Position numbers and translations under genes: made by a program. From an uncultured Planctomycetia bacterium (GTDB lineage: Bacteria; Omnitrophota; Gorgyraeia; 1-14-0-20-64-10): a stretch of DNA of 64,000 nt. The notes beneath the pieces are model-generated. The model had not been told where the DNA came from. It ran no database searches and worked only from the letters and a program-made list of their open reading frames with translations. The stretch is from contig CAZQXN010000008.1 in the NCBI GenBank assembly GCA_964597545.1, forward strand, positions 733 through 64,732, written 5' to 3'. This document shows, one piece after another, positions 1-64,000 of the stretch; within the stretch, counting starts at the first letter, position 1; the number at the start of each line of letters is the position of its first letter.

Positions 1-249
1 CAGGTGATCGGGATCAATAACCGGGATCTTGCGACTTTCAAGGTGGATCTGAATACCACGCAGCGGTTGGCCGGGCAGCTCTCAAAGGAGTGGACCCTGG
101 TGAGTGAAAGTGGCATTCGTTTGCCTGAGGATGTTGCTTTTGTGCGTGCCCAAGGGGTCCACGCTGTACTGGTGGGCGAGGCCCTCATGGCAAGCGAAGA
201 CGTGGCACAGCAGGTAAAAACACTGATGGGTGAGTCTCAATGTGGGTGA
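1..249 (+). CDS. trpC: indole-3-glycerol phosphate synthase, C-terminal fragment (5' end outside window)
   Basis: ORF runs in from the window edge; ...GIRLPEDVAFVRAQGVHAVLVGEALM resembles the TrpC C-terminus; followed by trpF-trpB-trpA. Confidence 0.75.
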   Translation, partial: QVIGINNRDLATFKVDLNTTQRLAGQLSKEWTLVSESGIRLPEDVAFVRAQGVHAVLVGEALMASEDVAQQVKTLMGESQCG

Positions 250-884
250 AGATCTGCGGCATCACCAACATGGACGATGCCTTAACCGCTGTTGAGGCCG
301 GGGCTGATGCGCTGGGTTTCATCCTGGTTCCTTCTTCACCGCGGGCGGTCAGCCGCAAGAGGGTTTCTGAGATTCTGGCGATCCTTCCCCCGACGATAAC
401 CACCGTGGGTGTGGTGGCCAATGAGGATCCGGACTTTTTGAAGGGGCTGCTGCGTGTTTGCCCCTTGAATGCTTTGCAGTTTCACGGTGAGGAGCCGCCG
501 GAAGAGGTGTTGATGCTCAAAGGGCGAGCCAAGCTCATCAAGGCCATTCGGATTCGAGATGAAGAGAGCCTCCTGCAGGTTCCCCGCTATGAGGGGGTGG
601 ATTTCATTCTGCTCGACACCTACCATCCCCATCTTCAAGGGGGGACCGGCACCGCCTTTGACTGGACCCTTGCCACCCGGGCCAAGCAATTTGAGATTCC
701 ACTGATCTTAGCCGGCGGCTTGGATCCTACGAACGTCCAGGAGGCCGTCCGCCAGGTCCATCCTTACGGTGTTGATGTGGTCAGTGGCGTAGAGCGGGCC
801 CCCGGCCGGAAAGACCCCGCACGGGTGTGGAGCTTTGTTTCCAGTGCCAAGGGGTCGAGCGGCCCCTCCCTTGAGGGGAAATAG
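240..884 (+). CDS. trpF: phosphoribosylanthranilate isomerase
   Basis: MWVKICGITNMDDALTAVEAGADALGFI N-terminus typical of TrpF; overlaps trpC stop; trp operon context. Confidence 0.85.
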   Translation: MWVKICGITNMDDALTAVEAGADALGFILVPSSPRAVSRKRVSEILAILPPTITTVGVVANEDPDFLKGLLRVCPLNALQFHGEEPPEEVLMLKGRAKLIKAIRIRDEESLLQVPRYEGVDFILLDTYHPHLQGGTGTAFDWTLATRAKQFEIPLILAGGLDPTNVQEAVRQVHPYGVDVVSGVERAPGRKDPARVWSFVSSAKGSSGPSLEGK

Positions 885-933
885 GCGGGTTTCTGCTGTT
901 GGCTGTGATAAACTGATTTTTCCTTAACCCCAT

Positions 934-2148
934 ATGTCAAAACGACCTGCTACCCATTCCCAAGGGCACTTGCCGGACCCCAAAGGACGTTTTGGTCCTT
1001 TTGGGGGGAGCTTTGTCCCAGAGACCTTGATGTCGGCCCTGGAGGAGCTCGAGGAGGCCTATCGAGTTTCTCGGCGGGATCACGCTTTTCAGCGGGAGCT
1101 TGCCCGGTATTTGGCCGACTATGCCGGACGCCCCACACCCCTCTATCATGCCCAGCGCTTAAGCCGCCATCTCGGGCGGGGAATCCAGGTCTATTTGAAG
1201 CGTGAGGATCTACTCCATACCGGCGCCCACAAGATCAACAACACCATCGGCCAGGGACTACTCACTCAGCGGATGAAGAAGCCCCGGGTGATTGCTGAGA
1301 CCGGTGCCGGCCAACATGGCGTGGCAACCGCAACCGCAGCTGCCCTCTTAGGGCTCGAGTGTGAGGTCTATATGGGGACAACCGATATCCAGAGACAACG
1401 GTTAAATGTCTTCCGGATGAAGGAGTTGGGAGCCAGGGTCACCCCGGTTCATTCCGGCACCCAAACCTTGAAGGATGCCTGCAATGAAGCGATCCGCGAC
1501 TGGGTGACCCATGTCAAGCATACCCATTACATCTTAGGTTCCGTGGTGGGTCCGCATCCTTTTCCAATGATGGTTCGAAATTTCCAGTCGGTCATCGGCA
1601 AGGAGGCCAGGGCGCAATTCCGGAGAGGCACCGGTCGGCTGCCCCATCTGATCTTGGCCTGCGTGGGCGGCGGCTCCAATGCCATAGGGATCTTTCATCC
1701 CTTTTACCGGGATCGCTCGGTTCGGTTCATCGGTGTGGAGGCAGCCGGCAGGGGGCTTTCCACCCATCAGCATGCCGCCACCCTGGTCAAGGGAACGCCA
1801 GGGATACTGCACGGCGCACGTTCCTTCCTGCTGCAGGATCAGGACGGTCAAATTGCTAACGCTCATTCCCTTGCGGCCGGTTTGGATTATCCCGGCGTGG
1901 GACCAGAGCATTCCGAATACAAGCGCAGCCGCAGGGCCGATTATGTGGCAGTGACCGATCGCGAGGCTTTGGCCGGATTTCGATTGCTGGCCAGGACTGA
2001 GGGGATTCTACCGGCGCTGGAGCCTTCTCATGCGATTGGATACTTAGCCAAGGCAGCCAAGCGCCTCCCTCGCGGGACCCGCGTTTTGATTTGTCTCTCC
2101 GGGCGGGGGGACAAGGATGCCGAGCTCGTTGCAGGGGAGAAGCTGTGA
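934..2148 (+). CDS. trpB: tryptophan synthase beta chain
   Basis: [25 protein letters not shown] (PLP lysine), GGGSNAIG motifs; 404 aa. Confidence 0.95.
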
Positions 2149-2936
2149 ATCGGATTGATGCGACCTTTGCAGCACTCAAGGCCAAGGGCGGCAAAGCACT
2201 CATTCCGTATCTCACGGTTGGTTTTCCGTCGATCGGTATCCTGCCGAACTTAGTTTGCGCGCTCGAGAGAGCCGGCGCGGATCTTGTGGAGCTTGGGGTC
2301 CCATTCTCTGATCCCTTGGCCGATGGCCCCACCATTCAAACAGCTTCGGCTGAAGCGCTGCGCCGCGGGGTGACGCTGCGCAAGGTGTTCCGTTCGGTGG
2401 CCGCCATACGGCGCAAGGGGGTCAAGCTCCCCTTGGTGCTGATGACCTATGTCAATCCCGTAGCCCGCTACGGTGTAGCAGCTTTCTGCAGAGCTGCCAA
2501 GCGTTCTGGCGCCGACGGGGTGATTATTCCGGATATGCCCCCCGAGGAGGCTAAGGAGCTTATCCGGGCGGGCCGAGCGAACCATTTTGCAGTGATCTGC
2601 TTGGCTGCTCCCACAAGTCCTCGCAAGAGACTCGAACGGATTGTTGGAGCCTCAACCGGATTTATCTATTATGTGAGCCTGACCGGTGTCACCGGGGCTC
2701 GCCAGCGCATCCCCTCTCAAATTTCCGGCCACGTGCGCACCATTCAGCGAATGACCCAGTTACCGGTTTGCGTGGGTTTCGGCATTTCCAAACCTGTTCA
2801 GGTGCGGCAGGTGGCTCGGGTGGCCGACGGCGTGATCGTAGGATCGGCCCTCATCAACATCCTGGCCAACGCCCGCCGGCCCATTCCAGAAGCTGCCCGT
2901 TTTATCCGAAAGTTGAGGTCTGCCTGTCATGGCTAA
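2146..2936 (+). CDS. trpA: tryptophan synthase alpha chain
   Basis: [29 protein letters not shown]...YVSLTGVTG; GTG start overlapping trpB stop (the ORF-track start at 2091 is probably an upstream extension). Confidence 0.85.
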
Positions 2937-4056
2937 GAGAAAACCAAAAGGGGTCAAGAAAAGAGGTCCGAAGAGGGGTCAGACCCCCCTGTGGGCGATC
3001 ATCATGGCTGGGGGAAGCGGCGAGCGGTTGTGGCCCCTCTCCCGTAAAGCCAGCCCCAAACAGACACTGCAGCTGGGCTACAAACGTTCCTTGCTTCAGG
3101 TGACGGCCGATCGACTCAAGGCAATTGTTCCGGCCAGCCGCACCGTTGTGGTGACCACCCAGAATCAAGCACCTTTGGTTCGCAAGCAGCTGCCGGGAAT
3201 CAGCCGAAAACATTTCCTGGTGGAGCCGGCTTCGCGCAATACTGCAGCGGCCATCGGGTTGGGTACCGTGACCATCCTTCGAGAGGATCCCGATGCCCTG
3301 ATCCTGGTGGTTCCGGCCGACCATGTCATCCAGCCGGCGGAGCAGTTCCACAAGACGGTCCGACGTGCGGCAGATCTGGCGGTGCGTCGACAAGGGTTGG
3401 TCTGCTTGGGGATCCGGCCGACCTATCCCGCAACCGGGTTCGGCTACATTGAGCCGGCGGGTCCGCTGGTCTTTCCAGGAGGTTATCGGGTCAAGCGTTT
3501 CTTGGAGAAGCCCAAGCTCAAGGTGGCAGAGGCACTCATCCAGCGCCCTGAAATTGTGTGGAACGGCGGTATCTTCTGCTGGCAGGGCTGGGTGATCATG
3601 GAGGCCATGCGCCGCTGGCTGCCCGGGCTTTACAAAGGATTGGATGCGATTCGCAAGGGGTTGGGCACGCCGGCGGGGAACCGCCGCCTGGGAGAGCTGT
3701 ATCGAAAGCTGCCCAGCGTCTCCATTGATGTCGGGGTCATGGAGCGGGACCGCAATGTTTGGGTGGTGCCCACGGATTTCTCATGGGATGACGTGGGTTC
3801 CTGGAACAGCTTAGGGTTCCTCCATGCCGCCGATTTAGAAGGGAATGTGGTCTTGGGTTCTCACGTGGGCTATGACACCGAAAGCTCCATCCTGGTGGGT
3901 CCCCCCCAGCACTTGCTGGCCACCGTCGGGGTTAAAGATCTCATTGTGGTGCACACCGCCGACGCCACCCTCATCTGCCAGAAGACTCAGGCCCAGGCCG
4001 TCAAGAAGATTGTTCAGCGGCTTGCCGCTTCATCCCGTTGGAAACATCTACTGTGA
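2929..4056 (+). CDS. mannose-1-phosphate guanylyltransferase-like nucleotidyltransferase
   Basis: IMAGGSGERLWPLSRK sugar-nucleotidyltransferase G-loop; ~375 aa; basic N-terminal extension. Confidence 0.75.
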   Translation: MAKRKPKGVKKRGPKRGQTPLWAIIMAGGSGERLWPLSRKASPKQTLQLGYKRSLLQVTADRLKAIVPASRTVVVTTQNQAPLVRKQLPGISRKHFLVEPASRNTAAAIGLGTVTILREDPDALILVVPADHVIQPAEQFHKTVRRAADLAVRRQGLVCLGIRPTYPATGFGYIEPAGPLVFPGGYRVKRFLEKPKLKVAEALIQRPEIVWNGGIFCWQGWVIMEAMRRWLPGLYKGLDAIRKGLGTPAGNRRLGELYRKLPSVSIDVGVMERDRNVWVVPTDFSWDDVGSWNSLGFLHAADLEGNVVLGSHVGYDTESSILVGPPQHLLATVGVKDLIVVHTADATLICQKTQAQAVKKIVQRLAASSRWKHLL

Positions 4057-4067
4057 TCCCTGCGCCC

Positions 4068-4133
4068 GTACCAAAGGGTCAGACCCTTTCGTACAACGCA
4101 GGTGGGTCTACCGCGTACGAAAAGGTCAGACCC
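4068..4133. repeat. two tandem copies of palindromic repeat family A (core GTACGAAAGGGTCWGACCCTTTCGTAC)
   Basis: gtaccaaagggtcagaccctttcgtac (4068-4094) and gtacgaaaaggtcagaccc (4115-4133); same palindrome recurs at 39.79 and 58.06 kb. Confidence 0.7.
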
Positions 4134-4139
4134 TGCAGT

Positions 4140-5429
4140 TTGCGCCTGCAGCGCCAAGCCTATCACCAGACCCGCTTGAAGAATGGCCTGAAGGTTGTCA
4201 CCGCGCCCCGAGGCTCAGCCGAATCGGTGGCGATTGGTATCTGGGTCAAGGTGGGGGGGCGGTACGAAAGCATCCGTTTAAACGGCGTCTCCCATTTCTT
4301 GGAACACCTGCTCTTCAAGGGCACTCAGAAGCGCTCCTCCCGGGCGATCAAGGTGGCCATTGAGGGGGCCGGCGGTACCCTCAATGCTTTTACCGACGAA
4401 GAGTTTACCTGTCTTTGGGCCAAGGTCCAGCCCAAAGAGATGGCGCTGGCCCTTGAGGTGCTAACCGACATGACCCACTCACCTGCCTTGGATCCCAAGG
4501 AGTTAGAGCGTGAGCGTCAGGTGATCCTCGAAGAGATCCGAATGTACAGAGATCTTCCGAGCCAGTTTGTCCATGATCTGCTCCATGAGCTTCTGTGGCC
4601 CAACCACCCATTGGGACGAGATGTCACAGGTTCTGTCCAATCGGTCAAGCGCATTCGCCGCTCGGATGTCTCCGGGTTCCAGCGCCGGTATTATACGCCG
4701 CGCAACATTGTGATCGCTGTGTGCGGCAGAGTCACGCATCGCGAGGTGGTAGAGGCGGCCAGTGCGCTCTGGGGCCGATTGGCGCCGGGGCGCGAGAGCA
4801 TCTGCCGACGGGCAGGAAACAGCCAACATCGACCGCGGCTAAAGGTTGAGTCCAAAGAAACCGAGCAGACGCACCTGTCTCTTGGTTTTCATGCTTTCCC
4901 AAGAAATCATCCCCATGTGCAGGCGCTGACCCTTCTCAATGTGATCTTAGGGGGCAATATGTCCTCACGCCTTTTCCAGGAGGTTCGTGAGGTTCGGGGT
5001 TTGGCCTATGAAATCGGTTCCTCCATTAAGCGCTACCGGGATACAGGGCTCTTCTCGGTCAGTGCCGGTGTGGAGCACCAGCATTTGATTCGCTGTGTTC
5101 AAGTGGTGCTCCAGGAGGTGTCTCGCCTTCGGCGTTCGGCGGTAGCCCCCAAGGAGTATGACCGGGCAGTGGAGTATCTCACCGGACAGATCCTCTTTGC
5201 CCTGGAGGATACCGTAGAGCACATGTGCTGGATGGGTGAGTGTGAGATGCTGCTGGGCGCCACACAGCCGGTGGAGTCGATCTTGACGCAGGTTCTCAAG
5301 GTCAAGCGTCCGGATTTGACCCACGTGGCCAAGCAGATCTTTCGACCTGAGCACTTGAGCCTCGCCGTGATTGGGCCGGTCAAGCCCAAGACGCAGTCCC
5401 GAATAACCCACTTGCTCAATGAGGGATAA
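4140..5429 (+). CDS. M16-family (pitrilysin/insulinase-like) zinc peptidase
   Basis: GVSHFLEHLLFKGT (HxxEH zinc motif) and M16 C-terminal domain; start placed at in-frame TTG 4140 downstream of the repeat copies (the ORF-track start 4038 would overlap the manC-like gene and contain the repeats). Confidence 0.7.
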   Translation: MRLQRQAYHQTRLKNGLKVVTAPRGSAESVAIGIWVKVGGRYESIRLNGVSHFLEHLLFKGTQKRSSRAIKVAIEGAGGTLNAFTDEEFTCLWAKVQPKEMALALEVLTDMTHSPALDPKELERERQVILEEIRMYRDLPSQFVHDLLHELLWPNHPLGRDVTGSVQSVKRIRRSDVSGFQRRYYTPRNIVIAVCGRVTHREVVEAASALWGRLAPGRESICRRAGNSQHRPRLKVESKETEQTHLSLGFHAFPRNHPHVQALTLLNVILGGNMSSRLFQEVREVRGLAYEIGSSIKRYRDTGLFSVSAGVEHQHLIRCVQVVLQEVSRLRRSAVAPKEYDRAVEYLTGQILFALEDTVEHMCWMGECEMLLGATQPVESILTQVLKVKRPDLTHVAKQIFRPEHLSLAVIGPVKPKTQSRITHLLNEG

Positions 5430-5431
5430 GC

Positions 5432-6082
5432 ATGTCTAATCCTAAGGTTCTCGTTGCCCCCTCCATTCTGGCGGCCGATTTTGGCAGGCTTGCTGAGGAG
5501 GCGCGCAAGGTAGAAGAAGCCGGCGCAGATTGGATCCACCTGGATGTCATGGATGGCCACTTCGTTGACAACCTCACCTTTGGTCCGCAGGTGGTTGCAG
5601 GCTTAAAACCGGTGACAAAGCTGCCCCTGGATGTGCACCTGATGATCGAGCGTCCTGAGAATTTCTTGGAGGCCTTTATCCGGGCCGGAGCGGATCTGGT
5701 GACGATCCATGCAGAGGCCACTGAGGATTTGCCGGGCACCATCCAGAAGATCCGAAAGCTCGGCGCCAAGGCTGGGATGGCCCTCTGCCCTGCCAACGGA
5801 CTTGAACCCCTTAAACCTGTTTTGGGCGATCTGGATTTGGTTCTGCTGATGACGGTCAACCCCGGTTTTGGCGGTCAGGCCTTCATGCCTGAGGTGTTGC
5901 CTAAGATCGAAGCTTTAAGGAAGATCTACGATCGCCACATCGAGGTAGATGGGGGCATCAACCAGCAGACCGCCGCTCAGACCCGGTCGGCTGGAGCCAA
6001 TGTGATGGTAGCCGGGACCTATCTTTTTGAGGCACCTGATGTTCGGGGTGCCATTGCCTCTTTAAGGGAGTCAAGCGCATGA
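5432..6082 (+). CDS. rpe: ribulose-phosphate 3-epimerase
   Basis: APSILAADFGRLAEE...HLDVMDGHFV...MTVNPGFGGQ motifs. Confidence 0.95.
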   Translation: MSNPKVLVAPSILAADFGRLAEEARKVEEAGADWIHLDVMDGHFVDNLTFGPQVVAGLKPVTKLPLDVHLMIERPENFLEAFIRAGADLVTIHAEATEDLPGTIQKIRKLGAKAGMALCPANGLEPLKPVLGDLDLVLLMTVNPGFGGQAFMPEVLPKIEALRKIYDRHIEVDGGINQQTAAQTRSAGANVMVAGTYLFEAPDVRGAIASLRESSA

Positions 6083-7518
6083 AATCTGTCATTAAATTTG
6101 GAACCGATGGCTGGCGCGCTTTGGTCGCCGAGGAGTTTACCCTCCCCAATGTGCGGGCGGTTGCTCAAGGGGTAGCCGAATATCTCAAGGCCCACCCGGC
6201 TCGAGGGCGAGCCAAGGCGGTACTGGTGGGTTTTGATACTCGGCCGCTGGGGGATCTCTTTGCCCAGGCCGTCGCAGAGGTCTTGGCCGGCAACGGCATC
6301 CGCGTATTCCTCACCGATACCCCCATGCCGACCCCTGCGATCAGCTCTGCCATTCGTCAGATGAAGCTTTCAGGCGGAATCGTTGTTACCGCCAGCCACA
6401 ATCCCTTTACCTACAACGGGCTCAAGTTCAAGCCCTTCTATGCCGGTCCGGCCGAAGCCACCATGACTCAGTGGATTGAGAAGCGGCTCTTCAGGCGGCC
6501 GGCCCGAATGCTCCCCTTGAAAGTGGGTTTGGCCAAGGGCATGATCAAGCCCATTGATCTGAAGCCCGATTACTTAAAGTTTTTGAGGGGTTATGTCCGG
6601 TGGAATCTGATCAAACAGGCTCGGTTCCGGGTCGCCTATGACTCCATGCATGGCGCAGGCCAACAACTGCTTGAGGAGGTCACCTCCGGCAGCAAGCTTA
6701 AGATTCTTGCTGTGCGCCATCCGGCAGATCGGGTGCCAAGCCAGTTCCGCCCGGAGCCACTCGGTCAACACCTGGATGTCCTCGCCCGCTTTGTTCGTCG
6801 CCAGCGGTGCCATCTGGGTATTGCCAACGATGGCGATGCCGATCGAGCAGGGCTCGTTACCTCTGAGGGCCGTTTTGTGAGCTCCCAGGAGACGATGTCG
6901 CTTCTGTTGTGGCACATCCTGGAGGATTGCGGCTGGCGGGGGCTGGTGGTGACCACCGTTGCCGGGTCCAACATCATGGATGCCATCTGCGAGCATTACG
7001 GTGTTCCCTTGAAGCGCACGCCTGTGGGTTTTAAGTACATCGCGCGCCTCATGCGTTCCAAGCCGGTTCTCTTCGGCGGAGAGGAGTCGGGCGGTTTTGG
7101 TTTTAAGGGTTGCGCACCAGAGCGGGATGGGCTCCTGGCGGGGCTTTTGACCCTTCAGATGATGGTGATGCGCAAGCAGAATCTCTCGAGGATCCTCAAG
7201 ACCATGCGCAGCCGCTTTGGCCAGTGGAGCTATTCTCGGGATGATCTGGTTTTGGCCAGACCCGTCTCACCCCGAGCCCTTTCCCAATGGTCCCGGAAGA
7301 TTCGTCCCGGGCAGAACTTGGGGGCTGGGTCCCCGGTGGCGAGGGTGGACACCCAAGACGGCGCCAAGATCATCCTGAGGGATCGAAGCTGGCTGCTGCT
7401 TCGCCCCTCCGGCACCGAGCCGCTCTTAAGACTCTACGCCGAGGCGACGAGCCCGGCTCAAGTAAAGGCGCTGCTCACTTCAGCCCAGCGTATGGGCAAA
7501 GAAATTCTTCGTTCGTAG
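6079..7518 (+). CDS. phosphomannomutase/phosphoglucomutase family protein
   Basis: FGTDGWRA N-terminus, TASHNP active-site serine loop, GGEESGG; 479 aa. Confidence 0.85.
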   Translation: MKSVIKFGTDGWRALVAEEFTLPNVRAVAQGVAEYLKAHPARGRAKAVLVGFDTRPLGDLFAQAVAEVLAGNGIRVFLTDTPMPTPAISSAIRQMKLSGGIVVTASHNPFTYNGLKFKPFYAGPAEATMTQWIEKRLFRRPARMLPLKVGLAKGMIKPIDLKPDYLKFLRGYVRWNLIKQARFRVAYDSMHGAGQQLLEEVTSGSKLKILAVRHPADRVPSQFRPEPLGQHLDVLARFVRRQRCHLGIANDGDADRAGLVTSEGRFVSSQETMSLLLWHILEDCGWRGLVVTTVAGSNIMDAICEHYGVPLKRTPVGFKYIARLMRSKPVLFGGEESGGFGFKGCAPERDGLLAGLLTLQMMVMRKQNLSRILKTMRSRFGQWSYSRDDLVLARPVSPRALSQWSRKIRPGQNLGAGSPVARVDTQDGAKIILRDRSWLLLRPSGTEPLLRLYAEATSPAQVKALLTSAQRMGKEILRS

Positions 7519-7521
7519 TTG

Positions 7522-9318
7522 ATGCCGAAAAGCTCCCTACAGATCCGGAACCTCTGCATCATTGCGCACATCGACCATGGTAAATCTACCTTGGCCGATC
7601 GGATGCTGCTGCGCACCGATACCATTACCCCTCGAGAATTCCGGGAGCAGCTGCTCGATGACATGGACTTGGAGCGCGAACGCGGTATTACGATCAAGGC
7701 CTCGGCTGTTCGCATGGATTACCAAGCCGCCTCCGGAAAGACCGTGCAGCTCAACCTCATCGATACCCCAGGGCACGTTGATTTCTCTTACGAAGTCGCC
7801 AAATCCCTGCGCGCTTGCGAAGGGGCGCTGTTGGTGGTGGACGCCTCGCAGGGGGTGGAGGCGCAAACCGTGGCCAATTTCTATCAAGCCAGAGACCTGG
7901 GGCTGGCGGTAATTCCGGTCATCAACAAGGTGGATTTAGGCACTGCACAAACCGATCGGGTACGGGAGGAGCTCAAATCCACCCTAGGGATCACCGCAGA
8001 GCCGGTCTTGGTCAGCGCCAAAGAGGGGATCGGAGTCGATACTCTCTTGGAGCGGATTGTCTCCGACATTCCTCCCCCCATGGGTTCTGCCAGCGATCCG
8101 ACTGAGGCCTTGGTTTTTGACTCTTCCTTCGATCCTTACCGAGGGGTGGTGGTGTACGTCAGGCTCTTCAACGGTTCCCTCGAGCCCGGAGAGAAGATCC
8201 TGCTCATGGGGGCCAAAGAGACCTACGAGCTCCAGGAAGTGGGGGTGATGACCCCGAAGGCCAAGCCCCAGGAGCGGCTGGCTTCCGGAGCGGTGGGTTA
8301 TCTGACCTGCAACATCAAAGACCCCCGACTGGTTCATGCCGGGGAGACCGTCACGATCGAGAAGCGTCCGGCACGCAAAGCCTTGCCCGGTTATCGTCCG
8401 GCCCGCTCCCTGGTTTTCTGCGGCATCTATCCGGTCAACCCGGCTGATTTCGATAACCTAAGGGACTGCATTCCGAAGATGCAGCTTTCCGACGCCTCCT
8501 TTGAGGTGCAGCCTGAGAGCTCCAGCTCTTTTGGCATGGGCTATCGGTGCGGTTTCTTAGGGTTACTGCACATGGAGATCATCCAGGAGCGTCTGGAGCG
8601 GGAGTTTGGTTTGAATTTGGTGGCGACCACCCCGAGCGTTGTCTATCAGGTCCTGTTGAGCAGCGGTGAGATCATCGAGGTGGACAATCCCACCCACATG
8701 CCCGATCCGGGTCGGATCGAGCATGTGGAGGAGCCCTTCATTCGGGCTTTCCTGATTCTTCCCAGCTCCAGGGTGGGGGCGGTCATGAAGCTGGCCACTG
8801 ACCGTCGCGGGGTTTACCGCTCCACCGAGTATCTGGGTACAGATCGGGTCATGCTAGTCTATGAGTTCCCTTTGGCTGAAATTCTGGTAGACTTTCATGA
8901 TCGCTTGAAATCCGTTACGCAGGGATACGGCTCGATGGATTATGAGCTCGTCGGCTACCGACCGGCAGAACTGGTCAAGCTGGAGGTGCTTTTAAACAAT
9001 GACCCTTGTGATCCGCTGGCCTCGATTGTCCCCAAAGAGAAGGCCTATGCCAAGGGGAGGGATTTGGTCGGCAAGCTCAAGGCGACCATCCCGCGCCAGC
9101 TCTACGAAGTGGCCATTCAGGCGGCGGTGGGTTCCCGGATCCTGGCTCGAGAGACCGTGCGCCCCGTAGGCAAGCATGTGACCGGCAAATGTTACGGGGG
9201 GGACATTACCCGTAAGCGCAAGCTTTGGGAGAAGCAGAAAGCAGGGAAGAAGCGGATGAAGAATTTTGGCAAGGTTGAGATTCCTCAAGAGGCCTTTATG
9301 GCGATCTTGAAGATATGA
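7522..9318 (+). CDS. lepA: elongation factor 4 (translational GTPase LepA)
   Basis: IRNLCIIAHIDHGKSTLADR G1 motif, DTPGHVDF, conserved LepA C-terminal domain; 599 aa. Confidence 0.95.
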   Translation: MPKSSLQIRNLCIIAHIDHGKSTLADRMLLRTDTITPREFREQLLDDMDLERERGITIKASAVRMDYQAASGKTVQLNLIDTPGHVDFSYEVAKSLRACEGALLVVDASQGVEAQTVANFYQARDLGLAVIPVINKVDLGTAQTDRVREELKSTLGITAEPVLVSAKEGIGVDTLLERIVSDIPPPMGSASDPTEALVFDSSFDPYRGVVVYVRLFNGSLEPGEKILLMGAKETYELQEVGVMTPKAKPQERLASGAVGYLTCNIKDPRLVHAGETVTIEKRPARKALPGYRPARSLVFCGIYPVNPADFDNLRDCIPKMQLSDASFEVQPESSSSFGMGYRCGFLGLLHMEIIQERLEREFGLNLVATTPSVVYQVLLSSGEIIEVDNPTHMPDPGRIEHVEEPFIRAFLILPSSRVGAVMKLATDRRGVYRSTEYLGTDRVMLVYEFPLAEILVDFHDRLKSVTQGYGSMDYELVGYRPAELVKLEVLLNNDPCDPLASIVPKEKAYAKGRDLVGKLKATIPRQLYEVAIQAAVGSRILARETVRPVGKHVTGKCYGGDITRKRKLWEKQKAGKKRMKNFGKVEIPQEAFMAILKI

Positions 9319-9917
9319 CAGGCGACGCCCCCAAAAAATCACTTCTGCGAGAGTATGCAGAGACATTTTTGAGCGCCATTCTCATGGCGCTGGTGGTCCA
9401 GATCTTCTTTGTTCAGGCCTTCAAGATTCCCACCGGTTCCATGCGCCCAACATTCCTGGAGGGGGACCGCATCTTGGTCAACAAGGTGCTCTATGGGATA
9501 AGGATTCCCTTTACTGCGTGGCGCCTGCCGAAGATTCGCGAGCCCGAGCGGGGCGACCTGGTGGTCTTTCGCTCGGTTGACAACAGCCGTCGAGCCTTTA
9601 TCAAGCGGTTGGTGGCGGTCGGAGGGGATGAGGTGGAGATCAGGAACTTCCGCCTCTGGATCAACGGCAAACCCTTGGACGAACCCCCCATCTTCCAGTC
9701 GCTCAACTATTACAACCGGGGGGCTTATGGCCGCCGGGGCAGACCCATGAAGGTTCCCAAGGACCATTACTTCTTCCTGGGAGACAATTCTGCCAGCTCT
9801 CGTGATTCTCGATACTGGGGATTCCTCCCCAAATCGCATCTGATCGGCCGGGCCTTTGTGGTGTATTGGCCCCTCCACCGCGTGCGCCTCCTGCGCAACG
9901 GACCCTCGAGGAAGTAA
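9315..9917 (+). CDS. lepB: signal peptidase I
   Basis: IPTGSMRPTF (catalytic Ser), KRLVAVGGD, GDNSASSRDSRYWG boxes. Confidence 0.9.
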   Translation: MTGDAPKKSLLREYAETFLSAILMALVVQIFFVQAFKIPTGSMRPTFLEGDRILVNKVLYGIRIPFTAWRLPKIREPERGDLVVFRSVDNSRRAFIKRLVAVGGDEVEIRNFRLWINGKPLDEPPIFQSLNYYNRGAYGRRGRPMKVPKDHYFFLGDNSASSRDSRYWGFLPKSHLIGRAFVVYWPLHRVRLLRNGPSRK

Positions 9918-10032
9918 GGGGCGATTCCTCCCCCGCCGTAAGCGGCGGGAGAAATGACGGCTGATTGGGTGAGTCGTCGCCGAAGCGTTGATTTGTAGCC
10001 TGCAGTGTGGTATCCCTAAAACATTAGGAGGG

Positions 10033-10479
10033 ATGAAACCGATGCGGATATTCTTGATGCTCATTGCAGTTTCTGTTTTGGCCTTTGGGTGCGCCACAGC
10101 CACCCCCACCCAGAAGGGTGCAGCCACCGGCTCTGTGATCGGAGCAGGCCTGGGAGCGATCATCGGCCACCAGTCCGGGGAAACCGGCAAGGGGGCTTTG
10201 ATCGGTGCTGCAGCCGGCGGTTTGACGGGGGCGCTAGTGGGTGATGCCATGGCGAGCAAATTCTGTCCGGTCTGCGGACGGTCCTACTTCTCTGGGGCGA
10301 CCCAGTGTCCGGTCGACGGAGCGGCACTGAGAAACAAGGGAGCGGTTCCCCAGACCGTCCAAGAGCAGCGGGTCGATGAGAGCTTACCCAAGTTCTGTGC
10401 GACTTGCGGACGGAGCTATGACGCATCAGCAGATTACTGCTCTGAAGACGGAACAGCCCTTAAGACAAAGAAACAGTAA
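10033..10479 (+). CDS. lipoprotein with glycine-zipper segment and two zinc-ribbon-like CxxC...C..DG motifs
   Basis: signal peptide plus lipobox LAFGC; GSVIGAGLGAIIG...GALIGAAAGGLTGALVG glycine zipper; FCPVCGRSY..QCPVDGAAL and FCATCGRSY..YCSEDGTAL; AGGAGG RBS 6 nt upstream of ATG 10033. Confidence 0.6.
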   Translation: MKPMRIFLMLIAVSVLAFGCATATPTQKGAATGSVIGAGLGAIIGHQSGETGKGALIGAAAGGLTGALVGDAMASKFCPVCGRSYFSGATQCPVDGAALRNKGAVPQTVQEQRVDESLPKFCATCGRSYDASADYCSEDGTALKTKKQ

Positions 10480-10541
10480 CTGCGTGACCTTATCGCGGGC
10501 CTGGCGGCCTTCTTAAAGCGCATAGCGAGCTCAGTTCAAGC

Positions 10542-11105
10542 ATGAGTTTGGCCAACAAGCTTTCCATCTTTCGGATCCTCCTGGTTCCGGCCTTTGTGGC
10601 GTGCCTGATCTACTACCGCCCAGAAGAATCAGAGTGGCTGCGGTTTCTAGCCGTGGCCCTGTTTGGTCTCGGGGTGATCACCGATGCGGTGGATGGGTAC
10701 ATTGCCCGAGCAGAGCATCAGGCCACCCGCTTGGGAGCGATCTTGGATCCGGCGGCCGACAAACTGTTCTTGGTGACGGCCTTCTTGTGCTTAAGCTTGA
10801 TCTCCACCCTCCCCGAGCAATTCCGCTTGCCTGCTTGGGTTCCGATTTTGGTTTTCAGTCGGGATTTGATTATTGTTTGCGGCTGGCTGTTGATCGTTTT
10901 GGTGACCGGGGACCTTCAGGCCAAGCCCTCCAAGCTCGGTAAGGTCACCACCTTTTTCCAGATGATGACGATTGTCAGCGTCTTGCTGGGGCTTCCCTTT
11001 TCTCGGATGGTTCTGGTTTTGGCGATGGTCTTGACGGTCCTTTCCGGCATCGGCTACTTGCGCCGCGGCAACCGCCTGCTCAACGGGGCTGCCAAAGCCC
11101 CGTAA
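10542..11105 (+). CDS. pgsA: CDP-diacylglycerol--glycerol-3-phosphate 3-phosphatidyltransferase
   Basis: CDP-alcohol phosphatidyltransferase motif DAVDGYIAR...GAILDPAADK; multi-TM. Confidence 0.85.
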   Translation: MSLANKLSIFRILLVPAFVACLIYYRPEESEWLRFLAVALFGLGVITDAVDGYIARAEHQATRLGAILDPAADKLFLVTAFLCLSLISTLPEQFRLPAWVPILVFSRDLIIVCGWLLIVLVTGDLQAKPSKLGKVTTFFQMMTIVSVLLGLPFSRMVLVLAMVLTVLSGIGYLRRGNRLLNGAAKAP

Positions 11106-11141
11106 GCGGCGGACACCATTCACAGGCAGAGAAGCACAGCC

Positions 11142-12497
11142 ATGTCTCAAACAACCGTTCCCACTGTAGCCCTCATTGGCCGGCCCAACGTGGGAAAATC
11201 TGCCCTCTTCAATCGGCTCCTGAGGCGCCGCCAGGCCCTTGTGGATGCCACCCCCGGGCTTACCCGGGACCGCCTTTACGGCGAGGTGCAGTGGCGGGGC
11301 AAGCACTTTCGGATCATCGATACCGGGGGCTTAAACTTCTCTAAGGCCGAGGCGATCTCCGAAGGGATTGCCGGCCAGGTGATCAAGGCGGTGGAGGAGG
11401 CGGATCTGTGCCTGCTGATCTGCGATGGCAAATCAGGTCCTCTGCCCCTGGATCGCGAAGTGGCCGATTGGGCTCGTCGATGGGGAAAGCCTGTGCTGGT
11501 GGTGGTCAATAAGATCGACAACGACAAGACCTTGGCTGGTATCTATGAGTTTTCTGCGTTGGGGCTGGGGGATCCTCTCGCCATCTCCTCCCTGCACGGC
11601 ATTCGGATTGGAGAGCTGCTGGATGAGATCCTCCTGCAATTCAAAGACGGAGAAGCTCCATCCCAAGAGGTATCATCCCAGCACGCCCCGTCCACTGTTC
11701 AGAAAGAAGGATCCCTGCGGGTGGCGATCGTGGGGCGGCCCAACGTCGGTAAATCTTCTCTGCTCAACCGCCTCCTGAATGAAGATAGGGTTCTGGTGGA
11801 TGCTGTTCCAGGGACCACGCGGGATCCGGTCGAGACCCTCTTGGATTACCGCCAACAGCGGTATGCCTTGATTGATACCGCCGGCATCCGTTCCAGACGG
11901 CACGTGAACAGCGCAATGGATGCGGTGGCGCGGTTGAAGGCCCAGCGGATGATCCGCTCCGCGGATGTCTGCTTAGGTGTGCTGGAGGCCAGCCGCGGTC
12001 TCATCAAGGATGATCTGAAACTCTTGGATTTGGTGATTACCTCCGGAAGGCCCCTCTGCTTGGCCCTCAACAAGTGGGATCTGTTGCCTCAGGAGGTTTC
12101 CCTTGAGGGGGTGGCTACCGAGATCTATCGGCGAGCCCCCTTCCTGCGTTTTGCCTCGATTATTGCCACCTCAGCTGCGACCGGTTTTCAAGTGCTGGGG
12201 GCTTTAGAAGCGTCAAAGGCGGCAGCAGACGAGGGGCGCCGGAAGATCACCACAGCACAAGCCCGGCATCTGCTGGAGGTGGTTCGAAAAGATCCTTCCG
12301 CTCCGGTTGGGGTTCGTAACGCCCACTTTATCCGGTTTTCACAGGCTTCGACCGCGCCCCCCGTGTTTCACCTCCTGGTTCGGGTGAAGCGTTCTTTTCG
12401 GGCGTCGGATGTCATGTTTCTAGAGAAGGTTTTTCGCAGGGAGCTGGGTTTTCAAGGTACACCCATTCGGCTGCATCTTTTGGTGAAGCGGCGATGA
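11142..12497 (+). CDS. der: ribosome-associated GTPase Der/EngA (tandem GTPase domains)
   Basis: two G-domains: GRPNVGKSALFNRL and GRPNVGKSSLLNRL; KH-like C-terminus. Confidence 0.95.
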   Translation: MSQTTVPTVALIGRPNVGKSALFNRLLRRRQALVDATPGLTRDRLYGEVQWRGKHFRIIDTGGLNFSKAEAISEGIAGQVIKAVEEADLCLLICDGKSGPLPLDREVADWARRWGKPVLVVVNKIDNDKTLAGIYEFSALGLGDPLAISSLHGIRIGELLDEILLQFKDGEAPSQEVSSQHAPSTVQKEGSLRVAIVGRPNVGKSSLLNRLLNEDRVLVDAVPGTTRDPVETLLDYRQQRYALIDTAGIRSRRHVNSAMDAVARLKAQRMIRSADVCLGVLEASRGLIKDDLKLLDLVITSGRPLCLALNKWDLLPQEVSLEGVATEIYRRAPFLRFASIIATSAATGFQVLGALEASKAAADEGRRKITTAQARHLLEVVRKDPSAPVGVRNAHFIRFSQASTAPPVFHLLVRVKRSFRASDVMFLEKVFRRELGFQGTPIRLHLLVKRR

Positions 12498-12699
12498 TTC
12501 GAGAGGCGACCGCTCGGGGGCGGAGTTGTGAAGAGACGTTTGTCGGCTCCAGCGTAGCCGACTGCACTCGGTCCGTGCGCTCGCTCGTCCCTCGCCCTGG
12601 CTCGGGACACCGTGCCCGCTCGCGCACGAAACACTCTTCAAACCCCGCACCCTCGGGTCGCCTTGCTCGAATCTATGCCTTAGGTTATGGAGGCGGAAG

Positions 12700-13317
12700 G
12701 TGATTATATTCGGTGTAATTTGTGGTGCTTTTTTGCTAGGTGCGATCCCAACCGGTTTGATCGTTACCCGTTTGACCCGGGGGGTGGATCTTCGAAAGCA
12801 CGGCAGCGGCAATGTGGGGGCCACCAACGTCTATCGAGTGGTCGGTAAGCTCCCCGGCATCTTTGTCTTGGCGGTGGATGTGGTCAAGGGTGTTGTGCCG
12901 GTGAAGTTCCTTGCTCCCGCCGCCATCGGCTGGGGGGCGCAGATTGCCCCTGAAACCCTCCCGCTCCTGCTGGGTGTAGCAGCGATTGCCGGCCACGTCT
13001 GGAATCCGTTCCTTGGTTTTAAAGGGGGCAAGGGGGTGGCAACCGCCTTGGGTGTTTTGTCTGCGCTGGATCTTCGAGTGGGGCTGGGTGTCTTGGTGGT
13101 TTGGGGCATCACTGCCTTCTGGAGCCGCTATGTCTCAGTGGCCTCCGTTGCAGCTGCTGTTGCTGCCCCCTTTCTGATGGCATTTTTAGCTCTTCCAACC
13201 ACCTGGGTCCTGGGTGGGGTAGGGGTGAGCTTGGTCATTATTGCCCGACACCGCCCCAATATCCTCCGCCTGCTCCACGGAGAAGAGAATCGTATCGGGA
13301 AACAACCCTCCTCGTAG
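12700..13317 (+). CDS. plsY: glycerol-3-phosphate acyltransferase PlsY
   Basis: GSGNVGATNVYRVVGK signature; multi-TM; GTG start. Confidence 0.9.
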   Translation: MIIFGVICGAFLLGAIPTGLIVTRLTRGVDLRKHGSGNVGATNVYRVVGKLPGIFVLAVDVVKGVVPVKFLAPAAIGWGAQIAPETLPLLLGVAAIAGHVWNPFLGFKGGKGVATALGVLSALDLRVGLGVLVVWGITAFWSRYVSVASVAAAVAAPFLMAFLALPTTWVLGGVGVSLVIIARHRPNILRLLHGEENRIGKQPSS

Positions 13318-13460
13318 CCCTATTTTGCCCCTTCTGCATTAAAATAACACAAAGTTAGTTATATACCAAACGGTAGGCGTTAATACAATACATAAAGTTA
13401 AATATTGTTGGAATAATTATGCAACTTAAAGCATTTTATAAAGTAGAGAGGTATAGCGCG

Positions 13461-14720
13461 ATGAGAAAACGATTCCATTACCGCGGTCGTGGCCTCCTCG
13501 GTCAGAAATTAGAGGGGGATATGACTGCCTCTGACACAGACGAGGTGGTGCGGCGCCTTCATGACGCCGGCTATGTGGTCACCGCTGTCTCCAGGGCAGC
13601 CGACCGAGATCGTTTTGCCCGGTGGCTGACGCAATTCGTCCCGCCTCAAGAGCGCGTGGTCCTGCTGGAGGCTTGGGCGATGTATCTGGAATCGGGGTTG
13701 CCCATCCAGACAGCCCTTCTTCGTTTGAGTACCACAACCCGCAATGTCGGTGTGGCCCAAACCATTCAGAGAATTGCGGAGTCCATCGACGAGGGGATGA
13801 CTCTCTCCGAGGCGCTTCGTAAAAACCGATTCCTCCCCCCTTCGTGGGTCAATACCGTTGAGATAGGAGAGAAGCAGGGTGATTTTGCAGGACCCCTGCG
13901 CTTGCTTCAAAGACACGAACAGCGCTTCCGCAGCATCAAGCAACAACTGGTCTCAATGCTCATGATGCCCGTGGTTTTGGTGCTGCTGGTTACCGTCTGG
14001 TTCTGGCTCTTTGTGACTCGCGTCATTCCCGTTCTTATCGATTTCATGAGTCAGTTGGGTACCACGGTACCCTTAAGCAAGCCGATCATCATCATCTCTC
14101 AGATCTTCTATTCCAATGCCCTCTGGATCTTCCTGGCGATGGCCTTAGGGGCAATCTTCTTTAAAATGACGAACCGCTCCGACGAGGAGATGGGGTTCTT
14201 CCAGAAGTGGATTCCTCCCTCGGTACCCTGGGTGGGGCCCGTGGTCTCCTCGATGCAGCTGATCGTCCTGGCCTCGGGCTTGCGCTTCCAGCTGGAGTCC
14301 GGGGTCACCCTGCGGGAGGCGGTCAGGGCCATGGCCCAGGGGATTCGCAATCGGGCTCTACGCCGTACGCTGGTCAGGGTCTATCGGAAGCTCCTCCGGG
14401 GGGCCACGGTGTCAGAGGCCTTCTCCTCCCTGTCGCTCATTCCGCCGATGTGGCATGCTCTCTTGGCAGCCGGCGAGGAGAGCGGCAAGATACCGCAGGT
14501 GTTGGAAGTCTTAGAGCGTGAGGCGCGGGCCGATCTGCTGGCCAGGGGTAAACGACTCACAGTTGCCATGCGCAGCTTTGTGGTCATGGCAGCCGGCATC
14601 ATGGTGGCAACGCAGGCCTCCCTCTTCTTTGCGCTGGTCTACTCCGGCGTGGAAACGGCGTTGCCTGCCATTACCCCGGAGACCCGCGTTGACATAACCT
14701 TTCTCATGCCGATCCAGTAA
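13461..14720 (+). CDS. GspF/PilC-family platform protein (type IV pilus/T2SS inner-membrane component), orphan
   Basis: two GspF-like repeats and 3 TM segments; N-terminus FHYRGRGLLGQKLEGDMTASDTDEVVRRLHDAGYVV matches the PilC N-terminal pattern; ATG 13461 after an extremely AT-rich 140-bp upstream region. Confidence 0.75.
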   Translation: MRKRFHYRGRGLLGQKLEGDMTASDTDEVVRRLHDAGYVVTAVSRAADRDRFARWLTQFVPPQERVVLLEAWAMYLESGLPIQTALLRLSTTTRNVGVAQTIQRIAESIDEGMTLSEALRKNRFLPPSWVNTVEIGEKQGDFAGPLRLLQRHEQRFRSIKQQLVSMLMMPVVLVLLVTVWFWLFVTRVIPVLIDFMSQLGTTVPLSKPIIIISQIFYSNALWIFLAMALGAIFFKMTNRSDEEMGFFQKWIPPSVPWVGPVVSSMQLIVLASGLRFQLESGVTLREAVRAMAQGIRNRALRRTLVRVYRKLLRGATVSEAFSSLSLIPPMWHALLAAGEESGKIPQVLEVLEREARADLLARGKRLTVAMRSFVVMAAGIMVATQASLFFALVYSGVETALPAITPETRVDITFLMPIQ

Positions 14721-14801
14721 TTCTTGCTCCAGAACACCCCTTTTTCACCCCGCTACACTCGTTGACCCTCATCCTCACAACATGGTACACTCATTTGTCT
14801 T

Positions 14802-15800
14802 ATGACTCATCGATGTCGCGTGACCATCCTGGGCGATGGGGGATGGGGCACTTGCTTGAGTGTTCATCTGGCTGCCTTAGGGCACCAGGTGACTCTGTGG
14901 GGTGTTTTCCCAGAACAGATCCGTCAGATTCAGTCCAAGCGGAAGAATGCCAAGTTTTTGCCTGGCGTACCGCTTCCGCCTGAACTTAAGCTGACCGCTG
15001 ATCTCTCTGAGGCCTGGAACCAAGCCGAAGTCATTGTTGTGGCGGTTCCTTCCCGTTACCTGCGTGCTGTGCTTCAGCGCTGCGGTGAGGGACCGTGGGC
15101 ACAGGCGGTGGTGGTCAACGTGGTTAAGGGGATTGAGCCGGACAGTCTTCTGCGCATGTCAGAGCTCATTCGGGAGATGGTTCCGGCGCAGAGGTTGGCG
15201 GTTCTTTCGGGCCCCTCCATCTCTTATGAGGTTGCCCGCGGGGTTCCGACGACCGTTGTGGCCGCCTCAGAGACCCAGGCATTGGCCGAGGAGGTGCAGA
15301 CCCTTTTTACCGCGGAGCACTTTCGGATCTACACAACGACCGATGTTATTGGTGTGGAGCTGGGAGGCGCACTCAAGAACGTGATTGCCATTGCCTGCGG
15401 CGTGGCCGATGGGCTTAAATTCGGCACCAACACCAAGGCGGCGCTCACCAGCAGAGGTCTGGTGGAGATGGCGCGGTTGGGGCAAGCGCTGGGAGCGGAT
15501 CCTAAGACCTTTTCGGGTTTAAGCGGCCTCGGGGATATGATCACCACCTGTTTTTCTTCGCACAGCAGAAATCGAGCTGTCGGAGAGCGTCTGGGGCGCG
15601 GAGAAAAGTTGGAGGCCATTGCTCAGGGCATGGAGCAGGTGGCCGAAGGGATTACCACCGCACAATCGGCGCATGCCTTGAGCCAACGGGCGGGCGTTGA
15701 GATGCCGATTGCCCAAGCGGTGTATCAGCTGCTGTACGAGAAGAAGCCTCCGCAGCAGGCCGTACGGGAGCTGATGCTTCGGGATCCCAAGCCGGAATAA
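14802..15800 (+). CDS. gpsA: NAD(P)H-dependent glycerol-3-phosphate dehydrogenase
   Basis: ILGDGGWGTCLSVHLA Rossmann N-terminus; GpsA family length and layout. Confidence 0.9.
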   Translation: MTHRCRVTILGDGGWGTCLSVHLAALGHQVTLWGVFPEQIRQIQSKRKNAKFLPGVPLPPELKLTADLSEAWNQAEVIVVAVPSRYLRAVLQRCGEGPWAQAVVVNVVKGIEPDSLLRMSELIREMVPAQRLAVLSGPSISYEVARGVPTTVVAASETQALAEEVQTLFTAEHFRIYTTTDVIGVELGGALKNVIAIACGVADGLKFGTNTKAALTSRGLVEMARLGQALGADPKTFSGLSGLGDMITTCFSSHSRNRAVGERLGRGEKLEAIAQGMEQVAEGITTAQSAHALSQRAGVEMPIAQAVYQLLYEKKPPQQAVRELMLRDPKPE

Positions 15801-15839
15801 TCTTTTGAAGACTCGAATCTAAAGGGAGAAGCACTGCGA

Positions 15840-16169
15840 ATGACAGAATCTGCGGTCCAGGAAAAAATCGAGGAAATGGTTCGGCGTATCGTCGATCAGT
15901 TTCATCCGGAGAAGATCATTCTATTCGGTTCCCATGCGCGGGGAGGTGCTGGTCCGGATAGCGATGTAGATTTGCTGGTGGTCATGCGCGTGGAAGGATC
16001 GCGGCGCAAGAAGGCCACGGAGATCGATTTGTCTCTATCCGATCGAAAGATACCCCTTGATCTCCTCCTCGTGACGCCGGAACAATTTGACCGCGAGCGA
16101 GAGATGGTTGGGACGGTTATCCGGCCGGCAGTGCACGAGGGAAAGGTGCTCTATGAGCGTGCCGCCTGA
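15840..16169 (+). CDS. minimal nucleotidyltransferase (MNT) antitoxin/toxin component
   Basis: IILFGSHARGGAGPDSDVDLLVV (GS...DxD nucleotidyltransferase motif); 109 aa; overlaps the HEPN gene. Confidence 0.8.
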   Translation: MTESAVQEKIEEMVRRIVDQFHPEKIILFGSHARGGAGPDSDVDLLVVMRVEGSRRKKATEIDLSLSDRKIPLDLLLVTPEQFDREREMVGTVIRPAVHEGKVLYERAA

Positions 16170-16569
16170 GATTCTCCGCGGGATCCGTCAGTGGATCGAA
16201 AGGGCGGAGGATGACCTCAGGAATGCCGAGCATACGCTGAGGCTTAAAGAAAATTGTCCGCTTTGGACCGTCTGCTTTCATGCCCAGCAGTGTGCGGAAA
16301 AGTATCTCAAGGGACTTCTTATTCTGCGGTCAATCGATTTTCCGAAAACGCATGATCTTGTTGTTCTGCTCAATCTTGCAGGGGGGCCTCAGGCTGTGGG
16401 AGTTGACCTGTTGGATGTGGAGCCGTTGAACCGGTATCCGGTGGAAGCCCGGTATCCCGGCGATTGGGATCCGGTTGATCGAGGGGAGGCCGAGCAGTCA
16501 GTGGGTATGGCCCGGAAAGTCCGCGAGGTGGTGCGGAGGCATTTCCCGGAGGCCGCCTTGAATGGATAA
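16153..16569 (+). CDS. HEPN-domain protein (partner of MNT)
   Basis: four-helix HEPN pattern; CFHAQQCAEKYLKGLL...THDL (Rx4-6H-like motif); start overlaps the MNT stop. Confidence 0.75.
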   Translation: MSVPPEILRGIRQWIERAEDDLRNAEHTLRLKENCPLWTVCFHAQQCAEKYLKGLLILRSIDFPKTHDLVVLLNLAGGPQAVGVDLLDVEPLNRYPVEARYPGDWDPVDRGEAEQSVGMARKVREVVRRHFPEAALNG

Positions 16570-16798
16570 GCGTCCGCTCCCATTTCCTGGTTTTGGGACT
16601 CTCAGGGAAGCATTTCAGGGAGGGCATCGGTGCGAAGGCGACTTGCCGGAGGCCGCCTACGGGAAAGCCATCAAGTACTGTTACGAGGATATGGAGGGCA
16701 AGCTCTGGATTACCAACGAGGAATACGCCAGCCAGGTGAATTTCTGTCCTTACTGCGGGCACAAGACAACAGTAGTGGTGGGACGTCACGATCTATGA
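16562..16798 (+). CDS. small Cys/His-rich protein (zinc-ribbon-like), unknown function
   Basis: 78 aa; HRCEGD, KYCYED, NFCPYCGHK; start overlaps the HEPN stop; stop overlaps the next start (ATGA). Confidence 0.45.
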   Translation: MDKRPLPFPGFGTLREAFQGGHRCEGDLPEAAYGKAIKYCYEDMEGKLWITNEEYASQVNFCPYCGHKTTVVVGRHDL

Positions 16799-17652
16799 TC
16801 ATCTTGCAACCGAATCAGTCAGAACAAAAAGCAAAACCCAAGACCCCCAAATCTTATATTGTTTTGGGTTGCATCGGTGGGGTCGTTTTAATGAATACAG
16901 TTGCGGGATTGGCTAGAGCCATTGGATTTTCCATTAAAGCACCTCCCCTGTCGCCTGATCAGGCATCGGCTTTTTCATCGTTTGTCGGAATTCTAGCAGC
17001 GGTTTCATTTATAGGTGGGTATTACTTGATTGCAAAAGTCGTCAAGCGGAGTCTGGCGATGGGGGTTATCGTACTGGCAGGGATTGGTTTTGTTGGGTTG
17101 TTATCGTATGCTGCGCAAGCAGGGACAAAGAGCCAAGTAGTCGGCTCTGGCCAAGCCGTTGCTATTACCCCATCGTTTGTAGAGCTTGATTCGAACATTG
17201 TTGATACAGATGAGTTTTCAATCTCGTTTCCTGCCAATCCCAGGAGAGCAGTTGTTACTCAAAAGGCTGGAGGCGAGAGCCTTCGTGTAGAAACCTATCA
17301 AGCAGGAGATGGCGTAGGTATGTACGCATTCTCCTACGGGCGGTTAAGCAGTGTTTTGAAAGGGGGTTCGCAGCAGAAAGAGTTTGTAAGGGATCTCTTC
17401 AAGGGTTTGCTCTCAACAGCAAAAAATGCTCAGACTCATACAGAGCATCAATCCGACCGGATGCCTTTCGACCTGTCGTATCTTTATACGAGTGACTTTC
17501 ATGGCGATACCTTAGCTCACATGGGAATGCTATTTCTTGTGGATGACAAAGCGTACATAAAGATTACCCTTGTCTATCCAGCGAGTCGTGTAGACGAAGC
17601 TGCGGAGAAATACACCCGGTTTTTAAACACACTCCAATTGAAGAAAAGGTGA
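16795..17652 (+). CDS. 3-TM membrane protein with ~170-aa soluble C-terminal domain, unknown function (low GC)
   Basis: ATG 16795 (the ORF-track 16630 start is an out-of-context N-terminal extension); TM helices YIVLGCIGGVVLMNTVAGLA, FSSFVGILAAVSFIGGYYLIA, LAMGVIVLAGIGFVGLL; GC visibly lower than the flanks. Confidence 0.6.
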   Translation: MIILQPNQSEQKAKPKTPKSYIVLGCIGGVVLMNTVAGLARAIGFSIKAPPLSPDQASAFSSFVGILAAVSFIGGYYLIAKVVKRSLAMGVIVLAGIGFVGLLSYAAQAGTKSQVVGSGQAVAITPSFVELDSNIVDTDEFSISFPANPRRAVVTQKAGGESLRVETYQAGDGVGMYAFSYGRLSSVLKGGSQQKEFVRDLFKGLLSTAKNAQTHTEHQSDRMPFDLSYLYTSDFHGDTLAHMGMLFLVDDKAYIKITLVYPASRVDEAAEKYTRFLNTLQLKKR

Positions 17653-17921
17653 TGCGACAATTAAAACTGGAAGACATGGTGCCGGGTATGAAATTGGGTT
17701 CCAACGAGAGTCTTGCTACCCTGATAGAGGATTTGACGCGGCCGCCCGGCGTCGGAAACGATTTTGAAATTCGAAGATCTAGGGCGAAGGCCGTCTTTGA
17801 ATACATGCACTCGCTTCAGGTGGCGAAAAATAGCGAGCAGGTACGGTATGCGACATTGGTCATAGCCGGGGCGACTGTGTTCAACGCTATCGTTCTTACC
17901 ATCACACTATTTTTTCTGTGA
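17649..17921 (+). CDS. small tail-anchored protein, unknown function (low GC)
   Basis: 90 aa; C-terminal TM ATLVIAGATVFNAIVLTITLFFL; ATGA overlap with the upstream gene. Confidence 0.5.
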   Translation: MMRQLKLEDMVPGMKLGSNESLATLIEDLTRPPGVGNDFEIRRSRAKAVFEYMHSLQVAKNSEQVRYATLVIAGATVFNAIVLTITLFFL

Positions 17922-18040
17922 TTCTTGGTTCAGTTTTTGGCAGGGGGGATAGGAATTGCTACGGTGGTCTATATTGGCCTACGGTGTTATCCGTTATAGT
18001 TTTTGTCGGGAAATCGGTTTTCGTAAGTTCTTATACCACA

Positions 18041-18117
18041 CGGGGCGTAGCGTAGTTTGGCAGCGCGCTTGCATGGGGTGCAAGAGGTCGGCAGTTCGAA
18101 TCTGCCCGCCCCGACCA
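18041..18117 (+). tRNA. tRNA-Pro (anticodon GGG)
   Basis: acceptor stem CGGGGCG/CGCCCCG, anticodon stem CTTGC/GCAAG with loop ATGGGGT, T-loop GGTTCGAATCC-like (CAGTTCGAATCTG), 3' ACCA encoded. Confidence 0.85.
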
Positions 18118-18138
18118 CTTAGCTAGAAGATAGGCAGA

Positions 18139-18191
18139 TGTCATCCTCCGGCTTGACCGGGGGATCGATTCCCGCTTTCGCGGGAATGACA
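18139..18191. repeat. palindromic repeat family B (GTCATCC-hairpin-GGATCGATYCCCGCTTTCGCGGGRATGACA)
   Basis: tgtcatcctccggcttgaccgggggatcgattcccgctttcgcgggaatgaca; near-identical copy at 38169-38220 and a half copy at 59695-59724. Confidence 0.75.
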
Positions 18192-18215
18192 AACCAGTAG
18201 AAACGACAGGAAAAA

Positions 18216-19517
18216 ATGATGGAAAAGATCAATGTTGGATTGCTGGGCGTAGGCACTGTTGGTTTTGGGGTCGCCAAGACCTTGCTCTCCCGGCGAGCCT
18301 TTTTGGCCCGCCAGGCGGGAGTGGAGCTGGTCTTGAAGCGCGTCTGCGATAAGGACCGCTCCAAGGCGCGGCTGCTTAGGATCGACAAGCCTCTTTTTAC
18401 CACCGATGCCAAGAAGATGCTGGAGGATCCGCAGATCCACGTGGTCGTCGAGCTGATTGGTGGAGTTCATCCGGCAAAGGAGATGGTCTTGAAGGCGATC
18501 GCCAACGGCAAATCGGTGGTGACTGCCAACAAGGCGCTCCTGGCGCATTCTGGGCCGGAGCTCTTCCATGCGGCCGACAAGGCCGGGGTGGATCTGTACT
18601 TTGAGACAGCGGTTGCCGGCGGCATACCGATCATCAAGTCCCTCAGGGAGGGCTTGGTGGGCAATGACATTGAGGCGATCTACGGGATCCTCAACGGCAC
18701 CACCAACTTTATTCTCTCGGAGATGTCCCGCGGGGAGGGGCGCTCTTTTGAGGCAGCCCTCAAAGAGGCGCAGGCCAGGGGTTATGCCGAGCAGAATCCC
18801 GCCTTGGATTTAAAGGGCGGAGATACCGCCCACAAGCTGGCGGTCTTGGCCTTTCTTGCTTTCGGAAAGGCAGTGCCCCAGAGCGCCCTTTACGTTGAGG
18901 GGATCGAAGGAATCACCGCCAACGATATCCGGTATGCCTCTGAATTCGGTTATGCCATTAAGCTTTTGGGGATTGCCAAGCGGATTGGCGAGCAGCTGGA
19001 GGTTCGGGTACATCCAACCCTGCTGCCCAAGTCGCACTCCCTCTCCGGTGTCAGTGGTGTGCACAACGCCGTCTCCGTGAAAGGGGACTTAGTCGGAGAG
19101 CTGGTGTTGTATGGCCAAGGGGCCGGGCGGTGGGCATCGACCAGTGCGATACTGTCGGATCTGGTGGATGTTGCCCGCAACCTCTCCTGTTCGACCCCTC
19201 AGCGGGTGCCGCCCCCGGGCCGCAATCGCCGGGTGCGTCGAATTCGGAAGATCGGAGAGCTGGAGGGGCGCTACTACTTCCGCTTCTCTGTGATTGACCG
19301 ACCCGGGGTGTTGGCCCGGATCGCTCAGATCTTGGGCAAACACAAAATCTCTATTACCAGCGTTCTGCAGAAGGACCGCCGCCACGAACAGATGGTGCCG
19401 GTGGTGATGATGACCCATGATGCCCGGGAGCGCAATGTCGAGCGCGCGCTCAAACAGATCGACAGCCTCTCGGTGGTGCGTCGCAAATCCGTCTCTATTC
19501 GGATGGAGCGAGGATGA
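18216..19517 (+). CDS. hom: homoserine dehydrogenase (with C-terminal ACT domain)
   Basis: [14 protein letters not shown]-binding N-terminus; ACT-like C-terminus; thr operon context. Confidence 0.9.
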
Positions 19518-20734
19518 AGAAAAAAACTAGACCTAAGAAGCCGCCTTCCAAGAAGCCCTCTGCCAAGAAGTCGTCTGCTAAGAAGTCCTCTGCCAAGAAG
19601 CCAGCGCACAAGCCAAAGGCAGCTGAGAAGATGGTAAGACGAGGAGCAGTCCTTTCCCCTTCGGAATATCGTTTAACCGAGAGCACCTGGCCGGGGGTGA
19701 TCGAGAAGTACCGAGCGTTTCTTCCGGTAAGCGCAAGTACCCCGGTGATGACCCTTCAGGAGGGCAACACCCCGCTGATTCCGGCCTTTGCCCTTTCCAA
19801 TCGGTTGGGCAGGGGCATCCGGGTCTTCTACAAGTGCGAAGGGTTTAATCCGACCGGTTCCTTTAAGGACAGGGGCATGACGCTGGCGCTCTCCAAGGCC
19901 AAGGAGGAGGGAGTGCGGGCGGTGATCTGTGCCTCCACAGGCAATACCTCTGCTTCGGCGGCGGCTTACGCTGCGCGGGCGGGACTCAAGTGCATCGTTT
20001 TACTGCCCGAGATGGGCATTGCGCTGGGCAAGTTGGCTCAGGCCTTGGTGCACGGCGCCCAGGTGCTGGCGGTCAAAGGGAACTTCGATGAGGCGCTGGA
20101 GTTGGTGCGGCAGGTCACTCAAGAAACCCCCATCGTACTGGTCAACTCCCTCAATCCCCATAGGATCGAGGGACAAAAGACCGGGGCCTTTGAGATCTGC
20201 GATGCCTTGGGCCGCCAACCGGATTATCACGTCATCCCTGTAGGCAATGCCGGCAACACCACCGCTTACTGGCGCGGCTACAACGATTATTTCAAGGCCA
20301 ACAAGATCGACGGGCGTCCCCGGATGCTCGGATTCCAGGCGGCAGGGGCTGCCCCCTTGGTCTTAGGCAGGGCGGTCGCAAAGCCGGAAACCATTGCCAC
20401 TGCCATTCGGATCGGCAATCCGGCCAGCTGGGAAGGGGCCATGGCAGCCAAGAGTGAGTCCGGAGGGTTCATTCGATCCGTGACCGACCGGGAGATCTTA
20501 GAGGCCTATGCTTTTTTGGCACAGCGCGAAGGACTCTTTGTGGAGCCGGCCTCTGCCGCAGGTGTCGCAGGGATGCTCAAGCTGAGCAAGAAAGGGTACT
20601 TCCGAAAGGGAGCGATCATCGTTTGCGTGCTGACCGGCCATGGATTAAAGGATCCGGAGCGGGCGGTGAAGAGCGTGGTGACCCCCAAGGTGATTTCCCC
20701 TAAATTAGGCGTTGTCTTAAACGAAATCGGCTAG
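19514..20734 (+). CDS. thrC: threonine synthase (short form)
   Basis: YRAFLPVSASTPVMTLQEGNTPLIP...GFNPTGSFKDRGM (PLP lysine); the first ~40 codons are a Lys/Ala/Ser-rich low-complexity tract, so the true start may instead be ATG 19630. Confidence 0.85.
   Translation: MKKKTRPKKPPSKKPSAKKSSAKKSSAKKPAHKPKAAEKMVRRGAVLSPSEYRLTESTWPGVIEKYRAFLPVSASTPVMTLQEGNTPLIPAFALSNRLGRGIRVFYKCEGFNPTGSFKDRGMTLALSKAKEEGVRAVICASTGNTSASAAAYAARAGLKCIVLLPEMGIALGKLAQALVHGAQVLAVKGNFDEALELVRQVTQETPIVLVNSLNPHRIEGQKTGAFEICDALGRQPDYHVIPVGNAGNTTAYWRGYNDYFKANKIDGRPRMLGFQAAGAAPLVLGRAVAKPETIATAIRIGNPASWEGAMAAKSESGGFIRSVTDREILEAYAFLAQREGLFVEPASAAGVAGMLKLSKKGYFRKGAIIVCVLTGHGLKDPERAVKSVVTPKVISPKLGVVLNEIG
19545..19603 (+). repeat. 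15-bp tandem repeat (about 4 units) encoding KKPSAKKSSAKKSSAKK
   Basis: tctgccaagaagtcg / tctgctaagaagtcc / tctgccaagaagcca with a partial leading unit. Confidence 0.7.
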
Positions 20735-20744
20735 ACACTCCTCG

Positions 20745-21953
20745 ATGAAAACAATCCTGTTGGTATGTGACGGAATGGCGGATGAGCCCCATGAGAAGCT
20801 GGAGGGGCTGACCCCATTGGAAGCGGCCAGAACGCCGGTCATGGATGAAATCGCTGCTCACGGCAAGGTGGGCACGGCACGAACCATCCCAGAGGGTTTC
20901 ACCCCTTCCAGCGATGTGGGCAACCTCTCCATCTTGGGCTTCGACCCCAAGCGCTACTACTGCGGCAGGGGGCCGCTGGAGGCAGCCCATCTGGGGATCA
21001 AGCTCAAGGAGGGGGAGGTGGCCTTCCGGGCCAACCTGGTCACTGCCGACGGGGATCAACTGATGGATTATGCCGCCGGCCACATCTCAAGCGAAGAGGC
21101 TGCCACCCTCATTCGTCATGTTGGGAAACAGCTGGATCCGGCAAGCGTCCAGTTCTATCCGGGTGTGAAGTATCGACACCTGGCGGTCTTTCGCGATCCC
21201 AATCTTTCCGATGCATTGCTCCAAACGCAATGCAAGGCTCCGCACGACATCATGGGCTGGAAGATTTCAGAGCATTGGCCTACGGGACCCGCGGCGGATC
21301 GCTTGATTCGCATGATGGAGGCTTCCCGCGAGATTCTCTCGACCCATGAGGTCAACCAGGTGCGCGTTGATCTGAAAGAGAACCCCGGCAACCTCCTCTG
21401 GTTTTGGGGGCAGGGGAAGCGGCCGGAGTGGGACTCCTTCAAGAAGCGGTTCGGGGTCAGCGGTTCGGTGATCTCGGCGGTGGATTTGGTCCGGGGAACC
21501 GGGTTGTTGGCGGGGCTTAAGGTGATCAACGTTAAAGGGGCCACCGGCTACTACGATACCAACTACGCTGCCAAGGCCGATGCTGCGATCGAGAGCCTTA
21601 AAAAAGAAGATTTTGTCTTTGTCCATGTGGAGGCAGCCGATGAAGCCGGCCATGCCGGGGATCTCCGGCAGAAGCTGGCGGCCATTGAGAACTTTGATGC
21701 GCAGGTGGTGGGACGCATTTGGAAGCGGTTTAAGACGCTCAAGGAGATTCGGATCCTCTGCATCCCGGACCACGCCACTCCGGTTGCCAAGCAGCGCCAC
21801 ACAGCCGATCCGGTTCCTTTCTTTGTGTATGGCAAGGGGATTCCTTCCAACGGGGTCAAGCAGTTCTCAGAAAGCCAAGCGCGCCAGAGCGGTTGGCGGG
21901 TTGAGGAGGCGCATCGGATCCTTCCGGAACTCTTTACCGCTCGGGAGATTTAA
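20745..21953 (+). CDS. cofactor-independent phosphoglycerate mutase (ApgM)-family protein; probable non-orthologous homoserine kinase in the thr operon
   Basis: MKTILLVCDGMADEP...GKVGTARTIPEGFTPSSDVGNLSILGFDP metalloenzyme/ApgM signature; sits between thrC and lysC where thrB is expected. Confidence 0.75.
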   Translation: MKTILLVCDGMADEPHEKLEGLTPLEAARTPVMDEIAAHGKVGTARTIPEGFTPSSDVGNLSILGFDPKRYYCGRGPLEAAHLGIKLKEGEVAFRANLVTADGDQLMDYAAGHISSEEAATLIRHVGKQLDPASVQFYPGVKYRHLAVFRDPNLSDALLQTQCKAPHDIMGWKISEHWPTGPAADRLIRMMEASREILSTHEVNQVRVDLKENPGNLLWFWGQGKRPEWDSFKKRFGVSGSVISAVDLVRGTGLLAGLKVINVKGATGYYDTNYAAKADAAIESLKKEDFVFVHVEAADEAGHAGDLRQKLAAIENFDAQVVGRIWKRFKTLKEIRILCIPDHATPVAKQRHTADPVPFFVYGKGIPSNGVKQFSESQARQSGWRVEEAHRILPELFTAREI

Positions 21954-21957
21954 ACCC

Positions 21958-23220
21958 ATGGTTCTTTTGGTTCAAAAATTTGGAGGCTCCTCGGTTTCCA
22001 GTACTGAGCGGATTTGCCGGGTGGCACAGCGCATCTGTCGCAGTCGACGGGCCGGGCACCAGCTGGTGGTGGTGGTTTCGGCACTCGGGGATACCACCGA
22101 CGAGCTCACCGATCTGGCTTCACAGGTGACAAAAAATCCGCCGGAGCGCGAGATGGACATGCTCTTGGCCACAGGGGAGCAGGTTTCAGCGGCGCTGCTG
22201 GCGATGGCCATTCAGTCGCTGGGGGTCAAGGCCGCTTCATTTACCGGTGCCCAGGTGGGGATTGTGACCGACCGCGCGCACACCAAGGCCAAGATTCAGG
22301 CCGTCAGCGCGCAAAGAATCAAGCAGGCGCTGGCCAAAGGCTTTGTCGTGATCGTTGCCGGTTTCCAAGGGATGACCCCGGACCATGAGATCACCACCCT
22401 GGGGCGCGGCGGATCGGATCTGACCGCCGTGGCTTTAAGCTCAGCCCTTAAGGCCAAGGTGTGCGAGATCTACACCGATGTGGAAGGGGTCTATACGGCC
22501 GATCCTCGAATCGTGCCCAATGCGCGCAAACTTTCTGCGATTAGCTATGACGAAATGCTGGAGTTGGCCTCGCTGGGTGCCCAGGTCATGCAGGCTCGCT
22601 CCATGGAAGTCGCCAAGAAGTATCAGGCCAAGCTCCACTTGCGTTCCAGTTTCAGCAGGGCAGCAGGAACTTTGATTTCTAAGGAGGTAAAAGCGATGGA
22701 ACAGATGGTAGTCAGCGGCGTCACCCTGCAGAAGGATGAAGCCAAGGTGACGATCTGCGACGTGCCGGACCGGCCCGGGGTTGCCGCAACGATCTTTAAC
22801 CGCATCGGGCGAGCCAACATCAACGTGGATGTGATTGTGCAGAACGTCAGCCGCACCGGATCAACCGACGTCTCCTTCACCGTTGCTCGGTCGGATTTAA
22901 GACGAGTGCTCCAGGTGGCGCGCCGGGTTGCCAAAGAGATCAAGGCGGGCCGAGTCATCCGTGACGACGGCATCGCCAAGGTCTCCATTGTGGGACTGGG
23001 GATGCGCTCACACTCCGGTATCGCTGCCAAGATGTTCCAAGCGTTGGCCGAGAAGTCGGTCAACATCGGCATGATCTCCACCTCTGAGATCAAGGTCTCT
23101 TGTATCATCCGCAAGGAGCAGGCGGTCAAGGCTGTCCGTGCCATCCATGATGCCTTCGATTTAGGTACGGTGGGGGTTAAGCCTGCGTTGGTTCGGGCCA
23201 AGAAAAGAAAGAAGCGCTGA
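21958..23220 (+). CDS. lysC: aspartate kinase (with ACT domains)
   Basis: MVLLVQKFGGSSV amino-acid-kinase N-terminus; two C-terminal ACT repeats; the ORF-track start 21580 is a spurious upstream extension. Confidence 0.9.
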   Translation: MVLLVQKFGGSSVSSTERICRVAQRICRSRRAGHQLVVVVSALGDTTDELTDLASQVTKNPPEREMDMLLATGEQVSAALLAMAIQSLGVKAASFTGAQVGIVTDRAHTKAKIQAVSAQRIKQALAKGFVVIVAGFQGMTPDHEITTLGRGGSDLTAVALSSALKAKVCEIYTDVEGVYTADPRIVPNARKLSAISYDEMLELASLGAQVMQARSMEVAKKYQAKLHLRSSFSRAAGTLISKEVKAMEQMVVSGVTLQKDEAKVTICDVPDRPGVAATIFNRIGRANINVDVIVQNVSRTGSTDVSFTVARSDLRRVLQVARRVAKEIKAGRVIRDDGIAKVSIVGLGMRSHSGIAAKMFQALAEKSVNIGMISTSEIKVSCIIRKEQAVKAVRAIHDAFDLGTVGVKPALVRAKKRKKR

Positions 23221-23224
23221 CGCC

Positions 23225-24841
23225 ATGGCACGAAAAATCGTTTTGTATGACACCACCTTACGGGACGGCGCTCAGACCGAAGGGATCTCCCTAACGGTCA
23301 CCGATAAGCTCCAGATCGCCCAGAAACTGGATGCGTTAGGCATCCCCTACATCGAGGGAGGCTGGCCCGGCTCCAACCCGAAGGAGATGGAGTTCTTCAA
23401 GAAGGCCAAGCGCTTAAAGCTTAAGCGCGCAGTGATCACTGCCTTTGGTTCAACGCGGCGGGGCAACACCCAGGCAGCCAAGGATCCTCAGATCCAGTCT
23501 CTGCTTCAAGCCCAGACCCGTGTGGTTACCATCTTCGGCAAAAGTTGGGATCTTCACGTTCGGGATGCCCTGCGTGTTTCCATGGATGAGAATCTCCGGA
23601 TGATTGCCGATTCAATCAGCTTCTTGAGGCGCAAGGGGCGTATTGTCTTTTATGATGCCGAGCACTTCTTTGATGGTTTTCGCGCGAATCCGGCCTATGC
23701 CCTCAAGACCCTTGAGGTGGCCGCAGAGAGTGGTGCGGCCACTTTGATTCTGTGTGATACGAATGGGGGTTCGCTGCCCAACTTCATTGGGCAGGCCGTG
23801 ATCGAGGTGCGGGAAGCCGTGGATCTTCCGCTGGGGATTCATTGCCACAACGACATGGAGTTAGGGGTTGCCAATTCTGTGGCTGCGGTTGAGGCGGGGG
23901 TGGTCCATGTGCAGGGGACGATCAACGGCTACGGCGAGCGCTGCGGCAATGCCAACCTCTGCTCTGTCATTCCGGTGCTTCAGCTTAAGCACAACTACTC
24001 CTGTTTGCCGGCCAACCGCTTAAAGACCTTGACCCAAGCCTCACACTTTGTGGCCGAAGTGGCCAACATGCGCCCAGAGGACAACCAGCCTTTTGTGGGA
24101 ACCTCCGCCTTTGCCCACAAGGGCGGGGTGCACATCAACGCGGTGCTCAAGAACCCCAAAACCTATGAGCATGTCGACCCCAAGGCTCTGGGCAACCGCC
24201 GCCGCCTGCTGGTCTCTGAGATGGGGGGCAAGAGCACCATCCTCTCTCGGGCCAAAGAGCTTAATCTCAAGATGGCCAAGGACCCAGAAGAGGCCAAGCG
24301 GTTTTTGAAGCAGGTGCAGGATCTGGAGGCCAAGGGATATCACTTTGAGGCTGCCGAGGAATCTTTTGAGCTGTTGATGCGCCGGGCCTACAAGCGGTTT
24401 AAACGGTTCTTTGCCTTAGAGAGCTTCAGGGTCGTAGTGGAGAAAGATGCCAAAGGGGAGGTGCTCTCCGAGGCCACCATCAAGCTCAAGGTCAAAGGCA
24501 AGATTGAACATACCGCAGCCTTGGGAGACGGTCCGGTCCATGCGCTCGACCAGGCGCTGCGCAAGGCGCTGTTGCCCTTCTACCCGCAGTTGGCCACCAT
24601 GCATTTGGTTGATTTCAAGGTGCGCGACCTCGAGAGCCAAGCTGGAACCGGTGCTCGGGTCCGAGTGTTGATTCAATCCCAGGATTGCGAAGACAGTTGG
24701 TGGACCATGGGGGTGGATCAGAACATTCTCGAAGCCAGCTGGCAGGCCTTGATGGATTCGGTCGAATACAAACTGCTCAAGGACAAAGGGTCTGGCTCTT
24801 TTGCGCGGCGCACCGCAACGGGTGGGCGAAAAAGTGCCTGA
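23225..24841 (+). CDS. (R)-citramalate synthase / 2-isopropylmalate synthase family (CimA-like length and layout)
   Basis: LYDTTLRDGAQTEGISL HMGL-like TIM barrel; HxH metal site (GIHCHNDM); LeuA-type C-terminal regulatory domain; 538 aa. Confidence 0.8.
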   Translation: MARKIVLYDTTLRDGAQTEGISLTVTDKLQIAQKLDALGIPYIEGGWPGSNPKEMEFFKKAKRLKLKRAVITAFGSTRRGNTQAAKDPQIQSLLQAQTRVVTIFGKSWDLHVRDALRVSMDENLRMIADSISFLRRKGRIVFYDAEHFFDGFRANPAYALKTLEVAAESGAATLILCDTNGGSLPNFIGQAVIEVREAVDLPLGIHCHNDMELGVANSVAAVEAGVVHVQGTINGYGERCGNANLCSVIPVLQLKHNYSCLPANRLKTLTQASHFVAEVANMRPEDNQPFVGTSAFAHKGGVHINAVLKNPKTYEHVDPKALGNRRRLLVSEMGGKSTILSRAKELNLKMAKDPEEAKRFLKQVQDLEAKGYHFEAAEESFELLMRRAYKRFKRFFALESFRVVVEKDAKGEVLSEATIKLKVKGKIEHTAALGDGPVHALDQALRKALLPFYPQLATMHLVDFKVRDLESQAGTGARVRVLIQSQDCEDSWWTMGVDQNILEASWQALMDSVEYKLLKDKGSGSFARRTATGGRKSA

Positions 24842-24873
24842 CCCTTTTTTTCTTTAGTACGCACGCGGATAGC

Positions 24874-27450
24874 ATGACGCTGCCCTCTGTTTATAATCCT
24901 CATGATGTAGAGGAGCGCTGGTACAGTCTCTGGGAGAAGGAAGGTTACTTCCGCCCCTGTACCGACGCGGCCAAAACTCCTTTTACCATCGTCATTCCTC
25001 CCCCCAACGTGACCGGCATCCTCCACATGGGGCATGCCCTCAACAATACCCTCCAAGACATCTTGATTCGGTACCGACGAATGGCCGGGTGCCGCGCCCT
25101 TTGGGTGCCGGGGACCGATCATGCCGGTATCGCCACACAGAATGTGGTGGAGCGCAAGCTCGCCCAGGAAGGGATCAATCGCCACGACTTGGGACGCGAC
25201 GCCTTTGTAAAACGGGTGTGGGAGTGGCGCAAGGAGTATGGCTCCACCATTGTCAGGCAGCTTAGGAAACTCGGATCCTCCTGCGATTGGGAGCGGGAGC
25301 GGTTCACCATGGACGAGGGGCTTTCCTGCGCGGTAGAGACCGCCTTCTTAAAGCTCTATGAATCGGGCCTGATCTACCGGGGCCACTATCTGGTCAACTG
25401 GTGTCCGCGCTGCCACACTGCACTCTCAGATGAAGAGGTTCAGCATGAGGATGTAAAGGGCAACCTCTGGGCCATTCGCTATCCCGCGGCTGACAACAAG
25501 GGGGAGGGCATTGTGGTGGCCACCACCCGGCCCGAGACCATGCTCGGAGACGTGGCGGTGGCAGTCCATCCTGCAGATAAGCGCTACCAGAAGTTGGTGG
25601 GCAGCGCTGTACAGCTGCCCCTGACTGGCCGGACGATACCGATCATCACCGATGATGCCGTGGGCCAAGAGTTTGGGACCGGAGCCGTCAAGGTTACTCC
25701 AGCGCATGATCCGGTCGACTTTGAAATCGGTCGGCGTCACTTAGAGCTCATCCCCAAGGATGCCAAGCGGCAGGATTGGACCTCGATTCCGATTCAAATC
25801 ATGTCGATTGACGGACGGATGACCAACGTGCCCAAGGCGTATGACGGGATGGATCGCTTCGACTGCCGCAAGCAGGTGCTCAAGGATCTTGAGGCCCAGG
25901 GGCTCTTGGTCAAGACCGAGGATTACCAAACTGCGGTGGGGCACTGCTACCGCTGTAAGACCATTGTGGAGCCCATGCTCTCGCCCCAATGGTTTGTAAA
26001 GATGGCCCCCTTGGCTAAATTGGGTATTGAGGCGGTTGAGCGTGACGGCATGCGCTTTGTGCCGGGGCGCTGGAACAAGATCTATCTGGATTGGCTTGAA
26101 CATATTCGGGATTGGTGCATCTCCCGTCAGATTTGGTGGGGTCATCGAATTCCTGTCTGGACCTGCGTCCGCTGCAACGCGCCAGAGGTCAAGGGGCACG
26201 GGGAATGGGTCAAGGAGCGCTACCAGGAGCCGGGGATGGTGGTGATGCCTCAGGCTCAGATGTCTGCAAAACCACCCACTTGCCCAGCCTGCGGCAAGAG
26301 TGATCAATGGCAGCAGGATCCTGATGTCTTAGACACTTGGTTTTCTTCCTGGCTGTGGCCCTTTTCTACATTGGGGTGGCCCGAGAAGACCCAAGACCTC
26401 GCAACGCACTATCCCACCTCGGTCTTGGTGACCGGCCAGGACATCATCTTCTTCTGGGTGGCCCGCATGGTGATGGCCGGCAAGTTCTTCTTGAAAAAGC
26501 TCCCCTTCAAGGATGTGTACATTCACGGCATCATCCGGGTGGAGGGGGGCAAGAAGATGTCCAAGTCGCTGGGGAATATCATCGATCCCCTAGAGGTGAT
26601 TGAGCGGCTGGGGACCGATGCGCTGCGCTTTAGCATTGCGCACATGACCTCAGAGGGGCAGGACCTCTATCTTTCGGAGGACCGCTTCCTGCTGGGGCGC
26701 AACTTTGCCAATAAGCTTTGGAATGCCGCCCGTCTGATCTTGGAGGGCGCAAGCCGGCGGGAAATGTCATCCCCCCGAAGCTTGCCCTCGACTCCGATCG
26801 AGGGGCGGGGATCGGATCCTCGCTTTCACGAGGATGATGCTTCGAAGGATGCATTAACGCTGGCGGATCGCTGGATCCTAAGCCGCCTCCAGCGAACCAC
26901 CCAGCAGGTGACCGAGGCCCTTGAGCAGTATCAGTTCAATGAAGCGACTCGACGGCTCTACCAGTTTGTTTGGCGGGAATTCTGCGACTGGTATCTGGAG
27001 GTTGCCAAGCTTCAGCGCCAGGAGGCCGACAAGGGCCGAGTGCAGAACACCGACCAAGTGCTTCTGGAAGTTCTAGAGGGTACACTCAAACTTCTGCACC
27101 CGTTCATGCCCTTTATTACCGAAGAGCTGTGGCAGAAGATGGCGGAGCGAAGCGGAAAGTCCCTGATGCAGGCCCCTTGGCCGAAGTCGCAAGCTGCCTG
27201 GGTGGATCAGAAGGCAGAGGATCAATTCCAAAAGCTCCAGGGGATCATCACCGAGGTGCGCAACATTCGAGCCACCTTCAGGGTTGCGGCCAAGCAGAAG
27301 GTGGATTTGATGGTGCGGGCCGGTTCCGACGATGCGCTTCTCACTGCTCATGAGAAATGGATCACACGCTTCGGGGCTGTGAACACCCTCAAGGTGGGCT
27401 CCTCGCTTAAGCGGCCGGCCGGATCGGTTGCGGCCCATCTGGGCGACTAG
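24874..27450 (+). CDS. valS: valyl-tRNA synthetase, main body, ending at an in-frame TAG
   Basis: PPNVTGILHMGHA (HIGH), KMSKSLGN; class I editing and anticodon-binding domains; in-frame TAG at 27448-27450. Confidence 0.9.
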   Translation: MTLPSVYNPHDVEERWYSLWEKEGYFRPCTDAAKTPFTIVIPPPNVTGILHMGHALNNTLQDILIRYRRMAGCRALWVPGTDHAGIATQNVVERKLAQEGINRHDLGRDAFVKRVWEWRKEYGSTIVRQLRKLGSSCDWERERFTMDEGLSCAVETAFLKLYESGLIYRGHYLVNWCPRCHTALSDEEVQHEDVKGNLWAIRYPAADNKGEGIVVATTRPETMLGDVAVAVHPADKRYQKLVGSAVQLPLTGRTIPIITDDAVGQEFGTGAVKVTPAHDPVDFEIGRRHLELIPKDAKRQDWTSIPIQIMSIDGRMTNVPKAYDGMDRFDCRKQVLKDLEAQGLLVKTEDYQTAVGHCYRCKTIVEPMLSPQWFVKMAPLAKLGIEAVERDGMRFVPGRWNKIYLDWLEHIRDWCISRQIWWGHRIPVWTCVRCNAPEVKGHGEWVKERYQEPGMVVMPQAQMSAKPPTCPACGKSDQWQQDPDVLDTWFSSWLWPFSTLGWPEKTQDLATHYPTSVLVTGQDIIFFWVARMVMAGKFFLKKLPFKDVYIHGIIRVEGGKKMSKSLGNIIDPLEVIERLGTDALRFSIAHMTSEGQDLYLSEDRFLLGRNFANKLWNAARLILEGASRREMSSPRSLPSTPIEGRGSDPRFHEDDASKDALTLADRWILSRLQRTTQQVTEALEQYQFNEATRRLYQFVWREFCDWYLEVAKLQRQEADKGRVQNTDQVLLEVLEGTLKLLHPFMPFITEELWQKMAERSGKSLMQAPWPKSQAAWVDQKAEDQFQKLQGIITEVRNIRATFRVAAKQKVDLMVRAGSDDALLTAHEKWITRFGAVNTLKVGSSLKRPAGSVAAHLGD

Positions 27451-27681
27451 GACCTCATTGTCCCCTTGGCGGGGCTCGTTGAGTTAGATGTCGAGCGCAA
27501 GCGGATCGAGAAAGAGGTCAAAACCATCGAATCCCGAGCTGAAGGTAAGCGCAAGCGCTTGAAGAACGCCACCTTCCGATCCAAGGCGCCGGCAGAGGTG
27601 ATTGCCCAGGAAGAGGGGGCCCTTGAGGAGGCGGAGGCGTCGCTGCGCAAGTGGTCTGAGAGCTTGAAGCAGTTGGAATGA
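27451..27681 (+). CDS. valS: valyl-tRNA synthetase C-terminal coiled-coil segment, in the same frame after the TAG
   Basis: DLIVPLAGLVELDVERKRIEKEVKTIESRAEGKRKRLKNATFRSKAPAEVIAQEE matches the ValS C-terminal coiled-coil (PLAGLID...FVAKAP); same reading frame as the upstream body. Confidence 0.75.
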   Translation, partial: DLIVPLAGLVELDVERKRIEKEVKTIESRAEGKRKRLKNATFRSKAPAEVIAQEEGALEEAEASLRKWSESLKQLE

Positions 27682-28622
27682 TGATGCGGCTTGAGAAAAA
27701 CACCATCACACCCTTGTTGACCGCTGCCCTCAAAGAGGATGTGGGGTCTCGAGATGTCACCACGGCTGCCTTGGTTTTGAGAACCGACCAGACCCGGGGT
27801 GATGTGGTGGTTCGTGAAAAAGGGGTTGTAGCAGGGCTGCCGGTTGCCGAATGGGTCTTTGGTTTGGTGGATCCCAAGATTCGCTTTAAGGCCCTGGTGC
27901 AGGATGGCCAGACGGTTTTCCCCAACAAGGCGGTGGCCTTTGTGGAGGGACCTGCCCGGGGAATCTTGGCGGCTGAGCGGGTGGCACTAAATCTCTTAGG
28001 AAGGCTTTCCGGCATCGCCACCTTAACCCGCGCCTTCGTCAATCAGGCCAAGGGAACTGATGCTCAGATTCTAGATACCCGAAAGACCACACCCGGACTG
28101 CGTTTGCTGGAACGGTATGCTGTGTCAGCCGGAGGGGGCGTGAATCACCGGATGAATCTGGGTGCCGCAGTGCTGATCAAAGACAATCACTTAAGACTTG
28201 TTGCACGCCGCAAGCCGGCAAGCACTACCTTCGCTGCCGGGAAGAAGACAAAGATCGGGCCTTCGGCGATTGAGCAGGCAGTCGCGCTTGCTCGAGAGAA
28301 GACACCCAAACAAATGTTTATCGAGGTGGAGGTCGTCTCTCTGAAAGAGTTTCGGCAGGCCCTCGCAGCCCAGCCGAATGCCATCCTTCTGGACAACATG
28401 AAGTTGGCCGAGATTCAGGAGGGGGTTCGTCTTTGCCGTGCTGTGGGCCGCTCCAAAAGCTCCGGCCCAAGAGGACGCCGGGTGATCCTGGAAGTCTCCG
28501 GCGGCGTCACCCTTAACAACGTCAAGGCAGTAGCCGCCACAGGGGTCGACCGGATTTCTGTGGGGGCTTTAACCCATTCAGCCAGAAGCCTGAATGTTGC
28601 ATTGGAGTGCATGGACCGATGA
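27678..28622 (+). CDS. nadC: nicotinate-nucleotide pyrophosphorylase (quinolinate phosphoribosyltransferase)
   Basis: QPRTase type II fold; LLDNM...; 314 aa. Confidence 0.85.
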   Translation: MMMRLEKNTITPLLTAALKEDVGSRDVTTAALVLRTDQTRGDVVVREKGVVAGLPVAEWVFGLVDPKIRFKALVQDGQTVFPNKAVAFVEGPARGILAAERVALNLLGRLSGIATLTRAFVNQAKGTDAQILDTRKTTPGLRLLERYAVSAGGGVNHRMNLGAAVLIKDNHLRLVARRKPASTTFAAGKKTKIGPSAIEQAVALAREKTPKQMFIEVEVVSLKEFRQALAAQPNAILLDNMKLAEIQEGVRLCRAVGRSKSSGPRGRRVILEVSGGVTLNNVKAVAATGVDRISVGALTHSARSLNVALECMDR

Positions 28623-28909
28623 TCAAACTGGGAATCTACTTCCTTGCTGTGGGATTGATTGTCTTGGGGTCTCTTGGTTTTATCGCTGCCTTAACGATCA
28701 AGGGAAGGGTTCGGGTTGTTCTGGCATGCCTGATGGCGGCAGTCCCGATCCTTGCCGGCATTCTGCTTTTTCATAACGCCAGGATTCGACCAAGGGATTT
28801 AAGCCGTCTGGTCCGGACGACCACCCAAGATGTCAAAGCGCTGACACAAGACATTAAGGATGCTCGGGATGTCCGCAGCCAGCTTGGGGGAATCCTAGAA
28901 CGGAAGTGA
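28619..28909 (+). CDS. small 2-TM membrane protein, unknown function
   Basis: [25 protein letters not shown] and [19 protein letters not shown] helices; ATGA overlap with the nadC stop. Confidence 0.5.
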
Positions 28910-30957
28910 CCGGATTCAAGCTGGTCAGCGACATGGTCCCCAAGGGGGACCAGCCCAAAGCCATCGAAGCCCTGACAGCCGGTATCCGGCAGGGGAAGCG
29001 ATTCCAGACCCTCTTGGGGGCAACCGGCACCGGCAAGACTTTCACGGCAGCGCGGGTCATTGCTGCGATCAACAAACCCACCCTGGTGATCTCCCACAAC
29101 AAAACGCTGGCGGCCCAGCTCTACAGCGAGCTTAAAAGCTTCTTTCCAGAGAATGCCGTCGAGTACTTTGTCAGCTACTACGACTATTACCAGCCCGAGG
29201 CTTACATCCCTCAGACCGACACCTACATCGAGAAGGATGCCTCCATCAACGATCGGCTGGACCGTCTACGCTTGGCTGCCACGACATCGCTTCACTCCCG
29301 CAAGGATGTCGTGATTGTGGCCTCGGTCTCGTGCATCTACAACCTGGGGGATCCTGCGGAGTATAGGGACCTCCTCCTCTTTTTTGAGAGCGGCCAGGAG
29401 ATTCCTCGCGGCGAGCTGCTTCGGCGCTTGGTGGCCCTGCTCTATGAGCGCAACGACATTGATTTTACCCGGGGCCGCTTCAGGGTTCGAGGGGAGACGA
29501 TCGAAATCTTTCCTGCCTACGAAGAGAAGCCGATGCGCCTGGAGATGTTCGGGGATAAGATTGAGCGCATCTCGATTGTCCATCCGGCAACCGGCGAGGT
29601 GCTGCAGCGTTTGGATCGTTTTGCCCTGTATCCGGCAAAGCATTTCATTACCACGGCCGAGTGCATTGAGCGTGCGGGCAGCACCATTGAGGGGGAGCTG
29701 GCCGAGTGCCTTAAAGCGCTCAAGGCCAAAGGCAAACTCCTCGAGGCGCAGCGGTTGGAGCAGAGAACCCATTATGATTTGGAGATGATGCGGGAGGTCG
29801 GCTACTGCCATGGAATTGAGAATTATTCCCGCGCCCTCTCCGGCCGGCCCCCGGGGTCTCGTCCCTGGTGCCTGCTGGATTATTTTCCGGATGATTTTTT
29901 GACCCTCATCGACGAATCCCATGTCACCCTTCCGCAGCTGAAGGGCATGTTCGAGGGGGATCGGGCCCGGAAGCGGGTCTTGGTGGATTTTGGGTTTAGG
30001 CTTCCTTCCTGCCTGGACAACCGGCCGCTGACCTTTCAGGAGTTTGAGAAGATCACCCAGCAGACCCTCTTTGTCTCGGCAACGCCCGGACCGTATGAAT
30101 TGAGGGCCACCGGCGGCGCCGTGGTTGAGCAGGTGATTCGCCCCACCGGACTTGTGGACCCTGAGATCGAAGTGCGGCCCATCGCAGGGCAGGTGGATGA
30201 TCTGATTCATGAGGTGAAGCAGCGCGCCCAGCGCGGGGAGCGGGCGTTGGTGACGACGTTGACCAAGCGGATGGCAGAGGATTTGTCCAGCTACCTCAAG
30301 GAGACAGGTTTGCGCGTGACCTACATCCACTCTGATCTGGATGCCTTTGAGCGGGTGGAGGTATTGCGCAATTTGCGTTTGGGCACCTTTGATTGCGTGG
30401 TGGGGATCAACCTCCTTCGAGAGGGGCTTGATCTGCCTGAGGTCTCCCTGGTGCTGGTGTTGGATGCCGACAAGGAGGGGTTCTTAAGATCTGCCACCAC
30501 CCTGATCCAGGTTTCAGGGCGGGCGGCCCGGCACCTTCACAGCAGGGTGATCTTGTACGCCGATACCATCACCAACTCCATGCGGCAGGCGATGCAGGAG
30601 ACTGACCGGCGCAGAGCGGTTCAGCTGGCCTACAACCAAGAACACAAGATTACTCCCCGTTCTGTTGAGAAGGCCATCCGAGAGGGAATCGAGGCGGTTT
30701 CCCAGGAGGAGGCCGAAGAGCAGGTGCGTTCTGCCGCGGGCCTGGATCCGGATCAGTTTGATTTGGAGCAGGTGGTTGCAGAGCTGGAAGAGGAGATGGA
30801 GCTGGCTGCTCGGAATCTTCAGTTTGAACGGGCCGCAGCGCTGCGGGATCAGATGACAGCGCTCAAGGACAAAGGGGTGGCAGCGTTGGCCGATGCCAAA
30901 CCCAAACCCGAGCGGCGGCGCAAGGGCAAACGATGGAAGCCCCCCCGGCATGGATGA
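28906..30957 (+). CDS. uvrB: excinuclease ABC subunit B
   Basis: [30 protein letters not shown] Walker A, beta-hairpin and UVR C-terminal domain; 683 aa. Confidence 0.95.
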
Positions 30958-31909
30958 AGCGATCCTTGCCGCACTGCGTGCCAGGCCCGGCGCATTCGTC
31001 TCCGGTGAAGAGCTTTCCCGTTTGGCCGGGGTCAGCCGTACCGCCATCTGGAAGGGGGTCGAGAAGCTCCGCTCGGAGGGGTACAAGATCCTGGCTCAAC
31101 CCCACACCGGATACCAATTGGTAACAGCTCCGGATCGGCTGATTCCTCAGGAGATCCGATGGGGTCTGAGGACGCGGCGCCTGGGCAGGCGGATCCATGC
31201 CTATGCCACCACCGATTCCACGATGGATGTGGCGCATCAGCTGGCCGCTGCCGGAGAACCAGAAGGAACTGTGGTGGTGGCGGAAGGCCAAAGAAAGGGG
31301 CGGGGGCGGATGAGTCGCAACTGGGTTTCTCCTAAGGGCAAAGGGATTTATCTCTCCCTGATTCTGCGCCCTCCGCTGAAATTAACCGAGGTGCCGCAAA
31401 TTACCTTGATGGCAGCGGTGGCTGTGGCCCGCGCCATTCACACGACCATTGGCATCAAACCTCAGATCAAGTGGCCCAACGATATCTTGATGGGGAACAA
31501 AAAGGTAGCCGGCATCTTAACTGAGCTCAATGCCGAGCTCAATCGTCTCAACCACTGTGTGATCGGAATTGGCCTCAATGCCAACGGTTCCGGCGCGCAC
31601 CTGCCGGCTCACGCCACCTCTTTGTCTAAGGTGATGGGGGCCAGGGTAGACCGGGTGGCGTTGGTTCGTACACTGCTGACCCAGCTGGAGAAAAGTTATT
31701 TTGAACTCTTGAGTTCCGGGCTCGCCCCTATCTTGGAAGGGTGGCGCGCTTTTGCCAATTTCTTGGGATCTCACGTAAGGGTAGAGGTGCGGGGTAGAAC
31801 GGTCGATGGACAGGCGGTCGACCTGGATGAAACCGGAGCCCTTTTGGTTCGGACCGATACCGGTTTTGTGGAACCGATCTCCGCCGGGGACGTCCTCGTG
31901 GTGCGATAA
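30950..31909 (+). CDS. birA: bifunctional biotin--[acetyl-CoA-carboxylase] ligase / BirA repressor
   Basis: N-terminal HTH ([23 protein letters not shown]), [12 protein letters not shown] biotin-ligase motif, C-terminal SH3-like domain. Confidence 0.85.
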
Positions 31910-31929
31910 CATGGTAAGGTAATAGCTCC

Positions 31930-33033
31930 ATGCGATTACACCGATTCCTAAAAATCATGACAGCAGCGACCCTGCTTTTGACCGCGGCTGCTTCCTCCGG
32001 TGCCCAGGAGGAAAGGCCGGTTTTACTCTTGGAGCTGCGCGGGTTCATTGATCCGGCCGCGGCCCGATATGTTGCGCGAGGACTTGAAGCTGCCCAGGCG
32101 TTGGAGGCCTCTGCGGTCGTCATTGAGCTGGATTCGCCGGGTGGGCTCAAGAGCACCACCCAGAAGGTCATCCAGGAGATCTTAGATTCCTCTGTTCCGG
32201 TGGTGGTCTTCGTTACACCCACCGGCGCTCAGGCCGGTTCCATCAGCACCTTTATCCCTCTGGCGGCCCATGTGGCAGCGATGGCGCCTGGAACCTTCAT
32301 TGGGGCGATGGATTCTTCTCCTCCTGTCCAAAAGCCAGACAGCCTTCATGGGACTGACCTGTGTGCGTCAGAGGTCTTTCGCTCGGTGGCTGAGTCTCGA
32401 GGACGGTATTTCACTTGGGGGCAAACCCTATTGCGCCAGCGACACTTGGCCAGCGCCGAAGAGGCCTGGAGTGACGAGGCCATTGATCTGATTGTCCAGG
32501 ACCCAGAGAGGCTCTTCCGGGAGCTGGAGGGCAAAGAGGTCAAAACGGTTCTTGGCAATGTTCCGCTCTTTTTTCGGGGTCGTCCGAGATTCACGTTTGC
32601 TTGGTCGCGCTTAGAGCGCGTTCTCCACCGGCTGTCCCATCCGGTTCTGGCCTACCTCTTACTGTTGGCGGGCATCTGTTTGTTGAATATAGAACTGAGT
32701 GCTCCCAGAACCCTTTGGATCGGCTTCATGGGTGTGGTAATCTTGCTCCTTGCCTTGAGTATCCTGATGGCTTTAGGGGCCCACTGGGTTGGGCTTTTTC
32801 TGATCCTGCTCGCAAACCTCTTCCTCATTGCTGACCAGAAACTCCCGACTTTGAAGCTTTTGACCGCAGCAGGGTTGGCGGCCTTTGCATTCGGCTCCCT
32901 GAAGCTGTTTCCGGCGGGGCGTGCCATCGGATTTTCCCTTTCCGTCGAACTGGTAGTCGCAGCAACGGTAGGGGTGGCGGTCTTTTTCCTTCTGTTTGTG
33001 CAGGGCCGCATCAACCGGAAGGCCTCCTCATGA
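31930..33033 (+). CDS. NfeD-like membrane-bound serine protease (ClpP-class)
   Basis: signal peptide; IELDSPGGL (ClpP-like Ser region); C-terminal multi-TM segment; 367 aa. Confidence 0.7.
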   Translation: MRLHRFLKIMTAATLLLTAAASSGAQEERPVLLLELRGFIDPAAARYVARGLEAAQALEASAVVIELDSPGGLKSTTQKVIQEILDSSVPVVVFVTPTGAQAGSISTFIPLAAHVAAMAPGTFIGAMDSSPPVQKPDSLHGTDLCASEVFRSVAESRGRYFTWGQTLLRQRHLASAEEAWSDEAIDLIVQDPERLFRELEGKEVKTVLGNVPLFFRGRPRFTFAWSRLERVLHRLSHPVLAYLLLLAGICLLNIELSAPRTLWIGFMGVVILLLALSILMALGAHWVGLFLILLANLFLIADQKLPTLKLLTAAGLAAFAFGSLKLFPAGRAIGFSLSVELVVAATVGVAVFFLLFVQGRINRKASS

Positions 33034-33506
33034 ACATCCTCAAGATCTGCACCGTCGTCTCCCTGGCGGTTTGGGTGGGGGGGTTCATCTTCTTCTCCGG
33101 GGTGATGGCCCCAGTTCTCTTGCGCCGCTTGGGCCAGGAAGAGGCCGAACGGATTCTGGATATTCTTTCTGCTGGGGTGGACCGTTGGACCTTGGTGTGG
33201 TCCACAGTAGCCGCGGGGATGATAGGGCTTCACTTCATGGACAGGCATTTCGCACTGCGCTCACTGGTGCTGGAGCTGCCTATCTTAGGGATGCTGCTGC
33301 TGACGTGGTACCGCGGTTGGATCCTCCATCCGCAGTTGCGGGATCTCAAGCGTCGGTTAAAACTGCCTCAGTTTCAGGGGACTGCGCATTTAGAAACGGT
33401 CCGGTTTTCTTGTAAACGGCTTGAACGCCGGTCCAAGCAGTCGACCACCGCCATTGTCTTCTTAGGCCTCTTTTCTCTGGGGCTGATTCCAGGTTTTCTC
33501 ACATGA
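33030..33506 (+). CDS. membrane protein, unknown function (DUF4149-like pattern)
   Basis: 4 predicted TM helices; 158 aa; overlaps neighbours. Confidence 0.45.
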   Translation: MNILKICTVVSLAVWVGGFIFFSGVMAPVLLRRLGQEEAERILDILSAGVDRWTLVWSTVAAGMIGLHFMDRHFALRSLVLELPILGMLLLTWYRGWILHPQLRDLKRRLKLPQFQGTAHLETVRFSCKRLERRSKQSTTAIVFLGLFSLGLIPGFLT

Positions 33507-34291
33507 GAGACCCTAAAGCTCACCTGCTCTTGGCCCTTGATGTTGGCAACACCAACACCACCTTAGGGCTTTTTCGTGGCAAGCGTTTGATTGCGCACGG
33601 GAAGATGGCGACCGCCGAAATCTCCATGCGCAGACAACTCAAACGAGAGGTTCAGCGATTGCAGCGCTCCTGCCGCGGCCCCATTACAGCGGTAATCTTC
33701 TCAAGCGTGGTGCCCAAAGCAACGGCTCCGCTGAAGCGCTCCTTAAAGGCCCTTCTGCGCCTACGCCCCTGGGTGCTGGGCGAGAATGTATCGGCCCCGG
33801 TCCTCAATCGGTACCGGATTCCTTCTCAGGTAGGGCAGGATCGTCTTTGCAATGCAGCGGCTGCTTTTGAGCGGCATGGGGGGCCGGTGATTGTGGTTGA
33901 TTTTGGAACTGCGGTGACCATCGATCTGGTATCGGCGCGCCGTGAGTATCTAGGAGGTGTTATTGTCCCTGGCATGGAGATGGCTTTGGCGGCTTTAACG
34001 GACAAAGCAGCCCTTCTTCCACGCATTAAGCTTAAGCCCCCCCGGCGTCTTTTAGGGCGGGATACGGTAAGCTCAATCCAATCTGGTATCTTCTTTGGTT
34101 ACAGTGGGTTATGTGACGGGATCATTCAACGGCTTAAAGGTGGGGTTGCCAAATCAGCCAAGGTGATAGGAACCGGCGGCAATGCCGCCCTCATTGCCCC
34201 CTATTGCACTTCTGTTCATATCGTGAACCAGCACCTAACCCTTCAGGGGCTGGAACTTACTTACCGCCAGCTTACCCTAAAAAAGAGTTGA
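33503..34291 (+). CDS. coaX: type III pantothenate kinase
   Basis: LLALDVGNTNTTLGLF N-terminus, IVVDFGTAVTIDLV, GTGG motif. Confidence 0.9.
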   Translation: MRDPKAHLLLALDVGNTNTTLGLFRGKRLIAHGKMATAEISMRRQLKREVQRLQRSCRGPITAVIFSSVVPKATAPLKRSLKALLRLRPWVLGENVSAPVLNRYRIPSQVGQDRLCNAAAAFERHGGPVIVVDFGTAVTIDLVSARREYLGGVIVPGMEMALAALTDKAALLPRIKLKPPRRLLGRDTVSSIQSGIFFGYSGLCDGIIQRLKGGVAKSAKVIGTGGNAALIAPYCTSVHIVNQHLTLQGLELTYRQLTLKKS

Positions 34292-34316
34292 CATTCCCCA
34301 GAAATCCTGTATCATA
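34289..34316 (+). promoter_or_regulatory. sigma-70-type promoter for groES-groEL (TTGACA-16/17-TATCAT)
   Basis: ttgacattccccagaaatcctgtatcat directly upstream of the CIRCE-like element. Confidence 0.55.
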
Positions 34317-34325
34317 GCCCTGTTT

Positions 34326-34352
34326 TTAGCACTCTGAGGGAACGGCTGCTAA
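34326..34352 (+). promoter_or_regulatory. CIRCE-like HrcA operator (TTAGCACTC-N9-GGCTGCTAA)
   Basis: ttagcactc tgagggaac ggctgctaa; left half is perfect CIRCE, right half has 2 mismatches to GAGTGCTAA; upstream of groES. Confidence 0.65.
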
Positions 34353-34471
34353 TTTTCCGCATTTTTGGTTCGCCTCGAGTCATATTCCGCTGAAGTGACA
34401 GCATCTCTGCTGATTTGCCCGGCGGACAGCTTTTCGCACACATCTGTTCTATTGCACAACAGGAGGGTTCA

Positions 34472-34762
34472 ATGGCCATTCAGCCGCTGGGTGATCGGAT
34501 TCTGATTCAACTATTAGAGGAAGAGGAGAAATCCCCGGGTGGGATTATCCTCCCGGATACCGCCAAGGAAAAGCCCCAAGAGGGCAAGGTGGTTGCGGTG
34601 GGCAAGGGCAAGCTGTTGGAAGACGGCACCCTCAGGCCCTTGGAGGTCAAGGTAGGAGATACGATCCTCTTTGCCAAGTATTCCGGCACAGAGGTCGCCC
34701 ACCAGGACGAGGACTTTATGATTCTTCGTGAAGAGGAGATCTTGGCGGTTCGCAACAAGTAA
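34472..34762 (+). CDS. groES: co-chaperonin GroES (copy 1)
   Basis: [13 protein letters not shown]...[22 protein letters not shown]...[14 protein letters not shown]; AGGAGGG RBS. Confidence 0.95.
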
Positions 34763-34780
34763 GCCAAGACAAACGCTTAA

Positions 34781-36439
<1,659 letters not shown>

Positions 36440-36453
36440 TCTGGAGGTGAGAG

Positions 36454-36741
36454 ATGAAGCTAAAGCCTCTGGGTGACAAGATCATCGTCGAACTCCTCGA
36501 AGAGCAGGAGAAAACCAAGGGAGGGATCATCCTTCCGGACAGCGCCAAAGAGAAACCTCAAGAGGCGAAGGTCCGGGCGGTAGGCTCCGGCAAAACCCTG
36601 GCCAACGGTAAGGTGGTAGCGCCCGAGGTCAAGTCCGGGGATACGATCCTCTTTGCTAAGTATTCCGGCAGCGAGGTCAAGGTCGGCGATAAGGAGTATC
36701 TGATCTTCGGTCAGGATGACATTCTGGCCGTGATCAAGTGA
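36454..36741 (+). CDS. groES: co-chaperonin GroES (copy 2, paralog downstream of groEL)
   Basis: MKLKPLGDKIIVELLEEQEKTKGGIILPDSAKEKPQEAKVRAVG...[14 protein letters not shown]; 14 bp after the groEL stop. Confidence 0.9.
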   Translation: MKLKPLGDKIIVELLEEQEKTKGGIILPDSAKEKPQEAKVRAVGSGKTLANGKVVAPEVKSGDTILFAKYSGSEVKVGDKEYLIFGQDDILAVIK

Positions 36742-36988
36742 CATCACCCCTCGCGGGGTGAGCACCGCGCTTCCGTACGACGGCATTGCACCTGGCCTCT
36801 GGGGTATTGACGCCTCAGAGGCCTGTGTGCTACAACATAGTATGGAATTTAGGACTCCCCGAAATACCCCACATCTGGCAATATCCTTCGTATGTCCTCT
36901 GGGATCTCGCATGCCCTCTTTTCCTGTGCACACACACTCTACACCACTGGTATCGGGCGCCCTCCGGGTGCCGGATGCCGTATCCTCT

Positions 36989-38159
36989 AGGAGACAAGAT
37001 GGGAGAGTTCATCGGTCGCGGGCGTAAAGCACGCCGTTGTTACGGATTTGATGAAATTGCTTTAGTACCGGGCGCAGTAACGGTTAATCCCAACGACGTA
37101 GATCCCTCCTGGAAGCTTAACGGCCAGCGCTACCGGGTCCCCATCTTGGCCAGCGCCATGGATGGGGTGGCCGATGTGAAGTTCGCCATTGCATTCGGCA
37201 AGCTGGGGGGGTTGGCGGTGCTGAACCTCGAAGGGATCCAAACCCGCTACGAGAATCCGGAAGAGATCTTAGCCAAGATTGTTCGAGCCAAGGGGGACGC
37301 GTCCACCAAGCTGTTGCAGTCGGCCTACAAAGAACCGGTTAAGAGGAAACTGATCGCAAAGCGGATTGGCGAGATCAAAAAGGGCAAGGCCCCCGCGGCA
37401 GTTTCTGCCATTCCACAGCAGGCCGGCGCCTTCGGACCGGTGGCGCAGGAGGCGGGTGCCGATGTCTTCGTGGTGCAGTCCACCGTTTCTACGGTGCGGC
37501 ACATCTCCTCCCAGTATCAGTCCCTGGACTTGAAGAAGTTTTGCAAGGGGATGAAAATTCCGGTCATTGTCGGCAACTGTGTCACTTACAACGTGGCCCT
37601 CGCCTTGATGGAATGCGGCCCTGCCGGTGTCTTGGTGGGGATCGGCCCGGGGGCGGCTTGCACGACCCGCGGGGTGCTGGGGATCGGCATCCCCCAGGTC
37701 ACTGCCACGGTGGACTGCGCGGCAGCCCGGGATTTCTATCACAAGAAGACCGGCCGCTATGTCCCGATCATTACCGACGGCGGCATGCGGACCGGCGGAG
37801 ATGTCTGCAAGGCCTTGGCCGCAGGCTCTGATGCGGTGATGTTGGGCTCTCCCTTTGCCAAGGCCAAGGAGGCTCCGGGCAAGGGATACCACTGGGGCAT
37901 GGCCACCCCGCACGCCAATCTGCCGCGAGGCACCCGGATTCACGTTGGCGTGGCCGGCACGATTGAAGAGATCCTCTTTGGTCCGGCCCAGATAGACGAC
38001 GGCACGCAAAATCTGATGGGGGCGATTACCACCTCCATGGGCTCTGTGGGGGCGAGAAACCTGAAGGAGTTTCAGCTCACCGAGATTATCATTGCCCCCT
38101 CCATTCAAACCGAAGGCAAACTCGCTCAGCGCACGCAGCGCGTAGGCATGGGCAAGTGA
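36989..38159 (+). CDS. IMP dehydrogenase-family protein lacking the CBS subdomain (GuaB3-like)
   Basis: GFDEIALVPG, GIGPGAACTTR catalytic-Cys loop, ~390 aa with no CBS pair; directly upstream of guaA. Confidence 0.7.
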
Positions 38160-38168
38160 CGGCGAAGC

Positions 38169-38220
38169 CGTCATCCTCGTGACAACGAGGATCAGATCCC
38201 CGCTTTCGCGGGGATGACAT
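38169..38220. repeat. palindromic repeat family B copy
   Basis: cgtcatcctcgtgacaacgaggatcagatccccgctttcgcggggatgacat; intergenic between the guaB3-like gene and guaA. Confidence 0.75.
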
Positions 38221-38230
38221 AAGGGTATCC

Positions 38231-39778
38231 ATGACGGAAGCACCGGAAAAAGTACTGATTCTTGATTTCGGTTCGCAGTACGCGCAGTTGATTGCCCGCC
38301 GCGTGCGGGAATTGAATGTTTTCTCCAAGATTGTTTCCCACGATATCTCTCCGGAAGCCATTTCCCAGGAGAAGCCTAAGGGGATCATTCTTTCCGGAGG
38401 GCCGGCTTCGGTTTGGGCGAAGGGCGCACCGATGCCTCACCCGGACATCTTCAAATCCGCCATCCCGACCTTGGGGATTTGCTATGGGATGCAGCTGATG
38501 GGCAAGCTCCTAGGCGGCGAGGTGTCCAAGGCGGCCAACCGGGAATTTGGAAAGGCTGATTTGGCGGTGGATGTTGAGGCCGGTCTTTTTAACCAGCTGC
38601 CCAAGAGCTTGGTCTCCTGGATGAGTCACGGCGATTTTGTGATGACCCCTCCGGCCAGTTTTTCGGCCATTGCCCATACCGACAACACCCCGATTGCGGC
38701 GATGGCCAACCTTGACACCCATCAGTATGGTGTGCAGTTCCATCCCGAGGTCACACATACCCCGAACGGCAAAGCGATCCTGAAGAACTTCCTCTACAAG
38801 GTGTGCAGCTGCCAGGGCACCTGGTCCAATGAGCGGTTTGTCGAGTCTTCCCTCCAGGAGCTGCGCCAGCAAATAGGTTGCGCCCAGGTGGTGCTGGGTC
38901 TTTCCGGCGGGGTGGACTCCTCTGTTGCGGCCGTGCTCCTGCACCGGGCAATTGGGGATCGGCTCATCCCCATCTTCATTGACACCGGACTCTTGCGCAA
39001 GAATGAGAAGTTCCAAGTGGTTGAAATGTTCAAGGGAGAGCTTAAGCTCCCGCTTAAAGTGGTGAATGCCGAGAGTCGTTTCTTGGAGGCCCTTTCCGGT
39101 GTTACGGATCCAGAGGTCAAGCGCAAGCGAATCGGCCACCTCTTTATCGAATGCTTTGAGGCCGAGGCCCGAAAATACCCCAATGTCCAGTTTTTGGGAC
39201 AGGGAACTTTGTACCCGGATGTGATTGAGTCCAGCGCTCCCAACGGCGGTCCGTCGGCCACCATCAAGACCCATCACAACGTCGGTGGATTGCCCGAGCG
39301 CATGAGCTTGAAGCTTGTTGAACCGCTCCGGCTCCTCTTTAAAGACGAGGTTCGAGCTGTCGGCAGGGTGCTGGAGATCCCAGGGATCATCTTGGGCCGA
39401 CACCCCTTCCCAGGACCGGGTTTGGCAGTTCGGATCTTGGGGGAGGTGACCCGGGAGCGGTTGGATCTCTTACGGGAAGCCGATCGACGTTTCATTGAAG
39501 AGCTTCAATCGCAGGGGTGGTACGATAAGGTTTGGCAGGCCTTTGCGGTGCTGCTGCCCCTGAAAACCGTCGGGGTCATGGGGGATGAGCGGACCTATGA
39601 GAACATTGTGGTCCTGCGGGCAGTGGCAAGCGCTGACGGCATGACCGCTGATTGGTCCCGCCTGCCTGAGGCTTTACTGGAAAAGGTGTCCAACCGGATC
39701 GTCAACGAAGTGCTGGGGGTCAACCGCGTGGTTTATGATGTCACCTCCAAGCCCCCCGGGACGATCGAATGGGAATAA
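38231..39778 (+). CDS. guaA: GMP synthase (glutamine-hydrolysing)
   Basis: class I GATase domain (GICYGMQ catalytic Cys), SGGVDSSV PP-loop, C-terminal dimerisation domain; 515 aa. Confidence 0.95.
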   Translation: MTEAPEKVLILDFGSQYAQLIARRVRELNVFSKIVSHDISPEAISQEKPKGIILSGGPASVWAKGAPMPHPDIFKSAIPTLGICYGMQLMGKLLGGEVSKAANREFGKADLAVDVEAGLFNQLPKSLVSWMSHGDFVMTPPASFSAIAHTDNTPIAAMANLDTHQYGVQFHPEVTHTPNGKAILKNFLYKVCSCQGTWSNERFVESSLQELRQQIGCAQVVLGLSGGVDSSVAAVLLHRAIGDRLIPIFIDTGLLRKNEKFQVVEMFKGELKLPLKVVNAESRFLEALSGVTDPEVKRKRIGHLFIECFEAEARKYPNVQFLGQGTLYPDVIESSAPNGGPSATIKTHHNVGGLPERMSLKLVEPLRLLFKDEVRAVGRVLEIPGIILGRHPFPGPGLAVRILGEVTRERLDLLREADRRFIEELQSQGWYDKVWQAFAVLLPLKTVGVMGDERTYENIVVLRAVASADGMTADWSRLPEALLEKVSNRIVNEVLGVNRVVYDVTSKPPGTIEWE

Positions 39779-39785
39779 AGGGTCT

Positions 39786-39812
39786 GTACGAAAGGGTCTG
39801 ACCCCTACGTAC
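39786..39812. repeat. palindromic repeat family A copy
   Basis: gtacgaaagggtctgacccctacgtac; intergenic after guaA. Confidence 0.7.
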
Positions 39813-39831
39813 ATTGGAGAGGAGGGAAGAG

Positions 39832-40086
39832 ATGCACAGCTTGGCGTGGCTTTTGATTACCATTGCAGTAGGTTACTGGGTCTTGATTGTTGCCTCCAAG
39901 GAGAAGGGGGGCTTAAAGAAGCTGGGCAAGGTGCTGGGGATTGTGATCATTGTCTTAAGCTTTCTGGGTGTGGGCTGCAAGCTGTACTACAAGTGCAGCG
40001 GCACGGGATACTTCGGCAAGGGGATGGGTTTCAAGTGCCCCATCAGCCAAAGGGCCGCAGCAACCCCTTCAGTTCCAACTCGATAG
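39832..40086 (+). CDS. small 2-TM membrane protein, unknown function
   Basis: MHSLAWLLITIAVGYWVLIV and LGIVIIVLSFLGVG helices; GGAGG RBS 8 nt upstream of ATG 39832. Confidence 0.5.
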   Translation: MHSLAWLLITIAVGYWVLIVASKEKGGLKKLGKVLGIVIIVLSFLGVGCKLYYKCSGTGYFGKGMGFKCPISQRAAATPSVPTR

Positions 40087-40175
40087 TACCGTTTCACACT
40101 CAGCCAACGCTGCAGCGCAGGCGGGCATAGACCCGCCTGCGGAGGCGGCATTTAACTTCAGGTCCAACCATCACC

Positions 40176-43100
40176 ATGGCTAAAAACGGCGCCGATTTTG
40201 TCCACTTGCACGTCCACAGCGAGTATTCGCTTTTGGACGGGGCCTGCAGGATTGCGGAGCTGGTCAAGGCCGCCCGCCGCCATAAGATGCCGGCAGTGGC
40301 CCTCACCGATCACGGCAATATGTTTGGTGCGGTCCAGTTCTATGACGCCTGCGTCAAGGGCGGGGTCAAGCCGATCATCGGCACCGAAACCTACATTGCC
40401 CCGGGGTCTCGCCTGGATAAGGAATCCAAGGGCATCCAGGAGGCCTCCTTCCACCTGATCCTCCTGGCCAAGAATGAGGTGGGGTACCACAACCTCTTAA
40501 AGCTCAATTCCCTCGCCAACCTGGAGGGTTTCTACTACCGCCCCCGGATTGACAAGGAGATTCTTCGAAAATATTCGGAGGGACTCGTTTGCCTCTCCGG
40601 CTGCCTTCAGGGTGAGGTGAGCTACTGGTTTGCGCGGGGTGAGCAAGATAAGGCGGTGGCCGCGGCAGAGGCGATGGCCGACATCTTCCCGAAAGGGGAT
40701 TTCTACCTGGAGCTTCAAGATCACGGCATTCCCGAACAGCGCAAGATTATTCCCCCCATGCTGGCCCTGGCCAAGAAGATGAACCTGCCTGTGGTGGCCA
40801 GCAACGATCTGCATTACGTCGAACAAGCCGAAGCTCGAGCGCACGAGGCGCTTCTGTGCATCCAGACACAAACCACCTTAGACGACCCCAAGCGCTTTCG
40901 CTTTGAGGGGGATGAGTTTTACTTTAAGTCTCCTGATCAGATGAAGCAGCTTTTCTCCGAGGTGCCTGAGGCGGTTTTGGCGACGCGCGAGATCGCCGAC
41001 AAGTGCAACTTGGATCTTAAGTTCAACCAGATTCACCTGCCGCAGTTCCGTCCTCCGGATGGGAAAAGCCAGCAGGGCTATCTCAGGGAGCTGGTTGAAG
41101 CCGGTGTGGGTCGCCGTTACCCCAATGCTGCGCCCGCAGTCAAGGATCGGGTCGAGCGCGAGCTTTCCATCATCTCCAAGACCGGCTTTACCAGCTATTT
41201 CCTGGTGATCTGGGATGTGGTCCATCATGCCAAATCCCGCGGCATCTCCGTGGGACCCGGCCGAGGTTCGGCCGCTGGGTCGGTGGTCAGCTACTGCTTG
41301 GGGATTACAGACCTTGACCCCATCCAGCACAAATTGATCTTTGAGCGGTTCTTGAATCCCGAACGGATCTCCATGCCGGACATCGACATCGACTTCTGCT
41401 ATGAGCGGCGTCCCGAGGTGATCCAGTATGTTTCCGATAGATACGGCAAAGGCAATGTAGCGCACGTGATCACCTTCGGAACCATGCAGGCCAAGGCTGC
41501 GGTTCGGGATGTGGCCCGCGTCATGGGTTTCTCCTATCCTGAGGCCGATCGGATCGCGAAACTCATCCCATTTGAATTGGGCATGACCTTGAAGCGCGCC
41601 CTTGAAGTTTCCTCGGAGCTCAAGACCCTCTATGAGACCGACCCCCGCGTGACCCAGCTGATCGACACCTCCGGCGCCCTGGAGGGTTTGGTTCGGCATG
41701 CCTCCACGCATGCGGCTGGAGTGGTCATTGCCGACGGAGATTTGACCCACCACGTTCCCTTGATCAAGGGAACCGACGGGCAGATCACCACCGGCTACGA
41801 GATGGGGGGCGTGGAGAAGATTGGGCTCTTGAAGATGGATTTCTTAGGCTTAAGGACACTCACCGTCATCCATGAGAGCGAAAAGTTGGTTCAGGCCAGC
41901 AAGGATAAATCCTTCGACATTGAGACCATTCCGATGGATGACGCTGCAACCTACCAGATGCTCACCCGCGGGGATGCCACGGCGGTCTTCCAGCTGGAGT
42001 CCAGCGGCATGCGGGATCTGATGCGGCGCTTAAAGCCTGAGCGTTTTGACGACCTGGTGGCCCTGGTGGCCCTCTTTCGTCCCGGTCCTTTGGGTTCGGG
42101 CATGGTGGACGACTTCATTCGCAGGCGCCACGGTCAAATTCAGGTGCGCTATGATCATCCGACCCTGGAACCGGTCTTAAAGGATACCTACGGGGTTTGT
42201 GTCTATCAGGAGCAGGTCATGCAGATCGCCAACACCCTGGCCGGCTTTAGCATGGCACAGGCCGATGGACTGCGCCGGGCCATGGGCAAGAAAACCCCGG
42301 AGATTATGGAGAAGGCCAGGGAACAATTTATTACCGGCTGCATCAAAAACAGCGTCGAGCGCAGCCTGGCCCAGCAGATCTTCGACAAGATCGAATACTT
42401 TGCCGGGTATGCCTTCAACCGCTCCCATTCGGCTGCCTACGCTTTGATCGCTTACCGAACCGCATATCTCAAAGCCAACTTTCCGGTGGAGTTTATGACG
42501 GCTCTGCTCACCAGCGAACGGGACAACACCGATAAGATTGCCCAGTACGTTGAGGAAGCGCGCAGGATGGAGATTACGATCCTGCCGCCCGATGTCAATC
42601 GGAGCTTCTCCCGCTTTACTGTTGAAACCTGTCCTGGGTCGCCGGAAGCTGAAGGCCGCGGGGACGAAGCCATCCGTTATGGTTTAGCCGGCATCAAGAA
42701 TGTGGGGGAGAAGGCGATCGACTCGATCACCGAGGTCCGCCGCGACAAAGGAGAGTTTGTCAGCCTCGTTGATTTCTGTGAGCGGGTGGACAGCCGCCTG
42801 GTGAATCGCAAGGTGTTGGAATCCCTGATCAAGTGCGGCGCCTTCGATAGGCTTGAAGTCCATCGATCGCAATTGATGGCAATTCTCGACCAAGCCTTAG
42901 GGTTAGGCGGCAAGCGCGCCAAGGAAAAGAGCGGCGGCCAACTCTCCTTCTTTGATGTTTTCGGTAGCTCCGGCCAGTCCCCGGCTGAGAAGGTGGAACT
43001 GCCAAACTTGGAAGAGTGGCCCAAGGCGCAGTTGTTGGCCTTTGAGAAATCCCTGTTGGGTTTTTATCTGACTGGGCACCCCCTGGATGGCTACCGAGAT

Positions 43101-43661
43101 CTCCTGAAACTCTTCTCCACCGCAACCACCAACAGGTTGGATCGGCTTGACGATGGCGCGGATGTCACCTTAGGGGGAGTGGTCAGCCGCTTGAAGATGA
43201 CCACCACCAAACGGGGCAATGAGCAGATGGCGATTCTCTGGTTCGAAGATTTTGAGGGAACCGTCGAGGCGCTGGTTTTCCCTAAGTTGTTCCCCAGCGT
43301 TGAGATGCACCTTAAGCCAGACGCGATTGTCCTGCTCTCAGCCCGCATCTCCCTTCGCGAGGAGCGCCCCAAGCTCCTGGTGGAGGACCTGATCCCGCTC
43401 GAGGAGGCCTGGGGCCGTCGAGCCAAAGGGCTGCAGATTCGCCTGCGCCAGACTGTCGAACGCAACACCTTGCAGGAATTGAAGAAGGCGCTGACAACCC
43501 ATCCCGGTACGATGCCCGTGGAGCTTGCTGTTGCCAATGGCGGAAGCGGCTCAGTTCGGGTTGCGGTTGGCTCCACATTGAACGTCAAGCCCTCCTTAGA
43601 GTTACTGCAACACCTTGTTCAACTGGTGGGTTCCGACGCTATCGCTGTAAAGCGGCGCTAG
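40176..43661 (+). CDS. dnaE: DNA polymerase III alpha subunit
   Basis: PHP domain HLHVHSEYSLLDGA; polymerase core and OB-fold; 1161 aa. Confidence 0.97.
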   Translation: MAKNGADFVHLHVHSEYSLLDGACRIAELVKAARRHKMPAVALTDHGNMFGAVQFYDACVKGGVKPIIGTETYIAPGSRLDKESKGIQEASFHLILLAKNEVGYHNLLKLNSLANLEGFYYRPRIDKEILRKYSEGLVCLSGCLQGEVSYWFARGEQDKAVAAAEAMADIFPKGDFYLELQDHGIPEQRKIIPPMLALAKKMNLPVVASNDLHYVEQAEARAHEALLCIQTQTTLDDPKRFRFEGDEFYFKSPDQMKQLFSEVPEAVLATREIADKCNLDLKFNQIHLPQFRPPDGKSQQGYLRELVEAGVGRRYPNAAPAVKDRVERELSIISKTGFTSYFLVIWDVVHHAKSRGISVGPGRGSAAGSVVSYCLGITDLDPIQHKLIFERFLNPERISMPDIDIDFCYERRPEVIQYVSDRYGKGNVAHVITFGTMQAKAAVRDVARVMGFSYPEADRIAKLIPFELGMTLKRALEVSSELKTLYETDPRVTQLIDTSGALEGLVRHASTHAAGVVIADGDLTHHVPLIKGTDGQITTGYEMGGVEKIGLLKMDFLGLRTLTVIHESEKLVQASKDKSFDIETIPMDDAATYQMLTRGDATAVFQLESSGMRDLMRRLKPERFDDLVALVALFRPGPLGSGMVDDFIRRRHGQIQVRYDHPTLEPVLKDTYGVCVYQEQVMQIANTLAGFSMAQADGLRRAMGKKTPEIMEKAREQFITGCIKNSVERSLAQQIFDKIEYFAGYAFNRSHSAAYALIAYRTAYLKANFPVEFMTALLTSERDNTDKIAQYVEEARRMEITILPPDVNRSFSRFTVETCPGSPEAEGRGDEAIRYGLAGIKNVGEKAIDSITEVRRDKGEFVSLVDFCERVDSRLVNRKVLESLIKCGAFDRLEVHRSQLMAILDQALGLGGKRAKEKSGGQLSFFDVFGSSGQSPAEKVELPNLEEWPKAQLLAFEKSLLGFYLTGHPLDGYRDLLKLFSTATTNRLDRLDDGADVTLGGVVSRLKMTTTKRGNEQMAILWFEDFEGTVEALVFPKLFPSVEMHLKPDAIVLLSARISLREERPKLLVEDLIPLEEAWGRRAKGLQIRLRQTVERNTLQELKKALTTHPGTMPVELAVANGGSGSVRVAVGSTLNVKPSLELLQHLVQLVGSDAIAVKRR

Positions 43662-43671
43662 GGGACCGCTA

Positions 43672-43727
43672 GGGGACGGTCCATTCTGGGACACACCAGC
43701 TAGACTGTCCCTAAATGGACCGTCCCC
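43672..43727 (+). terminator. long nested stem-loop after dnaE, terminator-like
   Basis: ggggacggtccatt...aatggaccgtcccc (14-bp stem) with an inner GGGACA/TGTCCC hairpin, followed by ttctct. Confidence 0.5.
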
Positions 43728-43883
43728 TTCTCTGCTTGACTTTCCAGTATCCTTGTTCGACAATGAATTGTTGTATCATTCTGGCTTTCCAGGTGTTACG
43801 ACAATTTTCAGCGCGGTGCCGGCCACCCCGATAGGTTAGCGCCGGAATCAACAAGAGCTTATTGGCAGGAGGTAAACAAGCAG

Positions 43884-44156
43884 ATGACGAAGAAAGATAT
43901 CGTCCTGAAGGTGGCGTCAGAGAGCGGTTTAAAGCAATTGGACGTCAAACGCGTTGTTCAGAAAACCTTGGATGCCATCGTGGAAGCCCTTGCGCGGGGA
44001 GAGACAGTGGAATTGCGCAATTTTGGGATCTTCAAGGTCAAATCCCGCAAGGGGCGAACCGGGCGTAACCCCCGGACCGGCCAGAAGGTTCCTGTTCCCC
44101 CGAAGCGGGTTGTGGCCTTCAAGCCTGGCTTGGTGATGAAGCGGGATATCCGCTGA
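43884..44156 (+). CDS. HU/IHF-family DNA-binding protein
   Basis: 90 aa; ELRNFGIFKVKSRKGRTGRNPRTGQKVPVPPKRVVAFKPG (beta-arm); GGAGG RBS. Confidence 0.85.
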   Translation: MTKKDIVLKVASESGLKQLDVKRVVQKTLDAIVEALARGETVELRNFGIFKVKSRKGRTGRNPRTGQKVPVPPKRVVAFKPGLVMKRDIR

Positions 44157-44231
44157 TTCCCAAATCCAAACAAGTTCGGAACACCCTTTCCATAACATTC
44201 CTTTCAATAGATAGTTGCGATCGCTAATCGA

Positions 44232-45512
44232 ATGAGCCCACTTAAAGCGCTGGGCGGCACAAGCGATATCCTCCCAGAGGAAGCAGAGCGCTGGCAGCAA
44301 CTGGAAGAAACTGCCCGGTCTCTCTTTTGCCTGTATGGGTTCCGGGAGGTCCGCACCCCCATCCTGGAGGAGGCGGAGCTGTTCCACCGCTCTCTCGGCG
44401 CCCACGCCGAAGTCGTCAACAAACAAATGTACGCATTTACCGATCGGGGCAACCGCCGCATTGCCCTGCGCCCGGAGGGAACCGCTCCGGTGGTTCGGGC
44501 ATTGATCGAGAAGGGGTTAGACAAGACCGGGGGACTGACCCGTTGGTATTACTTGGGCCCCATGTTCCGGGCTGAGCGCCCTCAGGCAGGGCGCCGCCGG
44601 CAATTCCACCAAATCGGCGTGGAGGTCTTTGGTTCTTCGGCCCCCTACCAGGATGCGGAAGTTATCCTCCTGCTGCGGGATCTGCTGATTCGGGTGGGGT
44701 TGACCGGTTTCCAGATTAAGCTCAACTCCTTAGGCTGCAGGGCGGACCGGGCAGCCATGGTCAAACAGATTGTTGCCACCTTTACGCCGATGAAGAGCAC
44801 GCTGTGCGGCGATTGTCAGAGTCGCCTTAACAATAACCCCCTGCGGATCTTAGACTGCAAAGATGCTGCCTGCGCTTCCCAGAAACAGAGAGTGGATGTC
44901 AGCCAATCGGTCTGCGGCGACTGCCGCGAGCACTTCACTGCTGTACTGGAGGGGTTGTCTGCCGCAGGGCTTGAAGAAAAGAAGGATTACCTGCTGGACC
45001 GATCGCTGGTTCGGGGGCTCGACTATTACACGAAAACTGCTTTCGAAGTGGTTCACCCAGATCTCGGCGCCCAGAACGCGTTGGGCGGGGGAGGGCGCTA
45101 CGATGATTTGGTCGGCGGCCTGGGTGGAAGCAAGGCCACTGCATCCATCGGCTGGGCCATTGGGGTGGAGCGGATTCTCATGGTCTTGCAGGCTCAGTCC
45201 AAGACCGCTGTGCCGCAGACGGGTCCGCAGGTGTATGTGGCGGCAATCGGCAAGGAATCCCTGCCAGAGGGATTTCGTCTCTTGAATACGCTACGCGCTG
45301 CCGGCATCCGAGGGATTGCTGATTATGAGTCCCGCCCTCTCAAGCGCCAGCTGGAGCAGGCCAATAAACTGGGCTGCCGCCTGGTCATCATGCTGGGGGA
45401 TACCGAGCGGGCCGAGCAGGCTGTGACCCTCAAGAATCTTACCAGCGGCCAACAGGAGAAGGTAAAGCGCTCGGTCTTATTGGAGCGGATTAAGCAGGAT
45501 CTTCAGTCATGA
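44232..45512 (+). CDS. hisS: histidyl-tRNA synthetase
   Basis: class II motifs: GFREVRTPILE, FRAERPQAGRRRQFHQ, GGGRYD; C-terminal anticodon-binding domain. Confidence 0.95.
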   Translation: MSPLKALGGTSDILPEEAERWQQLEETARSLFCLYGFREVRTPILEEAELFHRSLGAHAEVVNKQMYAFTDRGNRRIALRPEGTAPVVRALIEKGLDKTGGLTRWYYLGPMFRAERPQAGRRRQFHQIGVEVFGSSAPYQDAEVILLLRDLLIRVGLTGFQIKLNSLGCRADRAAMVKQIVATFTPMKSTLCGDCQSRLNNNPLRILDCKDAACASQKQRVDVSQSVCGDCREHFTAVLEGLSAAGLEEKKDYLLDRSLVRGLDYYTKTAFEVVHPDLGAQNALGGGGRYDDLVGGLGGSKATASIGWAIGVERILMVLQAQSKTAVPQTGPQVYVAAIGKESLPEGFRLLNTLRAAGIRGIADYESRPLKRQLEQANKLGCRLVIMLGDTERAEQAVTLKNLTSGQQEKVKRSVLLERIKQDLQS

Positions 45513-45624
45513 CCCCACCACCTGACTTAGCCCCCATGGGGCTGTCGAATGAGAGATTCGACCCGTCTTGGGCGGGTCAGTTGCAAGGGATGCATCTGCC
45601 CAAGACGGAAAGGCAGGTGGTGGG

Positions 45625-47406
45625 GTGACACAGCGCACCCATACCTGCGGGGAGCTTAACCCCAAAGCAGAGAAGAAGACCGTCACCCTTTTGGGCTGGG
45701 TTCACCGGCGCAGAGACCATGGGGGACTTGTCTTCATTGACCTGAGAGATCGCTGGGGGTTAACCCAGGTGGTCTTCAGCCCCGAGGAGGACAAAGCCCT
45801 TCATCAGCAGGCCGAGGGCTTAAGACCCGAGTTCTGCGTGGCCGTCAAAGGCCAGGTGCGGCTGCGCCCCAAAGGAACAGAGAATCCGAAGCTCGCAACT
45901 GGCATGATTGAGGTGGTCTCCCAGTCGCTCGAGATTCTCAATGAGAGTGCCACGCCGCCCTTTGAGGTGGATGAGGAAAAGGAGCAGTCAGAGGAGCTGC
46001 GCTTTGGCTACCGCTATCTGGATTTGCGGCGGCCTTCGCAGACAAAACATCTGATCTGCCGGCATCAAGTGATTCGCGTGATCCGTGAGGTGCTCGACCG
46101 CGAAGCGTTCCTGGAGATCGAGACACCGGTTTTAACCAAGTCGACCCCGGAGGGCGCGCGCGATTACCTGGTTCCCAGCCGCTTGAATCCCGGCAAGTTC
46201 TATGCCCTTCCGCAGTCTCCTCAGCTGTACAAGCAGTTGTTAATGGTGGCCGGTGTGGACCGCTACTACCAGATTGCCCGCTGCTTCCGGGATGAAGACC
46301 TCAGAGCCGACCGCCAACCGGAGTTTACCCAGCTGGATTTGGAGATGTCCTTTGTGGATGAAGAAGGGATCTTCACCCTGATGGAGAAGCTCTTCAAAGC
46401 GATCTGGAAGCAGGTGTTGGGTCAGGATCTTAAAACACCCTTTCCGCGGCTGACCTATGCCGAATGCATGGAGCGCTTTGGCACCGATAAACCGGATTTG
46501 CGCTATGCCATGACGCTGACCGATTTGACCTCGCTTTTCTCAGGCACGAACTTCAAGCGGTTCCAGCAGGTGATCTCCGACGGCGGCGTTATTCGCGGAT
46601 TGGCCGCGCCGGGCGGGGCGGATTTAAGCGCCAAGGAGACAGAGGACTTGATTGCCTTGGCCCAAGCGCAGGGTGCCAAAGGGATGGTGCCGGTGTGCGT
46701 GACCGATCAGGGTCTTGTCTCACCGGTTGCCAAGCACCTGGAGGCCTCACTGCTTGATGAGACCGTCAAGACCCTCAAGGGCAAGAAGGGGGATCTTATC
46801 CTCTTAGTGGCAGACAGCCCCCGTACGGCCTCCGCAGCCCTCGGTGCGGTGCGATCTGTTTTGGCTGAGCGCCTGCGCTTGATTCCAGAGAAGCAGTTCT
46901 CTTTTACCTGGATTACCGGCTTTCCTCTGTTTCAGCGCAACACAACTGAGAACCGCTGGGATTCAGAGCACCATCCCTTTACCGCGCCCTTTGATGAGGA
47001 CCTCTCTTTCTTAGAGAGCGATCCAGGCCGCGTGCGGGCCCGATCCTATGATCTGGTACTCAACGGCATGGAGTTGGGCTCCGGCTCGATCCGAATCCAT
47101 CACAGAGAAACCCAAGAAGCGATCTTTCGCATCCTGGCGCTCGATCCCCAAGAGGTACAGGCGCGCTTTGGTTTTCTATTGGATGCCTTCCGGTACGGCG
47201 CCCCGCCGCACGGCGGGATCGCCCCGGGCATTGACCGCTTGATTGCGCTGATCACCGGGGCCGAATCCATTCGGGAGGTGATTGCCTTTCCCAAGACCCA
47301 AAAGGGTGTCGACTTGATGATGAAGGCTCCGGATCAAGTTTCAGAACGGCAGCTCAAAGAACTTGGCATCAACTTGAAATCGATTCAACCCCCGTCAGGA
47401 GCTTAA
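45625..47406 (+). CDS. aspS: aspartyl-tRNA synthetase
   Basis: RTHTCGELN N-terminus (GTG start after an AGGTGG RBS), OB-fold, class II motifs FRDEDLRADRQPEFTQLD, GGIAPGIDRL. Confidence 0.9.
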   Translation: MTQRTHTCGELNPKAEKKTVTLLGWVHRRRDHGGLVFIDLRDRWGLTQVVFSPEEDKALHQQAEGLRPEFCVAVKGQVRLRPKGTENPKLATGMIEVVSQSLEILNESATPPFEVDEEKEQSEELRFGYRYLDLRRPSQTKHLICRHQVIRVIREVLDREAFLEIETPVLTKSTPEGARDYLVPSRLNPGKFYALPQSPQLYKQLLMVAGVDRYYQIARCFRDEDLRADRQPEFTQLDLEMSFVDEEGIFTLMEKLFKAIWKQVLGQDLKTPFPRLTYAECMERFGTDKPDLRYAMTLTDLTSLFSGTNFKRFQQVISDGGVIRGLAAPGGADLSAKETEDLIALAQAQGAKGMVPVCVTDQGLVSPVAKHLEASLLDETVKTLKGKKGDLILLVADSPRTASAALGAVRSVLAERLRLIPEKQFSFTWITGFPLFQRNTTENRWDSEHHPFTAPFDEDLSFLESDPGRVRARSYDLVLNGMELGSGSIRIHHRETQEAIFRILALDPQEVQARFGFLLDAFRYGAPPHGGIAPGIDRLIALITGAESIREVIAFPKTQKGVDLMMKAPDQVSERQLKELGINLKSIQPPSGA

Positions 47407-47516
47407 AGGATGATGAGATCCCTCGCCCGGAAAGCGGGCTCGGGATTCAATTCGCACAGCAACTTATGTCACGCGCAACTTGCTCCATAAGTTGCGTGCT
47501 CATTGAAGGAGGACTC

Positions 47517-48104
47517 ATGAAAAACCGTCTCTTACTCACTCTCGGTATTCCCCTGGCGTTTCTCAACACGGGATGCGCTCGCATTACGACTCAGGTGGTA
47601 GAGAAGCCCCGCGTCGATCAGGAACTGATGGGCAACCGGGGCACGTTAAGCGGTTCGGCTCCCGAGGTGGGACCCCGCAAGACAACCCGCAAGATGTTCC
47701 AGATCGATGTGGATCTTGCAACCGTTGACGAGATGAACCCTTGGCGTCCTGCCGAGGAAGAGGAGGCTGCCTCGGCAGTCCCGCAGAGGGACGAGGCTCC
47801 AGAAGAACTTAAGCATAAGGGGGCTGAAACCGACGAGGACATGACCATCTTAATGCCGGAGCCCGAGCCGATGCCCGAGCCCATGGTGGAGCCCGAGCCT
47901 GAACTGATCACCTACACGGTCAAGAAGGGCGACACCTTAGAAAAAATCGCAGAACACGTCTATGGGGATGCCCGGCAGTGGCGCCCGATCTACGAAGTCA
48001 ACCGGGACCAACTGTCCTCTCCGGATCGAGTCTATGAGGGGCAGGAGCTGCTCATCCCACCGGGCAAGGCGGCGTTTCCCGAAGAAGCTCCGGAGATCAA
48101 ATAA
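47517..48104 (+). CDS. LysM-domain lipoprotein with acidic Pro/Glu-rich linker
   Basis: lipobox LNTGC; PEPEPMPEPMVEPEPE low-complexity tract; C-terminal LysM YTVKKGDTLEKIAEHVYGD...YEGQELLIP. Confidence 0.8.
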   Translation: MKNRLLLTLGIPLAFLNTGCARITTQVVEKPRVDQELMGNRGTLSGSAPEVGPRKTTRKMFQIDVDLATVDEMNPWRPAEEEEAASAVPQRDEAPEELKHKGAETDEDMTILMPEPEPMPEPMVEPEPELITYTVKKGDTLEKIAEHVYGDARQWRPIYEVNRDQLSSPDRVYEGQELLIPPGKAAFPEEAPEIK

Positions 48105-48110
48105 CCCAGA

Positions 48111-49061
48111 ATGGAGCGCACCTTTCACTTAGCGTCAGACCACGAGGCCGCCACCCTTTACGGCCTGCACGATGAGCACCTCAAGCTCATCGAGGCGGAG
48201 TTTGGCGTCAAGACGGTAGCACGCGGTCAGGAAATGACACTCTCCGGCGATCAAAAGTCGGTTGAAAGCGCTTCTGCCCTGGTGCAGCAGCTCTTGAACA
48301 TCATTCGAGGGGGCAATTACCTCCGCCGGCATGAAGTGGTGTATGCCATCCGGGCGATGTCAGAGCAGAAGGACTTAGACTTAAAGCCCATCTACACCGA
48401 CAAGATCGAGGTCTTCTCCAAGCGGCAGTTTGTCACCCCCAAAACCGCCGGACAGAAGGATTACATCGATGCCATCCGAAGGCATGACATTGTCTTTGCG
48501 ACGGGTGTGGCGGGAACCGGCAAAAGCTATTTGGCCATGGCCATGGCGGTCAACGCCCTCAAGCGCCAGGAGGTTTCCCGGATTATCTTGACCCGACCGG
48601 CGGTGGAAGCCGGCGAGTCACTGGGATTTTTGCCGGGCACCTTTGAGGAGAAGGTGAATCCGTATCTGCGTCCCCTCTACGATGCCCTGTATGATTTGAT
48701 GGATGTCGACCGAATTCAGAAGAACCTTGAGAAGGGGATCCTGGAGGTTGCTCCCTTGGCGTACATGCGGGGCCGGACCTTGAACGACTCCTTTGTTGTT
48801 TTGGATGAAGCCCAGAACTGTACGCCCGAGCAGATGAAGATGTTCTTGACCCGGCTCGGCTTTGACTCCAAAACCGTGATTACCGGCGACATCACGCAGT
48901 CCGACCTGCCCCAGGGCAAGGTCTCCGGATTGGACCATGCTCGGGAGATCCTTAAAGGGATTTCGGGCATTTCCTTTGTGGAGTTGGCCGACAGCGATGT
49001 GGTGCGCCACGAGCTGGTCCAGAGGATTGTCCGGGCCTACGAGAAAAACGACACGGCTTGA
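48111..49061 (+). CDS. phoH: PhoH-like ATPase
   Basis: FATGVAGTGKSYLA Walker A; PhoH family; 316 aa. Confidence 0.9.
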   Translation: MERTFHLASDHEAATLYGLHDEHLKLIEAEFGVKTVARGQEMTLSGDQKSVESASALVQQLLNIIRGGNYLRRHEVVYAIRAMSEQKDLDLKPIYTDKIEVFSKRQFVTPKTAGQKDYIDAIRRHDIVFATGVAGTGKSYLAMAMAVNALKRQEVSRIILTRPAVEAGESLGFLPGTFEEKVNPYLRPLYDALYDLMDVDRIQKNLEKGILEVAPLAYMRGRTLNDSFVVLDEAQNCTPEQMKMFLTRLGFDSKTVITGDITQSDLPQGKVSGLDHAREILKGISGISFVELADSDVVRHELVQRIVRAYEKNDTA

Positions 49062-49072
49062 ATGAGACTTCA

Positions 49073-49525
49073 ATGCCGGTAGAGCTGCTGAACGCCCAGC
49101 GGCGTGTGCGTTTGGATACACGGCGGTTGAAGCGTCAAGCCCGGTCTTTGCTGGAGGCAGCTGGCTTGGAGCGACAGTTCCTCTCGGTTTTGCTGACGGA
49201 CGATCGCCGCATGGCCCAGGCGCATGAGCGCTGGATGGGAGAGAAGGGTTCTACAGATGTCCTCTCCTTTGCCATGAATGAGGGATCCCGGCGCAAGAGA
49301 CAGCGTCAAGGTGTCGCGCAAAAAGGGCCACCCGAAGTGCTGGGGGATATTGTGATTTCCGTGGAGACAGCGGCACGGTGCCGTCCCAAAGATGTTGATG
49401 GAGAGGCATTTCGGTATCTCCTGCACGGGCTGCTGCATTTGATGGGCCATGATCACCGTTCTCGGGCTGAGAGGCTCCGCATGGATCGAGCGGGTCGACG
49501 CCTCACAAAGGGAGTAACGCCATGA
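49073..49525 (+). CDS. ybeY: rRNA maturation endoribonuclease YbeY
   Basis: HGLLHLMGHDH zinc-binding motif. Confidence 0.85.
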   Translation: MPVELLNAQRRVRLDTRRLKRQARSLLEAAGLERQFLSVLLTDDRRMAQAHERWMGEKGSTDVLSFAMNEGSRRKRQRQGVAQKGPPEVLGDIVISVETAARCRPKDVDGEAFRYLLHGLLHLMGHDHRSRAERLRMDRAGRRLTKGVTP

Positions 49526-50190
49526 TTCGTGCTTTCTCGAAGAACTTTGCCGCAGGACTGCTCATCATCTTTCCGGCGATCCTGACAGTCGCAATCGTTC
49601 AAGCAGTTTTTCAATGGGTCTTCAGCTTTATCATTGATCCTCTGGCCAAGGTGCTGATTCCCGGCACCGCGCTTGAAACCCTTTTGGTGACCCGGCTGGG
49701 GGTTTTTGCGGGGTTTATCCTGGTGGTGTCATTGGTGGGATTTGCCACCCGGGCCCTGATCATTCGGCGCTTCCTCCATTTTGGAGAGGCACTCCTGCGC
49801 CGGGTGCCGATGGTCGGCAAGATCTACTGGACCATCCGGGAGATTGCCAATACCTTCAGGGGGGAGCGCAGGGGGGTATTCACCAACGTGGTACTGCTGG
49901 AGTGGCCCCGTCCTGGAATCTATGCCGTTGGTTTTGTCACCTCAAAGGGCCAAAAAGAGATTCAGGAGAAGACCGGCCAAGCCATCACCAATGTGTTTTT
50001 ACCCACCTCTCCCAACCCCACCTCGGGATATTTGATCATGGTTCCGGTGGATGCTTTGACCTTTCTGGAGATGTCTGTGGAGGATGGGATGCGCCTGGTG
50101 ATCTCCGGCGGGGTTTCTGGGCCGGAAGATCCCAAATTGGCTCACCCGCAGGGTGCTTCAGCGGATGCACCGCCCCAAGGAGGTCGCTAA
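49522..50190 (+). CDS. DUF502-family membrane protein
   Basis: N-terminal TM helices and conserved mid region typical of COG2928/DUF502; ATGA overlap with ybeY. Confidence 0.6.
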   Translation: MIRAFSKNFAAGLLIIFPAILTVAIVQAVFQWVFSFIIDPLAKVLIPGTALETLLVTRLGVFAGFILVVSLVGFATRALIIRRFLHFGEALLRRVPMVGKIYWTIREIANTFRGERRGVFTNVVLLEWPRPGIYAVGFVTSKGQKEIQEKTGQAITNVFLPTSPNPTSGYLIMVPVDALTFLEMSVEDGMRLVISGGVSGPEDPKLAHPQGASADAPPQGGR

Positions 50191-50194
50191 AGCG

Positions 50195-50896
50195 GTGCTC
50201 AAGACCCAGGGCATTCTTTTGAGGCGCCAGGAGATTCGTGAGACCAGCCTCATTGTGATTGCCTTCACGCGTGATCTGGGCAAGGTTCATGGATTGCTCA
50301 AGGGGGTTCGTGGAATGCAGGTGGCGGTCCCTTGGTATTTGGAGCCCTTGACCCTTCAGGCCATGGTGCTCTATGAGCGCAAGCGAACTGCTCTCTCACT
50401 GATTTCTCACTGCGATTTGCTGGATGGTTTTGATGGAATTCGCCGGGATTTTGCGCGCACTGCCTTTGCCCTTTTTTGTCTGGATTGGGTGGATGCCATG
50501 ACCGAGGTCAAAGATCCCCACCCTGAGATCTTTGATCTTCTGCTCAATACCCTTAAATCTCTGGAGGGGGGCGCTGAGCCTAAATCGATGGTTCGCTTCC
50601 TTGAGGTTCAGCTGCTGAAGGCCAGCGGTCTTCTCCCTCAACCGGAGAATCTGACACTCTCACCGGGTGCCCGCCTTTCTCTGAAGCAGATTCTTGAAAC
50701 ACCCTTAGCGCAAATGGATCGGTTGAGGCTTTCTCGTGCAGTGGAAGGAGAGATCAACACAATGACGCAGAATCTTCAGCGGCGTGCGGTAGGCCGAGAG
50801 CTCAAGAGCAGAACCTTTCTCCATCAGCTTGGATTGGAGGGCGCGGTCTCCGCAGCGCCTGCGCCTACTCGTGAGGTTGTCCATGCAGCGGCGTAG
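50195..50896 (+). CDS. recO: DNA repair protein RecO
   Basis: [39 protein letters not shown]-fold N-terminus; GTG 50195 with an AAGGAGG RBS; the ORF-track start 50153 is probably an extension. Confidence 0.8.
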
Positions 50897-51764
50897 CGTT
50901 ACGAAAGGTAAGCGGGCCGACACCTTTCAAGAGCTGATCCTGCGCTTGGAGCGGTTCTGGGCTGATCAAGGTTGTTTGATTGCCCAACCCTTGGAGCTGG
51001 AGATGGGGGCCGGCACCTTTCATCCCCTCACCTTCTTTAAGGCGTTGGGGCCCGATCCCTGGTCGGTTGCCTTTGTCCAGCCCTCCCGCCGACCGACCGA
51101 CGGCCGATACGCAGACAATCCCCTTAGGGCTCAGCGCTATTATCAGTATCAAGTGATCTTAAAGCCCTCTCCGGCCAACGTCCAACAGATCTATCTCAAC
51201 AGCCTCACCCACCTTGGCATTGATCTGAAAGCCCATGATGTACGGTTTGTGCAGGATGACTGGGAGTCGCCCACGCTGGGCGCATGGGGGCTCGGCTGGG
51301 AGGTGTGGCTCGACGGTTTGGAGGTGACACAGTTTACCTACTTCCAGCAGGTTGGCGGCATTGAGCTGGATGTGGTCTCGGCGGAGCTGACCTATGGGCT
51401 TGAGCGCATCGCCATGTTCCTGCAGGGGAAGATGGATCTCTATGCCTTGGCTTGGAACAAACAACACACCTACGGCGATATTCACCGGCAGGAGGAAATT
51501 GAAAGCTCAACCTATAACTTCGAGCATGCCGACACCACCCTGGAGCGCCGGCATTTCGAGGAGGCCTTTGATCAATCCAAGAAACTGCTGGAAGCCGGAC
51601 TCCTTTCCCCGGCGTACGAGCAGCTCTTGAAAACCTCTCATGCCTTTAACCTGTTGGATGCGCGCGGGGCGGTCAGCCAGAGTGAGCGGCCGAGCTTGAT
51701 TGCCGGTGTGCGCGCCTTAGCCAAGCAGTGTGCCGAAAACTATCTGGAGCGGGTGAAGCGATGA
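50883..51764 (+). CDS. glyQ: glycyl-tRNA synthetase alpha subunit
   Basis: [18 protein letters not shown]...[15 protein letters not shown] highly conserved GlyQ. Confidence 0.95.
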
Positions 51765-53974
51765 CGCTCTCAGCCCCCAAGGACTTCTTGCTTGAGATCG
51801 GCTGCGAGGAGTTGCCGGCCGATTACTTGCCAGAGATTCTCCACGAGAACATTGCGCCAGGTCGAGGATTGGCGTCTGTGGCTGCCGGCATCTTGCAGAA
51901 GAAAAGAATCGTCTTTAAGCGCATCACCGTTTATGGCACCCCACGACGACTGGTTCTTTACGTATGCGGGGTTGAGCCGGTGGTGCGCCAAGAGGAAGAG
52001 GGCCCTCCGGTCCAGGTGGCCTTCGACAAGGTTGGAAAACCCACCGCTGCTGCATTGGGCTTTGCCAAGAAGCAGGGGGTTTCAATTTCTAAGCTCAAGC
52101 GCAAGAAGAGTGCGCGCGGCGAGCGCCTGGTCCTCGATCGGGTGATTCCCACTGCACAGGTCTTAGCCGCAGCAGTTCCGGATGTCATTGAGGCCATCCC
52201 CTCCCCTAAAACCATGCGCTGGGAAAACTCAGGCGTACGCTTTGCCCGTCCGATTCGTTGGTTGTTGGCCCTCTATGGTACGCAATCCATTCCTTGTGTT
52301 TTTGCAGATATCAAGAGTGGAAAAACCAGCTTTGTTCCCGATCGCTTCACGGGTCGGGCGATACCGGTAGGATCGGCTTCAAGCTACTTTTCGGCGATCC
52401 GCCAGCAAAAGGTTCAGCTTGAAACGGGAGCTACCCTCCAGGCGTCTGAGGGTCTGCCTAAAGTGATTCCTTCGGTTTGCCCCAAAGAAAAGGCGTTGCT
52501 GGCCGGTTTGAAGGCGGCCGCCAAGAAGGCCGGTGGGCACCTCCCAGATGAGAAAACTGAGGAATTTCAGTGGCTCCTCTCCACCTTGACCTTCTTGGCC
52601 GAAGACCCTCACGTGCAGGCAGGCGTTTTCCGAAAAGAGTATCTCGCGCTTCCCTCTGAGGTGCTCGCCACCGCGATGGCAAAACACTTGAAGCTCATGA
52701 GTGTCGTCTCACCCAGCGGCAAACTCTTGCCTAAGTTTCTGGCGGTCCTGGAAGGCAAGCCCAGCACTCCGGCTCGGATCATCTCCAATTACGAGAAGGT
52801 CTTGGAGGCCCGCTTTTCCGACGCACAGTTCTTTTATCGCGAAGACAGCCGATCGAAATTAGCAGACCGGGTCTCGGTGTTGGATCAGGTGGTCTTTCAT
52901 AAGGAGCTGGGATCCGTCGGCGAACGGATCCCGCGCCTCATTCGCTTGAGCGAGCAGATTGCACAGCAGGCCAAGCTCTCCCCGGAGACCACCGCCCAGA
53001 TTCGAAAAGCAGCGAAATTGGCCAAGGCCGATCTGGCGACACAGATGGTTCGGGAGTTTCCCTCCCTCCAGGGGGTTATCGGCGGGCTCTACGCACGGGA
53101 GGCCGGTGAGGCTCAAGCAGTGGCTGCCGGCATTGCTGAGCATTACGCTCCGCGTACCGCGAGTGATACCATGCCTGTAACCCCAGTAGGGGTGGTGATC
53201 AGCCTTGCCGATCGCATCGATACCCTCTTGGGTTTCTTTGGCGCCGGGATGACCCCAACCGGTTCTCTGGATCCCTATGCCCTCAGGCGTCAGGCCTTGG
53301 GGGTGGTGCGGATCTTAACCGAATCGAAATCGCCAACTTTTGTGGGGCTGTCGATTGACAGACTCTTGGATGAGGGGATACAATCTTGGGGTTCCAAGCT
53401 TCACCCTCCACAAGACGTTAAGCGCCAGCTTCACGCCTTCCTTCAAGAGCGTTTCGAGTGGCTGGCCTCCGCGCGCGACCGGGTTGAGCGCCCGTTGATT
53501 CGCTGCGTACTTTCGTCCAGCAGTGACGATCTGGCCGATGCGTGGGAACGGCTTGCCATCCTTCGCCAGCTTTGGGCCCATCCGGCCAAACGGACCCAGC
53601 TCATCAAGGCCGCGAAAGTGGCTGAACGGACAAGCCGCATTGTCCGCAGCCAAAAAGAGGCCCAGGAACTGGGAGCGGCAGATCCCAGCAAATTGAAAGA
53701 CGCTGCAGAAAAAGAGCTTTGGTCGCTGTGGGAGCGCGTATCTCCACAGCTTAAAACGCAGATTCAAGACCGCCGGTATGAAGAGGGGACTCGGGTGTAC
53801 GCAACGCTTTACCCGGCCCTCCACACCTTCTTTGATTCTGTGATGGTCATGGATGAGGATCCGGCGCTCCGGCGCAACCGGTTGAGCCTCATGAATGAGA
53901 TTCATCAAGCACTGGCAGGCCGCTTTGCGGATCTGTCCGAGCTGCCACTTTCCGGTATCGAGATCACCGAATAG
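51762..53974 (+). CDS. glyS: glycyl-tRNA synthetase beta subunit
   Basis: [21 protein letters not shown]-terminus; ATGA overlap with glyQ; ~737 aa. Confidence 0.9.
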
Positions 53975-53985
53975 AAAGGAAACTG

Positions 53986-56670
<2,685 letters not shown>

Positions 56671-56675
56671 AACCT

Positions 56676-57515
56676 ATGTCTGACCCGCTGCGGTTGTACC
56701 TAAAAGACATCAAGGATATTCCGCTCTTGACCCCCGAAGAGGAGATATCCCTCTCCAAGCGTGTTCACAAGGGGGACTCAAAAGCCCGACACCAGATGAT
56801 TCGCTCGAACTTAAGGCTTGTCATCAACATTGCCAAGCGGTACAGCCGCCTGGGCCTTCCGATCTCGGATTTGATTGAAGAGGGGAACTTAGGGCTCATG
56901 CGGGCGGTCTCAAAGTTCAACCCGGGAAAGGGATTTCGCTTCTCCACCTATGCGGCTTGGTGGATCAAACAGTACGTGCTTCGGGCCATCGCCAACCAGG
57001 GCAAGACCATCCGCATCCCGGTTTACATGGTGGACATCATCTCCAAGTACCGCAAGGTGACCGAGAAACTCAACCAGAAGCTCGGACGCAGGCCCACCGT
57101 CGGAGAAACCGCCCGCTCCATGAAACTTCCGGTCAAGAAGGTTCGAGAGATCGAGCAGGTCTTGCTGCAACCGACCTCGCTGGATGCTCCGATCGGCGAG
57201 GAGGGCAACGCCGAGTTCATTGACCTGGTCGACCGCAACGCCGGCGGTTTGCCTCCCAGGGATGAACTTGCCGAGCTGCTGACCCGCGAGCAGGTGGAGG
57301 ATCTCTTAAGCCGCCTGACCGATCGAGAGCGGGATGTTCTCTCCTTCCGGTATGGACTGAAGGACGGCATGACCTATACCTTAGGAGAGACCGCAAAGCA
57401 TTTGGGAATCACCCGAGAGCGGGTTCGACAGATTCAAAACTCCGCCGAGAAGAAACTCAACAACTTTTTGGCCGCTCAAGAAGAGCAGATGGCCAAGGAG
57501 GGAAAGCGAGCTTGA
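56676..57515 (+). CDS. RNA polymerase sigma factor, sigma-70 family (regions 1.2-4, no region 1.1)
   Basis: DPLRLYLKDI (region 1.2), region 2 LIEEGNLGLMRAVSKF...YAAWWIKQ, region 4 HTH TLGETAKHLGITRERVRQIQ; 279 aa. Confidence 0.85.
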   Translation: MSDPLRLYLKDIKDIPLLTPEEEISLSKRVHKGDSKARHQMIRSNLRLVINIAKRYSRLGLPISDLIEEGNLGLMRAVSKFNPGKGFRFSTYAAWWIKQYVLRAIANQGKTIRIPVYMVDIISKYRKVTEKLNQKLGRRPTVGETARSMKLPVKKVREIEQVLLQPTSLDAPIGEEGNAEFIDLVDRNAGGLPPRDELAELLTREQVEDLLSRLTDRERDVLSFRYGLKDGMTYTLGETAKHLGITRERVRQIQNSAEKKLNNFLAAQEEQMAKEGKRA

Positions 57516-58051
57516 AAGTGCAGATCAATCTTAAAGATTTTGTTCGAGATGTTCCGGACTTCCCCAAGCCCGGCATTGTTTTCAAGGATTTGACCCCGCT
57601 CTGGCAGGATCCGGCCGCTTTCGGCGCGATGGTAGAGCAGCTTGCCGAGCCCTACCGGGAAAAACAGGTTCAGACGATCGTCGGCATTGAATCCAGGGGC
57701 CTCATCTTGGGAGCCGCGCTGGCCTCTGCTTTAAACACGGGGCTTGTTCCGGTCCGCAAGGAAGGCAAGCTTCCCTGGAAGACCGTCAAGGCTTCCTATT
57801 CCTTGGAATACGGGGAAGCGACCACCGAGCTCCATCAGGATGCAATTGCCCCCGGCACTCGCGCTTTGATTGTTGACGACCTGCTGGCAACCGGCGGCAC
57901 TGCCGAAGCAGCCATCCAGTTGGTTCAAAAGCTTAAAGGGCAGATTCTCGGCGTCACCTTCTTGGTGGAGCTGGGTTTCCTTAAAGGGAGAGAGCGCCTC
58001 AAGCAGTATGGCGTTGACATCCGCTCCTTGATCCAATACGACACCCCGTAA
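57512..58051 (+). CDS. apt: adenine phosphoribosyltransferase
   Basis: FPKPGIVFKDLTPL...LIVDDLLATGGT PRPP-binding motif. Confidence 0.9.
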   Translation: MKVQINLKDFVRDVPDFPKPGIVFKDLTPLWQDPAAFGAMVEQLAEPYREKQVQTIVGIESRGLILGAALASALNTGLVPVRKEGKLPWKTVKASYSLEYGEATTELHQDAIAPGTRALIVDDLLATGGTAEAAIQLVQKLKGQILGVTFLVELGFLKGRERLKQYGVDIRSLIQYDTP

Positions 58052-58054
58052 CTT

Positions 58055-58162
58055 GTACGAAGGGGTCAGACCCTTTCGTACAAAAGTGCGCAAAACTATA
58101 TAAAAGGGTCAGGCACTTTTTGGCCCTCTCCTGGAGCTTCGCCGGCCAAAAGTGCCAGACCC
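58055..58162. repeat. palindromic repeat family A copy plus a related 57-bp near-perfect hairpin, directly upstream of tRNA-Arg
   Basis: gtacgaaggggtcagaccctttcgtac (58055-58081); gggtcaggcactttttggcc...ggccaaaagtgccagaccc (58106-58162). Confidence 0.65.
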
Positions 58163-58165
58163 TCT

Positions 58166-58239
58166 GCGCCTGTAGCTCAGATGGATAGAGCACCTCACTC
58201 CTAAGGAGGGTGTCGGCCGTTCGAATCGGCCCAGGCGCG
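58166..58239 (+). tRNA. tRNA-Arg (anticodon CCT), CCA not encoded
   Basis: acceptor GCGCCTG/CAGGCGC, D-arm GCTCAGATGGATAGAGC, anticodon loop CTCCTAA (one A.G mismatch at the base of the anticodon stem), T-arm GGCCGTTCGAATCGGCC. Confidence 0.75.
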
Positions 58240-59679
58240 CTCTTCTTTATCAGGGTCTGTTTGGGACACCAAATCGAAGGGCGAACTGTAGGAAAACAAA
58301 AGGGTTCGGTCATTCAAACGGAAGTTCGAGCCGGCTGATTTCAAAAATTTCCTTAGGGCGGCGGGATTTTCTTGGCCAGCGACGGAACCTGCCTCCGCGC
58401 AAACAGTTAAGAACTCCTTAGCTGGTTCGAGCCACCCACCACCCGTTCTTTCGATCTCGCCAAGCGCCTCCTTCAAATCCTGCTTCTCGCCGAGCAGCTT
58501 GGCCTTCTTACGCTGGTACTCCTCCGGGTCGATCTGGCGGGCGATGTAAAGATCCAGCAGGCGCTCCATCTTCTCGTCGCACGCCTTAAGTTGATCGGCA
58601 ATCCGGCGAGATCGAGAGATTGAGGCGCTGCTGGCTTCCTTGGCCTGGGATTCCCACTGCGCGAGGATTTTCTCCTTTGTTTCAACGCTGATCGCTACCC
58701 TCAAGATGGCCCACTTCACCTGGTCCAGTAGCGCCTCCTCTCGAAGAAACTTCTGAGAACAGGGGCCCTTCTTGCGGGTACAGCGGTAGTAAACCAAGCG
58801 CTTCTTCTGGATCTCGGCGGTGATCATAGAGCCGCACTCAGCGCAGCGCATGAAGCCGACAAAGGTGAACTTCACCCTGCCGCGCTTGTGGGATCTTCGC
58901 TGCTGCGCCAGCACCTGCTGCACCCGATCGAACAGTTTCTTCGAGATAAGAGGGGGGTGGCTGCCTTCATACAGCTCACCCTTGAACAGCATGGTGCCGT
59001 AATAAAAGGGATTCCTTAAGGTGTCTGCGACCGCGCTCTTGTGGACAGGCTTGCCCGTTCTGCCGGTCAGGCCCCAGCGCAGCGCCTCGCGTAAGATCTC
59101 CTGAAGGGAGTATTCGCCTGAGGCGTATACCTCAAAAATCTTCCTGACCAACACCGCCTTCTCCGGATCAGGCGCGACTGTATGGTTCTTGTAGTCGTGC
59201 ACATACCCCATGGGCGCTGCGCACGGCCACTCCCCGCGCCTCAACTTCGCCCGGAAGCCACGCCTGACGTTCTCGGCCAAATTATCCACGTAATACTTCG
59301 ACTGGCCGAAGGCGATGGATAGCATGAACTTGCCCTGGGCGGTGTTGTCGTAGCGATAGGTAGGGAACTTAAGAGCCAGCAGTTTGCCCGTATCCAGCAA
59401 GTAGATGATCCGCCCGCCGTCCACAGAATTACGGGCAAGCCTGTCTGGATGCCATGCCAGCACTCCTTGGGCTTTTCCTTGCTCGATCTGCTCCATCATC
59501 AAATTGAAGACCGGCCGGCCCGGCTCCTTGGCTGTCTTGGCCTCCACAAACTCCTCGACTACAGCCAACCCTTCATGCCGGGCGAGCTGCTTCAGCTCGC
59601 ACAACTGCGACTCGAGCGACAAAACCTGCCGGTCTTCCTCGTCCGTGGATTTCCTGGCGTAAAGAAAGTAAGCTGGCAT
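58201..59679 (-). CDS. large serine recombinase (resolvase/invertase N-terminal domain, recombinase domain, zinc ribbon)
   Basis: MPAYFLYARKSTDEEDRQVLSLESQ (catalytic Ser region), ...WHPDRLARN...; recombinase domain; CAECGS...YYRC zinc ribbon; coiled-coil C-terminus; start placed at ATG 59679 (the ORF-track extends it to 59943); 3' end overlaps tRNA-Arg on the opposite strand. Confidence 0.85.
   Translation of the reverse strand: MPAYFLYARKSTDEEDRQVLSLESQLCELKQLARHEGLAVVEEFVEAKTAKEPGRPVFNLMMEQIEQGKAQGVLAWHPDRLARNSVDGGRIIYLLDTGKLLALKFPTYRYDNTAQGKFMLSIAFGQSKYYVDNLAENVRRGFRAKLRRGEWPCAAPMGYVHDYKNHTVAPDPEKAVLVRKIFEVYASGEYSLQEILREALRWGLTGRTGKPVHKSAVADTLRNPFYYGTMLFKGELYEGSHPPLISKKLFDRVQQVLAQQRRSHKRGRVKFTFVGFMRCAECGSMITAEIQKKRLVYYRCTRKKGPCSQKFLREEALLDQVKWAILRVAISVETKEKILAQWESQAKEASSASISRSRRIADQLKACDEKMERLLDLYIARQIDPEEYQRKKAKLLGEKQDLKEALGEIERTGGGWLEPAKEFLTVCAEAGSVAGQENPAALRKFLKSAGSNFRLNDRTLLFSYSSPFDLVSQTDPDKEERAWADSNGRHPP
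58237..58388. repeat. inverted repeat, left copy (152 bp), overlapping the tRNA-Arg 3' end; encodes the recombinase C-terminus
   Basis: reverse complement of 59720-59906, identical except for a 35-bp indel; read by eye. Confidence 0.8.
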
Positions 59680-59694
59680 GGCATCCCTCCACTG

Positions 59695-59724
59695 TGTCAT
59701 CCCCGCGGAAGCGGGGATCGTTCC
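59695..59724. repeat. half copy of palindromic repeat family B (minus orientation) abutting IR-R
   Basis: reverse complement gaacgatccccgcttccgcggggatgacaca matches the right half of the 18.1/38.2 kb element. Confidence 0.6.
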
Positions 59725-59906
59725 GTCGCTGGCCGAGGATCCAAAGGAGACTGACCGCCGGCAGGCGGGAAGAAAATCCCGCCGCCCTAAGGAAATTTTT
59801 GAAATCAGCCGGCTCGAACTTCCGTTTGAATGACCGAACCCTTTTGTTTTCCTACAGTTCGCCCTTCGATTTGGTGTCCCAAACAGACCCTGATAAAGAA
59901 GAGCGC
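59720..59906. repeat. inverted repeat, right copy (187 bp, contains a 35-bp insertion relative to IR-L)
   Basis: reverse complement equals 58237-58388 apart from the insertion gaggatccaaaggagactgaccgccggcaggcggg. Confidence 0.8.
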
Positions 59907-60466
59907 CGGCTGGCCGACGATGTTCGAACTTATTTTGAAACACTGGCCCCAGGAAAGCAAGACCCGCTTCTGGGCCCCAACAGTCTATAACCCCGCGCCC
60001 TCCTGCCCGCCCCGCCTATTTACCCCTGCCAGGGGCGGGGTCGGGCGCGATGAGGAGTGGCCGCTTGGCCGCGGCCACAGGCCGCCTTAGGCCAGGCGGC
60101 CTCTAACCGCTCCGCCCGACAGCCCTGTACGGGCTGCCGCTGCCTGTCCCTCCGGCGCCCTTGTTTTACCTGTTTCCTTGGGTTCTTACCGCCCCCCGTC
60201 CCTTCAAGGTCGGCGCCGTTAGGCCGTGCCCCGGACGCGCTTGCCGCCGCCCAAGCGCGATCGGGGCACCGCTTTGTTCTCCTGCCACCCACCTTTTCTC
60301 GGGGAGAAAAGGTGGAGTGATGATAAACAGACCCCCTGCTATTGAGCTAGCAACAAGACAAAAAGAAGCGTAGCAAGTATAATGGTATTGAGCAATCACC
60401 CATCGGTTCTCAGTCGAAGCATAGCAGCGCACATCGCCAATATCAGGGAGCAGGACGAAGCAACCA

Positions 60467-61708
60467 ATGTCAGCGACAGATACAACAACATTAAGGAACG
60501 GAAGAACTCAAGCTGCCATATACGCTACCTCTGATTGTCCGACGGATTCCAAGGAGGTAACTCACAGGACACGCCTTGAAGAGCTCAACCTCAACTGGAG
60601 CGAGAAAGATCTTCCAGAGAAGGAGCGCACTAAACATGTTCATAGGTTGCACCCTTATCTCGGGAAGTTTATCCCACAACTTGTGGAGACTTTTCTAAGA
60701 AAGTATTTTTCGCCAGGCCAAACAGTACTTGATCCCTTTGTGGGATCGGGGACAACGGTTGTGCAAGCTAATGAGTTAGGCATAAACTCCATCGGGTACG
60801 ATGTATCTGCATTCAATAGCCTGCTGTGTCGAGCCAAGACAGCAAGATATGATCCCAATAAAGTGCAACAAGAGGTACTCGACATTCTTGAGAAAGTGCG
60901 GGTGGAAACACAAGAAGATGGACAAGAGAATTTATGGAGAAATCCAAGAAACTCAAAGATTCCCAAAACAGACAATGCGTATCTCAAGCAGTGGTTTGCT
61001 CCTCAATCGCTTCGAGAGCTTTTGACATATCGGTCTTTTATTGATCAGGGGGATTATAGATACAAGGATTTGCTCAAGATCATACTTTCCCGCTCTGCTC
61101 GGTCAGCTCGACTTACTACCCATTTTGATTTGGATTTCCCTAGACAACCACAAACGGAGTCCTACTGGTGTTATAAACATTCCAGAGAATGTACCCCCAC
61201 CACACAGGCTTTTGCATTTCTAAGACGCTATAGCTTAGATTCTCTAGAGCGGATCAGAGACTTTGCTGTTCTTCGCACGAACTCCCATGTTTCCATTCGG
61301 CACGCAGATAGTCGGAGGGCTCACTTCCCGCCCATTGATGGTGTAGTTACCAGTCCTCCGTATGTGGGGTTGATCGATTATCACGAGCAACATGCTTATG
61401 CGTACCATCTATTGGGACTAAAAGACAAACGTAGCATGGAGATTGGGCCCGCGGCGAATGGGTCGAGCCAGAAGGCGAAAGATCAGTATCAGAAAGATAT
61501 TGGCGAAGTATTCAGCCATGCCGCCAAAGCTATGCCTTCCGGTGGGCGCATGATTGTTGTGGCAGGCGATCGAGCTAACCTATACGGAGAAATAGCCAAA
61601 CTAGCAAGCGTAGAGATTGAGACCGTTGTTCGGCGACATGTGAACCGGCGAACAGGTCGCCGAGCCAACGAGTTTTACGAATCGGTTTTCATCTGGCGAA
61701 AGAGATGA
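60467..61708 (+). CDS. DNA methyltransferase (N6-adenine/N4-cytosine class, SPPY motif)
   Basis: HPYLGKFIPQLVETFLRKYFSPGQTVLDPFVGSGTT (motif X/I, AdoMet binding) and TSPPYVGLIDY (motif IV); low GC; TATAAT box about 85 bp upstream. Confidence 0.75.
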   Translation: MSATDTTTLRNGRTQAAIYATSDCPTDSKEVTHRTRLEELNLNWSEKDLPEKERTKHVHRLHPYLGKFIPQLVETFLRKYFSPGQTVLDPFVGSGTTVVQANELGINSIGYDVSAFNSLLCRAKTARYDPNKVQQEVLDILEKVRVETQEDGQENLWRNPRNSKIPKTDNAYLKQWFAPQSLRELLTYRSFIDQGDYRYKDLLKIILSRSARSARLTTHFDLDFPRQPQTESYWCYKHSRECTPTTQAFAFLRRYSLDSLERIRDFAVLRTNSHVSIRHADSRRAHFPPIDGVVTSPPYVGLIDYHEQHAYAYHLLGLKDKRSMEIGPAANGSSQKAKDQYQKDIGEVFSHAAKAMPSGGRMIVVAGDRANLYGEIAKLASVEIETVVRRHVNRRTGRRANEFYESVFIWRKR

Positions 61709-63081
61709 AAAGAGCCAAGCCTCAAGAGATAAAATCCGCCATCCAAAGCGTTATCAAGATGTTGATGGATGGAGTTATGGATAAGGTGCTGAACAAAGAT
61801 CCCTTTATTGAAGAGGAGCACCACGCGAAGAAACCGCTCTACGCAGCTCTGGTGCCTGATGAGGTTTTTAAGGGGTCGCATTTTGAAAGAAGGTTCGTAA
61901 CTCCATTTGGACGCGCTTGGGAGGCTCTGGCAATCGTAGTGGCAGAAAAGGCGCTGGGTATTGGGGCTGAGAATCATAGCATCGAGGGCACAGTCAAGTC
62001 AGAACGCTTGAGGCGGATCAGCCAGGTGCTTAACCGGTTAGAACACCCAGAAAGAGGCAGGGAAAGATTCCGGCCTCATTGGACAGAGGAACTCAAATTT
62101 GTTTTAGCGGGTGGCGGCAAGAACATACCTGTAAAGGTCATTTGTGATGTTTATGCTGAGGATAGGACGAACAACAAGAAGTATGCTTTTGAGCTAAAAG
62201 CTCCTCTCCCCAACAGCGACCAGACGAAAGTGAGCAAGGAGAAAATCCTCAAGCTCTATTGCATGGAGCCCAAACAAGTGGATGGAGCGTACTATGCGCT
62301 TCCCTATAACCCATACGGAAAGAAAGAGAACTACAGTTGGAGTTTTCCTGCTCGTTGGTTTGATATGCAGCGCGATGAGGTTGTTCTTATAGGAAACGAG
62401 TTTTGGGACAAAATTGGCGGACCTGGTACATACCAGTCATTTATAGATGCCATCAATGAGATAGGGCCTGAGTATAAGGAGAGAATTTACCGAGAATTCC
62501 TGGGTATTGAGCCACCAGCCGAGAGTGTACAAGCAGGCGTTATTTCATCCGCCGAAGAAATAGGTGCTACAGCCGCTCAAGCGCCGGAACCGGAAATAAA
62601 GATTGTTTCCAGGAAGGAAGCCGAACCTTTCGTGACTCACCTACCTGTTTATTCGCTCGAAGTTGCTGCTGGGGGCTATGGTAGAGCCAAGGAAACTGAA
62701 GAGAGGGGGTGGGTAAGGGTAAATGGCCGGAAGCTGGCCGAGGGTATGTTTGTGGCTCAAGTCATCGGGCATTCAATGGAACCCAAAATTCCCGATAGAA
62801 GTTACTGTCTCTTCAGGTGGCACAAAGGGGGTACAAGGCAAGGACAGATTATCCTAGCTCGGCATAGCGGTTTGGTTGATTCTGAGACTGGAGGTAAATT
62901 TACTGTCAAGAGGTATGAGAGCGAAAAGGTTCATAACTCGGACGACACTTGGCATCATAGCAGGATCGTTCTGAAACCGATTAATCCGTCGTATCGCCCC
63001 ATCGAAGTTACTCCTTCCGAATCCGAGGAAGTGAGCATCATTGCTGAGTTTGTTGGTCTTCTGTATGAAGGGAATGTTTAG
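61705..63081 (+). CDS. fusion protein: PD-(D/E)xK restriction-endonuclease-like N-terminal domain plus LexA-type S24 autopeptidase C-terminal domain
   Basis: N-domain ICDVYAED...YAFELK (D...ExK) and paralogous to the next gene; C-domain has the LexA cleavage-site-like VAAGGY, catalytic Ser in GHSMEP, GQIILAR, catalytic Lys in FTVKRY, and tail IVLKPINPSYRPIEV; ATGA overlap with the methyltransferase. Confidence 0.7.
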   Translation: MKRAKPQEIKSAIQSVIKMLMDGVMDKVLNKDPFIEEEHHAKKPLYAALVPDEVFKGSHFERRFVTPFGRAWEALAIVVAEKALGIGAENHSIEGTVKSERLRRISQVLNRLEHPERGRERFRPHWTEELKFVLAGGGKNIPVKVICDVYAEDRTNNKKYAFELKAPLPNSDQTKVSKEKILKLYCMEPKQVDGAYYALPYNPYGKKENYSWSFPARWFDMQRDEVVLIGNEFWDKIGGPGTYQSFIDAINEIGPEYKERIYREFLGIEPPAESVQAGVISSAEEIGATAAQAPEPEIKIVSRKEAEPFVTHLPVYSLEVAAGGYGRAKETEERGWVRVNGRKLAEGMFVAQVIGHSMEPKIPDRSYCLFRWHKGGTRQGQIILARHSGLVDSETGGKFTVKRYESEKVHNSDDTWHHSRIVLKPINPSYRPIEVTPSESEEVSIIAEFVGLLYEGNV

Positions 63082-63122
63082 CTGATGGATGGTCGACTGA
63101 CTAACGCTAAAGAGGTGTTTGT

Positions 63123-63791
63123 TTGAGAAGAGCTTTCATGAAGATGACAAGCGAAAAACGCTCGAGAATCGAAAAAATCATCGAGCGATTCGTTAGCAAT
63201 GTCCACAGGCTATCGGAACTTAACGCGGATAAGATCGTCGTTAACCCTTTCCTGGCGGCTGCGTTGGGACTTAGAGAAAAACCGGAGATACTCGACTTCT
63301 TTCTTACGCAAAGGATGCAACGAGGGATCGTAACTTCGTTTGGTACTACGATACAAAAAATTGCGAAGACGCTCGATTCCGAAGCGAAAGAGGAAGATGT
63401 AGACCTCGTGTTCATAAAACGCAGCAAGAAATATTATGTCCAACTCAAAAGTGGCCCCGAGGGATTTACTCGGCCCGCGCTTAGGAAAACAAAAGCGACG
63501 TTTCGTAAGCTGAAGAGGCGTGATCCGTCTTGCGTTACGGTTATAGGTTTCTCATACGGCACCAAAGAACAGCTTTCTCCTATATGGGGACGTGAAGCGT
63601 ACAAGAGTGCCGATAGAGTATTGGTTGGAAAAAAGTTCTGGGATTTCTTTGCGGGCAAAGGATTTTATGATGAGCTAATAAAGGTCTTTCAAATGAGTAG
63701 ACCAGCAACTGGTAGGCGGAGGCAATCCAAGAGATCTACATTCAGGCAAATCCACAGACAGCTATATCGACGTTTACTACCATTGTTCTAA
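63123..63791 (+). CDS. PD-(D/E)xK restriction-endonuclease-like protein, paralog of the N-domain of the preceding gene
   Basis: VTSFGTTIQKIAKTL ~ VTPFGRAWEALAIVV; EDVDLVFIKRSKKYYVQLK ~ ICDVYAEDRTNNKKYAFELK; KKFWDFFAGKGFYDELIKVF ~ NEFWDKIGGPGTYQSFIDAI; TTG start with AGAGGTG RBS. Confidence 0.6.
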   Translation: MRRAFMKMTSEKRSRIEKIIERFVSNVHRLSELNADKIVVNPFLAAALGLREKPEILDFFLTQRMQRGIVTSFGTTIQKIAKTLDSEAKEEDVDLVFIKRSKKYYVQLKSGPEGFTRPALRKTKATFRKLKRRDPSCVTVIGFSYGTKEQLSPIWGREAYKSADRVLVGKKFWDFFAGKGFYDELIKVFQMSRPATGRRRQSKRSTFRQIHRQLYRRLLPLF

Positions 63792-63834
63792 GGAATGAAG
63801 AAGGCGGTCCGCAATGAGTCGTCTCCGGTTCCAC

Positions 63835-64000
63835 GGGAGCTCTATATGAAACAGGATAATTCGCGCGGCGAAACAGGACACAGCATCCTCCCAGTTCTTA
63901 TTACCTTGTCGGTTTTGAGCATCATCATTGCGCCGTTTTGCATGCTTATCAAATACCAAGATGTGGCCGGCGAAATCGCTTTGCTTTCCAAAAGCATGAT
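63835..64000 (+). CDS. membrane protein, N-terminal fragment (continues beyond the window)
   Basis: MKQDNSRGETGHSILPVLITLSVLSIIIAPFCMLIKYQDVAGEIALLSKSM, open to the window edge. Confidence 0.35.

Follow-up and report, generated by a model that had tools for sequence, protein, structure and literature searches.

A HEPN/MNT pair, a zinc-ribbon-like protein and membrane-protein genes in a candidate composite islet between gpsA and tRNA-Pro(GGG)

Layout and base composition of the locus

Five co-directional genes lie between gpsA and tRNA-Pro(GGG) in the window, the term used here for the whole stretch of 64,000 nucleotides that was analysed. The block and its flanks comprise the following features:

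14802-15800, + strand: gpsA, a 332-aa ORF, conserved left flank of the insertion site
15840-16169, + strand: MNT, 109 aa, Pfam NTP_transf_2
16153-16569, + strand: HEPN, 138 aa, Pfam PF05168
16562-16798, + strand: ZnR78, 78 aa, His/Cys4 zinc-ribbon-like, the tRNA-proximal gene of a recurrent cassette
16778-16812, no strand assigned: ZnR78/TM285 junction, a possible decayed tRNA-Pro 5' scar without statistical support
16795-17652, + strand: TM285, 285 aa, with the stop codon at 17650-17652
16795-17106, + strand: predicted membrane anchor of TM285, three TM helices, N terminus inside (hydrophobicity, charges)
17107-17652, + strand: predicted C-terminal periplasmic domain of TM285, Mog1/PsbP/DcrB-like fold (AlphaFold, Foldseek)
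17649 (GTG) or 17652 (ATG) to 17921, + strand: TA90, candidate orphan tail-anchored peptide
17935-18040, + strand: region upstream of tRNA-Pro, presumed tRNA promoter or leader
18041-18117, + strand: tRNA-Pro(GGG), intact, the hotspot anchor (ARAGORN; Rfam RF00005, 59.6 bits)
18216-19517, + strand: hom (homoserine dehydrogenase), conserved right flank, followed by thrC (ORF and synteny)

Pfam NAD_Gly3P_dh domains are recorded for a protein identical to the gpsA product. The first-pass annotation had described five overlapping, co-directional genes upstream of tRNA-Pro, and the ORFs bear this out: successive genes overlap by 17, 8, 4 and 4 (or 1) nt, and a Shine-Dalgarno-like purine run precedes every start in the block. 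The distance from the TA90 stop to tRNA-Pro(GGG), given there as 120 bp, is 119 nt (ARAGORN, Rfam). What had been called a family-B repeat after the tRNA is indeed a repeat, and corresponds to a REP-like palindrome present in three copies in the window. The region just upstream of the tRNA (17935-18040) is 83-92% identical to the tRNA-Pro upstream region of four related loci (L032, L037, L029 and L025). Promoter and terminator scans of the block returned no more sites than did shuffled sequences, the tRNA was the sole match in an Rfam scan of the block, and none of the five genes has a paralogue elsewhere in the window. All five are probably read as one transcript today; as gene overlaps couple expression, some functional interplay among them may exist.

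The last two genes had also been described as AT-richer. This is true of TM285 (GC 0.463 and GC3 0.44, against a GC of 0.571 for the window), whereas TA90 is only mildly low (GC 0.495, GC3 0.57). The C-terminal domain of TM285 has a GC of 0.457 and the spacer between TA90 and the tRNA one of 0.429; MNT, HEPN and ZnR78 are near native (0.54-0.57), and the flanking core genes have a GC3 of 0.66-0.73. Equal-sized windows with a GC as low made up just 1.2-1.4%. Thus, the low GC resides mainly in TM285 and the spacer. The closest homologous locus, L002, repeats the step (0.55 to 0.457). The TM285/TA90 part is foreign in composition and rare, and the composition step suggests that it was acquired later.

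Among distant Omnitrophota, a tRNA was called in 16 loci; in 10 of these, tRNA-Pro(GGG) begins within about 10-100 nt after gpsA, and in 5 others unrelated inserts separate the two. Since distant Omnitrophota keep the order gpsA-tRNA-Pro-hom-thrC, the whole 2.2-kb block is an insertion relative to the ancestral synteny. Across related genomes, the content between the conserved gpsA and tRNA-Pro/hom flanks varies. The description of the locus as a composite block of accessory genes that includes a HEPN/MNT module is therefore supported.

A HEPN/MNT pair and ZnR78 beside tRNA-Pro

MNT matches PF01909 (E 4.8e-13) and PF18765 (E 4.6e-10) in Pfam, and its residues 30-44, GSHARGGAGPDSDVD, fit the GSx10DxD nucleotidyltransferase motif. 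HEPN matches PF05168 (E 2.8e-24) and not the HepT-like PF01934; it had no match in NCBIfam. An overlapping MNT/HEPN pair, as first annotated, is thus present (Pfam matches, 17-nt overlap), but to call it canonical overstates the case: MNT scored 33.8 bits against the NCBIfam MntA equivalog, under the cut-off of 60, and the RX4HXY motif, sought with the regular expression R....H.Y, is absent from HEPN and from 9 homologues. HEPN has instead R124-x5-H130, followed by Phe-Pro, and R-x5-H is kept in 6 of the 6 closest (type A/B) homologues compared. The GSX10DXD (MNT) and RX4HXY (HEPN) motifs have been defined in a study that separates class I from class II HEPN-MNT and in which the biochemical mechanism of class II is not established (PMC11586414). 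Without RX4HXY, HEPN lacks the tyrosine to which MntA attaches AMP in characterised HepT toxins, and is class-II-like; like class II, the pair combines a PF05168 HEPN with a PF01909 MNT and has no canonical RX4HXY. Judged by these sequence features, MNT is a putative antitoxin and HEPN a putative RNase toxin.

The third gene product, annotated as a 78-aa Cys/His-rich zinc-ribbon-like protein, does carry a set of candidate ligands (His22, Cys24, Cys40, Cys62 and Cys65). ZnR78 has 31 close homologues. The four cysteines are invariant and His22 is nearly so, phage homologues included. Comparison with zinc-ribbon models gave sub-threshold matches only, no match was found in Pfam, NCBIfam, PHROGs or the PDB, and the family was found neither in INPHARED phages nor in PLSDB plasmids. 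The ZnR profile, when run against the PDB, gathered summed weak matches to designed WD40 repeats, which we regard as an artefact. The only relatives beyond the related loci are distant homologues in uncultivated phage genomes; a role for these as a phage recombination factor was considered and set aside, as no tRNA-Pro-like sequence or recombinase adjoins them in the fetched flanks. ZnR78 thus represents an uncharacterised zinc-ribbon family common to Omnitrophota chromosomes and uncultivated phages.

The MNT-HEPN-ZnR trio occurs, without TM285 or TA90, in about 14 related metagenomic loci (L025, twice, L027, L028, L030-L033, L036, L039-L041 and L045), which are phylogenetically non-independent metagenome fragments with mechanically called ORFs. 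There, the trio is often bordered by 5' tRNA-Pro fragments broken at the anticodon loop, at its 3' edge, and copies of the tRNA-Pro 5' part (nt 1-39/40 or 24-50) separate TA cassettes. L031, for instance, has the order fragment (nt 1-40), MNT-HEPN-ZnR, fragment (nt 1-39), and a DUF4258 and MqsA-like pair; similar fragments are found in L025, L027, L032, L036 and L040-L042, those of 40 nt scoring E about 1e-12. Neighbouring cassettes in the arrays encode VapBC, DUF4258/MqsA-like and MazE-like proteins. Among the best 25 of the 29 Pfam families matched by 89 interval ORFs, there were 15 MNT, 13 HEPN and 1 HepT, 3 each of PIN, VapB and DUF4258, HicB-like and MazE-like proteins, and 1 transposase; no recombinase was among them. 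Likewise, phmmer with XerD and Hin (approximate query sequences) found none in a set of 3442 ORFs taken from the window and from 97 loci, the two queries and the Pfam census making a search of low sensitivity. ZnR ORFs in the relatives normally end within tRNA-Pro or its fragments, and many of the proteins terminate in RGVA, which is the translated tRNA 5' end. The family is physically joined to the tRNA-Pro 5' end and usually stands after TA pairs.

In the window itself, blastn-short (E<0.05) found no tRNA-Pro fragment besides the tRNA, including upstream of MNT and between ZnR78 and TM285, and flanking direct or att-like repeats were not above chance. The mechanism of integration is accordingly extrapolated from the relatives. 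When the ZnR78/TM285 junction of L002 was aligned with nt 1-36 of the tRNA, the identity by eye was about 60%, CTTGCA included, with a 3-nt gap; we do not claim a decayed scar at 16778-16812.

Could ZnR78 be a true third component of HEPN/MNT, for instance a regulator, sensor or adaptor, in a three-gene form of the system with which the phage homologues would interfere? HEPN is the gene before ZnR in about 14 of 17 related cases, counts that are non-independent because the loci are related. These cases include three HEPN/MNT types that are mutually only 24-40% identical, and ZnR often overlaps HEPN by 8 nt or stands 7-10 nt away. The doubling of the trio in L025 and in L027, and the fact that phages encode ZnR homologues, also fit such a role. 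We nevertheless consider it unlikely. Identities co-vary between MNT and HEPN (Spearman 0.82) but hardly between ZnR and either of them (rho 0.27-0.32), and ZnR keeps 63-85% identity irrespective of the HEPN/MNT type, or VapBC, that stands before it. Moreover, ZnR also follows VapBC (L042, probably L044) or MNT alone (L024), the phage homologues have no HEPN/MNT neighbour, and the tighter constant neighbour of ZnR is the 5' end of tRNA-Pro. We rather see ZnR78 as the constant tRNA-proximal gene, and not as the specificity partner of the toxin, within the two-step explanation given below; all functions proposed for it here are candidate functions.

A bolder reading, which strikes us as quite improbable, is that in this Omnitrophota lineage the 5' side of tRNA-Pro(GGG) actively collects cassettes, somewhat as an integron does but with no integrase in cis, through recombination at the anticodon loop. 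If so, each short incoming TA or membrane-protein cassette would bring a fresh 5' tRNA half, and ZnR78, always welded to that half, would belong to the capture, targeting or regulation machinery; alternatively, it would be a phage-derived factor for phages and hosts rather than passive cargo.

TM285 and TA90

TM285 had been annotated as a 285-aa protein with three TM helices and a soluble domain, and it has three hydrophobic cores (residues 22-40, 62-80 and 86-104) and a C-terminal part of 181 aa. The N terminus is rich in Lys and Arg (net +3), and from this and the KVVKR loop at 81-85 the N terminus and loop 2 are predicted to be cytoplasmic. The anchor module alone recurs in P0017, fused to ankyrin repeats. 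Because a full-length model built from 3 sequences was poor (pLDDT 47.9), we used an AlphaFold model of residues 120-285 (pLDDT 95.1, pTM 0.89). The modelled fold is an alpha-beta-alpha sandwich that matches solved Mog1/PsbP/DcrB members: Foldseek returned EagT6 (E 2.5e-4), PA94, MTC28, PsbP, DcrB and LpqN from the PDB (E 2.5e-4 to 1.6e-2, TM-score 0.5-0.58), and the best viral structural matches, in BFVD, were phage lipoproteins, annotated as lipoprotein or as host cell surface-exposed lipoprotein (E 1.4e-3 to 8e-3, TMq 0.41-0.59). Homologues of the domain of about 170 aa start with signal peptides. The soluble domain is thus predicted to be periplasmic and to have a binding fold of the PsbP/DcrB/LpqN type, not that of a pore or lytic module. 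A profile of the domain found nothing significant in the PDB, and TM285 has no match in Pfam, hence no curated DcrB, PsbP or DUF1795 membership; of 24 relatives, one matched DcrB (E 0.0031) and one PsbP_2 (E 0.051), both weakly.

The family is rare. TM285 has just 2 word-indexed homologues in 5.8 billion proteins, and a search of 1.84 billion representatives with its HMM gave 28 matches at E<=1e-3, most of them confined to the C-terminal domain. Three relatives are near full length and none adjoins HEPN/MNT. Phd/RelE-like and CopG/BrnT-like pairs stand near one of the three; another, P0003, overlaps a TIR-like protein with a C-terminal zinc ribbon (PADLOC PDLC00733, E 3.7e-7); and the remaining one is on a short contig on which only ZnR78 is visible. 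P0002 lies beside TA pairs. A rare membrane-anchored periplasmic family of PsbP/DcrB fold thus appears to travel with TA and defence-type neighbours. TM285 may be an envelope binding or scaffold protein like the "morons" of mobile elements, and it possibly hampers the adsorption of phages or their DNA injection.

A database search with TA90 found itself alone (P0061, 100%). The protein has one C-terminal hydrophobic helix (maximum at residues 69-87), in keeping with its annotation as a 90-aa tail-anchored protein. In L002, TA90 is missing and the TM285 stop abuts the sequence that follows TA90 in the window, where GTGAT microhomology is found at both TA90 borders. That TA90 is a spurious ORF was not established: by codon usage its annotated frame scores best, and a frame of 90 codons would stay open by chance with a probability of 0.008. 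TA90 would be a dispensable orphan tail-anchored peptide.

Two further readings, both very unlikely in our judgement, link TM285 functionally to the genes before it. In one, suggested by the first-pass annotation, the five genes form a single defence or abortive-infection system, with HEPN/MNT as sensor or executor and TM285, together with TA90, as a coupled effector acting on the membrane. The genes are indeed co-directional and overlapping, with no terminator-like site between them beyond chance, and MNT matches the PADLOC candidate PDC-S09 (PADLOC-DB 2.0, E 3e-12), plus weak CBASS cyclases. The position of P0002 beside TA pairs fits as well, and the TIR-like overlap of P0003 would be compatible with a part of the TM285 family in defence. 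However, none of the about 14 other trio loci has TM285 or TA90, L002 lacks TA90, and the TM285 homologues in L001 and L095 are not adjacent to HEPN/MNT. For TM285 and TA90, no homologue stands beside HEPN/MNT, whereas those of ZnR78 do. The GC step points to later acquisition, the predicted periplasmic domain has no pore-forming or enzymatic signature, and in other relatives the slot after ZnR holds unrelated membrane or exported proteins. MNT alone matches PADLOC-DB 2.0, with HEPN, ZnR78, TM285 and TA90 unmatched at E<=1; the three extra genes, first annotated as being of unknown function, could be placed in no family of Pfam, NCBIfam, PHROGs or PADLOC.

In the other reading, ZnR78 is a cytoplasmic partner, regulator or insertion helper of the membrane or exported protein that follows, so that ZnR78-TM285(-TA90) is the functional unit and HEPN/MNT merely stabilises it. 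Seven unrelated families of membrane or exported proteins occupy the slot after ZnR, with an ATGA start/stop overlap in three independent cases (the window, L029 and L032); P0020 and P0022, of the distant TM285 C-domain family, fuse a zinc ribbon, TM helices and the domain, and a zinc ribbon also terminates the product of the gene that precedes P0003. But the ribbons fused in P0020 and P0022 are generic, not ZnR78-like, and in L025 (both copies), L030, L031 and L042 ZnR directly adjoins the tRNA or a fragment and has no membrane gene after it. Membrane "morons" by attachment sites are, besides, commonly partnerless.

Proposed assembly of the islet and comparison with known systems

We consider it rather probable that the block is a genomic islet built in at least two steps and not one functional system. 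The first layer (15840-16798) would consist of the class-II-type HEPN/MNT pair and ZnR78, with the MNT nucleotidyltransferase neutralising the HEPN RNase; the pair is probably an addiction or stress module, perhaps an abortive-infection module. In related genomes the trio acts as one cassette: it stands immediately 5' of tRNA-Pro, or of a 5' piece of that tRNA, among TA cassettes with similar borders. Repeated site-specific integration, with incoming DNA supplying a new 5' tRNA half, may have left the scars seen in relatives. The second layer (16795-17921) would be low-GC cargo that arrived later, between ZnR78 and the tRNA; here, TM285 is predicted to display its Mog1/PsbP/DcrB-fold domain in the periplasm from an N-in three-helix anchor. 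The gene content, the recurrence of the first layer and the tRNA-fragment borders in relatives are observed, and the fold and topology of TM285 are model predictions.

In part this is an ordinary finding, namely a HEPN/MNT pair at a variable site linked to a tRNA, and current views are not overturned. Less usual are TA cassette arrays with 5' tRNA halves between the cassettes, in an uncultured and poorly studied phylum and on the side of the tRNA that is unusual, the 5' side; they lend themselves to the study of how tiny accessory cassettes build up. Concrete candidates for testing emerge, as regards both a third partner in class-II HEPN/MNT modules and "moron" functions in the envelope.

Integrons and superintegrons are TA-rich cassette arrays with attC hairpins and an IntI-type integrase. 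By analogy, the arrays of the relatives consist of short, co-directional, promoter-poor cassettes, many of them TA, split by a repeated sequence of recombination type; they differ in that the repeats are tRNA-Pro 5' halves and not attC, and no IntI-type integrase was found. In tycheposon islands, successive integrations are separated by partial tRNAs and degenerate remnants (bioRxiv 10.1101/2020.12.28.424599). The relatives likewise have a variable segment by a tRNA between core genes, with units split by partial tRNA copies and decayed remnants. Unlike in tycheposons, these units sit 5' of the tRNA, carry its 5' half (nt 1-39/40) and are TA cassettes of 1-2 kb with no integrase found, and the window is scarless.

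The predicted fold of TM285 residues 120-285 is that of DcrB, LpqN, MTC28, PsbP/CyanoP, EagT6/DUF1795 and TplEi, and DcrB, LpqN, MTC28 and PsbP are extracytoplasmic, as predicted for the TM285 domain. Mog1/PsbP-like proteins use a lipobox or signal peptide, whereas TM285 uses three TM helices and forms a rare family of its own, without sequence-level membership. Phage lipoproteins and "morons" resemble TM285 in fold, a similarity that is weak and structural only, and TM285 too is cargo by an attachment-type site; unlike phage-encoded "morons", it is chromosomal and outside any recognisable prophage.

Finally, the pair shares with the HEPN/MNT modules, type VII HepT/MntA and class II HEPN-MNT, the overlapping MNT-then-HEPN order, the GSx10DxD of MNT and an R-x5-H in the last helix of HEPN. 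It departs from type VII in the missing RX4HXY, in having PF05168 instead of PF01934 and in the sub-cut-off MntA score. To the HEPN/MNT module, this lineage adds a conserved third gene, ZnR78.

The gene block and its insertion site

All five ORFs that the first-pass annotation had read on the + strand 5' of tRNA-Pro(GGG) are present where it had placed them.

Features of the block and its flanks (window positions)
14802-15800: gpsA, left flank
15840-16169, +: MNT (PF01909, E 4.8e-13), GSx10DxD motif present
16153-16569, +: HEPN (PF05168, E 2.8e-24)
16562-16798, +: ZnR78, 78-aa Cys/His protein
16795-17652, +: TM285, 285-aa protein
17649/17652-17921, +: TA90, 90-aa ORF
18041-18117: tRNA-Pro(GGG)
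from 18216: hom-thrC, right flank

Successive genes from MNT to TA90 overlap by 17, 8, 4 and 4 (or 1) nt, and a purine-rich Shine-Dalgarno-like stretch lies 5' of all five starts. No internal terminators were detected in the block beyond chance, suggesting that the five genes are co-transcribed. ZnR78, TM285 and TA90 had been left without an assignable family and, in agreement, had no match in Pfam, NCBIfam, PHROGs or PADLOC. The drop in GC described for the last genes also held on computation, with 0.463 for TM285 (GC3 0.44), 0.495 for TA90 and 0.429 between TA90 and the tRNA, where the window as a whole has 0.571; just 1.2-1.4% of segments of the same size reach such a low value. At 0.54-0.57, MNT, HEPN and ZnR78 are near native. 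GC is as low as in TM285 over the last 3 kb of the window (0.46-0.49; 61001-64000), with lesser dips at 13001-14000 (0.536) and 34001-35000 (0.518); these stretches may be other acquired segments. The TM285 frame remains open for 55 codons 5' of its ATG (16630-17652), out of frame through ZnR78, and the same upstream extension is seen at two homologous loci, L002 and L034. Thus, in ORF lists made mechanically the post-ZnR gene comes out too long.

A gpsA scan over species-representative genomes gave 18 loci, mostly labelled Candidatus Omnitrophota (best identity 60%). In ten, about 10-100 nt separate gpsA from a tRNA-Pro(GGG) downstream, and hom-thrC usually comes next where the contig is long enough; at five others, 1.2-5.9 kb of unrelated genes lie between gpsA and the tRNA. 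Because the junction is tight in ten loci and variably filled in five, the whole interval in the window is inserted DNA: ancestrally gpsA and the tRNA lay close together, and what separates them varies across the phylum. Right after the tRNA lies a REP-like palindromic element (ATTCCCGCTTTCGCGGGAATGAC; 18125-18197, core 18168-18190), presumably the 'family-B repeat' reported there. Further copies at 38196-38218 and 59696-59718 bring the window to three, against none in 100 shuffles; Rfam returned only a sub-threshold FtrB match for the element.

Recurrence of MNT-HEPN-ZnR with tRNA-Pro fragments

Homologues of ZnR78 (hereafter ZnR) were located, via look-ups and a metagenome scan, in the gpsA-to-hom interval of related uncultured genomes. 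When the window proteins were searched against the fetched loci, MNT-HEPN-ZnR trios were found in L025 (two divergent copies), L027, L028, L030-L033, L036, L039-L041 and L045. In these relatives the trio is typically flanked by incomplete tRNA-Pro copies. In L031, nt 1-40 of the tRNA lie directly 5' of MNT and nt 1-39 start within the last codons of ZnR; past them stands the next cassette, a DUF4258 protein with an MqsA-like zinc-finger protein. The same punctuation occurs in L025, L027, L032, L036 and L040-L042. The tRNA breaks after nt 39/40, at the 3' edge of the anticodon loop, or near nt 46-50, and the sequences after the break often share a leader, GTGGTCAAAATTGCAAC..., followed by direct repeats such as TGGTGCnnnnTGGTGC or GGTGACAATAAGGTGACAAT. 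Many ZnR proteins end in ...RGVA, the translation of CGGGGCGTAGCGTAG, which is the 5' end of the tRNA.

TA-cassette arrays with tRNA-Pro 5' fragments in relatives
L025 5029-11610
L027
L031 4225-5897
L032 930-4330
L036 2390-4090
L040-L042

The cassettes in these arrays are MNT/HEPN of three types, VapBC, DUF4258 plus MqsA-like, and MazE-like. A Pfam census of 89 ORFs from the gpsA-to-hom intervals of 16 loci counted 15 MNT, 13 HEPN (PF05168), 1 HepT-like, 3 PIN, 3 VapB and 3 DUF4258 proteins, with HicB-like and MazE-like proteins and one DDE transposase; no recombinase is among the families listed, and weak tests found no recombinase or integrase in the window and fetched loci. Within the window, no tRNA-Pro fragment was found besides the intact tRNA, nor were there flanking repeats above chance around the block; its borders were either erased or never of the tRNA-fragment kind. 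For the cassettes, we infer both TA activity and the mechanism of integration.

Several tRNA-Pro 5' pseudo-fragments carry GC-rich hairpin insertions of 40-80 nt in the D-arm region (L025 6226-6319 and 9930-10047; L024 5513-5600; L040 92-185), resembling small REP or MITE-like elements landed in decaying scars. A 16-nt copy of the tRNA-Pro 3' end, about 70 nt downstream of the intact tRNA (L025 11576-11591), resembles a separate, conventional 3'-side integration scar.

ZnR78 and the slot that follows it

ZnR78 has 31 close homologues (52-81% identity). Cys24, Cys40, Cys62 and Cys65 are invariant in the family and His22 nearly so, and its members share a NEEYASQVNFCPYCG core. In a comparison of ten trios, identities for MNT and for HEPN run from 24% to 90% and are strongly correlated with each other (Spearman 0.82), as those of partners should be; in the same trios ZnR is 63-85% identical whatever HEPN/MNT type precedes it (rho 0.27-0.32). 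Moreover, the genes before ZnR are a VapB-VapC pair in L042 (probably in L044 too) and just MNT in L024; the 5' end of the tRNA is the neighbour that ZnR keeps most constantly. Thus, ZnR is uncoupled from HEPN/MNT diversification. We conclude that it does not serve the toxin as a specificity partner. That ZnR78 is a third HEPN/MNT component, with a generic regulatory or adaptor role, seems unlikely. ZnR78 appears to be an independent, strongly constrained small zinc-binding protein.

Remoter homologues (38-71% identity over the core) occur in phage contexts, seven of them on IMG/VR contigs.

Phage-borne ZnR homologues
L046-L094, 60-75 aa; for example L049 4965-5180, L056 150-338 and L050 2376-2600

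Where they lie on metagenome contigs, the genes around them hit the PHROG families for portal, major head protein, DNA polymerase, MazG, methyltransferase and primase. HEPN/MNT, tRNA-Pro fragments and recombinases were not seen nearby. The family is absent from cultured phages (INPHARED), from plasmids (PLSDB), from PHROGs and, by sequence, from the PDB, where the only matches, to WD40 proteins, are artefactual.

Between ZnR and the tRNA or its fragment, the slot is vacant in L025 (both copies), L030, L031 and L042. Elsewhere it holds multi-TM proteins of 144-193 aa (L029, L032/L041, L034, L037), a lipoprotein-like 146-aa protein (L036) or a signal-peptide ankyrin protein (L044 5248-6024). Including TM285, seven unrelated families occupy it, all membrane or exported, and in three cases the ZnR stop overlaps the next start as ATGA. 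This enrichment fits envelope 'moron' cargo beside an attachment site. It would also fit a functional link between ZnR and the membrane proteins, a reading that we consider improbable.

TM285, TA90 and comparison with known systems

TM285 is rare. Only two homologues were found in 5.8 billion word-indexed proteins, and an exhaustive HMM search of 1.84 billion representatives gave 28 matches at E<=1e-3, three near full length. The homologue in L002 (79% identity), a short contig, shares the ZnR-to-TM285 junction and the GC step (0.55 to 0.457) with the window. In L001 (48% identity; contig 43% GC) the gene is preceded by a PhdYeFM-family antitoxin gene and its RelE/ParE-like ORF (toxin family by eye), and further upstream are a CopG-family gene and a BrnT-like ORF (by eye). 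In L095 (P0003, 45% identity; region 4842-6978 of contig ERZ23498405 scaffold_111, 36% GC) the gene that it overlaps encodes 397 aa, comprising a TIR-like domain (PADLOC effector-TIR model PDLC00733, E 3.7e-7) and, at the C-terminus, a zinc ribbon. The upstream genes code for a two-TM protein of 269 aa that matches PsbP weakly and for an IS481 transposase; BrnT and CopG genes stand on the downstream side. The TM285 family may here have neighbours of the defence type. None of these three near-full-length relatives adjoins HEPN/MNT; the suggested check for a conserved neighbourhood of the membrane protein with HEPN/MNT thus gave no such case among them.

Hydropathy likewise predicts three TM helices for TM285 (22-40, 62-80, 86-104) and a soluble part, the C-terminal 181 residues, which the positive-inside rule predicts to lie outside, with the N-terminus in. 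Homologues of about 170 aa consist of a signal peptide and the domain, in agreement with this topology. The domain was modelled with pLDDT 95.1 from a 24-sequence alignment. The top Foldseek matches in the PDB are Mog1/PsbP-like folds (EagT6, PA94, MTC28, PsbP, DcrB, LpqN; E from 2.5e-4, TM-scores 0.5-0.58), and the best viral structural matches are phage lipoproteins. Fusion partners of the domain elsewhere in the family are a trypsin-like protease and Sel1 repeats, and in some members a zinc ribbon and TM helices precede it; P0017 joins a three-helix anchor of the TM285 type, without the domain, to ankyrin repeats. Ankyrin proteins occur independently here and in the post-ZnR slot of L044. 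Such fusions are what one would see in a modular extracytoplasmic binding domain, and TM285 may have a role in envelope or phage interactions.

L002 lacks TA90; there the TM285 stop is joined directly to the sequence found 3' of TA90 in the window, and GTGAT microhomology marks both TA90 borders. No homologue besides TA90 itself was found. Its frame scores best for codon usage, and the probability of 90 open codons is 0.008; TA90 is probably a genuine gene, though a young and dispensable one.

With TM285 relatives away from HEPN/MNT and TA90 absent from L002, the proposal of one composite defence or abortive-infection locus is not supported. We lean towards a layered islet rather than a single system: MNT-HEPN-ZnR78, which recurs with tRNA-fragment borders in relatives, and TM285 with TA90, a foreign and rare layer for which a fold and a topology are predicted in TM285. 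Two features stand out, a phage-linked zinc-ribbon family that is uncharacterised and, 5' of a tRNA, cassettes in an unusual arrangement.

The HEPN/MNT pair had been called canonical. It shares gene order and the MNT motif with characterised systems, but lacks the RX4HXY motif of HepT toxins, whose tyrosine is AMPylated (PMC11586414), and has only a conserved R124-x5-H130 in the last HEPN helix. With RX4HXY missing, HEPN in PF05168 rather than HepT-like PF01934, and MNT under the NCBIfam MntA cut-off, the pair fits class II HEPN-MNT, a category named in that study. HEPN may be neutralised by nucleotidylylation. The TM285 domain resembles Mog1/PsbP-like folds in its predicted structure and is a separate family by sequence; among 24 relatives, DcrB and PsbP_2 gave one weak match each. 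By analogy with tycheposon islands, for which repeated tRNA integration with such remnants has been described (bioRxiv 10.1101/2020.12.28.424599), the fragment-bounded arrays of the Omnitrophota relatives are probably traces left by repeated site-specific integration at a tRNA. The arrays differ from tycheposons in that no integrase was found near them and their units, just 1-2 kb long, sit 5' of the tRNA and carry its 5' half.

Follow-up and report, generated by a model that had tools for sequence, protein, structure and literature searches.

The 64,000-nt stretch of DNA analysed here (the window) contains the tRNA-proximal end of an integrated restriction-modification island. We consider it quite probable that the arrangement as a whole is that of an integrated large serine recombinase (LSR) island in which the recombinase ORF runs through its own attP, a second, inverted attP has been kept, and a third site is present. 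Serine integrases are central tools of genome engineering, and their logic, generally regarded as well understood, comprises one attP, one attB and a recombination directionality factor (RDF) for reversal. The family described here appears to depart from that logic by targeting tRNA 3′ ends via mimicry of the T-arm, by carrying its gene across its own attP and by keeping a second inverted attP. Its members ferry small defence and stress cassettes and may account for much of the gene flow in lineages whose mobile elements have been little studied. The features of the window are listed below, with the evidence for each in brackets.

58166..58240, plus strand: tRNA-Arg(CCT), the integration target (ARAGORN; Rfam tRNA, 57.6 bits)
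58220-58225: T-loop TTCGAA, part of the putative attB-type half-site B′, which is the tRNA body
58237..58241, no strand assigned: core GCGCT (sequence comparison, see below)
58237..58373, minus strand: IR-L, arm A (exact 137-bp inverted repeat with 59770-59906)
58374..58388, minus strand: GSVAGQ codons, the coding partner of the 5′-leader box (exact reverse complement of 59720-59734)
58201..59679, minus strand: LSR gene, 492 aa (Pfam Resolvase, Recombinase, Zn_ribbon_recom)
59680..59719, minus strand: LSR leader, with a GGAGGG Shine-Dalgarno sequence at 59685-59690 and, before it, a GC hairpin (GATCCCCGC TTCC GCGGGGATC region)
59720..59734, minus strand: 5′-leader box, complementary to ORF positions 58374-58388
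59735..59769, no strand assigned: 35-bp insert found in the upstream arm only, with a small hairpin, CCGCC TGCC GGCGG (alignment)
59770..59906, plus strand: IR-R, second (orphan) arm A copy, with a core copy at 59902-59906
59907..59990, plus strand: start of T, the putative attP-type half-site P′, and native tail RLADDVRTYFETLAPGKQDPLLGPNSL* (flank conserved among loci)
59923-59929: TTCGAAC in T (distance from the core 5 bp greater than in the tRNA)
59991..60466, plus strand: GC-rich structured non-coding stretch (composition; RNA fold z = -4.5)
60355-60383, plus strand: predicted cargo promoter AAGACA-17-TATAAT (promoter scan)
60467..63791, plus strand: cargo block (Pfam; composition; absent at the empty site of relative L172)
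60467-61708, plus strand: N6/N4 DNA methyltransferase (Pfam)
61705-63081, plus strand: TdeIII-type restriction endonuclease fused to a Peptidase_S24 domain (Pfam)
63123-63791, plus strand: EcoO109I/TdeIII-like endonuclease (Pfam)

The inverted repeat and the recombinase gene

The preliminary description had placed the recombinase gene between inverted repeats that differ by one 35-bp indel, and self-alignment bore this out. Positions 58237-58373 and 59770-59906 match exactly (137 bp without a mismatch), followed by 35 extra bp in IR-R and then by 15 further matching bp, 58374-58388 against 59720-59734, also exact; the repeat search scored this inner match as 18 nt at 94%. The next-best repeats in 57000-61500 are 14-32 nt long and imperfect. 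A perfect inverted repeat of 137 bp cannot be due to chance. Within the 64-kb window no further copy of the arm or the tail was found, and an Rfam search of 57.5-61 kb returned no RNA family besides the tRNA.

Domain content assigns the enclosed protein to the large serine recombinase (serine integrase) family, with a resolvase catalytic domain (PF00239, E = 5.7e-21), a Recombinase domain corresponding to DBD1 (PF07508, E = 5.5e-16) and a zinc ribbon corresponding to DBD2 (PF13408, E = 1.8e-10). The SPbeta integrase structure 9dxh could be aligned with it over aa 7-408, the coiled-coil region included. The catalytic motif YARKST contains Ser11, and residues Y7, R9, K10, S11 and T12 are invariant in 38 sequences. 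The start codon had been described as lying just inside IR-R, and here the description has to be corrected: the true start is the ATG at 59679, in the unique segment and 41 nt from the inner end of IR-R, as indicated by the GGAGGG located 6 nt upstream and by alignment with the MP.YFLYARKST N-terminus of 37 homologues. The mechanical ORF start is a GTG at 59943. A promoter scan of the leader (59680..59719) found no sigma-70-like promoter. Serine integrases recombine attP with attB by way of a 2-bp staggered cut and need an RDF to excise; no RDF candidate was identified in the window.

At the other end of the gene, the stop codon (TAG, 58201-58203) overlaps the tRNA anticodon (58200-58202), as had been noted, and the last 13 LSR codons (AWADSNGRHPP) are the tRNA read antisense. 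The final part of the ORF does run through IR-L, over about 50 codons and not the ~60 first estimated. Identical peptides are encoded at the two ends on opposite strands, and the plus-strand copy in IR-R continues into ...EERRLADDVRTYFETLAPGKQDPLLGPNSL*. The alternative C-terminus proposed at IR-R is real, and it is the conserved native tail of the family.

The empty site and the candidate attachment sites

The insertion can be observed directly by comparison with a relative, L172 (~92% nucleotide identity), which has the same tRNA-Arg with an unoccupied 3′ flank. Synteny with window positions 45415-58241 holds at 89-94% identity and ends at 58241, and the L172 tRNA-Arg is 100% identical to that of the window through this position. 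After the tRNA, L172 continues with TTGACACCG.., a PHP gene and housekeeping genes, none of which occur in the window. Even with 3 mismatches allowed, the window contains no match to the L172 trailer, and the post-tRNA sequence of L172 is missing over at least 5.7 kb. This empty site indicates that the insert begins at 58237-58242 and extends past 64000. The window locus is occupied where that of a relative is empty, as in the conservative insertion that serine integrases carry out; the right junction lies beyond the window. IR-L starts in the tRNA 3′ end, as had been noted.

When window positions 58225-58250 and 59895-59920 were compared with L172 14110-14140, the core GCGCT was found to be common to the empty attB of L172, the inverted attP copy (AGCGC, 59902-59906) and the tRNA junction. 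On its outer side, the upstream arm is followed by sequence that is conserved among loci and encodes ..(I/V)RT(F/Y)F... In this flank TTCGAAC lies at +16, compared with +11 in the tRNA, a 5-bp shift seen in 42 of 44 loci among those listed, and a comparison of half-site profiles between T and the tRNA likewise peaked at -5. According to a published rule for serine integrases, the outer motif of an attB-type half-site is 5 bp nearer to the centre than that of an attP-type one (PMC11722253). Since the observed offset equals this known difference between attP-type and attB-type half-sites, IR-R and its flank would represent an intact inverted attP. IR-L and the tRNA read as an attR-type junction (A-core-B′) and 59770-59906 with T as a complete inverted attP (A-core-T). 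The view that this is not a plain att-flanked island holds in so far as more than one attachment site is present. A comparison of A with T for dyad symmetry gave no similarity peak at any offset, so A-core-T is not a textbook symmetric attP; only one half-site per att site is recognisable from sequence, and the host trailers had no common motif.

The arginine codon in the tail is CGA in 46 of 53 loci among those listed, compared with a background of 19%, and this preference points to a constraint on the DNA itself. Conservation of the tail is mainly at the DNA level by this codon test, on which grounds a functional tail peptide was rejected, and the swap of C-termini may be functionally neutral.

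In the mechanism that we propose, attP would consist of A, core and T. A would correspond to about the last 45 LSR codons, up to the core; the core to the final few nt of the target tRNA (GCGCT in the window); and T to an attP-type half-site that mimics the tRNA T-arm while supplying the final ~20-28 codons. Recombination of attP with attB at the 3′ end of tRNA-Arg(CCT), with crossover and strand exchange within the core, would regenerate an intact tRNA and leave A-core-tRNA (IR-L, attR-type), the LSR gene then ending in antisense tRNA codons. A second, identical attP would lie inverted directly upstream of the LSR gene (IR-R and 59907 onward), followed by the restriction-modification cargo. 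Outside the window we would expect a third, attL-type site (host-core-T) of the form ..GTTCGAACATCGTCGGCCAGCCG-GCGCT-TGACACCGTACCCC.., followed by the PHP-family gene as in L172. The free form would be a circle that the two inverted attP repeats divide into an 'LSR segment' and a 'cargo segment', and gene conversion may uphold the identity of the arms. No third T copy is found within the 64-kb window, and neither an excised circle nor an attP-b junction was observed.

Beyond the native tail, the stretch 59991..60466 is probably the rest of T, with terminator-type hairpins, together with the cargo promoter; relatives also have GC hairpins at this position. All cargo genes are co-directional with T, and their GC content is 46-50% versus 56-60% in the host.

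The layout in related loci

Members of the family are highly abundant: searches with the LSR gave ~8000 protein matches, and the survey set comprised at least 165 related loci whose LSR is 45-67% identical to that of the window. Among those listed, 132 of 165 have the same layout (arm repeat), which runs from the left arm A through a core of 4-9 nt into a tRNA, with an inverted A-core-T upstream of the LSR gene. They occur in Nitrospirota, Omnitrophota, Planctomycetota, many Patescibacteria (CPR), Ignavibacteriota and Bacteroidota. In the loci listed the arms have a median length of 104 bp (range 49-178 bp) and the LSR segments one of 1668 bp (range 1549-1884); at least 56 arm pairs are 100% identical, and at least 114 are at least 95% identical. 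An intact convergent tRNA is present at the 3′ end of the LSR gene in at least 112 loci, covering 18 isoacceptors. The full three-site anatomy is observed in relatives, a third copy, host-core-T, closing the cargo in at least about 30 loci, with T mostly 100% identical. The cargo of the relatives spans 0.9-6.6 kb, is mostly co-directional with T and varies in content (restriction-modification, CBASS SMODS, Shedu, GmrSD, transporters). One metagenome-assembled genome, JBDRLN01, carries two loci (L038 and L066). IMG/VR held only 3 relatives in 2.9 million viral contigs, and a phage integrase origin was rejected for this reason. We found no description of the layout in the literature searched, which took in subscription journals only to a small extent, and the family is apparently a large, undescribed group of small cargo-carrying LSR elements.

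These data bear on the proposal, also contained in the preliminary description, that the 1.67-kb segment 58237-59906 is a self-contained IS-like or invertible unit, with terminal inverted repeats of 137-187 bp and a serine transposase, inserted alone into the tRNA 3′ end. Its near-constant length in relatives and the GCGC at both outer ends would fit such a unit, as would the loci in which the segment lies between two tRNAs (L140, L127, L163) or between two T flanks (four loci), which imply a two-ended module. However, the sequence bordering IR-R on the outside belongs to the element (conserved T) and is not target DNA, excising 58237-59906 alone would not restore the host locus as seen in L172, where the comparison gives an insert of at least 5.7 kb, and in the relatives described above the third T copy bounds the cargo. 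The repeats thus do not abut target DNA on both sides as the termini of serine-transposase elements such as IS607 or Tn4451 would, the description of a transposon-like 1.7-kb unit does not hold, and we regard insertion of this segment alone as improbable. A minimal version, in which removal of 58237-59906 and one GCGC yields an intact tRNA and a near-palindromic 'attB', was rejected on the conserved outer flank and the real empty site.

It is far less probable still that IR-R is a functionless, decaying remnant, either an old inverted and truncated integrase copy or an att scar of an earlier integration at the same tRNA. Tandem and decayed islands do accumulate at tRNA genes, and the tRNA-side arm of L081 is diverged in its outer half (88.7% identity), which would fit an origin in another element. 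Against this, the layout recurs across phyla in the 132 loci, at the same position and with arms 95-100% identical even where the proteins are down to 45% identical; persistence of a remnant in streamlined CPR genomes would not be expected, and the 18 tRNA targets and many host phyla indicate that the loci are not recent clonal copies.

An assembly artefact, with the inverted duplication arising from a fold-back or a chimeric join, seems to us the least probable explanation. About half of the short-read contigs stop at the upstream arm, and L123 has a suspicious terminal inverted duplication of 2071 bp. However, a real inverted repeat of about k-mer length would also break contigs, and the structure recurs in independent assemblies, samples and assemblers. 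Examples include the complete genome of a CPR bacterium (CP174360.1, L016), the 0.8-1.8-Mb contigs of L026 and L058, and the cultured Schleiferia thermophila, two isolate assemblies of which contain a complete copy with all three sites.

Known systems and possible roles of the second attP

The window LSR has the same domains (YxRxST resolvase, recombinase, zinc ribbon with coiled coil) as phiC31, Bxb1, A118/LI and SPbeta SprA, and both the short core common to attP and attB and the 5-bp attB-side rule of phage and island LSRs are also found here. In contrast to those enzymes, the window family targets tRNA 3′ ends with an attP half-site that mimics the T-arm, its ORF crosses attP, a second complete inverted attP is kept after integration, and the A half-site has no dyad symmetry to T. 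A closer parallel in logic is offered by the 'suicidal' SSV-type integrases of archaeal viruses and plasmids, in which attP lies in the integrase ORF, a tRNA is the target and integration alters the gene (PMC7253208). Those are tyrosine recombinases whose gene is split into two large parts, whereas the window protein is a serine recombinase, SSV-like in logic only, in which only the last ~13-28 codons are swapped and a spare inverted 3′ end and attP are carried. In the mycobacteriophages BPs and Brujita, attP also lies within an ORF, and integration at a tRNA replaces the C-terminus and changes the properties of the protein (PMC4557955). The C-terminus is replaced here as well; however, in the immunity system of these phages the change falls on the repressor, a tyrosine integrase is used and attP is single, whereas in the window family the LSR itself is affected and attP is duplicated.

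Inverted repeats with recombination sites are also known from invertible DNA. The Salmonella Hin H segment has the recombinase gene within a segment bounded by inverted repeats, in the phage P1 Cin C segment crossover takes place at the outer edge of long inverted repeats, and the yeast 2-micron FLP/FRT circle is split by two site-bearing inverted repeats into two unique segments. Recombination in these systems depends on a tyrosine recombinase or on small serine invertases assisted by Fis and an enhancer; the two sites are equivalent and flipping is frequent. In the window family, on the other hand, the outer sides differ (T versus tRNA), about 90% of the loci listed share one orientation, and replication genes are absent. 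Small invertases are of ~190 aa with a C-terminal HTH and ~26-bp sites, which differs from the 492-aa LSR of the window and from the 49-178-bp arms of the family.

The prevalence of one orientation argues against frequent neutral flipping of the LSR segment. Nevertheless, the opposite orientation is found in L081 and about 7 other loci, tRNAs lie on both sides of the segment in L140, L127 and L163, and T lies on both sides in L030, L082, L134 and L161; together, these loci suggest that both A-core ends are reactive. Recent mobility among tRNAs is visible in clusters of LSRs at 90% identity, within which native tails occur alongside a wide variety of tails derived from tRNAs. Of the earlier claim of a self-contained invertible unit, the self-contained part falls, and inversion remains plausible given L081 and the other opposite loci. 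An all-against-all gene comparison gave redundant pairs only, and no LSR turned up in two orientations. Contigs with the native tail (L166, L168-L170) begin within the arm, and some 'flipped' short-read contigs could reflect ambiguous paths in the assembly graph. We know of no LSR that recombines attP with attL or attR, and flipping driven by the LSR would therefore be without precedent.

We infer that the purpose of the second attP is flipping of the LSR segment, provision of a spare reactive site, or both. On a tentative reading, to which we give a little less than even weight, the second attP gives the LSR segment two usable ends and allows it to flip, so that the gene would alternate between fusion to the tRNA and a native tail, in the latter case running in the direction of the cargo; the site would also stay competent for recombination after integration. 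More doubtful is the wider proposal that such twin-attP islands form a distinct class of element, a two-segment circle with identical inverted attPs in which the retained attP would serve for flipping of the LSR segment (as a switch both of the LSR C-terminus and of the coupling of the LSR to the cargo operon), for reactions with other tRNA genes that lead to tRNA-to-tRNA chromosomal inversions and split the element (as in L140, L127 and L163) and/or for exchange of cargo, with RNA fold-back control in addition. If true, the twin-attP reading would amount to a new solution for both directionality and control in serine integrases, possibly one that operates without an RDF, and would offer a natural source of integrases recognising the universally conserved tRNA T-arm. 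The layout opens up directionality control, inversions between tRNA genes driven by the retained attP, and half-site mimicry for engineering as subjects of study.

Control at the RNA level was considered as well. Among the loci listed, the leader is exactly complementary to the ORF over 12-22 nt in 80 of 130, whereas direct-strand and shuffled controls gave 1 of 130. The target of the leader box lies 250-1300 nt into the ORF at a position that differs by clade, and where the window has its 35-bp insert, relatives have hairpin cassettes of 35-100 bp between the arm and the box. This short ORF-complementary box may throttle LSR translation, a suggestion that we make with some reserve. In IS10 and IS50, transposase mRNAs are subject to fold-back inhibition; there the leader pairs with downstream mRNA, whereas here the predicted partner is located far into the ORF and is clade-variable.

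One could go further and regard the upstream copy mainly as an RNA regulator: the leader, being antisense to 137 nt at the gene's 3′ end as well as to a small box inside the ORF, would fold back onto the mRNA, and the resulting duplex would lower translation or lead to RNase III decay, the duplicated attP being incidental. The excess of leader-ORF matches over controls, their clade-specific targets, the hairpin cassettes and the perfect complementarity of the arms despite wide divergence in the family all speak for it. It leaves unexplained, however, that the copy constantly extends past the core into T, that a further T lies at the distal end of the cargo, and that in L140, L127 and L163 the core is the exact point at which the upstream arm meets a tRNA; the arm may also lie outside the LSR mRNA. 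We therefore consider it rather unlikely that RNA control is the main role of the copy. As an addition, an RNA fold-back layer is compatible with the integrated island with a retained inverted attP. In one relative, L174, the box is not complementary to the ORF, which led us to reject a universal antisense role, and is instead duplicated before an HTH gene.

A serine recombinase island at tRNA-Arg(CCT)

The window contains an island, encoding a large serine recombinase (LSR), that has inserted at the 3′ end of a tRNA-Arg gene. The tRNA has been regenerated, the LSR reading frame is fused to antisense tRNA sequence, and a complete second attP is present upstream of the LSR gene. The features of this region are as follows:

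58166-58240, tRNA-Arg(CCT), assigned with Rfam
58237-58373, repeat arm adjoining the tRNA (IR-L)
59679-58201, minus strand, LSR gene, 492 aa, with Resolvase, Recombinase and Zn_ribbon_recom domains
59770-59906, repeat arm upstream of the LSR gene (IR-R)
60467-61708, methyltransferase, low-GC cargo
61705-63081, plus strand, TdeIII-type endonuclease fused to an S24 peptidase domain, low-GC cargo
63123-63791, second endonuclease, low-GC cargo

The inverted repeats reported in a preliminary description of this region are exact, as 58237-58373 is the perfect reverse complement of 59770-59906 over 137 bp. The 35-bp indel reported with them consists of extra bases in IR-R only (59735-59769), past which the match resumes (58374-58388 against 59720-59734). 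The mechanical minus-strand ORF opens at a GTG at 59943. Because the N-termini of all homologues align with the ATG at 59679 (MP.YFLYARKST), which has GGAGGG in front of it, we assigned the gene to 59679-58201, placing its start between the arms and not just inside IR-R as had been described. At the other end of the gene the description was borne out: the TAG stop codon (58201-58203) overlaps the anticodon, and the plus-strand copy in IR-R does encode an alternative C-terminus, running on into RLADDVRTYFETLAPGKQDPLLGPNSL and a stop codon, hereafter the native tail. The last 13 LSR codons (AWADSNGRHPP) are the tRNA read antisense. Alignment to the SPbeta integrase places the arm-encoded part at residues about 430-478, after the coiled coil, where it presumably forms an essential part of the second DNA-binding domain.

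The boundary of the island was located by comparison with a contig of a close relative (L172), which was reached via a pyruvate phosphate dikinase (P0242) 96% identical to that of the window. Dikinase matches with a named organism, at about 65% identity, belong mostly to Candidatus Omnitrophica, a weak indication that the host is Omnitrophota-like. L172 is syntenic with window positions 45415-58241 at 89-94% nucleotide identity, and its tRNA-Arg(CCT) is 100% identical to that of the window through 58241. This tRNA is followed by TTGACACCGTACCCC and then by genes encoding PHP, an alginate-export-like protein, rsmE and miaB, on to dnaG; none of this post-tRNA sequence or these housekeeping genes was found in the window up to 64000. 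Because synteny stops at this point and the 3′ genes of L172 are missing, the start of the island falls at 58237-58242 and its length is 5.76 kb or more. The island thus exceeds the self-contained, repeat-bounded unit that had been proposed; the invertible appearance, the native alternative C-terminus and the conclusion that this is not a simple island are the parts of that earlier reading that stand. The empty attB of L172, the outer end of IR-R and the tRNA junction all share the pentanucleotide GCGCT. In the syntenic region, the PhoH gene of L172 (2689-4938) holds an intein (Intein_splicing and LAGLIDADG), and the window phoH (~48521-48525) is without this ~1.3-kb insert.

Besides the LSR gene and the two arms, the island comprises a GC-rich structured spacer and the low-GC restriction-modification genes. 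The fusion enzyme pairs a TdeIII-type endonuclease (aa 10-254) with a C-terminal Peptidase_S24 domain of the LexA/UmuD-like self-cleaving type (aa 314-449), an apparently unusual combination that hints at damage- or signal-triggered activation. The spacer (59991-60466), between the stop codon of the tail and the methyltransferase gene, is non-coding and 61% GC, folds far better than shuffled versions of itself (z = -4.5) and has no match in Rfam. In relatives, strong GC hairpins occur at the equivalent place, within the conserved outer flank (T) of the upstream arm.

Three attachment sites in related elements

Database relatives of the LSR number about 8000. Scans of contigs confirmed at least 566 loci in the genome set and at least 593 in the metagenome set, whereas only three relatives were found among 2.9 million viral contigs. 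We analyzed 165 loci encoding proteins with 45-67% identity to the LSR of the window, from Nitrospirota, Omnitrophota, Planctomycetota, many Patescibacteria, Ignavibacteriota, Verrucomicrobiota and Bacteroidota. In 132 of these, the last ~30-55 codons of the gene are repeated in inverted orientation 10-300 bp upstream of the start codon, and in 4 more the upstream arm is 1.4-3.4 kb distant. Arms are 49-178 bp long (median 104), with 56 pairs at 100% identity and 114 at ≥95%. An intact convergent tRNA is present at the 3′ end of the LSR gene in 112 loci, representing 18 isoacceptors among which Ser and Gln dominate, and the arm ends 4-8 nt into the tRNA. Measured between the outer ends of the arms, the unit spans 1549-1884 bp (median 1668), compared with 1670 bp in the window.

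About half of the contigs in the genome set stop at the upstream arm, which is how a genuine inverted repeat close in length to the k-mer should behave in assembly. An assembly artefact was ruled out, since isolate assemblies show the same layout, as do a complete CPR genome (L016) and contigs of 0.8-1.8 Mb (L026, L058). Separately, one 11.6-kb contig (L123) has the whole integrase unit at both of its ends as a perfect inverted repeat of 2071 bp (1-2071 and 9496-11566); this could be a true twin copy or could result from fold-back during assembly.

The outer flank on the gene side is the tRNA body, and that on the upstream side, T, is conserved across unrelated hosts, with the consensus TGTtTcTTGAAnAAAaT(T/C)CGAACtTTTTT. 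T extends the LSR reading frame (..L.(E/K)(I/V)RT(F/Y)F..stop). Common to the sites is a core of 4-9 nt formed by the end of the acceptor stem, the discriminator base and often CCA, and most relatives consequently have a Trp codon (TGG) there. A third site, directly oriented relative to the gene and 0.9-6.6 kb farther upstream, was seen in about 30 loci with sufficient flank; it runs from host DNA through the core into T. This T mostly matches the other copy at 100% over 65 to >200 bp, and the host part of the site is often a terminator hairpin. The integrated order is therefore host-core-T, cargo, inverted T-core-A, LSR gene and A-core-tRNA, where A is the repeat arm. These sites correspond in integrase terms to attL (host-core-T), an intact inverted attP (T-core-A) and attR (A-core-tRNA), an arrangement that goes beyond a simple att-flanked island.

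Cargo genes are nearly always oriented with the inverted T, in the window as in the relatives. In the latter they encode DNA methyltransferases, ThaI, TdeIII, HinfI and GmrSD nucleases, CBASS SMODS and Shedu, as well as an ABC transporter, CrcB and a multicopper oxidase; the first gene is often an XRE-type HTH gene of 67-71 aa. In a 1.8-Mb Ignavibacteriota contig (L026, 489-3818), enolase and other genes lie between the T copies on the strand opposite to the usual cargo; this segment may represent host chromosomal DNA that was captured or inverted. A complete three-site element is present in cultured Schleiferia thermophila, a Bacteroidota species (QPJS01000004.1, at about 208-215 kb; BHZF01000005.1), which would make this organism a usable experimental system. 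Its cargo comprises HTH, MTase and HinfI genes together with an AAA gene that an IS interrupts, and its layout, in the numbering of loci L174/L175, is:

4626-11524, complete element
4626-4750 and 9747-9871, T copies, 100% identical
9864-9940, upstream arm
11435-11524, site 3 at tRNA-Ser(gct)

Counting from the point where arm identity stops, the T-loop motif TTCGAAC is found at +11 toward the tRNA and at +16 within T, a 5-bp shift seen in 42 of 44 loci. Likewise, when the two flanks are compared column by column, similarity is highest at an offset of -5 (0.39, compared with 0.17-0.28 elsewhere). In large serine integrases just such a 5-bp offset of an outer motif separates attB-type from attP-type half-sites (PMC11722253), and the agreement of the shift with this distinction argues that the flanks are LSR attachment half-sites. 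The Arg codon within the motif is CGA in 46 of 53 tails, far above the 19% of Arg codons that are CGA in these genes, which suggests that the native tail is conserved mainly as a putative DNA binding site. Whereas textbook att sites have symmetric half-sites, arm A shows no symmetry with T.

In its domains and chemistry the element follows the serine integrases. A recombinase gene between inverted sites, as seen here, is also found in Hin, the P1 C segment and the 2-micron plasmid. An attP within an ORF and a tRNA target, similar in logic to the window element, characterize the SSV-type "suicidal" integrases (PMC7253208) and integration-dependent immunity (PMC4557955), although these involve tyrosine and not serine recombinases. 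None of these systems unites an LSR with mimicry of the T-arm, a reading frame that crosses attP and an inverted attP that is kept after integration. The architecture was not described anywhere in the literature that we found, in a search whose coverage of subscription journals was thin.

Orientation, mobility and the second attP

We propose that strand exchange by the LSR would take place inside GCGCT, with A-core-T and the tRNA 3′ end as partners. When free, the element would be a circle, divided into an LSR segment and a cargo segment by two A-core-T repeats of at least ~230 bp each in inverted orientation. Closely spaced inverted repeats elsewhere are kept identical by intramolecular gene conversion, and the same process could maintain these. 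The attL predicted beyond the window would read AAGTTCGAACATCGTCGGCCAGCCG, GCGCT and TGACACCGTACCCCACTTCC, followed by the PHP-family gene as in L172.

The dominant arrangement, with T upstream and the tRNA downstream, was seen in 76 clean cases and about 110 overall. In the opposite orientation, the tRNA is upstream on the same strand with an orphan arm adjoining it and the gene ends in the native tail. This is unambiguous in L081, because its arms differ in their outer halves, and about 7 other loci look alike. Elsewhere the LSR segment lies between two different T flanks (L030, L082, L134, L161) or between two tRNAs: L140 (33-1940; Ser-gct and Ser-tga, facing each other), L127 (two Gln) and L163. 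Segments of this last kind are what recombination of the retained attP with another tRNA gene, an element-mediated chromosomal rearrangement, would produce. Within clusters of proteins at 90% identity the tails vary widely, including several tRNA-derived tails alongside native ones and other fusions, which implies recent movement between targets. Taken together, these sequence arrangements are evidence that both A-core ends are probably active and the family currently mobile. Some close relatives (P0125, P0130 and P0239) have neither a tRNA-derived nor a native C-terminus but a third type, in which the integrase runs past the core into a ~70-aa extension with HTH-like sequence (..LYQKLAKKVTELRLLGMTYKDIAKSLNV..).

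The retained attP may render the LSR segment two-ended and flippable while remaining a live site, a joint guess to which we give somewhat less than an even chance; a live site would explain the loci with tRNAs on both sides. Either the LSR itself or homologous recombination between the arms could bring about flipping, which would toggle the gene between an isolated, tRNA-fused state and a native-tail state co-directional with the HTH gene and cargo. A native-tail gene so oriented was observed in L166 and L168-L170, contigs that begin inside the arm. Several points speak against frequent neutral flipping: one orientation accounts for about 90% of loci, gene comparison across loci found no element in both orientations, and recombination of attP with attR is not known for LSRs.

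A complementary box in the leader

The 15-bp block beyond the 35-bp insert (59720-59734 and 58374-58388) belongs to a wider leader-to-ORF pattern. We scanned up to 80 nt upstream of the start codon in 130 loci, excluding the contiguous arm, and found an exact reverse-complement match of 12-22 nt between the leader and the element's own ORF in 80 of them, compared with one of 130 in each of the same-strand and shuffled controls. The ORF target varies by clade, and further clade-specific targets exist besides these:

GSVAWQ, about aa 430, in window-like elements
KFMLxIAFGQSKYY, aa 114-128
GKIIFLID, aa 89
EGKAPF, aa 169

Given the excess of matches and their clade-specific targets, this looks like selection for pairing and not for one sequence. 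RNA fold-back control of integrase translation is a possible function, which we advance tentatively as falling a little short of probable. In Schleiferia (L174), the box GGCCAAAAGCGGGCTTTTTC lacks a complement in the ORF and is duplicated before the HTH gene, so that an operator role is also possible. The leader box is a second feature, partly independent of the attP duplication. Arm and box are separated by hairpin cassettes, of which the 35-bp insert of the window is one.

Follow-up and report, generated by a model that had tools for sequence, protein, structure and literature searches.

Restriction endonucleases (REases) of the TdeIII family (PF09520; prototype TDE0911 from Treponema denticola, recognition site GGNCC) are single-domain proteins of ~277 aa, encoded after a methyltransferase (MTase) gene whose stop codon overlaps the REase start. 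The PmeII/AvaII/EcoO109I group (PF14511) includes PmeII and AvaII, with the site GGWCC, and EcoO109I, with the site RGGNCCY; AvaII and EcoO109I each form homodimers. In AvaII, an active enzyme (G^GWCC), catalysis relies on D147, Q161 and K163, and E123 holds a second metal that is optional in the superfamily (PMC7337904). A further relevant group are the S24 proteins of the LexA, lambda CI and UmuD type, in which cleavage of LexA exposes latent ClpX motifs (PMC10584840). Degradation of HsdR by ClpXP is a known route of restriction alleviation (PMC4231737; PMC12707154).

The window analyzed here, the whole 64-kb stretch of DNA, contains three same-strand genes by ORF calling (60467-61708, 61705-63081 and 63123/63138-63791), referred to here as the MTase gene, gene B and gene C (Table 1). 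As a sequence-only reading had proposed, the first gene encodes an SPPY amino-MTase, the longer nuclease carries an S24 domain, the MTase stop and the gene B start share a 4-nt ATGA overlap (61705-61708), and all three linked genes are lower in GC than their surroundings. The 41-bp gap given there between genes B and C applies if gene C starts at TTG 63123 (222 aa), but the source annotation and homologs favour ATG 63138, which makes it 56 bp. GC ranges from 0.45 to 0.50 and GC3 from 0.45 to 0.52 across the cassette (MTase gene 0.471 and 0.447; REase part of gene B 0.470 and 0.519; S24 part 0.496 and 0.461; gene C 0.451 and 0.477), compared with 0.56-0.59 and 0.67-0.73 in the host genes PPDK, sigma factor and APRT; positions 1-58000 of the window have a GC of 0.576. 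The cassette has the orthodox type II features of adjoining separate MTase and REase genes, AdoMet motif I and a (D/S)PP(Y/F) motif IV. Evidence for the candidate operon promoter is weak, since it is a consensus match, and the five sites of this kind compare with an expectation of 3.8 from shuffled sequence. We assign the three components (MTase, TdeIII REase with S24 module, PmeII/EcoO109I REase) with high confidence, and read them as a horizontally acquired, compositionally foreign type II restriction-modification operon.

Table 1. Positions of the cassette genes, their predicted functional residues and neighbouring features in the window.
Feature	Position	Strand	Evidence
tRNA-Arg(CCT), context	58166..58240	+	
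Large serine recombinase (Resolvase + Recombinase + Zn-ribbon), context	58201..59943	-	
Promoter-like site AAGACA-17-TATAAT, 10/12 matches, upstream of MTase; candidate operon promoter	60355..60383	+	consensus match alone
Alpha-class amino-MTase, 413 aa	60467..61708	+	PF01555 4.1e-17; PADLOC MTase_II PDLC03249 6.8e-93
Gene B residues 1-277, complete TdeIII-family type IIP REase domain	61705..62535	+	PF09520 5.5e-73
Gene B predicted catalytic residues	E73 61921-61923; D148 62146-62148; E163 62191-62193; K165 62197-62199	+	alignment A1
Gene B residues ~278-305, low-complexity Ala/Glu/Pro linker	62536..62619	+	alignment A1
Gene B residues ~306-458, S24 (LexA/CI/UmuD-type) module	62620..63081	+	PF00717 1.3e-11
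Predicted cleavage site LPVYSLEVAA↓GG, A322↓G323	62668-62673	+	clade alignment
Ser357 in GHSMEP	62773-62775	+	clade alignment
Lys402 in TVKRY	62908-62910	+	clade alignment
Gene C, PmeII/EcoO109I-family type II REase, 217 aa	63138..63791	+	PF14511 3.6e-15
Gene C K74 in place of family Glu	63357-63359	+	motif census
Gene C predicted catalytic motif D87/D89, Q102-L-K104	63441-63449 (Q102-L-K104)	+	motif census
ORF from 4 nt past gene C stop, running off the window	63795..64000	+	predicted N-terminal hydrophobic helix

It had also been suggested that the cassette belongs to a defence island next to a tRNA-linked recombinase. The limits of such an island are unproven: a second copy of the tRNA-Arg 3' end in direct orientation does not occur in the window, and the recombinase looks native. 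Its composition (GC 0.571, GC3 0.729) is host-like, unlike the cassette, and it shares only 20% identity with the recombinase that neighbours the closest REase homolog; its true start is probably near 59670. The last 15 nt of the tRNA fall in the left arm of an inverted repeat of 148 nt. Placement of the cassette in a horizontally acquired island is plausible. The ORF that follows gene C may be a fourth cassette gene, and does not resemble the gene that follows one of the gene C homologs.

The nuclease part of gene B (458 aa in total) scores 246 bits (curated cutoff 27.2) over the whole TdeIII profile, positions 1-242 of 242, and is 71-79% identical to hundreds of stand-alone enzymes of ~277 aa. 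The four predicted catalytic residues are invariant in an alignment of gene B with its homologs. By its nuclease domain, gene B is a TdeIII member, but its architecture is atypical. Stand-alone homologs end just ahead of the linker, whereas gene B runs 181 aa further, an extension absent from 120/120 of the closest TdeIII homologs. A TdeIII domain was found in no other S24-clade member inspected, and the fusion, a singleton in the data examined, could be recent and not tried by selection. For the flexible linker, AF2 pLDDT is below 50 across residues 7-23 of the gene B tail. In the closest TdeIII homolog locus (L003), the MTase-REase pair lies in a prophage, flanked by a CI-like HTH-S24 repressor and a serine integrase, whereas no controller or repressor gene adjoins the cassette.

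The S24 module received passing mention in the sequence-only reading and is the most interesting feature of the cassette. It has the Ser-Lys dyad, internal Ala-Gly site and LexA-CTD fold of the S24 superfamily, and its AF2 model (pLDDT 83) matched lambda CI (2ho0, E 1e-5), LexA and UmuD' in Foldseek with a probability of 1.00 and target-normalised TM of 0.65-0.72 (further entries 3k2z, 8trg and 1umu). As in LexA, lambda CI and UmuD, the dyad sits in G-x-S-M and V-K-R motifs, the scissile bond lies ~35 residues upstream of the Ser, and the domain is C-terminal to its effector. In contrast to these proteins, the effector is a restriction endonuclease and not an HTH DNA-binding domain, and the module belongs to a clade set apart by the signature hLPhYxLKAAAGxFG, TVKRYxSEK; in sequence, the module resembles solved LexA structures only marginally (E 0.16). 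A role as LexA/CI-type transcriptional repressor was considered and rejected, because gene B has a TdeIII nuclease at its N-terminus and matched no HTH family. The module is likely to be competent for self-cleavage and under selection.

Sequence comparison places this module within a large clade that, in the related loci inspected, caps type I, III, ISP and IIG restriction subunits and helicase-type defence proteins. We recovered 3192 representative proteins at E<1e-3 (749 at E<1e-30) and at least 579 loci in GTDB species genomes. In the best 80 of these loci, the S24 domain terminates intact in-frame ORFs, with carriers that include HsdR (28), type III Res-like (18), DEAD+MZB (8), type ISP/IIG (4), SLFN-g3 helicase (4), HIT+SNF2 (4) and Eco57I-like proteins (3); in the loci checked, an hsdS or Mod-like MTase gene lies immediately upstream. 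An HsdS-S24 fusion also exists (P0404). Among 331 members chosen by their GxSMxP motif, the catalytic Lys is kept in 99%, 96% have the S24 domain at their very C-terminal end, and the cleavage site follows the consensus L-(K/R/E)-(A/V)-A-A↓G-x-F-G (P2 Ala 94%, P1 Ala 91%, P1' Gly 83%). We found no literature on this clade at the C-terminus of restriction or defence proteins, nor any experiment or paper tying it to RecA, ClpXP or restriction control.

A possible role for the module is self-cleavage that turns restriction off. When damage is signalled by RecA-ssDNA filaments or in some equivalent way, for example after the REase cuts unprotected host DNA, the S24 module would cut between A322 and G323. 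The remaining REase fragment would have the new C-terminus ...LEVAA, like the latent ClpX signal on the LexA N-terminal fragment, and would be degraded, so that restriction would stay shut down during repair and re-methylation of the chromosome. The predicted tails of cleaved carriers, ...VAA or ...AAA, resemble C-terminal signals of ClpX substrates such as cleaved LexA (PMC10584840). The comparison with ClpXP alleviation of EcoKI is a functional analogy alone: both would remove a restriction subunit by proteolysis upon damaged or unmodified host DNA (PMC4231737; PMC12707154), but for EcoKI, ClpX acts in trans and recognises a translocating complex that has stalled, whereas the gene B sensor would be a cis-acting fused autoprotease. 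Two observations fit less well. Some S24 proteins, such as IrvR, cleave without RecA (PMC7101444), which counts against a RecA trigger, and the HsdS-S24 fusion suits simple alleviation poorly because degradation of HsdS would also abolish methylation. Inactivation of the REase, or restriction alleviation, as the outcome of cleavage is a tentative mechanism, to which we give slightly less than an even chance.

The conserved dyad and Ala-Gly site would fit equally well if cleavage instead activated the enzyme. The S24 tail would then be auto-inhibitory or sequestering, and its removal upon RecA*/damage or an infection signal would license the nuclease, as in the conversion of UmuD to UmuD', making these proteins SOS- or infection-triggered effectors. 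The match to UmuD' in Foldseek is consistent with such a role, as is the presence of the clade on proteins outside classical restriction-modification (SLFN-g3 helicases, DEAD+MZB, HIT+SNF2), where triggered activation is common. However, most carriers are restriction subunits in operons with a cognate MTase, which already tell self from non-self and so need no licensing. Furthermore, the almost exclusive C-terminal position and the Ala-Ala at P2-P1 yield an ssrA/LexA-like tail on the enzyme fragment, for which destruction would be expected rather than activation. We consider activation by cleavage unlikely.

It is somewhat less likely again that the S24 domain of gene B is structural or neutral, either a LexA-CTD-type dimerisation handle or a recent accidental fusion with no regulatory role. 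LexA and CI C-terminal domains dimerise, the acting form of type IIP REases is a dimer, and the fusion is alone in the TdeIII family. Against this, A322 and G323, S357 and K402 are all intact, and the linker and site region follow the clade consensus. The GC3 of the S24 part matches that of the rest of the cassette, so gene B arrived already fused. At least seven enzyme families unrelated to one another also have this architecture with its catalytic residues kept, which argues for selection on cleavage itself.

The proposed brake would act within an operon in which one MTase may serve two nucleases. The MTase (63.3 bits to PF01555, cutoff 26.7) is of the alpha type, with motif I DPFVGSGTT (~residues 89-97), then a putative TRD, then motif IV SPPY (296-299). 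It is 65-69% identical to MTases paired with TdeIII-like REases and 50-51% identical to those paired with PmeII-like REases, and MTases of the two kinds of pair are homologous throughout (putative TRD identity 46-50% between classes vs 52-58% within a class). Given these similarities, a single GGNCC-type MTase plausibly covers both gene B and gene C. The modification is probably N4-cytosine (m4C) at a GGNCC-type site, and the recognition sequences transferred from family prototypes are plausibly GGNCC for gene B and GGWCC/RGGNCCY-type for gene C. The one indirect hint of site-specific cleavage that cognate methylation would block is a mild shortage of GGNCC pentamers in the host part of the window (307 observed vs 385 expected, ratio 0.80), compared with control ratios of 0.97 for GATC, 1.04 for GANTC and 1.01 for GGCC.

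Gene C matches PF14511 with 56.7 bits (cutoff 22.5), and its homologs carry the name 'PmeII family'. Its family profile matches the EcoO109I structure (1wtd, 9.6e-12), as does its AF2 model (pLDDT 90.5; Foldseek 1wte, E 1.9e-7, TMq 0.72). The sequence-only reading took the Q in place of E in its catalytic motif as the mark of a degenerate or regulatory partner. This interpretation did not hold, because Q-L-K is present in 75/75 family members and D...Q-x-K equals the D147/Q161/K163 active site of AvaII, so that Q-x-K is no sign of decay. A different residue is unusual: in ~67/72 members the core helix (FGxxxQE) carries a Glu, the probable counterpart of AvaII E123, at the position of gene C K74 or just ahead of it by one residue. 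With K74, gene C has no acidic second-metal ligand. Gene C may on this basis be attenuated or inactive, and the presence of two active REases is unproven.

Gene C also differs from its relatives in having no MTase of its own immediately upstream, since gene B occupies that position. Two adjoining restriction-modification systems, with the MTase of gene C past the window end, would account for this. Such tandem systems are common in defence islands, and the window ends 209 nt past gene C in a source contig of 66,820 bp, which leaves room for a further MTase downstream. Yet in the homolog loci L006 and L007 the PmeII-type MTase sits immediately upstream of the REase and overlaps it, and the ORF after gene C opens with a hydrophobic helix, unlike an MTase; we find this arrangement improbable.

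Both nucleases do share the PD-(D/E)XK fold of one superfamily, as had been noted, and both match PF09520/PF14511, but they are distant relatives (27% identity over 107 aa, E 4e-5) and not recent paralogs, and the ~80-aa insertion once seen in gene B is a mere family size difference (277 vs 217 aa). The earlier idea that B and C are subunits of one heteromer, or that C is a dead regulatory or specificity partner, draws on their adjacency, common orientation and superfamily, the absence of a predicted terminator between them and the K74 of gene C, but is very improbable given their low identity, the family-wide Q-x-K that is catalytic in AvaII, the homodimers of EcoO109I and AvaII, and the separate, populous TdeIII and PmeII families, which in L001, L003, L006 and L007 each occur alone after their own N6_N4 MTase and never together as in a BbvCI-like two-subunit REase.

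The explanation we prefer as a whole, which we consider as likely to be right as wrong, is a shared-MTase operon with two independent REases and an S24 brake on gene B. One alpha-class SPPY MTase would shield the host from a pair of PD-(D/E)XK REases that each work independently as a homodimer, with the sites of gene C a subset of, or overlapping, those methylated by the MTase. If this is true, the S24 module of gene B would be restriction alleviation, or a brake on autoimmunity, built into the restriction enzyme itself.

The three co-oriented genes of the cassette, encoding a methyltransferase (MTase) and two restriction endonucleases (REases, here gene B and gene C), occupy the last 3.6 kb of the window, and their linkage was found as the sequence-only reading had described it. 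For gene C, a start at ATG 63138 (217 aa) is preferred by the source annotation and by all homologs. No terminator-like hairpin was found between the cassette genes. The low GC content that had been noted is clear: four coding segments of the cassette have GC 0.45-0.50 and GC3 0.45-0.52, compared with GC 0.56-0.59 and GC3 0.67-0.73 in the neighbouring PPDK, sigma-factor and APRT genes and GC 0.576 over window positions 1-58000. In composition, the part of gene B that encodes its S24 domain is as foreign as the remainder of the cassette, so the fused gene was acquired as one unit. An open reading frame (63795-64000, +) that begins 4 nt past the gene C stop, carries a hydrophobic helix at its N-terminus (ILPVLITLSVLSIIIAPFCMLI) and runs off the window may be a fourth cassette gene; it was not similar to the gene that follows a gene C homolog.

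Features of the cassette and of its upstream context (window positions).
Feature	Position	Strand	Remarks
tRNA-Arg(CCT)	58166-58240		context of cassette
Large serine recombinase	58201-59943	-	context of cassette
AAGACA-17-TATAAT	60355-60383		candidate promoter-like site upstream of MTase
MTase gene, 413 aa	60467-61708	+	ORF call; co-oriented with genes B and C
Gene B, 458 aa	61705-63081	+	ORF call; start overlaps MTase stop as ATGA
Gene C, 222 aa from TTG	63123-63791	+	ORF call

The tRNA-Arg gene and serine recombinase reported upstream of the cassette were both present. The limits of the island are not fixed by them, since the recombinase is host-like in composition (GC 0.571, GC3 0.729) and the tRNA-Arg 3' end is not repeated anywhere in the window. 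GTDB genomes contained no exact match to a 43-mer taken from the end of the window. The recombinase gene is flanked by a 148-nt inverted repeat (58226-58373 and 59770-59917, 97% complementary), whose left arm includes the last 15 nt of the tRNA-Arg gene and the 3' end of the recombinase gene and whose right arm carries an inverted copy, so that inversion of the 1396-nt segment would leave the C-terminal tail of the recombinase unchanged. The arrangement may represent an element that inverts itself or a palindrome introduced in assembly. Elsewhere in the window, a second low-GC patch (16600-17950; GC 0.473 in 17001-18000), directly upstream of a tRNA-Pro gene (18041-18117), contains two ORFs, one of 340 aa with hydrophobic stretches and one of 90 aa, and may be another small insertion.

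Gene B is assigned by its domains to two families, TdeIII by the nuclease part and the S24 superfamily by the tail. Residues 10-254 match the whole RE_TdeIII profile (PF09520, 5.5e-73). In an alignment with stand-alone homologs the nuclease domain is complete to their C-terminal GIEPPxxxxGxL motif, and E73, D148, E163 and K165 are invariant. The best 120 database matches are about 277 aa long, 70-79% identical, and cover about 59% of the query; among the best matches, only the protein encoded in the window itself (P0001, on one NCBI contig of 66,820 bp) has PF00717 beside the TdeIII domain. The S24-clade and TdeIII matches inspected included no further TdeIII-S24 protein and no further classical type IIP REase bearing an S24 tail, and TdeIII enzymes in phage and plasmid collections were distant and stand-alone only. 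At two loci with TdeIII-like homologs (L001 and L003) these form plain M-R pairs. The stand-alone homolog nearest to gene B (79% identity) is part of a prophage lysogeny module (L003, 3040-7295) with the order CI-like HTH-S24 repressor, MTase, REase and large serine integrase, near Phage_rep_O and RusA genes; a similar slot for prophage-borne defence genes was described in a Thermus-phage study (10.1101/2024.08.14.607894). That the window recombinase travels with the R-M pair as at L003 was not supported: the two recombinases are 20% identical, and that of the window is host-like in composition.

The tail of gene B (residues 314-449) matches PF00717 (1.3e-11) and, searched alone, retrieves its own clade at 40-58% identity. 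The conserved features of this S24 clade are the G-x-S-M-E-P Ser, the T-V-K-R-Y Lys and an A-A-G about 35 residues upstream; the gene B counterparts, S357, K402 and the cleavage site between A322 and G323, are all intact. AF2 models were made for the gene B tail and for gene C only. The tail model (pLDDT 83, pTM 0.75, disordered linker) best matched three groups: the lambda CI fragment with its cleavage site (2ho0, 2hnf, E 1e-5); LexA of several species, including RecA-bound LexA (8trg); and UmuD'. The similarity of the S24 profile to solved LexA structures is marginal (E 0.16), indicating a divergent S24 branch, and searching PDB chains with the gene B and gene C sequences returned nothing useful. 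Unlike LexA and CI repressors, gene B has no HTH domain and is thus not a repressor of this kind. Descent of the tail from a prophage CI repressor, such as the one beside the closest homolog, was rejected because the two share only 28% identity over 103 aa, compared with 52-61% between the tail and S24 domains linked to restriction enzymes.

When 1.84 billion representative proteins were searched with a profile of the S24 clade, 3192 matched at E<1e-3, and 749 of these passed E<1e-30; many of the proteins are 500-1969 aa long with the match at the very end. Among 52 long representatives, a Pfam scan found Type_ISP_C (10), SLFN-g3 helicase (7), ResIII (7), MZB (5) and Eco57I (4), as well as SWI2_SNF2, N6_Mtase, Methylase_S, T1RH-like_C, HSDR_N, RE_endonuc, PLDc_2, RE_LlaJI and MmeI_Mtase. 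S24 relatives occur at no fewer than 579 loci in GTDB species genomes. When carrier classes were counted over the best 80 of these, the S24 domain ended full HsdR proteins (28 loci, ~1180-1220 aa), type III Res-like proteins (18, ~1106 aa), DEAD+MZB proteins (8, ~1950 aa), type ISP/IIG enzymes, SLFN-g3 helicases and HIT+SNF2 proteins (4 each) and Eco57I-like proteins (3), with S24-only or HTH-S24 forms at a few loci. In these classes the domain is the end of intact in-frame ORFs, and an origin of the large fusions as frameshift artefacts was discarded, most of the best 80 loci being in-frame at 800-2000 aa. At three loci the enzyme ORF overlaps the S24 ORF by 14-340 nt in another frame (L004 5171-8738, L005 5360-8909 and L088 5007-7477); L004 and L005 (HsdR or type ISP) are long-read metagenome assemblies and the third is a Halomonas sp. 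PA16-9 replicon, and sequencing indels, pseudogenes or programmed frameshifts could be involved.

Operon partners of S24-tagged enzymes include hsdM with hsdS (L005), hsdS (L009) and a Mod-like MTase directly upstream (L012), and most hosts are uncultured members of the Acidobacteriota, Elusimicrobia, Planctomycetota, Binatia, Nitrospirota and Myxococcota. The S24 domains closest to that of gene B (60-61% identity) are a pair from a single groundwater Elusimicrobia MAG, one of which ends an HsdR (L009). Selection by the GxSMxP motif gave 331 clade members, whose cleavage-region consensus is L-(K/R/E)-(A 77%/V 13%)-A 94%-A 91% and, after the cleavage point, G 83%-x-F-G; the catalytic Lys is present in 99%, and the S24 domain lies at the extreme C-terminus in 96%. 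One representative (P0404, 511 aa) is an HsdS specificity subunit (Methylase_S) with the same tail, so the module also occurs outside nuclease subunits.

Because RecA is loaded at double-strand breaks in host DNA that contains Chi, RecA* reports cutting of the cell's own DNA. With RecA* or a comparable signal, the gene B tail would self-cleave between A322 and G323, and the nuclease, with its new end LEVAA, would then be degraded; only with the S24 domain at its C-terminus would the enzyme be left with a C-terminal degron. Cleavage of LexA exposes latent ClpX signals on its N-terminal fragment (PMC10584840), and EcoKI HsdR undergoes restriction alleviation through ClpXP (PMC4231737; PMC12707154); by analogy, the outcome here would be restriction alleviation. 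We tentatively propose, while considering it somewhat doubtful, that the S24 clade is a widespread cis control layer on type I, III, ISP, IIG and (here) IIP restriction subunits that couples nuclease lifetime or activity to RecA/SOS. It would act as a hard-wired switch for restriction alleviation or against autoimmunity, with Chi-dependent RecA loading as the signal that self DNA is cut.

An inhibitory tail whose removal activates the nuclease, as in UmuD', would draw on the same intact cleavage site and, set beside the C-terminal degron expected from cleavage, appears unlikely. Somewhat less probable still is a structural or accidental fusion: it would suit the singleton status of gene B, and is set against the preserved catalytic and cleavage residues and the recurrence of the architecture. 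The HsdS fusion, together with the existence of RecA-independent S24 proteins such as IrvR (PMC7101444), cautions against one simple story.

Gene C is a PmeII/EcoO109I-family member that has one atypical residue and lacks a dedicated MTase. It matches RE_EcoO109I (PF14511, 3.6e-15), with PF09520 as a weaker match. The 75 homologs range from 212 to 225 aa in length, some of them named 'PmeII family type II restriction endonuclease'; the family profile matches the EcoO109I structure 1wtd (9.6e-12), and the AF2 model (pLDDT 90.5) matches EcoO109I-DNA 1wte (E 1.9e-7, TMq 0.72). PmeII recognises GGWCC, EcoO109I RG^GNCCY and AvaII G^GWCC. At L006 and L007, gene C homologs directly follow their own MTase with overlapping starts, whereas in the window gene B occupies that place. 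Genes with SMODS and ThiF domains come after the L006 pair (3123-5676), which gives it CBASS-like surroundings, indicating that PmeII-family R-M pairs also occur in defence islands. The Gln in place of Glu that had been taken as a possible sign of degeneration in gene C is not one, since Q-L-K is found in 75 of 75 family members and matches Q161 of the catalytic D147/Q161/K163 of AvaII, where the Gln carbonyl ligates metal (PMC7337904); EcoO109I has Ser at this position. The atypical residue is Lys74 (FGTTIQ-K-IA); Glu occupies this position in about 67 of 72 relatives. This Glu is probably the equivalent of AvaII E123, which holds an optional second metal (PMC7337904), and judging from the replacement gene C may be attenuated.

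The MTase matches PF01555 (4e-17) and the PADLOC type II MTase model (7e-93), and its order of motif I (DPFVGSGTT), a middle region of about 165 residues and motif IV (SPPY) is the alpha arrangement. It is 69% (L003) and 65% (L001) identical to MTases directly upstream of stand-alone TdeIII-like REases, and 50-51% identical to those upstream of PmeII-like REases (L006, L007). In the putative target-recognition region the two MTase classes are 46-50% identical, near the 52-58% within each, so the two MTase classes may recognise the same or nested sequences. The TdeIII site is presumably GGNCC. Adenine is not among the fixed positions of a GGNCC-type site, so an amino-MTase that targets it would have to be an N4-cytosine enzyme, in keeping with SPPY. 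In window 1-58000, GGNCC pentamers are depleted (307 observed, 385 expected under a maximal-order Markov model, ratio 0.80, ~4 SD by our own Poisson estimate), and all four are under-represented (0.71-0.86, in only 58 kb), while GATC (0.97), GANTC (1.04) and GGCC (1.01) are not; the pattern is consistent with restriction at GGNCC-type sites over a long time.

Partner-MTase homology, nested prototype specificities and the mild GGNCC depletion in the host part together suggest that one GGNCC-type m4C MTase could protect against both nucleases. A second MTase gene beyond the window end would equally supply gene C, whose relatives have their own, and seems improbable beside this shared protection. 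Least credible is a single heteromeric nuclease of genes B and C, as the two related subunits of the sequence-only reading would have it: the adjacent genes belong to the TdeIII and PmeII/EcoO109I families, each found elsewhere in a plain M-R pair. The three-gene low-GC observation is confirmed and its interpretation partly supported: the foreign composition of the cassette holds, and the reading of the Gln as decay and the two-subunit nuclease fall away. Apart from the putative self-cleaving SOS-type module on its restriction enzyme and a second, solitary REase, the cassette is an ordinary type II R-M locus, acquired horizontally.

No description of S24/LexA-like domains on restriction enzymes was found in the literature, of which coverage was incomplete so that an earlier mention is possible; a 2025 review of R-M biology (PMC12707154), 270,000 characters long, mentions neither 'S24' nor 'LexA'. 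The proposed control layer may be so far undescribed. To our knowledge, a mechanism controlling REase self-damage after DNA damage, repair synthesis or methylation loss is known only for a few type I enzymes (ClpXP), and the control of type II and type III REases against it is hardly understood. The interest of the locus lies in the S24-restriction enzyme architecture and a testable alleviation hypothesis rather than in two paralogous subunits. If a single MTase does serve two REases of nested specificity, this would be an example of how solitary REase genes can persist, and the fusion, if it works as proposed, would offer an engineerable 'damage-off' switch for nucleases. An S24 SOS-sensor fused to a nuclease would be a simple, portable answer to REase self-damage and, with the module found on restriction subunits across many phyla, in no fewer than 579 species-level genomes, a result for gene B would generalise.

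Follow-up and report, generated by a model that had tools for sequence, protein, structure and literature searches.

How do immune systems that cut DNA spare the DNA of their own host? The question is a long-standing one, and the danger to the host peaks once its DNA has been damaged or has recombined, and on the first entry of a system into a naive cell. To our knowledge, it has been answered in detail only for a few Type I enzymes, on which the proteases ClpXP and Lon act in trans. The locus described here lies in a window of 64,000 nucleotides, the whole stretch of DNA that was analysed, and encodes a restriction endonuclease (REase) that ends in a peptidase domain of the type found in LexA. 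What would such a domain do on such an enzyme? A self-cleaving LexA-type domain within a restriction subunit would, if real, be a simple and portable solution to self-damage or, alternatively, a new way to license effectors on infection.

The gene product is most likely, as predicted from its sequence, a functional Type IIP restriction enzyme that has the TdeIII/EcoO109I fold and an acquired C-terminal S24 module of the LexA/cI type (Table 1). The protein has 458 aa, its reading frame runs unbroken without any frameshift, and both domains are complete. A Pfam search matched the RE_TdeIII profile (PF09520) over its full length, positions 1–242 of 242, with 246 bits and E=5.5e-73, and D148, E163 and K165, the catalytic residues of the PD-(D/E)xK nuclease, are invariant in the alignment of TdeIII relatives. 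The same search matched no HTH family in the N-terminal 279 aa, so this half is a nuclease and not the winged-HTH or other HTH domain of a repressor. The input alignment of the full-length AF2 run (A5) contained at most five TdeIII rows and the nuclease half came out poor; modelled again separately, it gave an EcoO109I-like fold in a fold search. pLDDT is low across aa 274–289, around the inter-domain linker. PDB sequences searched with either half, by single sequence and by profile HMM, returned nothing useful, and only the fold searches found matches.

Table 1. Features of the island, the restriction-modification (R-M) cassette and the fusion gene (window coordinates).
Feature	Position	Strand	Remarks
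tRNA-Arg (CCT)	58166..58240	+	ARAGORN; abuts recombinase 3′ end, overlaps left inverted-repeat arm
Large serine recombinase	58201..59943	-	Pfam Resolvase + Recombinase + Zn_ribbon_recom
Inverted repeat, left arm	58226..58373		148 nt, 97% complementary; flanks recombinase gene
Inverted repeat, right arm	59770..59917		Pairs with left arm 58226..58373
Promoter-like site	60355..60383	+	AAGACA-17-TATAAT, 10/12; 84 nt before MTase start; weak
Beta-class N6_N4 DNA methyltransferase (MTase), 413 aa	60467..61708	+	Pfam N6_N4_Mtase E=4.1e-17; PADLOC MTase_II E=6.8e-93
REase domain of fusion (aa 1–279)	61705..62541	+	Complete TdeIII-family, EcoO109I-fold PD-(D/E)xK Type II endonuclease
Catalytic residues of REase domain	D148 62146-62148; E163 62191-62193; K165 62197-62199	+	
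Inter-domain linker (aa 280–295)	62542..62589	+	GVISSAEEIGATAAQA; stand-alone orthologues terminate near here (alignment A1)
LexA-type S24 autopeptidase module (aa 296–458) and stop codon	62590..63081	+	
Predicted scissile bond A322/G323	62668-62673	+	Within LEVAAGG
Ser357	62773-62775	+	Predicted nucleophile
Lys402	62908-62910	+	Predicted general base
Second REase, S24-less, Type II, 217 aa	63138..63791	+	PmeII/EcoO109I-like family

The C-terminal module matches PF00717 at E=1.3e-11, above the gathering score, and its AF2 model has a pLDDT mostly of 84–95, falling to about 54 at aa 321–330, just past the predicted cleavage site. In a Foldseek search against the PDB, the top 19 matches are all LexA, cI or UmuD, with a probability of 1.00 and TM-scores up to 0.71; phmmer and profile searches of PDB sequences returned no matches, and it is the fold search alone that finds the LexA-type relatives. 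S357 aligns to LexA S119 and K402 to LexA K156, and the 35 residues between A322 and S357 equal the distance from A84 to S119 in LexA. Within the clade to which the module belongs it is 41–54% identical to 71 members (53% at best among the species-representative genomes scanned) and retains 19 of the 19 invariant columns of alignment A2, from which we judge the module to end about five residues before the stop codon. It has the clade's signature and lies at the very C-terminal end of an effector that targets DNA. The sequence-only reading had thus recognised both halves rightly: the profile searches and the model-plus-fold search that it proposed returned the S24 domain and the TdeIII-like nuclease, and the catalytic and cleavage-site residues lie where it had placed them.

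The nuclease half has a large family without such an extension. Among the 120 best homologues, 119 are stand-alone enzymes of about 277 aa (range 270–322 aa), named 'TdeIII family type II restriction endonuclease' at NCBI; they are 70–79% identical to the REase half over its whole length and, when aligned, end at about aa 279 of the fusion. None of these 119 listed relatives carries the 179-aa stretch of linker and S24 domain. Stand-alone TdeIII R-M systems, such as those of Synechocystis sp. PCC 7509 and Microcoleus, have the same catalytic D/E/K and the same M-then-R gene order as the window, and the two cassettes examined consist of M and R only. Because the relatives are stand-alone, their cassettes hold only M and R, and the window MTase is 69% identical to that of a stand-alone TdeIII cassette, comparison with these systems shows the S24 module to be an add-on and the M–R pair to be inherited as one unit. 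The fusion itself is a singleton, with a cluster of one member on one contig; a second TdeIII::S24 fusion was found neither among the 120 best full-length homologues nor among the 150 best S24 representatives, and a pattern scan of 241 million metagenome records gave no relative spanning the junction among the matches listed. Because the fusion is a singleton, selection on TdeIII::S24 itself cannot be shown.

The MTase gene that had been noted next to the fusion encodes the motif FVGSGT (aa 91) and, at aa 296, the motif SPPY, the form typical of N4-cytosine MTases. The stop of this gene overlaps the start of the fusion gene, and judging from this arrangement the two are most likely translationally coupled and part of one Type II R-M cassette. 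A second REase follows. Relatives of this enzyme lie directly behind an N6_N4 MTase of their own that is orthologous to the window MTase (64% and 53% identity to the MTases paired with PmeII-like REases). Because the family of the second REase elsewhere has its own orthologous MTase, the cassette is best described, on sequence comparison, as one MTase with two alternative REases; the second appears to share the window MTase, and both probably depend on the same MTase family. The earlier idea of a three-gene module with a paralogous partner gave way to this description. Of the neighbourhood survey then proposed, the expected pairing of MTase and REase was found in the two stand-alone cassettes, but neither has the second downstream REase that the window has. 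A pairwise alignment, in which the E of ExK is replaced by Q, had made the second REase a candidate for a catalytically dead paralogue; this was rejected, as Q-L-K is invariant family-wide, and the enzyme retains the family-invariant D87, D89 and Q102-L103-K104.

The cassette is carried by a low-GC genomic island linked to a tRNA-Arg gene, which is likely to be its integration landmark; the cassette has a GC content of 0.45–0.48 against 0.575 for the host, in line with the low-GC setting first noted. The recombinase ORF is probably over-extended as listed, the true start being likely near 59679 (MPAYFLYARK...). A promoter scan gave five sites against 3.8 expected, which is not significant alone, and a terminator scan gave nothing above the shuffled expectation. 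In PADLOC-DB v2, only the REase_II (E=1.1e-32) and MTase_II models match the cassette, no system-specific model does, and the second REase gene has no match at all. The literature searched holds no description of an S24-capped restriction or defence effector, and the architecture was thus rightly taken for one outside the described systems.

The breadth of the module across defence effectors is a more important result than the single fusion. What had been presented as one odd gene is indeed unique as a TdeIII fusion, but the S24 module also caps defence effectors of at least seven further classes. A profile search, with 2,480 hits in all, placed it in 565 representative clusters at E≤1e-30, and it occurs at a minimum of 573 loci in species-representative genomes, where the ORFs are mostly intact, reach about 800–2,000 aa in the long classes and end 0–14 aa past the module; in the best 150 representatives the module is C-terminal in 138. 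Among 80 loci, the commonest host class is HsdR of Type I systems (23/80), followed by Type III Res-like proteins (14/80), Druantia DruE and SLFN-helicases (10/80 each), HIT-PLD-helicases (8/80), Type ISP enzymes (4/80) and IIG/DrmMI-like proteins (2/80), and the capped genes of these classes all lie within complete operons. Classical restriction subunits make up approximately half of the hosts. DruE, the SLFN helicases and the STAND NTPases are not methylation-based; in the STAND proteins the module takes the place of the sensor domain. One of the S24 loci (L015) comes from a cultured strain, Marinobacter aromaticivorans D15-8P. These effectors share with the window protein the S24 clade, its signature and the extreme C-terminal position; they are large ATP-dependent translocases or multi-domain enzymes, whereas in the window the module is on a small Type IIP REase, and no other case from the TdeIII family was found. 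The nearest small-nuclease analogues of the window protein are fusions of S24 to a PLD nuclease and to a LlaJI REase.

The clade is marked by the signature hLPVYSLxAAAG / GxSMEP / RQG / TVKRYxSEK / NPxaxPI and diverges from canonical LexA, with insertions of its own and an extension, itself conserved, at the C-terminus. Clade alignment A2 and an alignment of 53 long fusions both show Ser and Lys as invariant, and at least 90% of these fusions keep the A-A-G site; of 300 clade members, 284 have the G-x-S-[MI]-x-P motif and 283 the Lys motif. Because the two catalytic residues and the A-A-G site are conserved, the module appears to be under selection for cleavage, beyond fold alone. XRE-HTH::S24 proteins of the repressor type (P0129, P0146 and P0167) fall in the same clade and are consistent with a descent from cI-like, RecA*-responsive modules. 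No accessory gene is common to all S24-capped systems; the neighbours are host-class-specific (HsdM/S, Mod, MazG-like and others), and an HNH_2 protein is the only one recurring across host classes, at 8 of 80 loci. Peptidase_M78 (IrrE/ImmA-type) genes adjoin some of the systems. A plasmid collection gave a single match, an unannotated one on a 1.8-Mb Halomonas replicon, with the module out of frame with a helicase.

In our favoured reading, to which we assign a probability of roughly 0.4, the S24 domain would be an in-cis, DNA-damage-responsive autoproteolytic off-switch of the REase. We infer four steps here, namely the cleavage, RecA* as its trigger, the degradation of the fragment and the off direction. 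A signal of DNA damage (the likeliest being RecA*-ssDNA filaments, which play this part for LexA, cI and UmuD) would stimulate the module, whereupon Ser357 and Lys402 would catalyse a cut at Ala322-Gly323 and so part the S24 domain from a nuclease fragment ending in ...SLEVAA-COOH. ClpX (or Lon) may then recognise the new -VAA end and remove the fragment, by analogy with the N-terminal fragments of LexA and cI, on which ClpX acts only post-cleavage (PMC10584840). The outcome would be restriction alleviation: the restriction subunit would destroy itself and the MTase would stay, either when the cell's own chromosome is broken or repaired, with unmethylated sites after recombination or repair, or when an R-M system has newly arrived. 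That cells need to dispose of a restriction subunit by proteolysis is established: the one of EcoKI is removed in trans by ClpXP, preventing self-restriction (PMC4231737, PMC11109961), and in P. aeruginosa the Lon-like proteases Lon/AsrA act on HsdR independently of recA (10.1101/2024.10.21.619520). The same logic would apply to S24-bearing HsdR, Res, Type ISP, Type IIG, DruE and helicase-nuclease effectors.

Sequence does not constrain the direction of the switch. We favour the off direction over licensing because the layout of functional domain, AG site and S24 is that of LexA and cI, in which cleavage inactivates. Against an off-switch, the cleaved nuclease domain would be intact (the REase with a 43-aa tail), and its inactivation rests wholly on the inferred degron; the second, S24-less REase would leave restriction unalleviated if it is active at the same sites; and some module hosts are not methylation-based, the STAND sensor position suiting an activating role at least equally well.

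The converse, offered by the sequence-only reading, is that cleavage licenses the nuclease, and this we hold to be unlikely. The S24 domain would keep the nuclease inactive, for example by blocking dimerisation or DNA binding, until RecA*-stimulated autocleavage, set off as phage replicates or DNA is damaged, frees it; the result would be abortive infection or a second line of defence that is licensed by damage. Activation through S24 cleavage has a precedent in UmuD, which is among the module's Foldseek matches, and the released product, a complete REase with a short tail, should be intrinsically active. The second REase could supply constitutive restriction, with the fused one as a latent reserve, and the module's presence on non-R-M effectors and as a STAND sensor points the same way. 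The domain order, however, is that of LexA and cI and not that of UmuD, and the orthologues of the REase half are complete stand-alone enzymes. If an R-M nuclease or an HsdR/Res subunit had to wait for RecA* before becoming active, incoming DNA would escape it and it would fail as a first-line defence, yet classical restriction subunits account for about half of the hosts. Against modified phage a licensed enzyme would bring no gain, since the two REases probably rely on one and the same MTase family. AF2 gives no support for an inhibitory interface, the nuclease half being poorly modelled in the full-length run.

Less likely again is an autocleavage that is independent of RecA and answers to pH or stress, to a phage protein, or to whether the host enzyme is bound to DNA or translocating. 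The LexA-like IrvR cleaves itself without RecA, which speaks for this trigger and against a RecA*-triggered switch, whereas all other characterised members of the LexA-like family depend on RecA coprotease function (PMC7101444). The divergence of the clade from canonical LexA, with PDB relatives detected by fold search only, would suit another cue, and a phage genome collection holds no clade member at E≤1e-10, so the module is not simply a phage cI module. On the other side, every host of the module is an enzyme that targets DNA and endangers above all the chromosome, and chromosomal DNA damage is the RecA* signal.

LexA and cI also dimerise through their C-terminal domains, and many of the enzymes that host the module (Type IIP, Type I, III and ISP) are dimeric or need two cooperating enzymes. 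It is conceivable, if improbable, that the S24 domain only dimerises or binds RecA filaments, tethering or pairing nucleases with no regulatory cleavage. A structural role would not maintain the invariant Ser and Lys or the A-A-G site in the 53 fusions, nor the motifs at about 95% in the 300 clade members, and the stand-alone TdeIII orthologues manage without the domain. Very improbable, despite the singleton status, the lack of a junction-spanning relative in the searches above and the frameshifts that split several other S24 loci (L003, L001 and L171) from their host genes, is an assembly error, or a readthrough or insertion of very recent date that serves no selected function in the source genome, since the frame is continuous with all A2-invariant positions retained, the GC content of linker and S24 (0.489) matches the cassette and not the host, and the junction (complete effector, short linker, module, stop) has the geometry of hundreds of intact fusions on other effectors.

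Beyond the off-switch reading, the divergent LexA-type S24 domain may be a general, portable in-cis RecA* sensor that has repeatedly been fused to the C-termini of immune nucleases and translocases, a claim that we place just short of even odds. If true, the SOS signal would be wired directly into the stability or activity of effector proteins, and many defence systems would have in common an undescribed post-translational layer of autoimmunity control or damage-licensed activation. The presence of the module in at least seven unrelated effector classes and across hundreds of genomes points to a general principle, and S24-capped defence nucleases suggest an undescribed way of tying DNA-cutting immunity to a DNA-damage signal. 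The window protein, a 279-aa Type IIP REase with the module, is the smallest and simplest example and thus a convenient test case.

Three known systems bear comparison. LexA, lambda cI and UmuD (MEROPS S24) have the same fold, Ser-Lys dyad, Ala-Gly bond and 35-residue spacing as the window module, and LexA and cI also have the order of functional N-terminal domain, cleavage site and S24. The LexA N-terminal fragment ends in -VAA, as the predicted window fragment does. The N-terminal part is a repressor domain or a polymerase subunit in these proteins and a restriction endonuclease in the window protein, for which cleavage is a prediction. The outcome proposed here matches that of restriction alleviation by ClpXP on EcoKI HsdR, or by Lon/AsrA on P. 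aeruginosa HsdR, in which the restriction subunit is removed post-translationally and the MTase spared when the chromosome of the host is endangered; an in-cis form with a built-in peptidase was not found in the literature searched. In the known cases the protease acts in trans, and the trigger is the translocation state of the enzyme on unmodified DNA, whereas the window protein holds a candidate peptidase within the restriction subunit. Regulators of the CapH/CapP type, pairs of a separate metallopeptidase and a repressor that act on transcription, likewise couple defence to a DNA-damage signal via a protease. There the protease and its target are separate proteins, whereas in the window a serine autopeptidase is fused to the effector itself.

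The 458-residue protein combines a complete TdeIII-family nuclease with a complete LexA-type S24 peptidase module, as the sequence-only reading had proposed from its motifs, all of which were located in the same ORF (table). Pfam places RE_TdeIII (PF09520) at residues 10-254 end to end (profile positions 1-242 of 242; E=5.5e-73) and Peptidase_S24 (PF00717) at residues 314-449 (E=1.3e-11; 44.6 bits, cut-off 23.3), a result far beyond chance, while PADLOC returned a generic Type II REase alone and NCBIfam a weak UmuD-like match alone. In BLASTP, S357 and K402 pair with S119 and K156 of E. coli LexA, in which A84/G85, S119 and K156 stand at the expected indices; the scissile Ala lies 35 residues from the Ser in both proteins. 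By all the sequence and structure measures applied, the protein belongs to both the S24 and the TdeIII families; it contains no HTH and falls outside the LexA/cI repressors. The dyad and cleavage site are conserved across the S24 clade.

Features of the cassette, the fusion protein and the upstream region (nucleotide positions in the window; residues numbered in the fusion)
Feature	Position	Strand	GC	Remarks
tRNA-Arg(CCT)	58166-58240			upstream of cassette
Large serine recombinase	58201-59943	-		upstream of cassette
Inverted repeat, 148 nt	58226-58373 and 59770-59917			97% complementary; brackets recombinase gene
Beta-class N6_N4 DNA methyltransferase (MTase)	60467..61708		0.471	directly upstream of fusion; Pfam E=4.1e-17; PADLOC MTase_II E=6.8e-93
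Fusion ORF	61705..63081	+		458 aa
REase domain of fusion			0.476	
Nuclease residue	D148			in CDVYAED
Nuclease residues	E163, K165			in FELK
Linker + S24 of fusion			0.489	
Scissile bond	A322/G323			in VAAGG
Ser	S357			in GHSMEP
Lys	K402			in TVKRY
Third gene, Type II REase	63138..63791		0.451	217 aa; PmeII/EcoO109I-like (Pfam RE_EcoO109I); downstream of fusion
Flanking chromosome			0.575	

DNA-targeting immune effectors repeatedly carry this S24 module. A search with just the C-terminal 186 residues found 71 relatives (41-54% identity) with diverse N-terminal partners and a common signature, hLPVYSLxAAAG ... GMFVAQVxGxSMEP ... RQGK ... TVKRYxSEK ... NPxaxPI ... VIAEFVxVL. A profile of the module, run against 1.84 billion cluster representatives, gave 2,480 matches at E<=1e-3, 565 of them reaching E<=1e-30; among the best 150 representatives, the module ends at most 20 residues from the C-terminus in 138 and is preceded by at least 300 residues in 37. 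Partner domains, counted by Pfam on 53 long representatives, were Type_ISP_C and ResIII (11 each), Eco57I (6), DEAD and MZB (5 each), SLFN-g3 helicase (4), RE_endonuc and nSTAND NTPases (3 each), and PLDc_2 and RE_LlaJI (1 each); across this set Ser and Lys never vary, and conservation of the A-A-G site is 90% or more. Scanning a single genome for each species gave at least 573 loci over many phyla; the phage collection yielded essentially none and the plasmid collection hardly any. In the 80 loci examined, the ORF that contains the module is mostly uninterrupted (in the long classes, about 800-2,000 aa) and stops 0-14 residues after it. Clustering, with Pfam and PADLOC annotation of representatives, yielded seven host classes: Type I HsdR (23 of 80 loci), Type III Res-like (14), Druantia DruE (10; PADLOC E=3.8e-118), SLFN-g3 or Nhi/AbiO-like helicase (10), HIT-PLD-helicase (8; PADLOC mREase_IV), Type ISP (4) and Type IIG/DrmMI-like (2). 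These effectors sit within complete operons, including hsdM-hsdS-...-hsdR::S24, UvrD/PD-ExK helicase with Mod and Res::S24, and MazG-like with helicase::S24. The only neighbour recurring across host classes is an HNH_2 endonuclease of about 310 aa, present in 8 of the 80 loci (601-1533 in locus L022). The window gene is the smallest example of this broader architecture, and the only TdeIII-family one found.

Several variants accompany these loci. Most genome loci have no break, but at L003 (7518-8909), L001 (5413-8969) and L171 of Halomonas sp. PA16-9 (7007-9477) a single frameshift comes between the S24 module and the gene that hosts it (HsdR, or a helicase of SLFN type), and the S24 frame is open well into the upstream gene; sequencing errors, gene decay or something regulated could be responsible. 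Peptidase_M78 (IrrE/ImmA-type metallopeptidase) genes, a type often tied to DNA-damage responses, lie in or beside S24-capped operons at L078 (5311-6453) and L002 (13176-14324), paired in the latter with a DUF4411 gene. A few long proteins, such as P0197 (1166 aa, module 809-964) and P0218 (1490 aa, module 1158-1312), continue for 150-200 residues beyond an internal module, and their cleavage would free a C-terminal piece with an extra domain. Three proteins of the fusion's size, P0279 (461 aa), P0288 (462 aa) and P0223 (453 aa), carry a C-terminal S24 behind an N-terminal domain of about 300 residues that matches nothing in Pfam, and may be further small nucleases. A sizeable subfamily of 265-283 aa (P0142, P0147, P0150, P0151, P0159, P0160, P0166, P0172-P0180, P0183, P0185 and P0186) joins a common N-terminal domain of about 130 residues to the same S24 clade; many members are labelled 'SOS-response transcriptional repressor LexA' by JGI, no HTH family is recorded, and PF11236/DUF3037 is recorded for P0183 only.

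The fusion lies in a low-GC cassette next to a DNA methyltransferase, as had been noted, the MTase stop and the fusion start overlapping (ATGA). The MTase bears SPPY at residue 296, as is usual in N4-cytosine enzymes. The region is a tRNA-linked genomic island. The left arm of its inverted repeat spans the 3' coding end of the recombinase together with the final 15 nt of tRNA-Arg; the right arm accordingly bears an inverted partial copy of both; the repeat could be an invertible segment or a rearrangement scar at the integration site. Between recombinase and cassette, some 520 nt of GC-rich sequence (59944-60466; GC 0.627) hold no evident gene, only overlapping 70-90-aa ORFs on both strands in a mechanical ORF list, and may be an island junction or att region. 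The third gene, earlier called a paralogue of the fused nuclease, is indeed a related nuclease, but distantly so (27% identity over 112 aa) and in a separate family of stand-alone REases of about 215 aa, which sources call 'PmeII family' or 'TdeIII family'. It has neither an S24 module nor an MTase of its own and looks intact, all family-invariant residues being kept, including D-x-D and Q-L-K. Its relatives stand directly behind their own N6_N4 MTases, which are 53-64% identical to that of the window; in the cassette a single MTase thus stands with two REases, drawn from families that in other cassettes serve as alternatives to each other beside this MTase family. A three-gene module does not follow from this arrangement, which bears on the mechanism.

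By analogy with known autopeptidases, the module would cleave itself at A322/G323 on a DNA-damage signal, most likely the RecA-ssDNA filament, freeing a nuclease fragment that ends in ...SLEVAA. We tentatively favour cleavage as an off-switch (probability about 0.4): the restriction subunit would be removed and the MTase spared, alleviating restriction, and, since breaks in host DNA load RecA, off-target damage by the enzyme might in turn bring about its own destruction. Classical restriction subunits make up about half of the hosts and are useful only if constitutively active, which argues for this reading and against activation by cleavage. Against it, the cleaved nuclease would be structurally intact, so that inactivation depends wholly on a putative degron, and the uncapped second REase would stay on. 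The opposite direction, in which cleavage licenses the effector, had been suggested earlier as one reading and does not follow from the evidence; it appears unlikely overall, although it fits an intact fragment and is at least as plausible for non-R-M hosts such as DruE and the STAND NTPases. Somewhat less likely still is a trigger other than the RecA filament, for which IrvR, cleaved independently of RecA, offers a precedent (PMC7101444). A purely structural role is improbable.

No second TdeIII::S24 fusion was found, which makes this one a singleton. Of the 120 best full-protein homologues, S24 occurs only in the query's own record (one member, one contig of 66,820 bp); the other 119 (70-79% identity, 270-322 aa) carry PF09520 only, and nine that were aligned end near fusion residue 279 (...EPPxDxDxGKL*), where the linker starts. 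A junction query (residues 240-345) in a pattern-limited metagenome scan matched the REase end or the S24 start, never both, among the matches listed. Homologues form plain M + R pairs whose MTase is 69% identical to that of the window, which indicates that the M-R unit was inherited whole and that the 179-aa linker and S24 were added end-to-end onto a complete enzyme. An artefact is the least probable explanation, misassembly being unlikely because the frame is unbroken, the 19 columns that are invariant in the S24-clade alignment are all kept, the S24 segment has cassette-like rather than host-like GC, and the junction geometry recurs in hundreds of other fusions.

The sequence-only reading thus held for the architecture and its novelty, though not for the switch direction or the three-gene module. 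PADLOC has no model for an S24-capped defence system, and full-text searches, of literature mostly outside subscription journals, turned up no description of an S24 module on a restriction or defence effector, though a prior mention may exist; the S24 proteins met there regulate transcription or are of UmuD type. The architecture would place a LexA-type autoproteolytic switch within the R-M or defence effector itself, and is apparently undescribed. Its value comes from the wide spread of the module and from a hypothesis open to direct testing, tempered by the fusion's singleton status and by a switch function proposed from sequence and analogy. Restriction alleviation by cleavage is favoured because the layout, [effector]-[AG]-[S24], is that of LexA and cI, in which cleavage inactivates the N-terminal part. 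ClpX acts on the LexA/cI N-terminal fragment only once it has been cleaved (PMC10584840). Removal of a restriction subunit with the MTase spared is, moreover, an established means of avoiding self-restriction, likewise favouring the off-switch: ClpXP carries it out in trans for EcoKI (PMC4231737, PMC11109961), and in P. aeruginosa the restriction subunit is removed, also in trans, by Lon-like proteases (10.1101/2024.10.21.619520).
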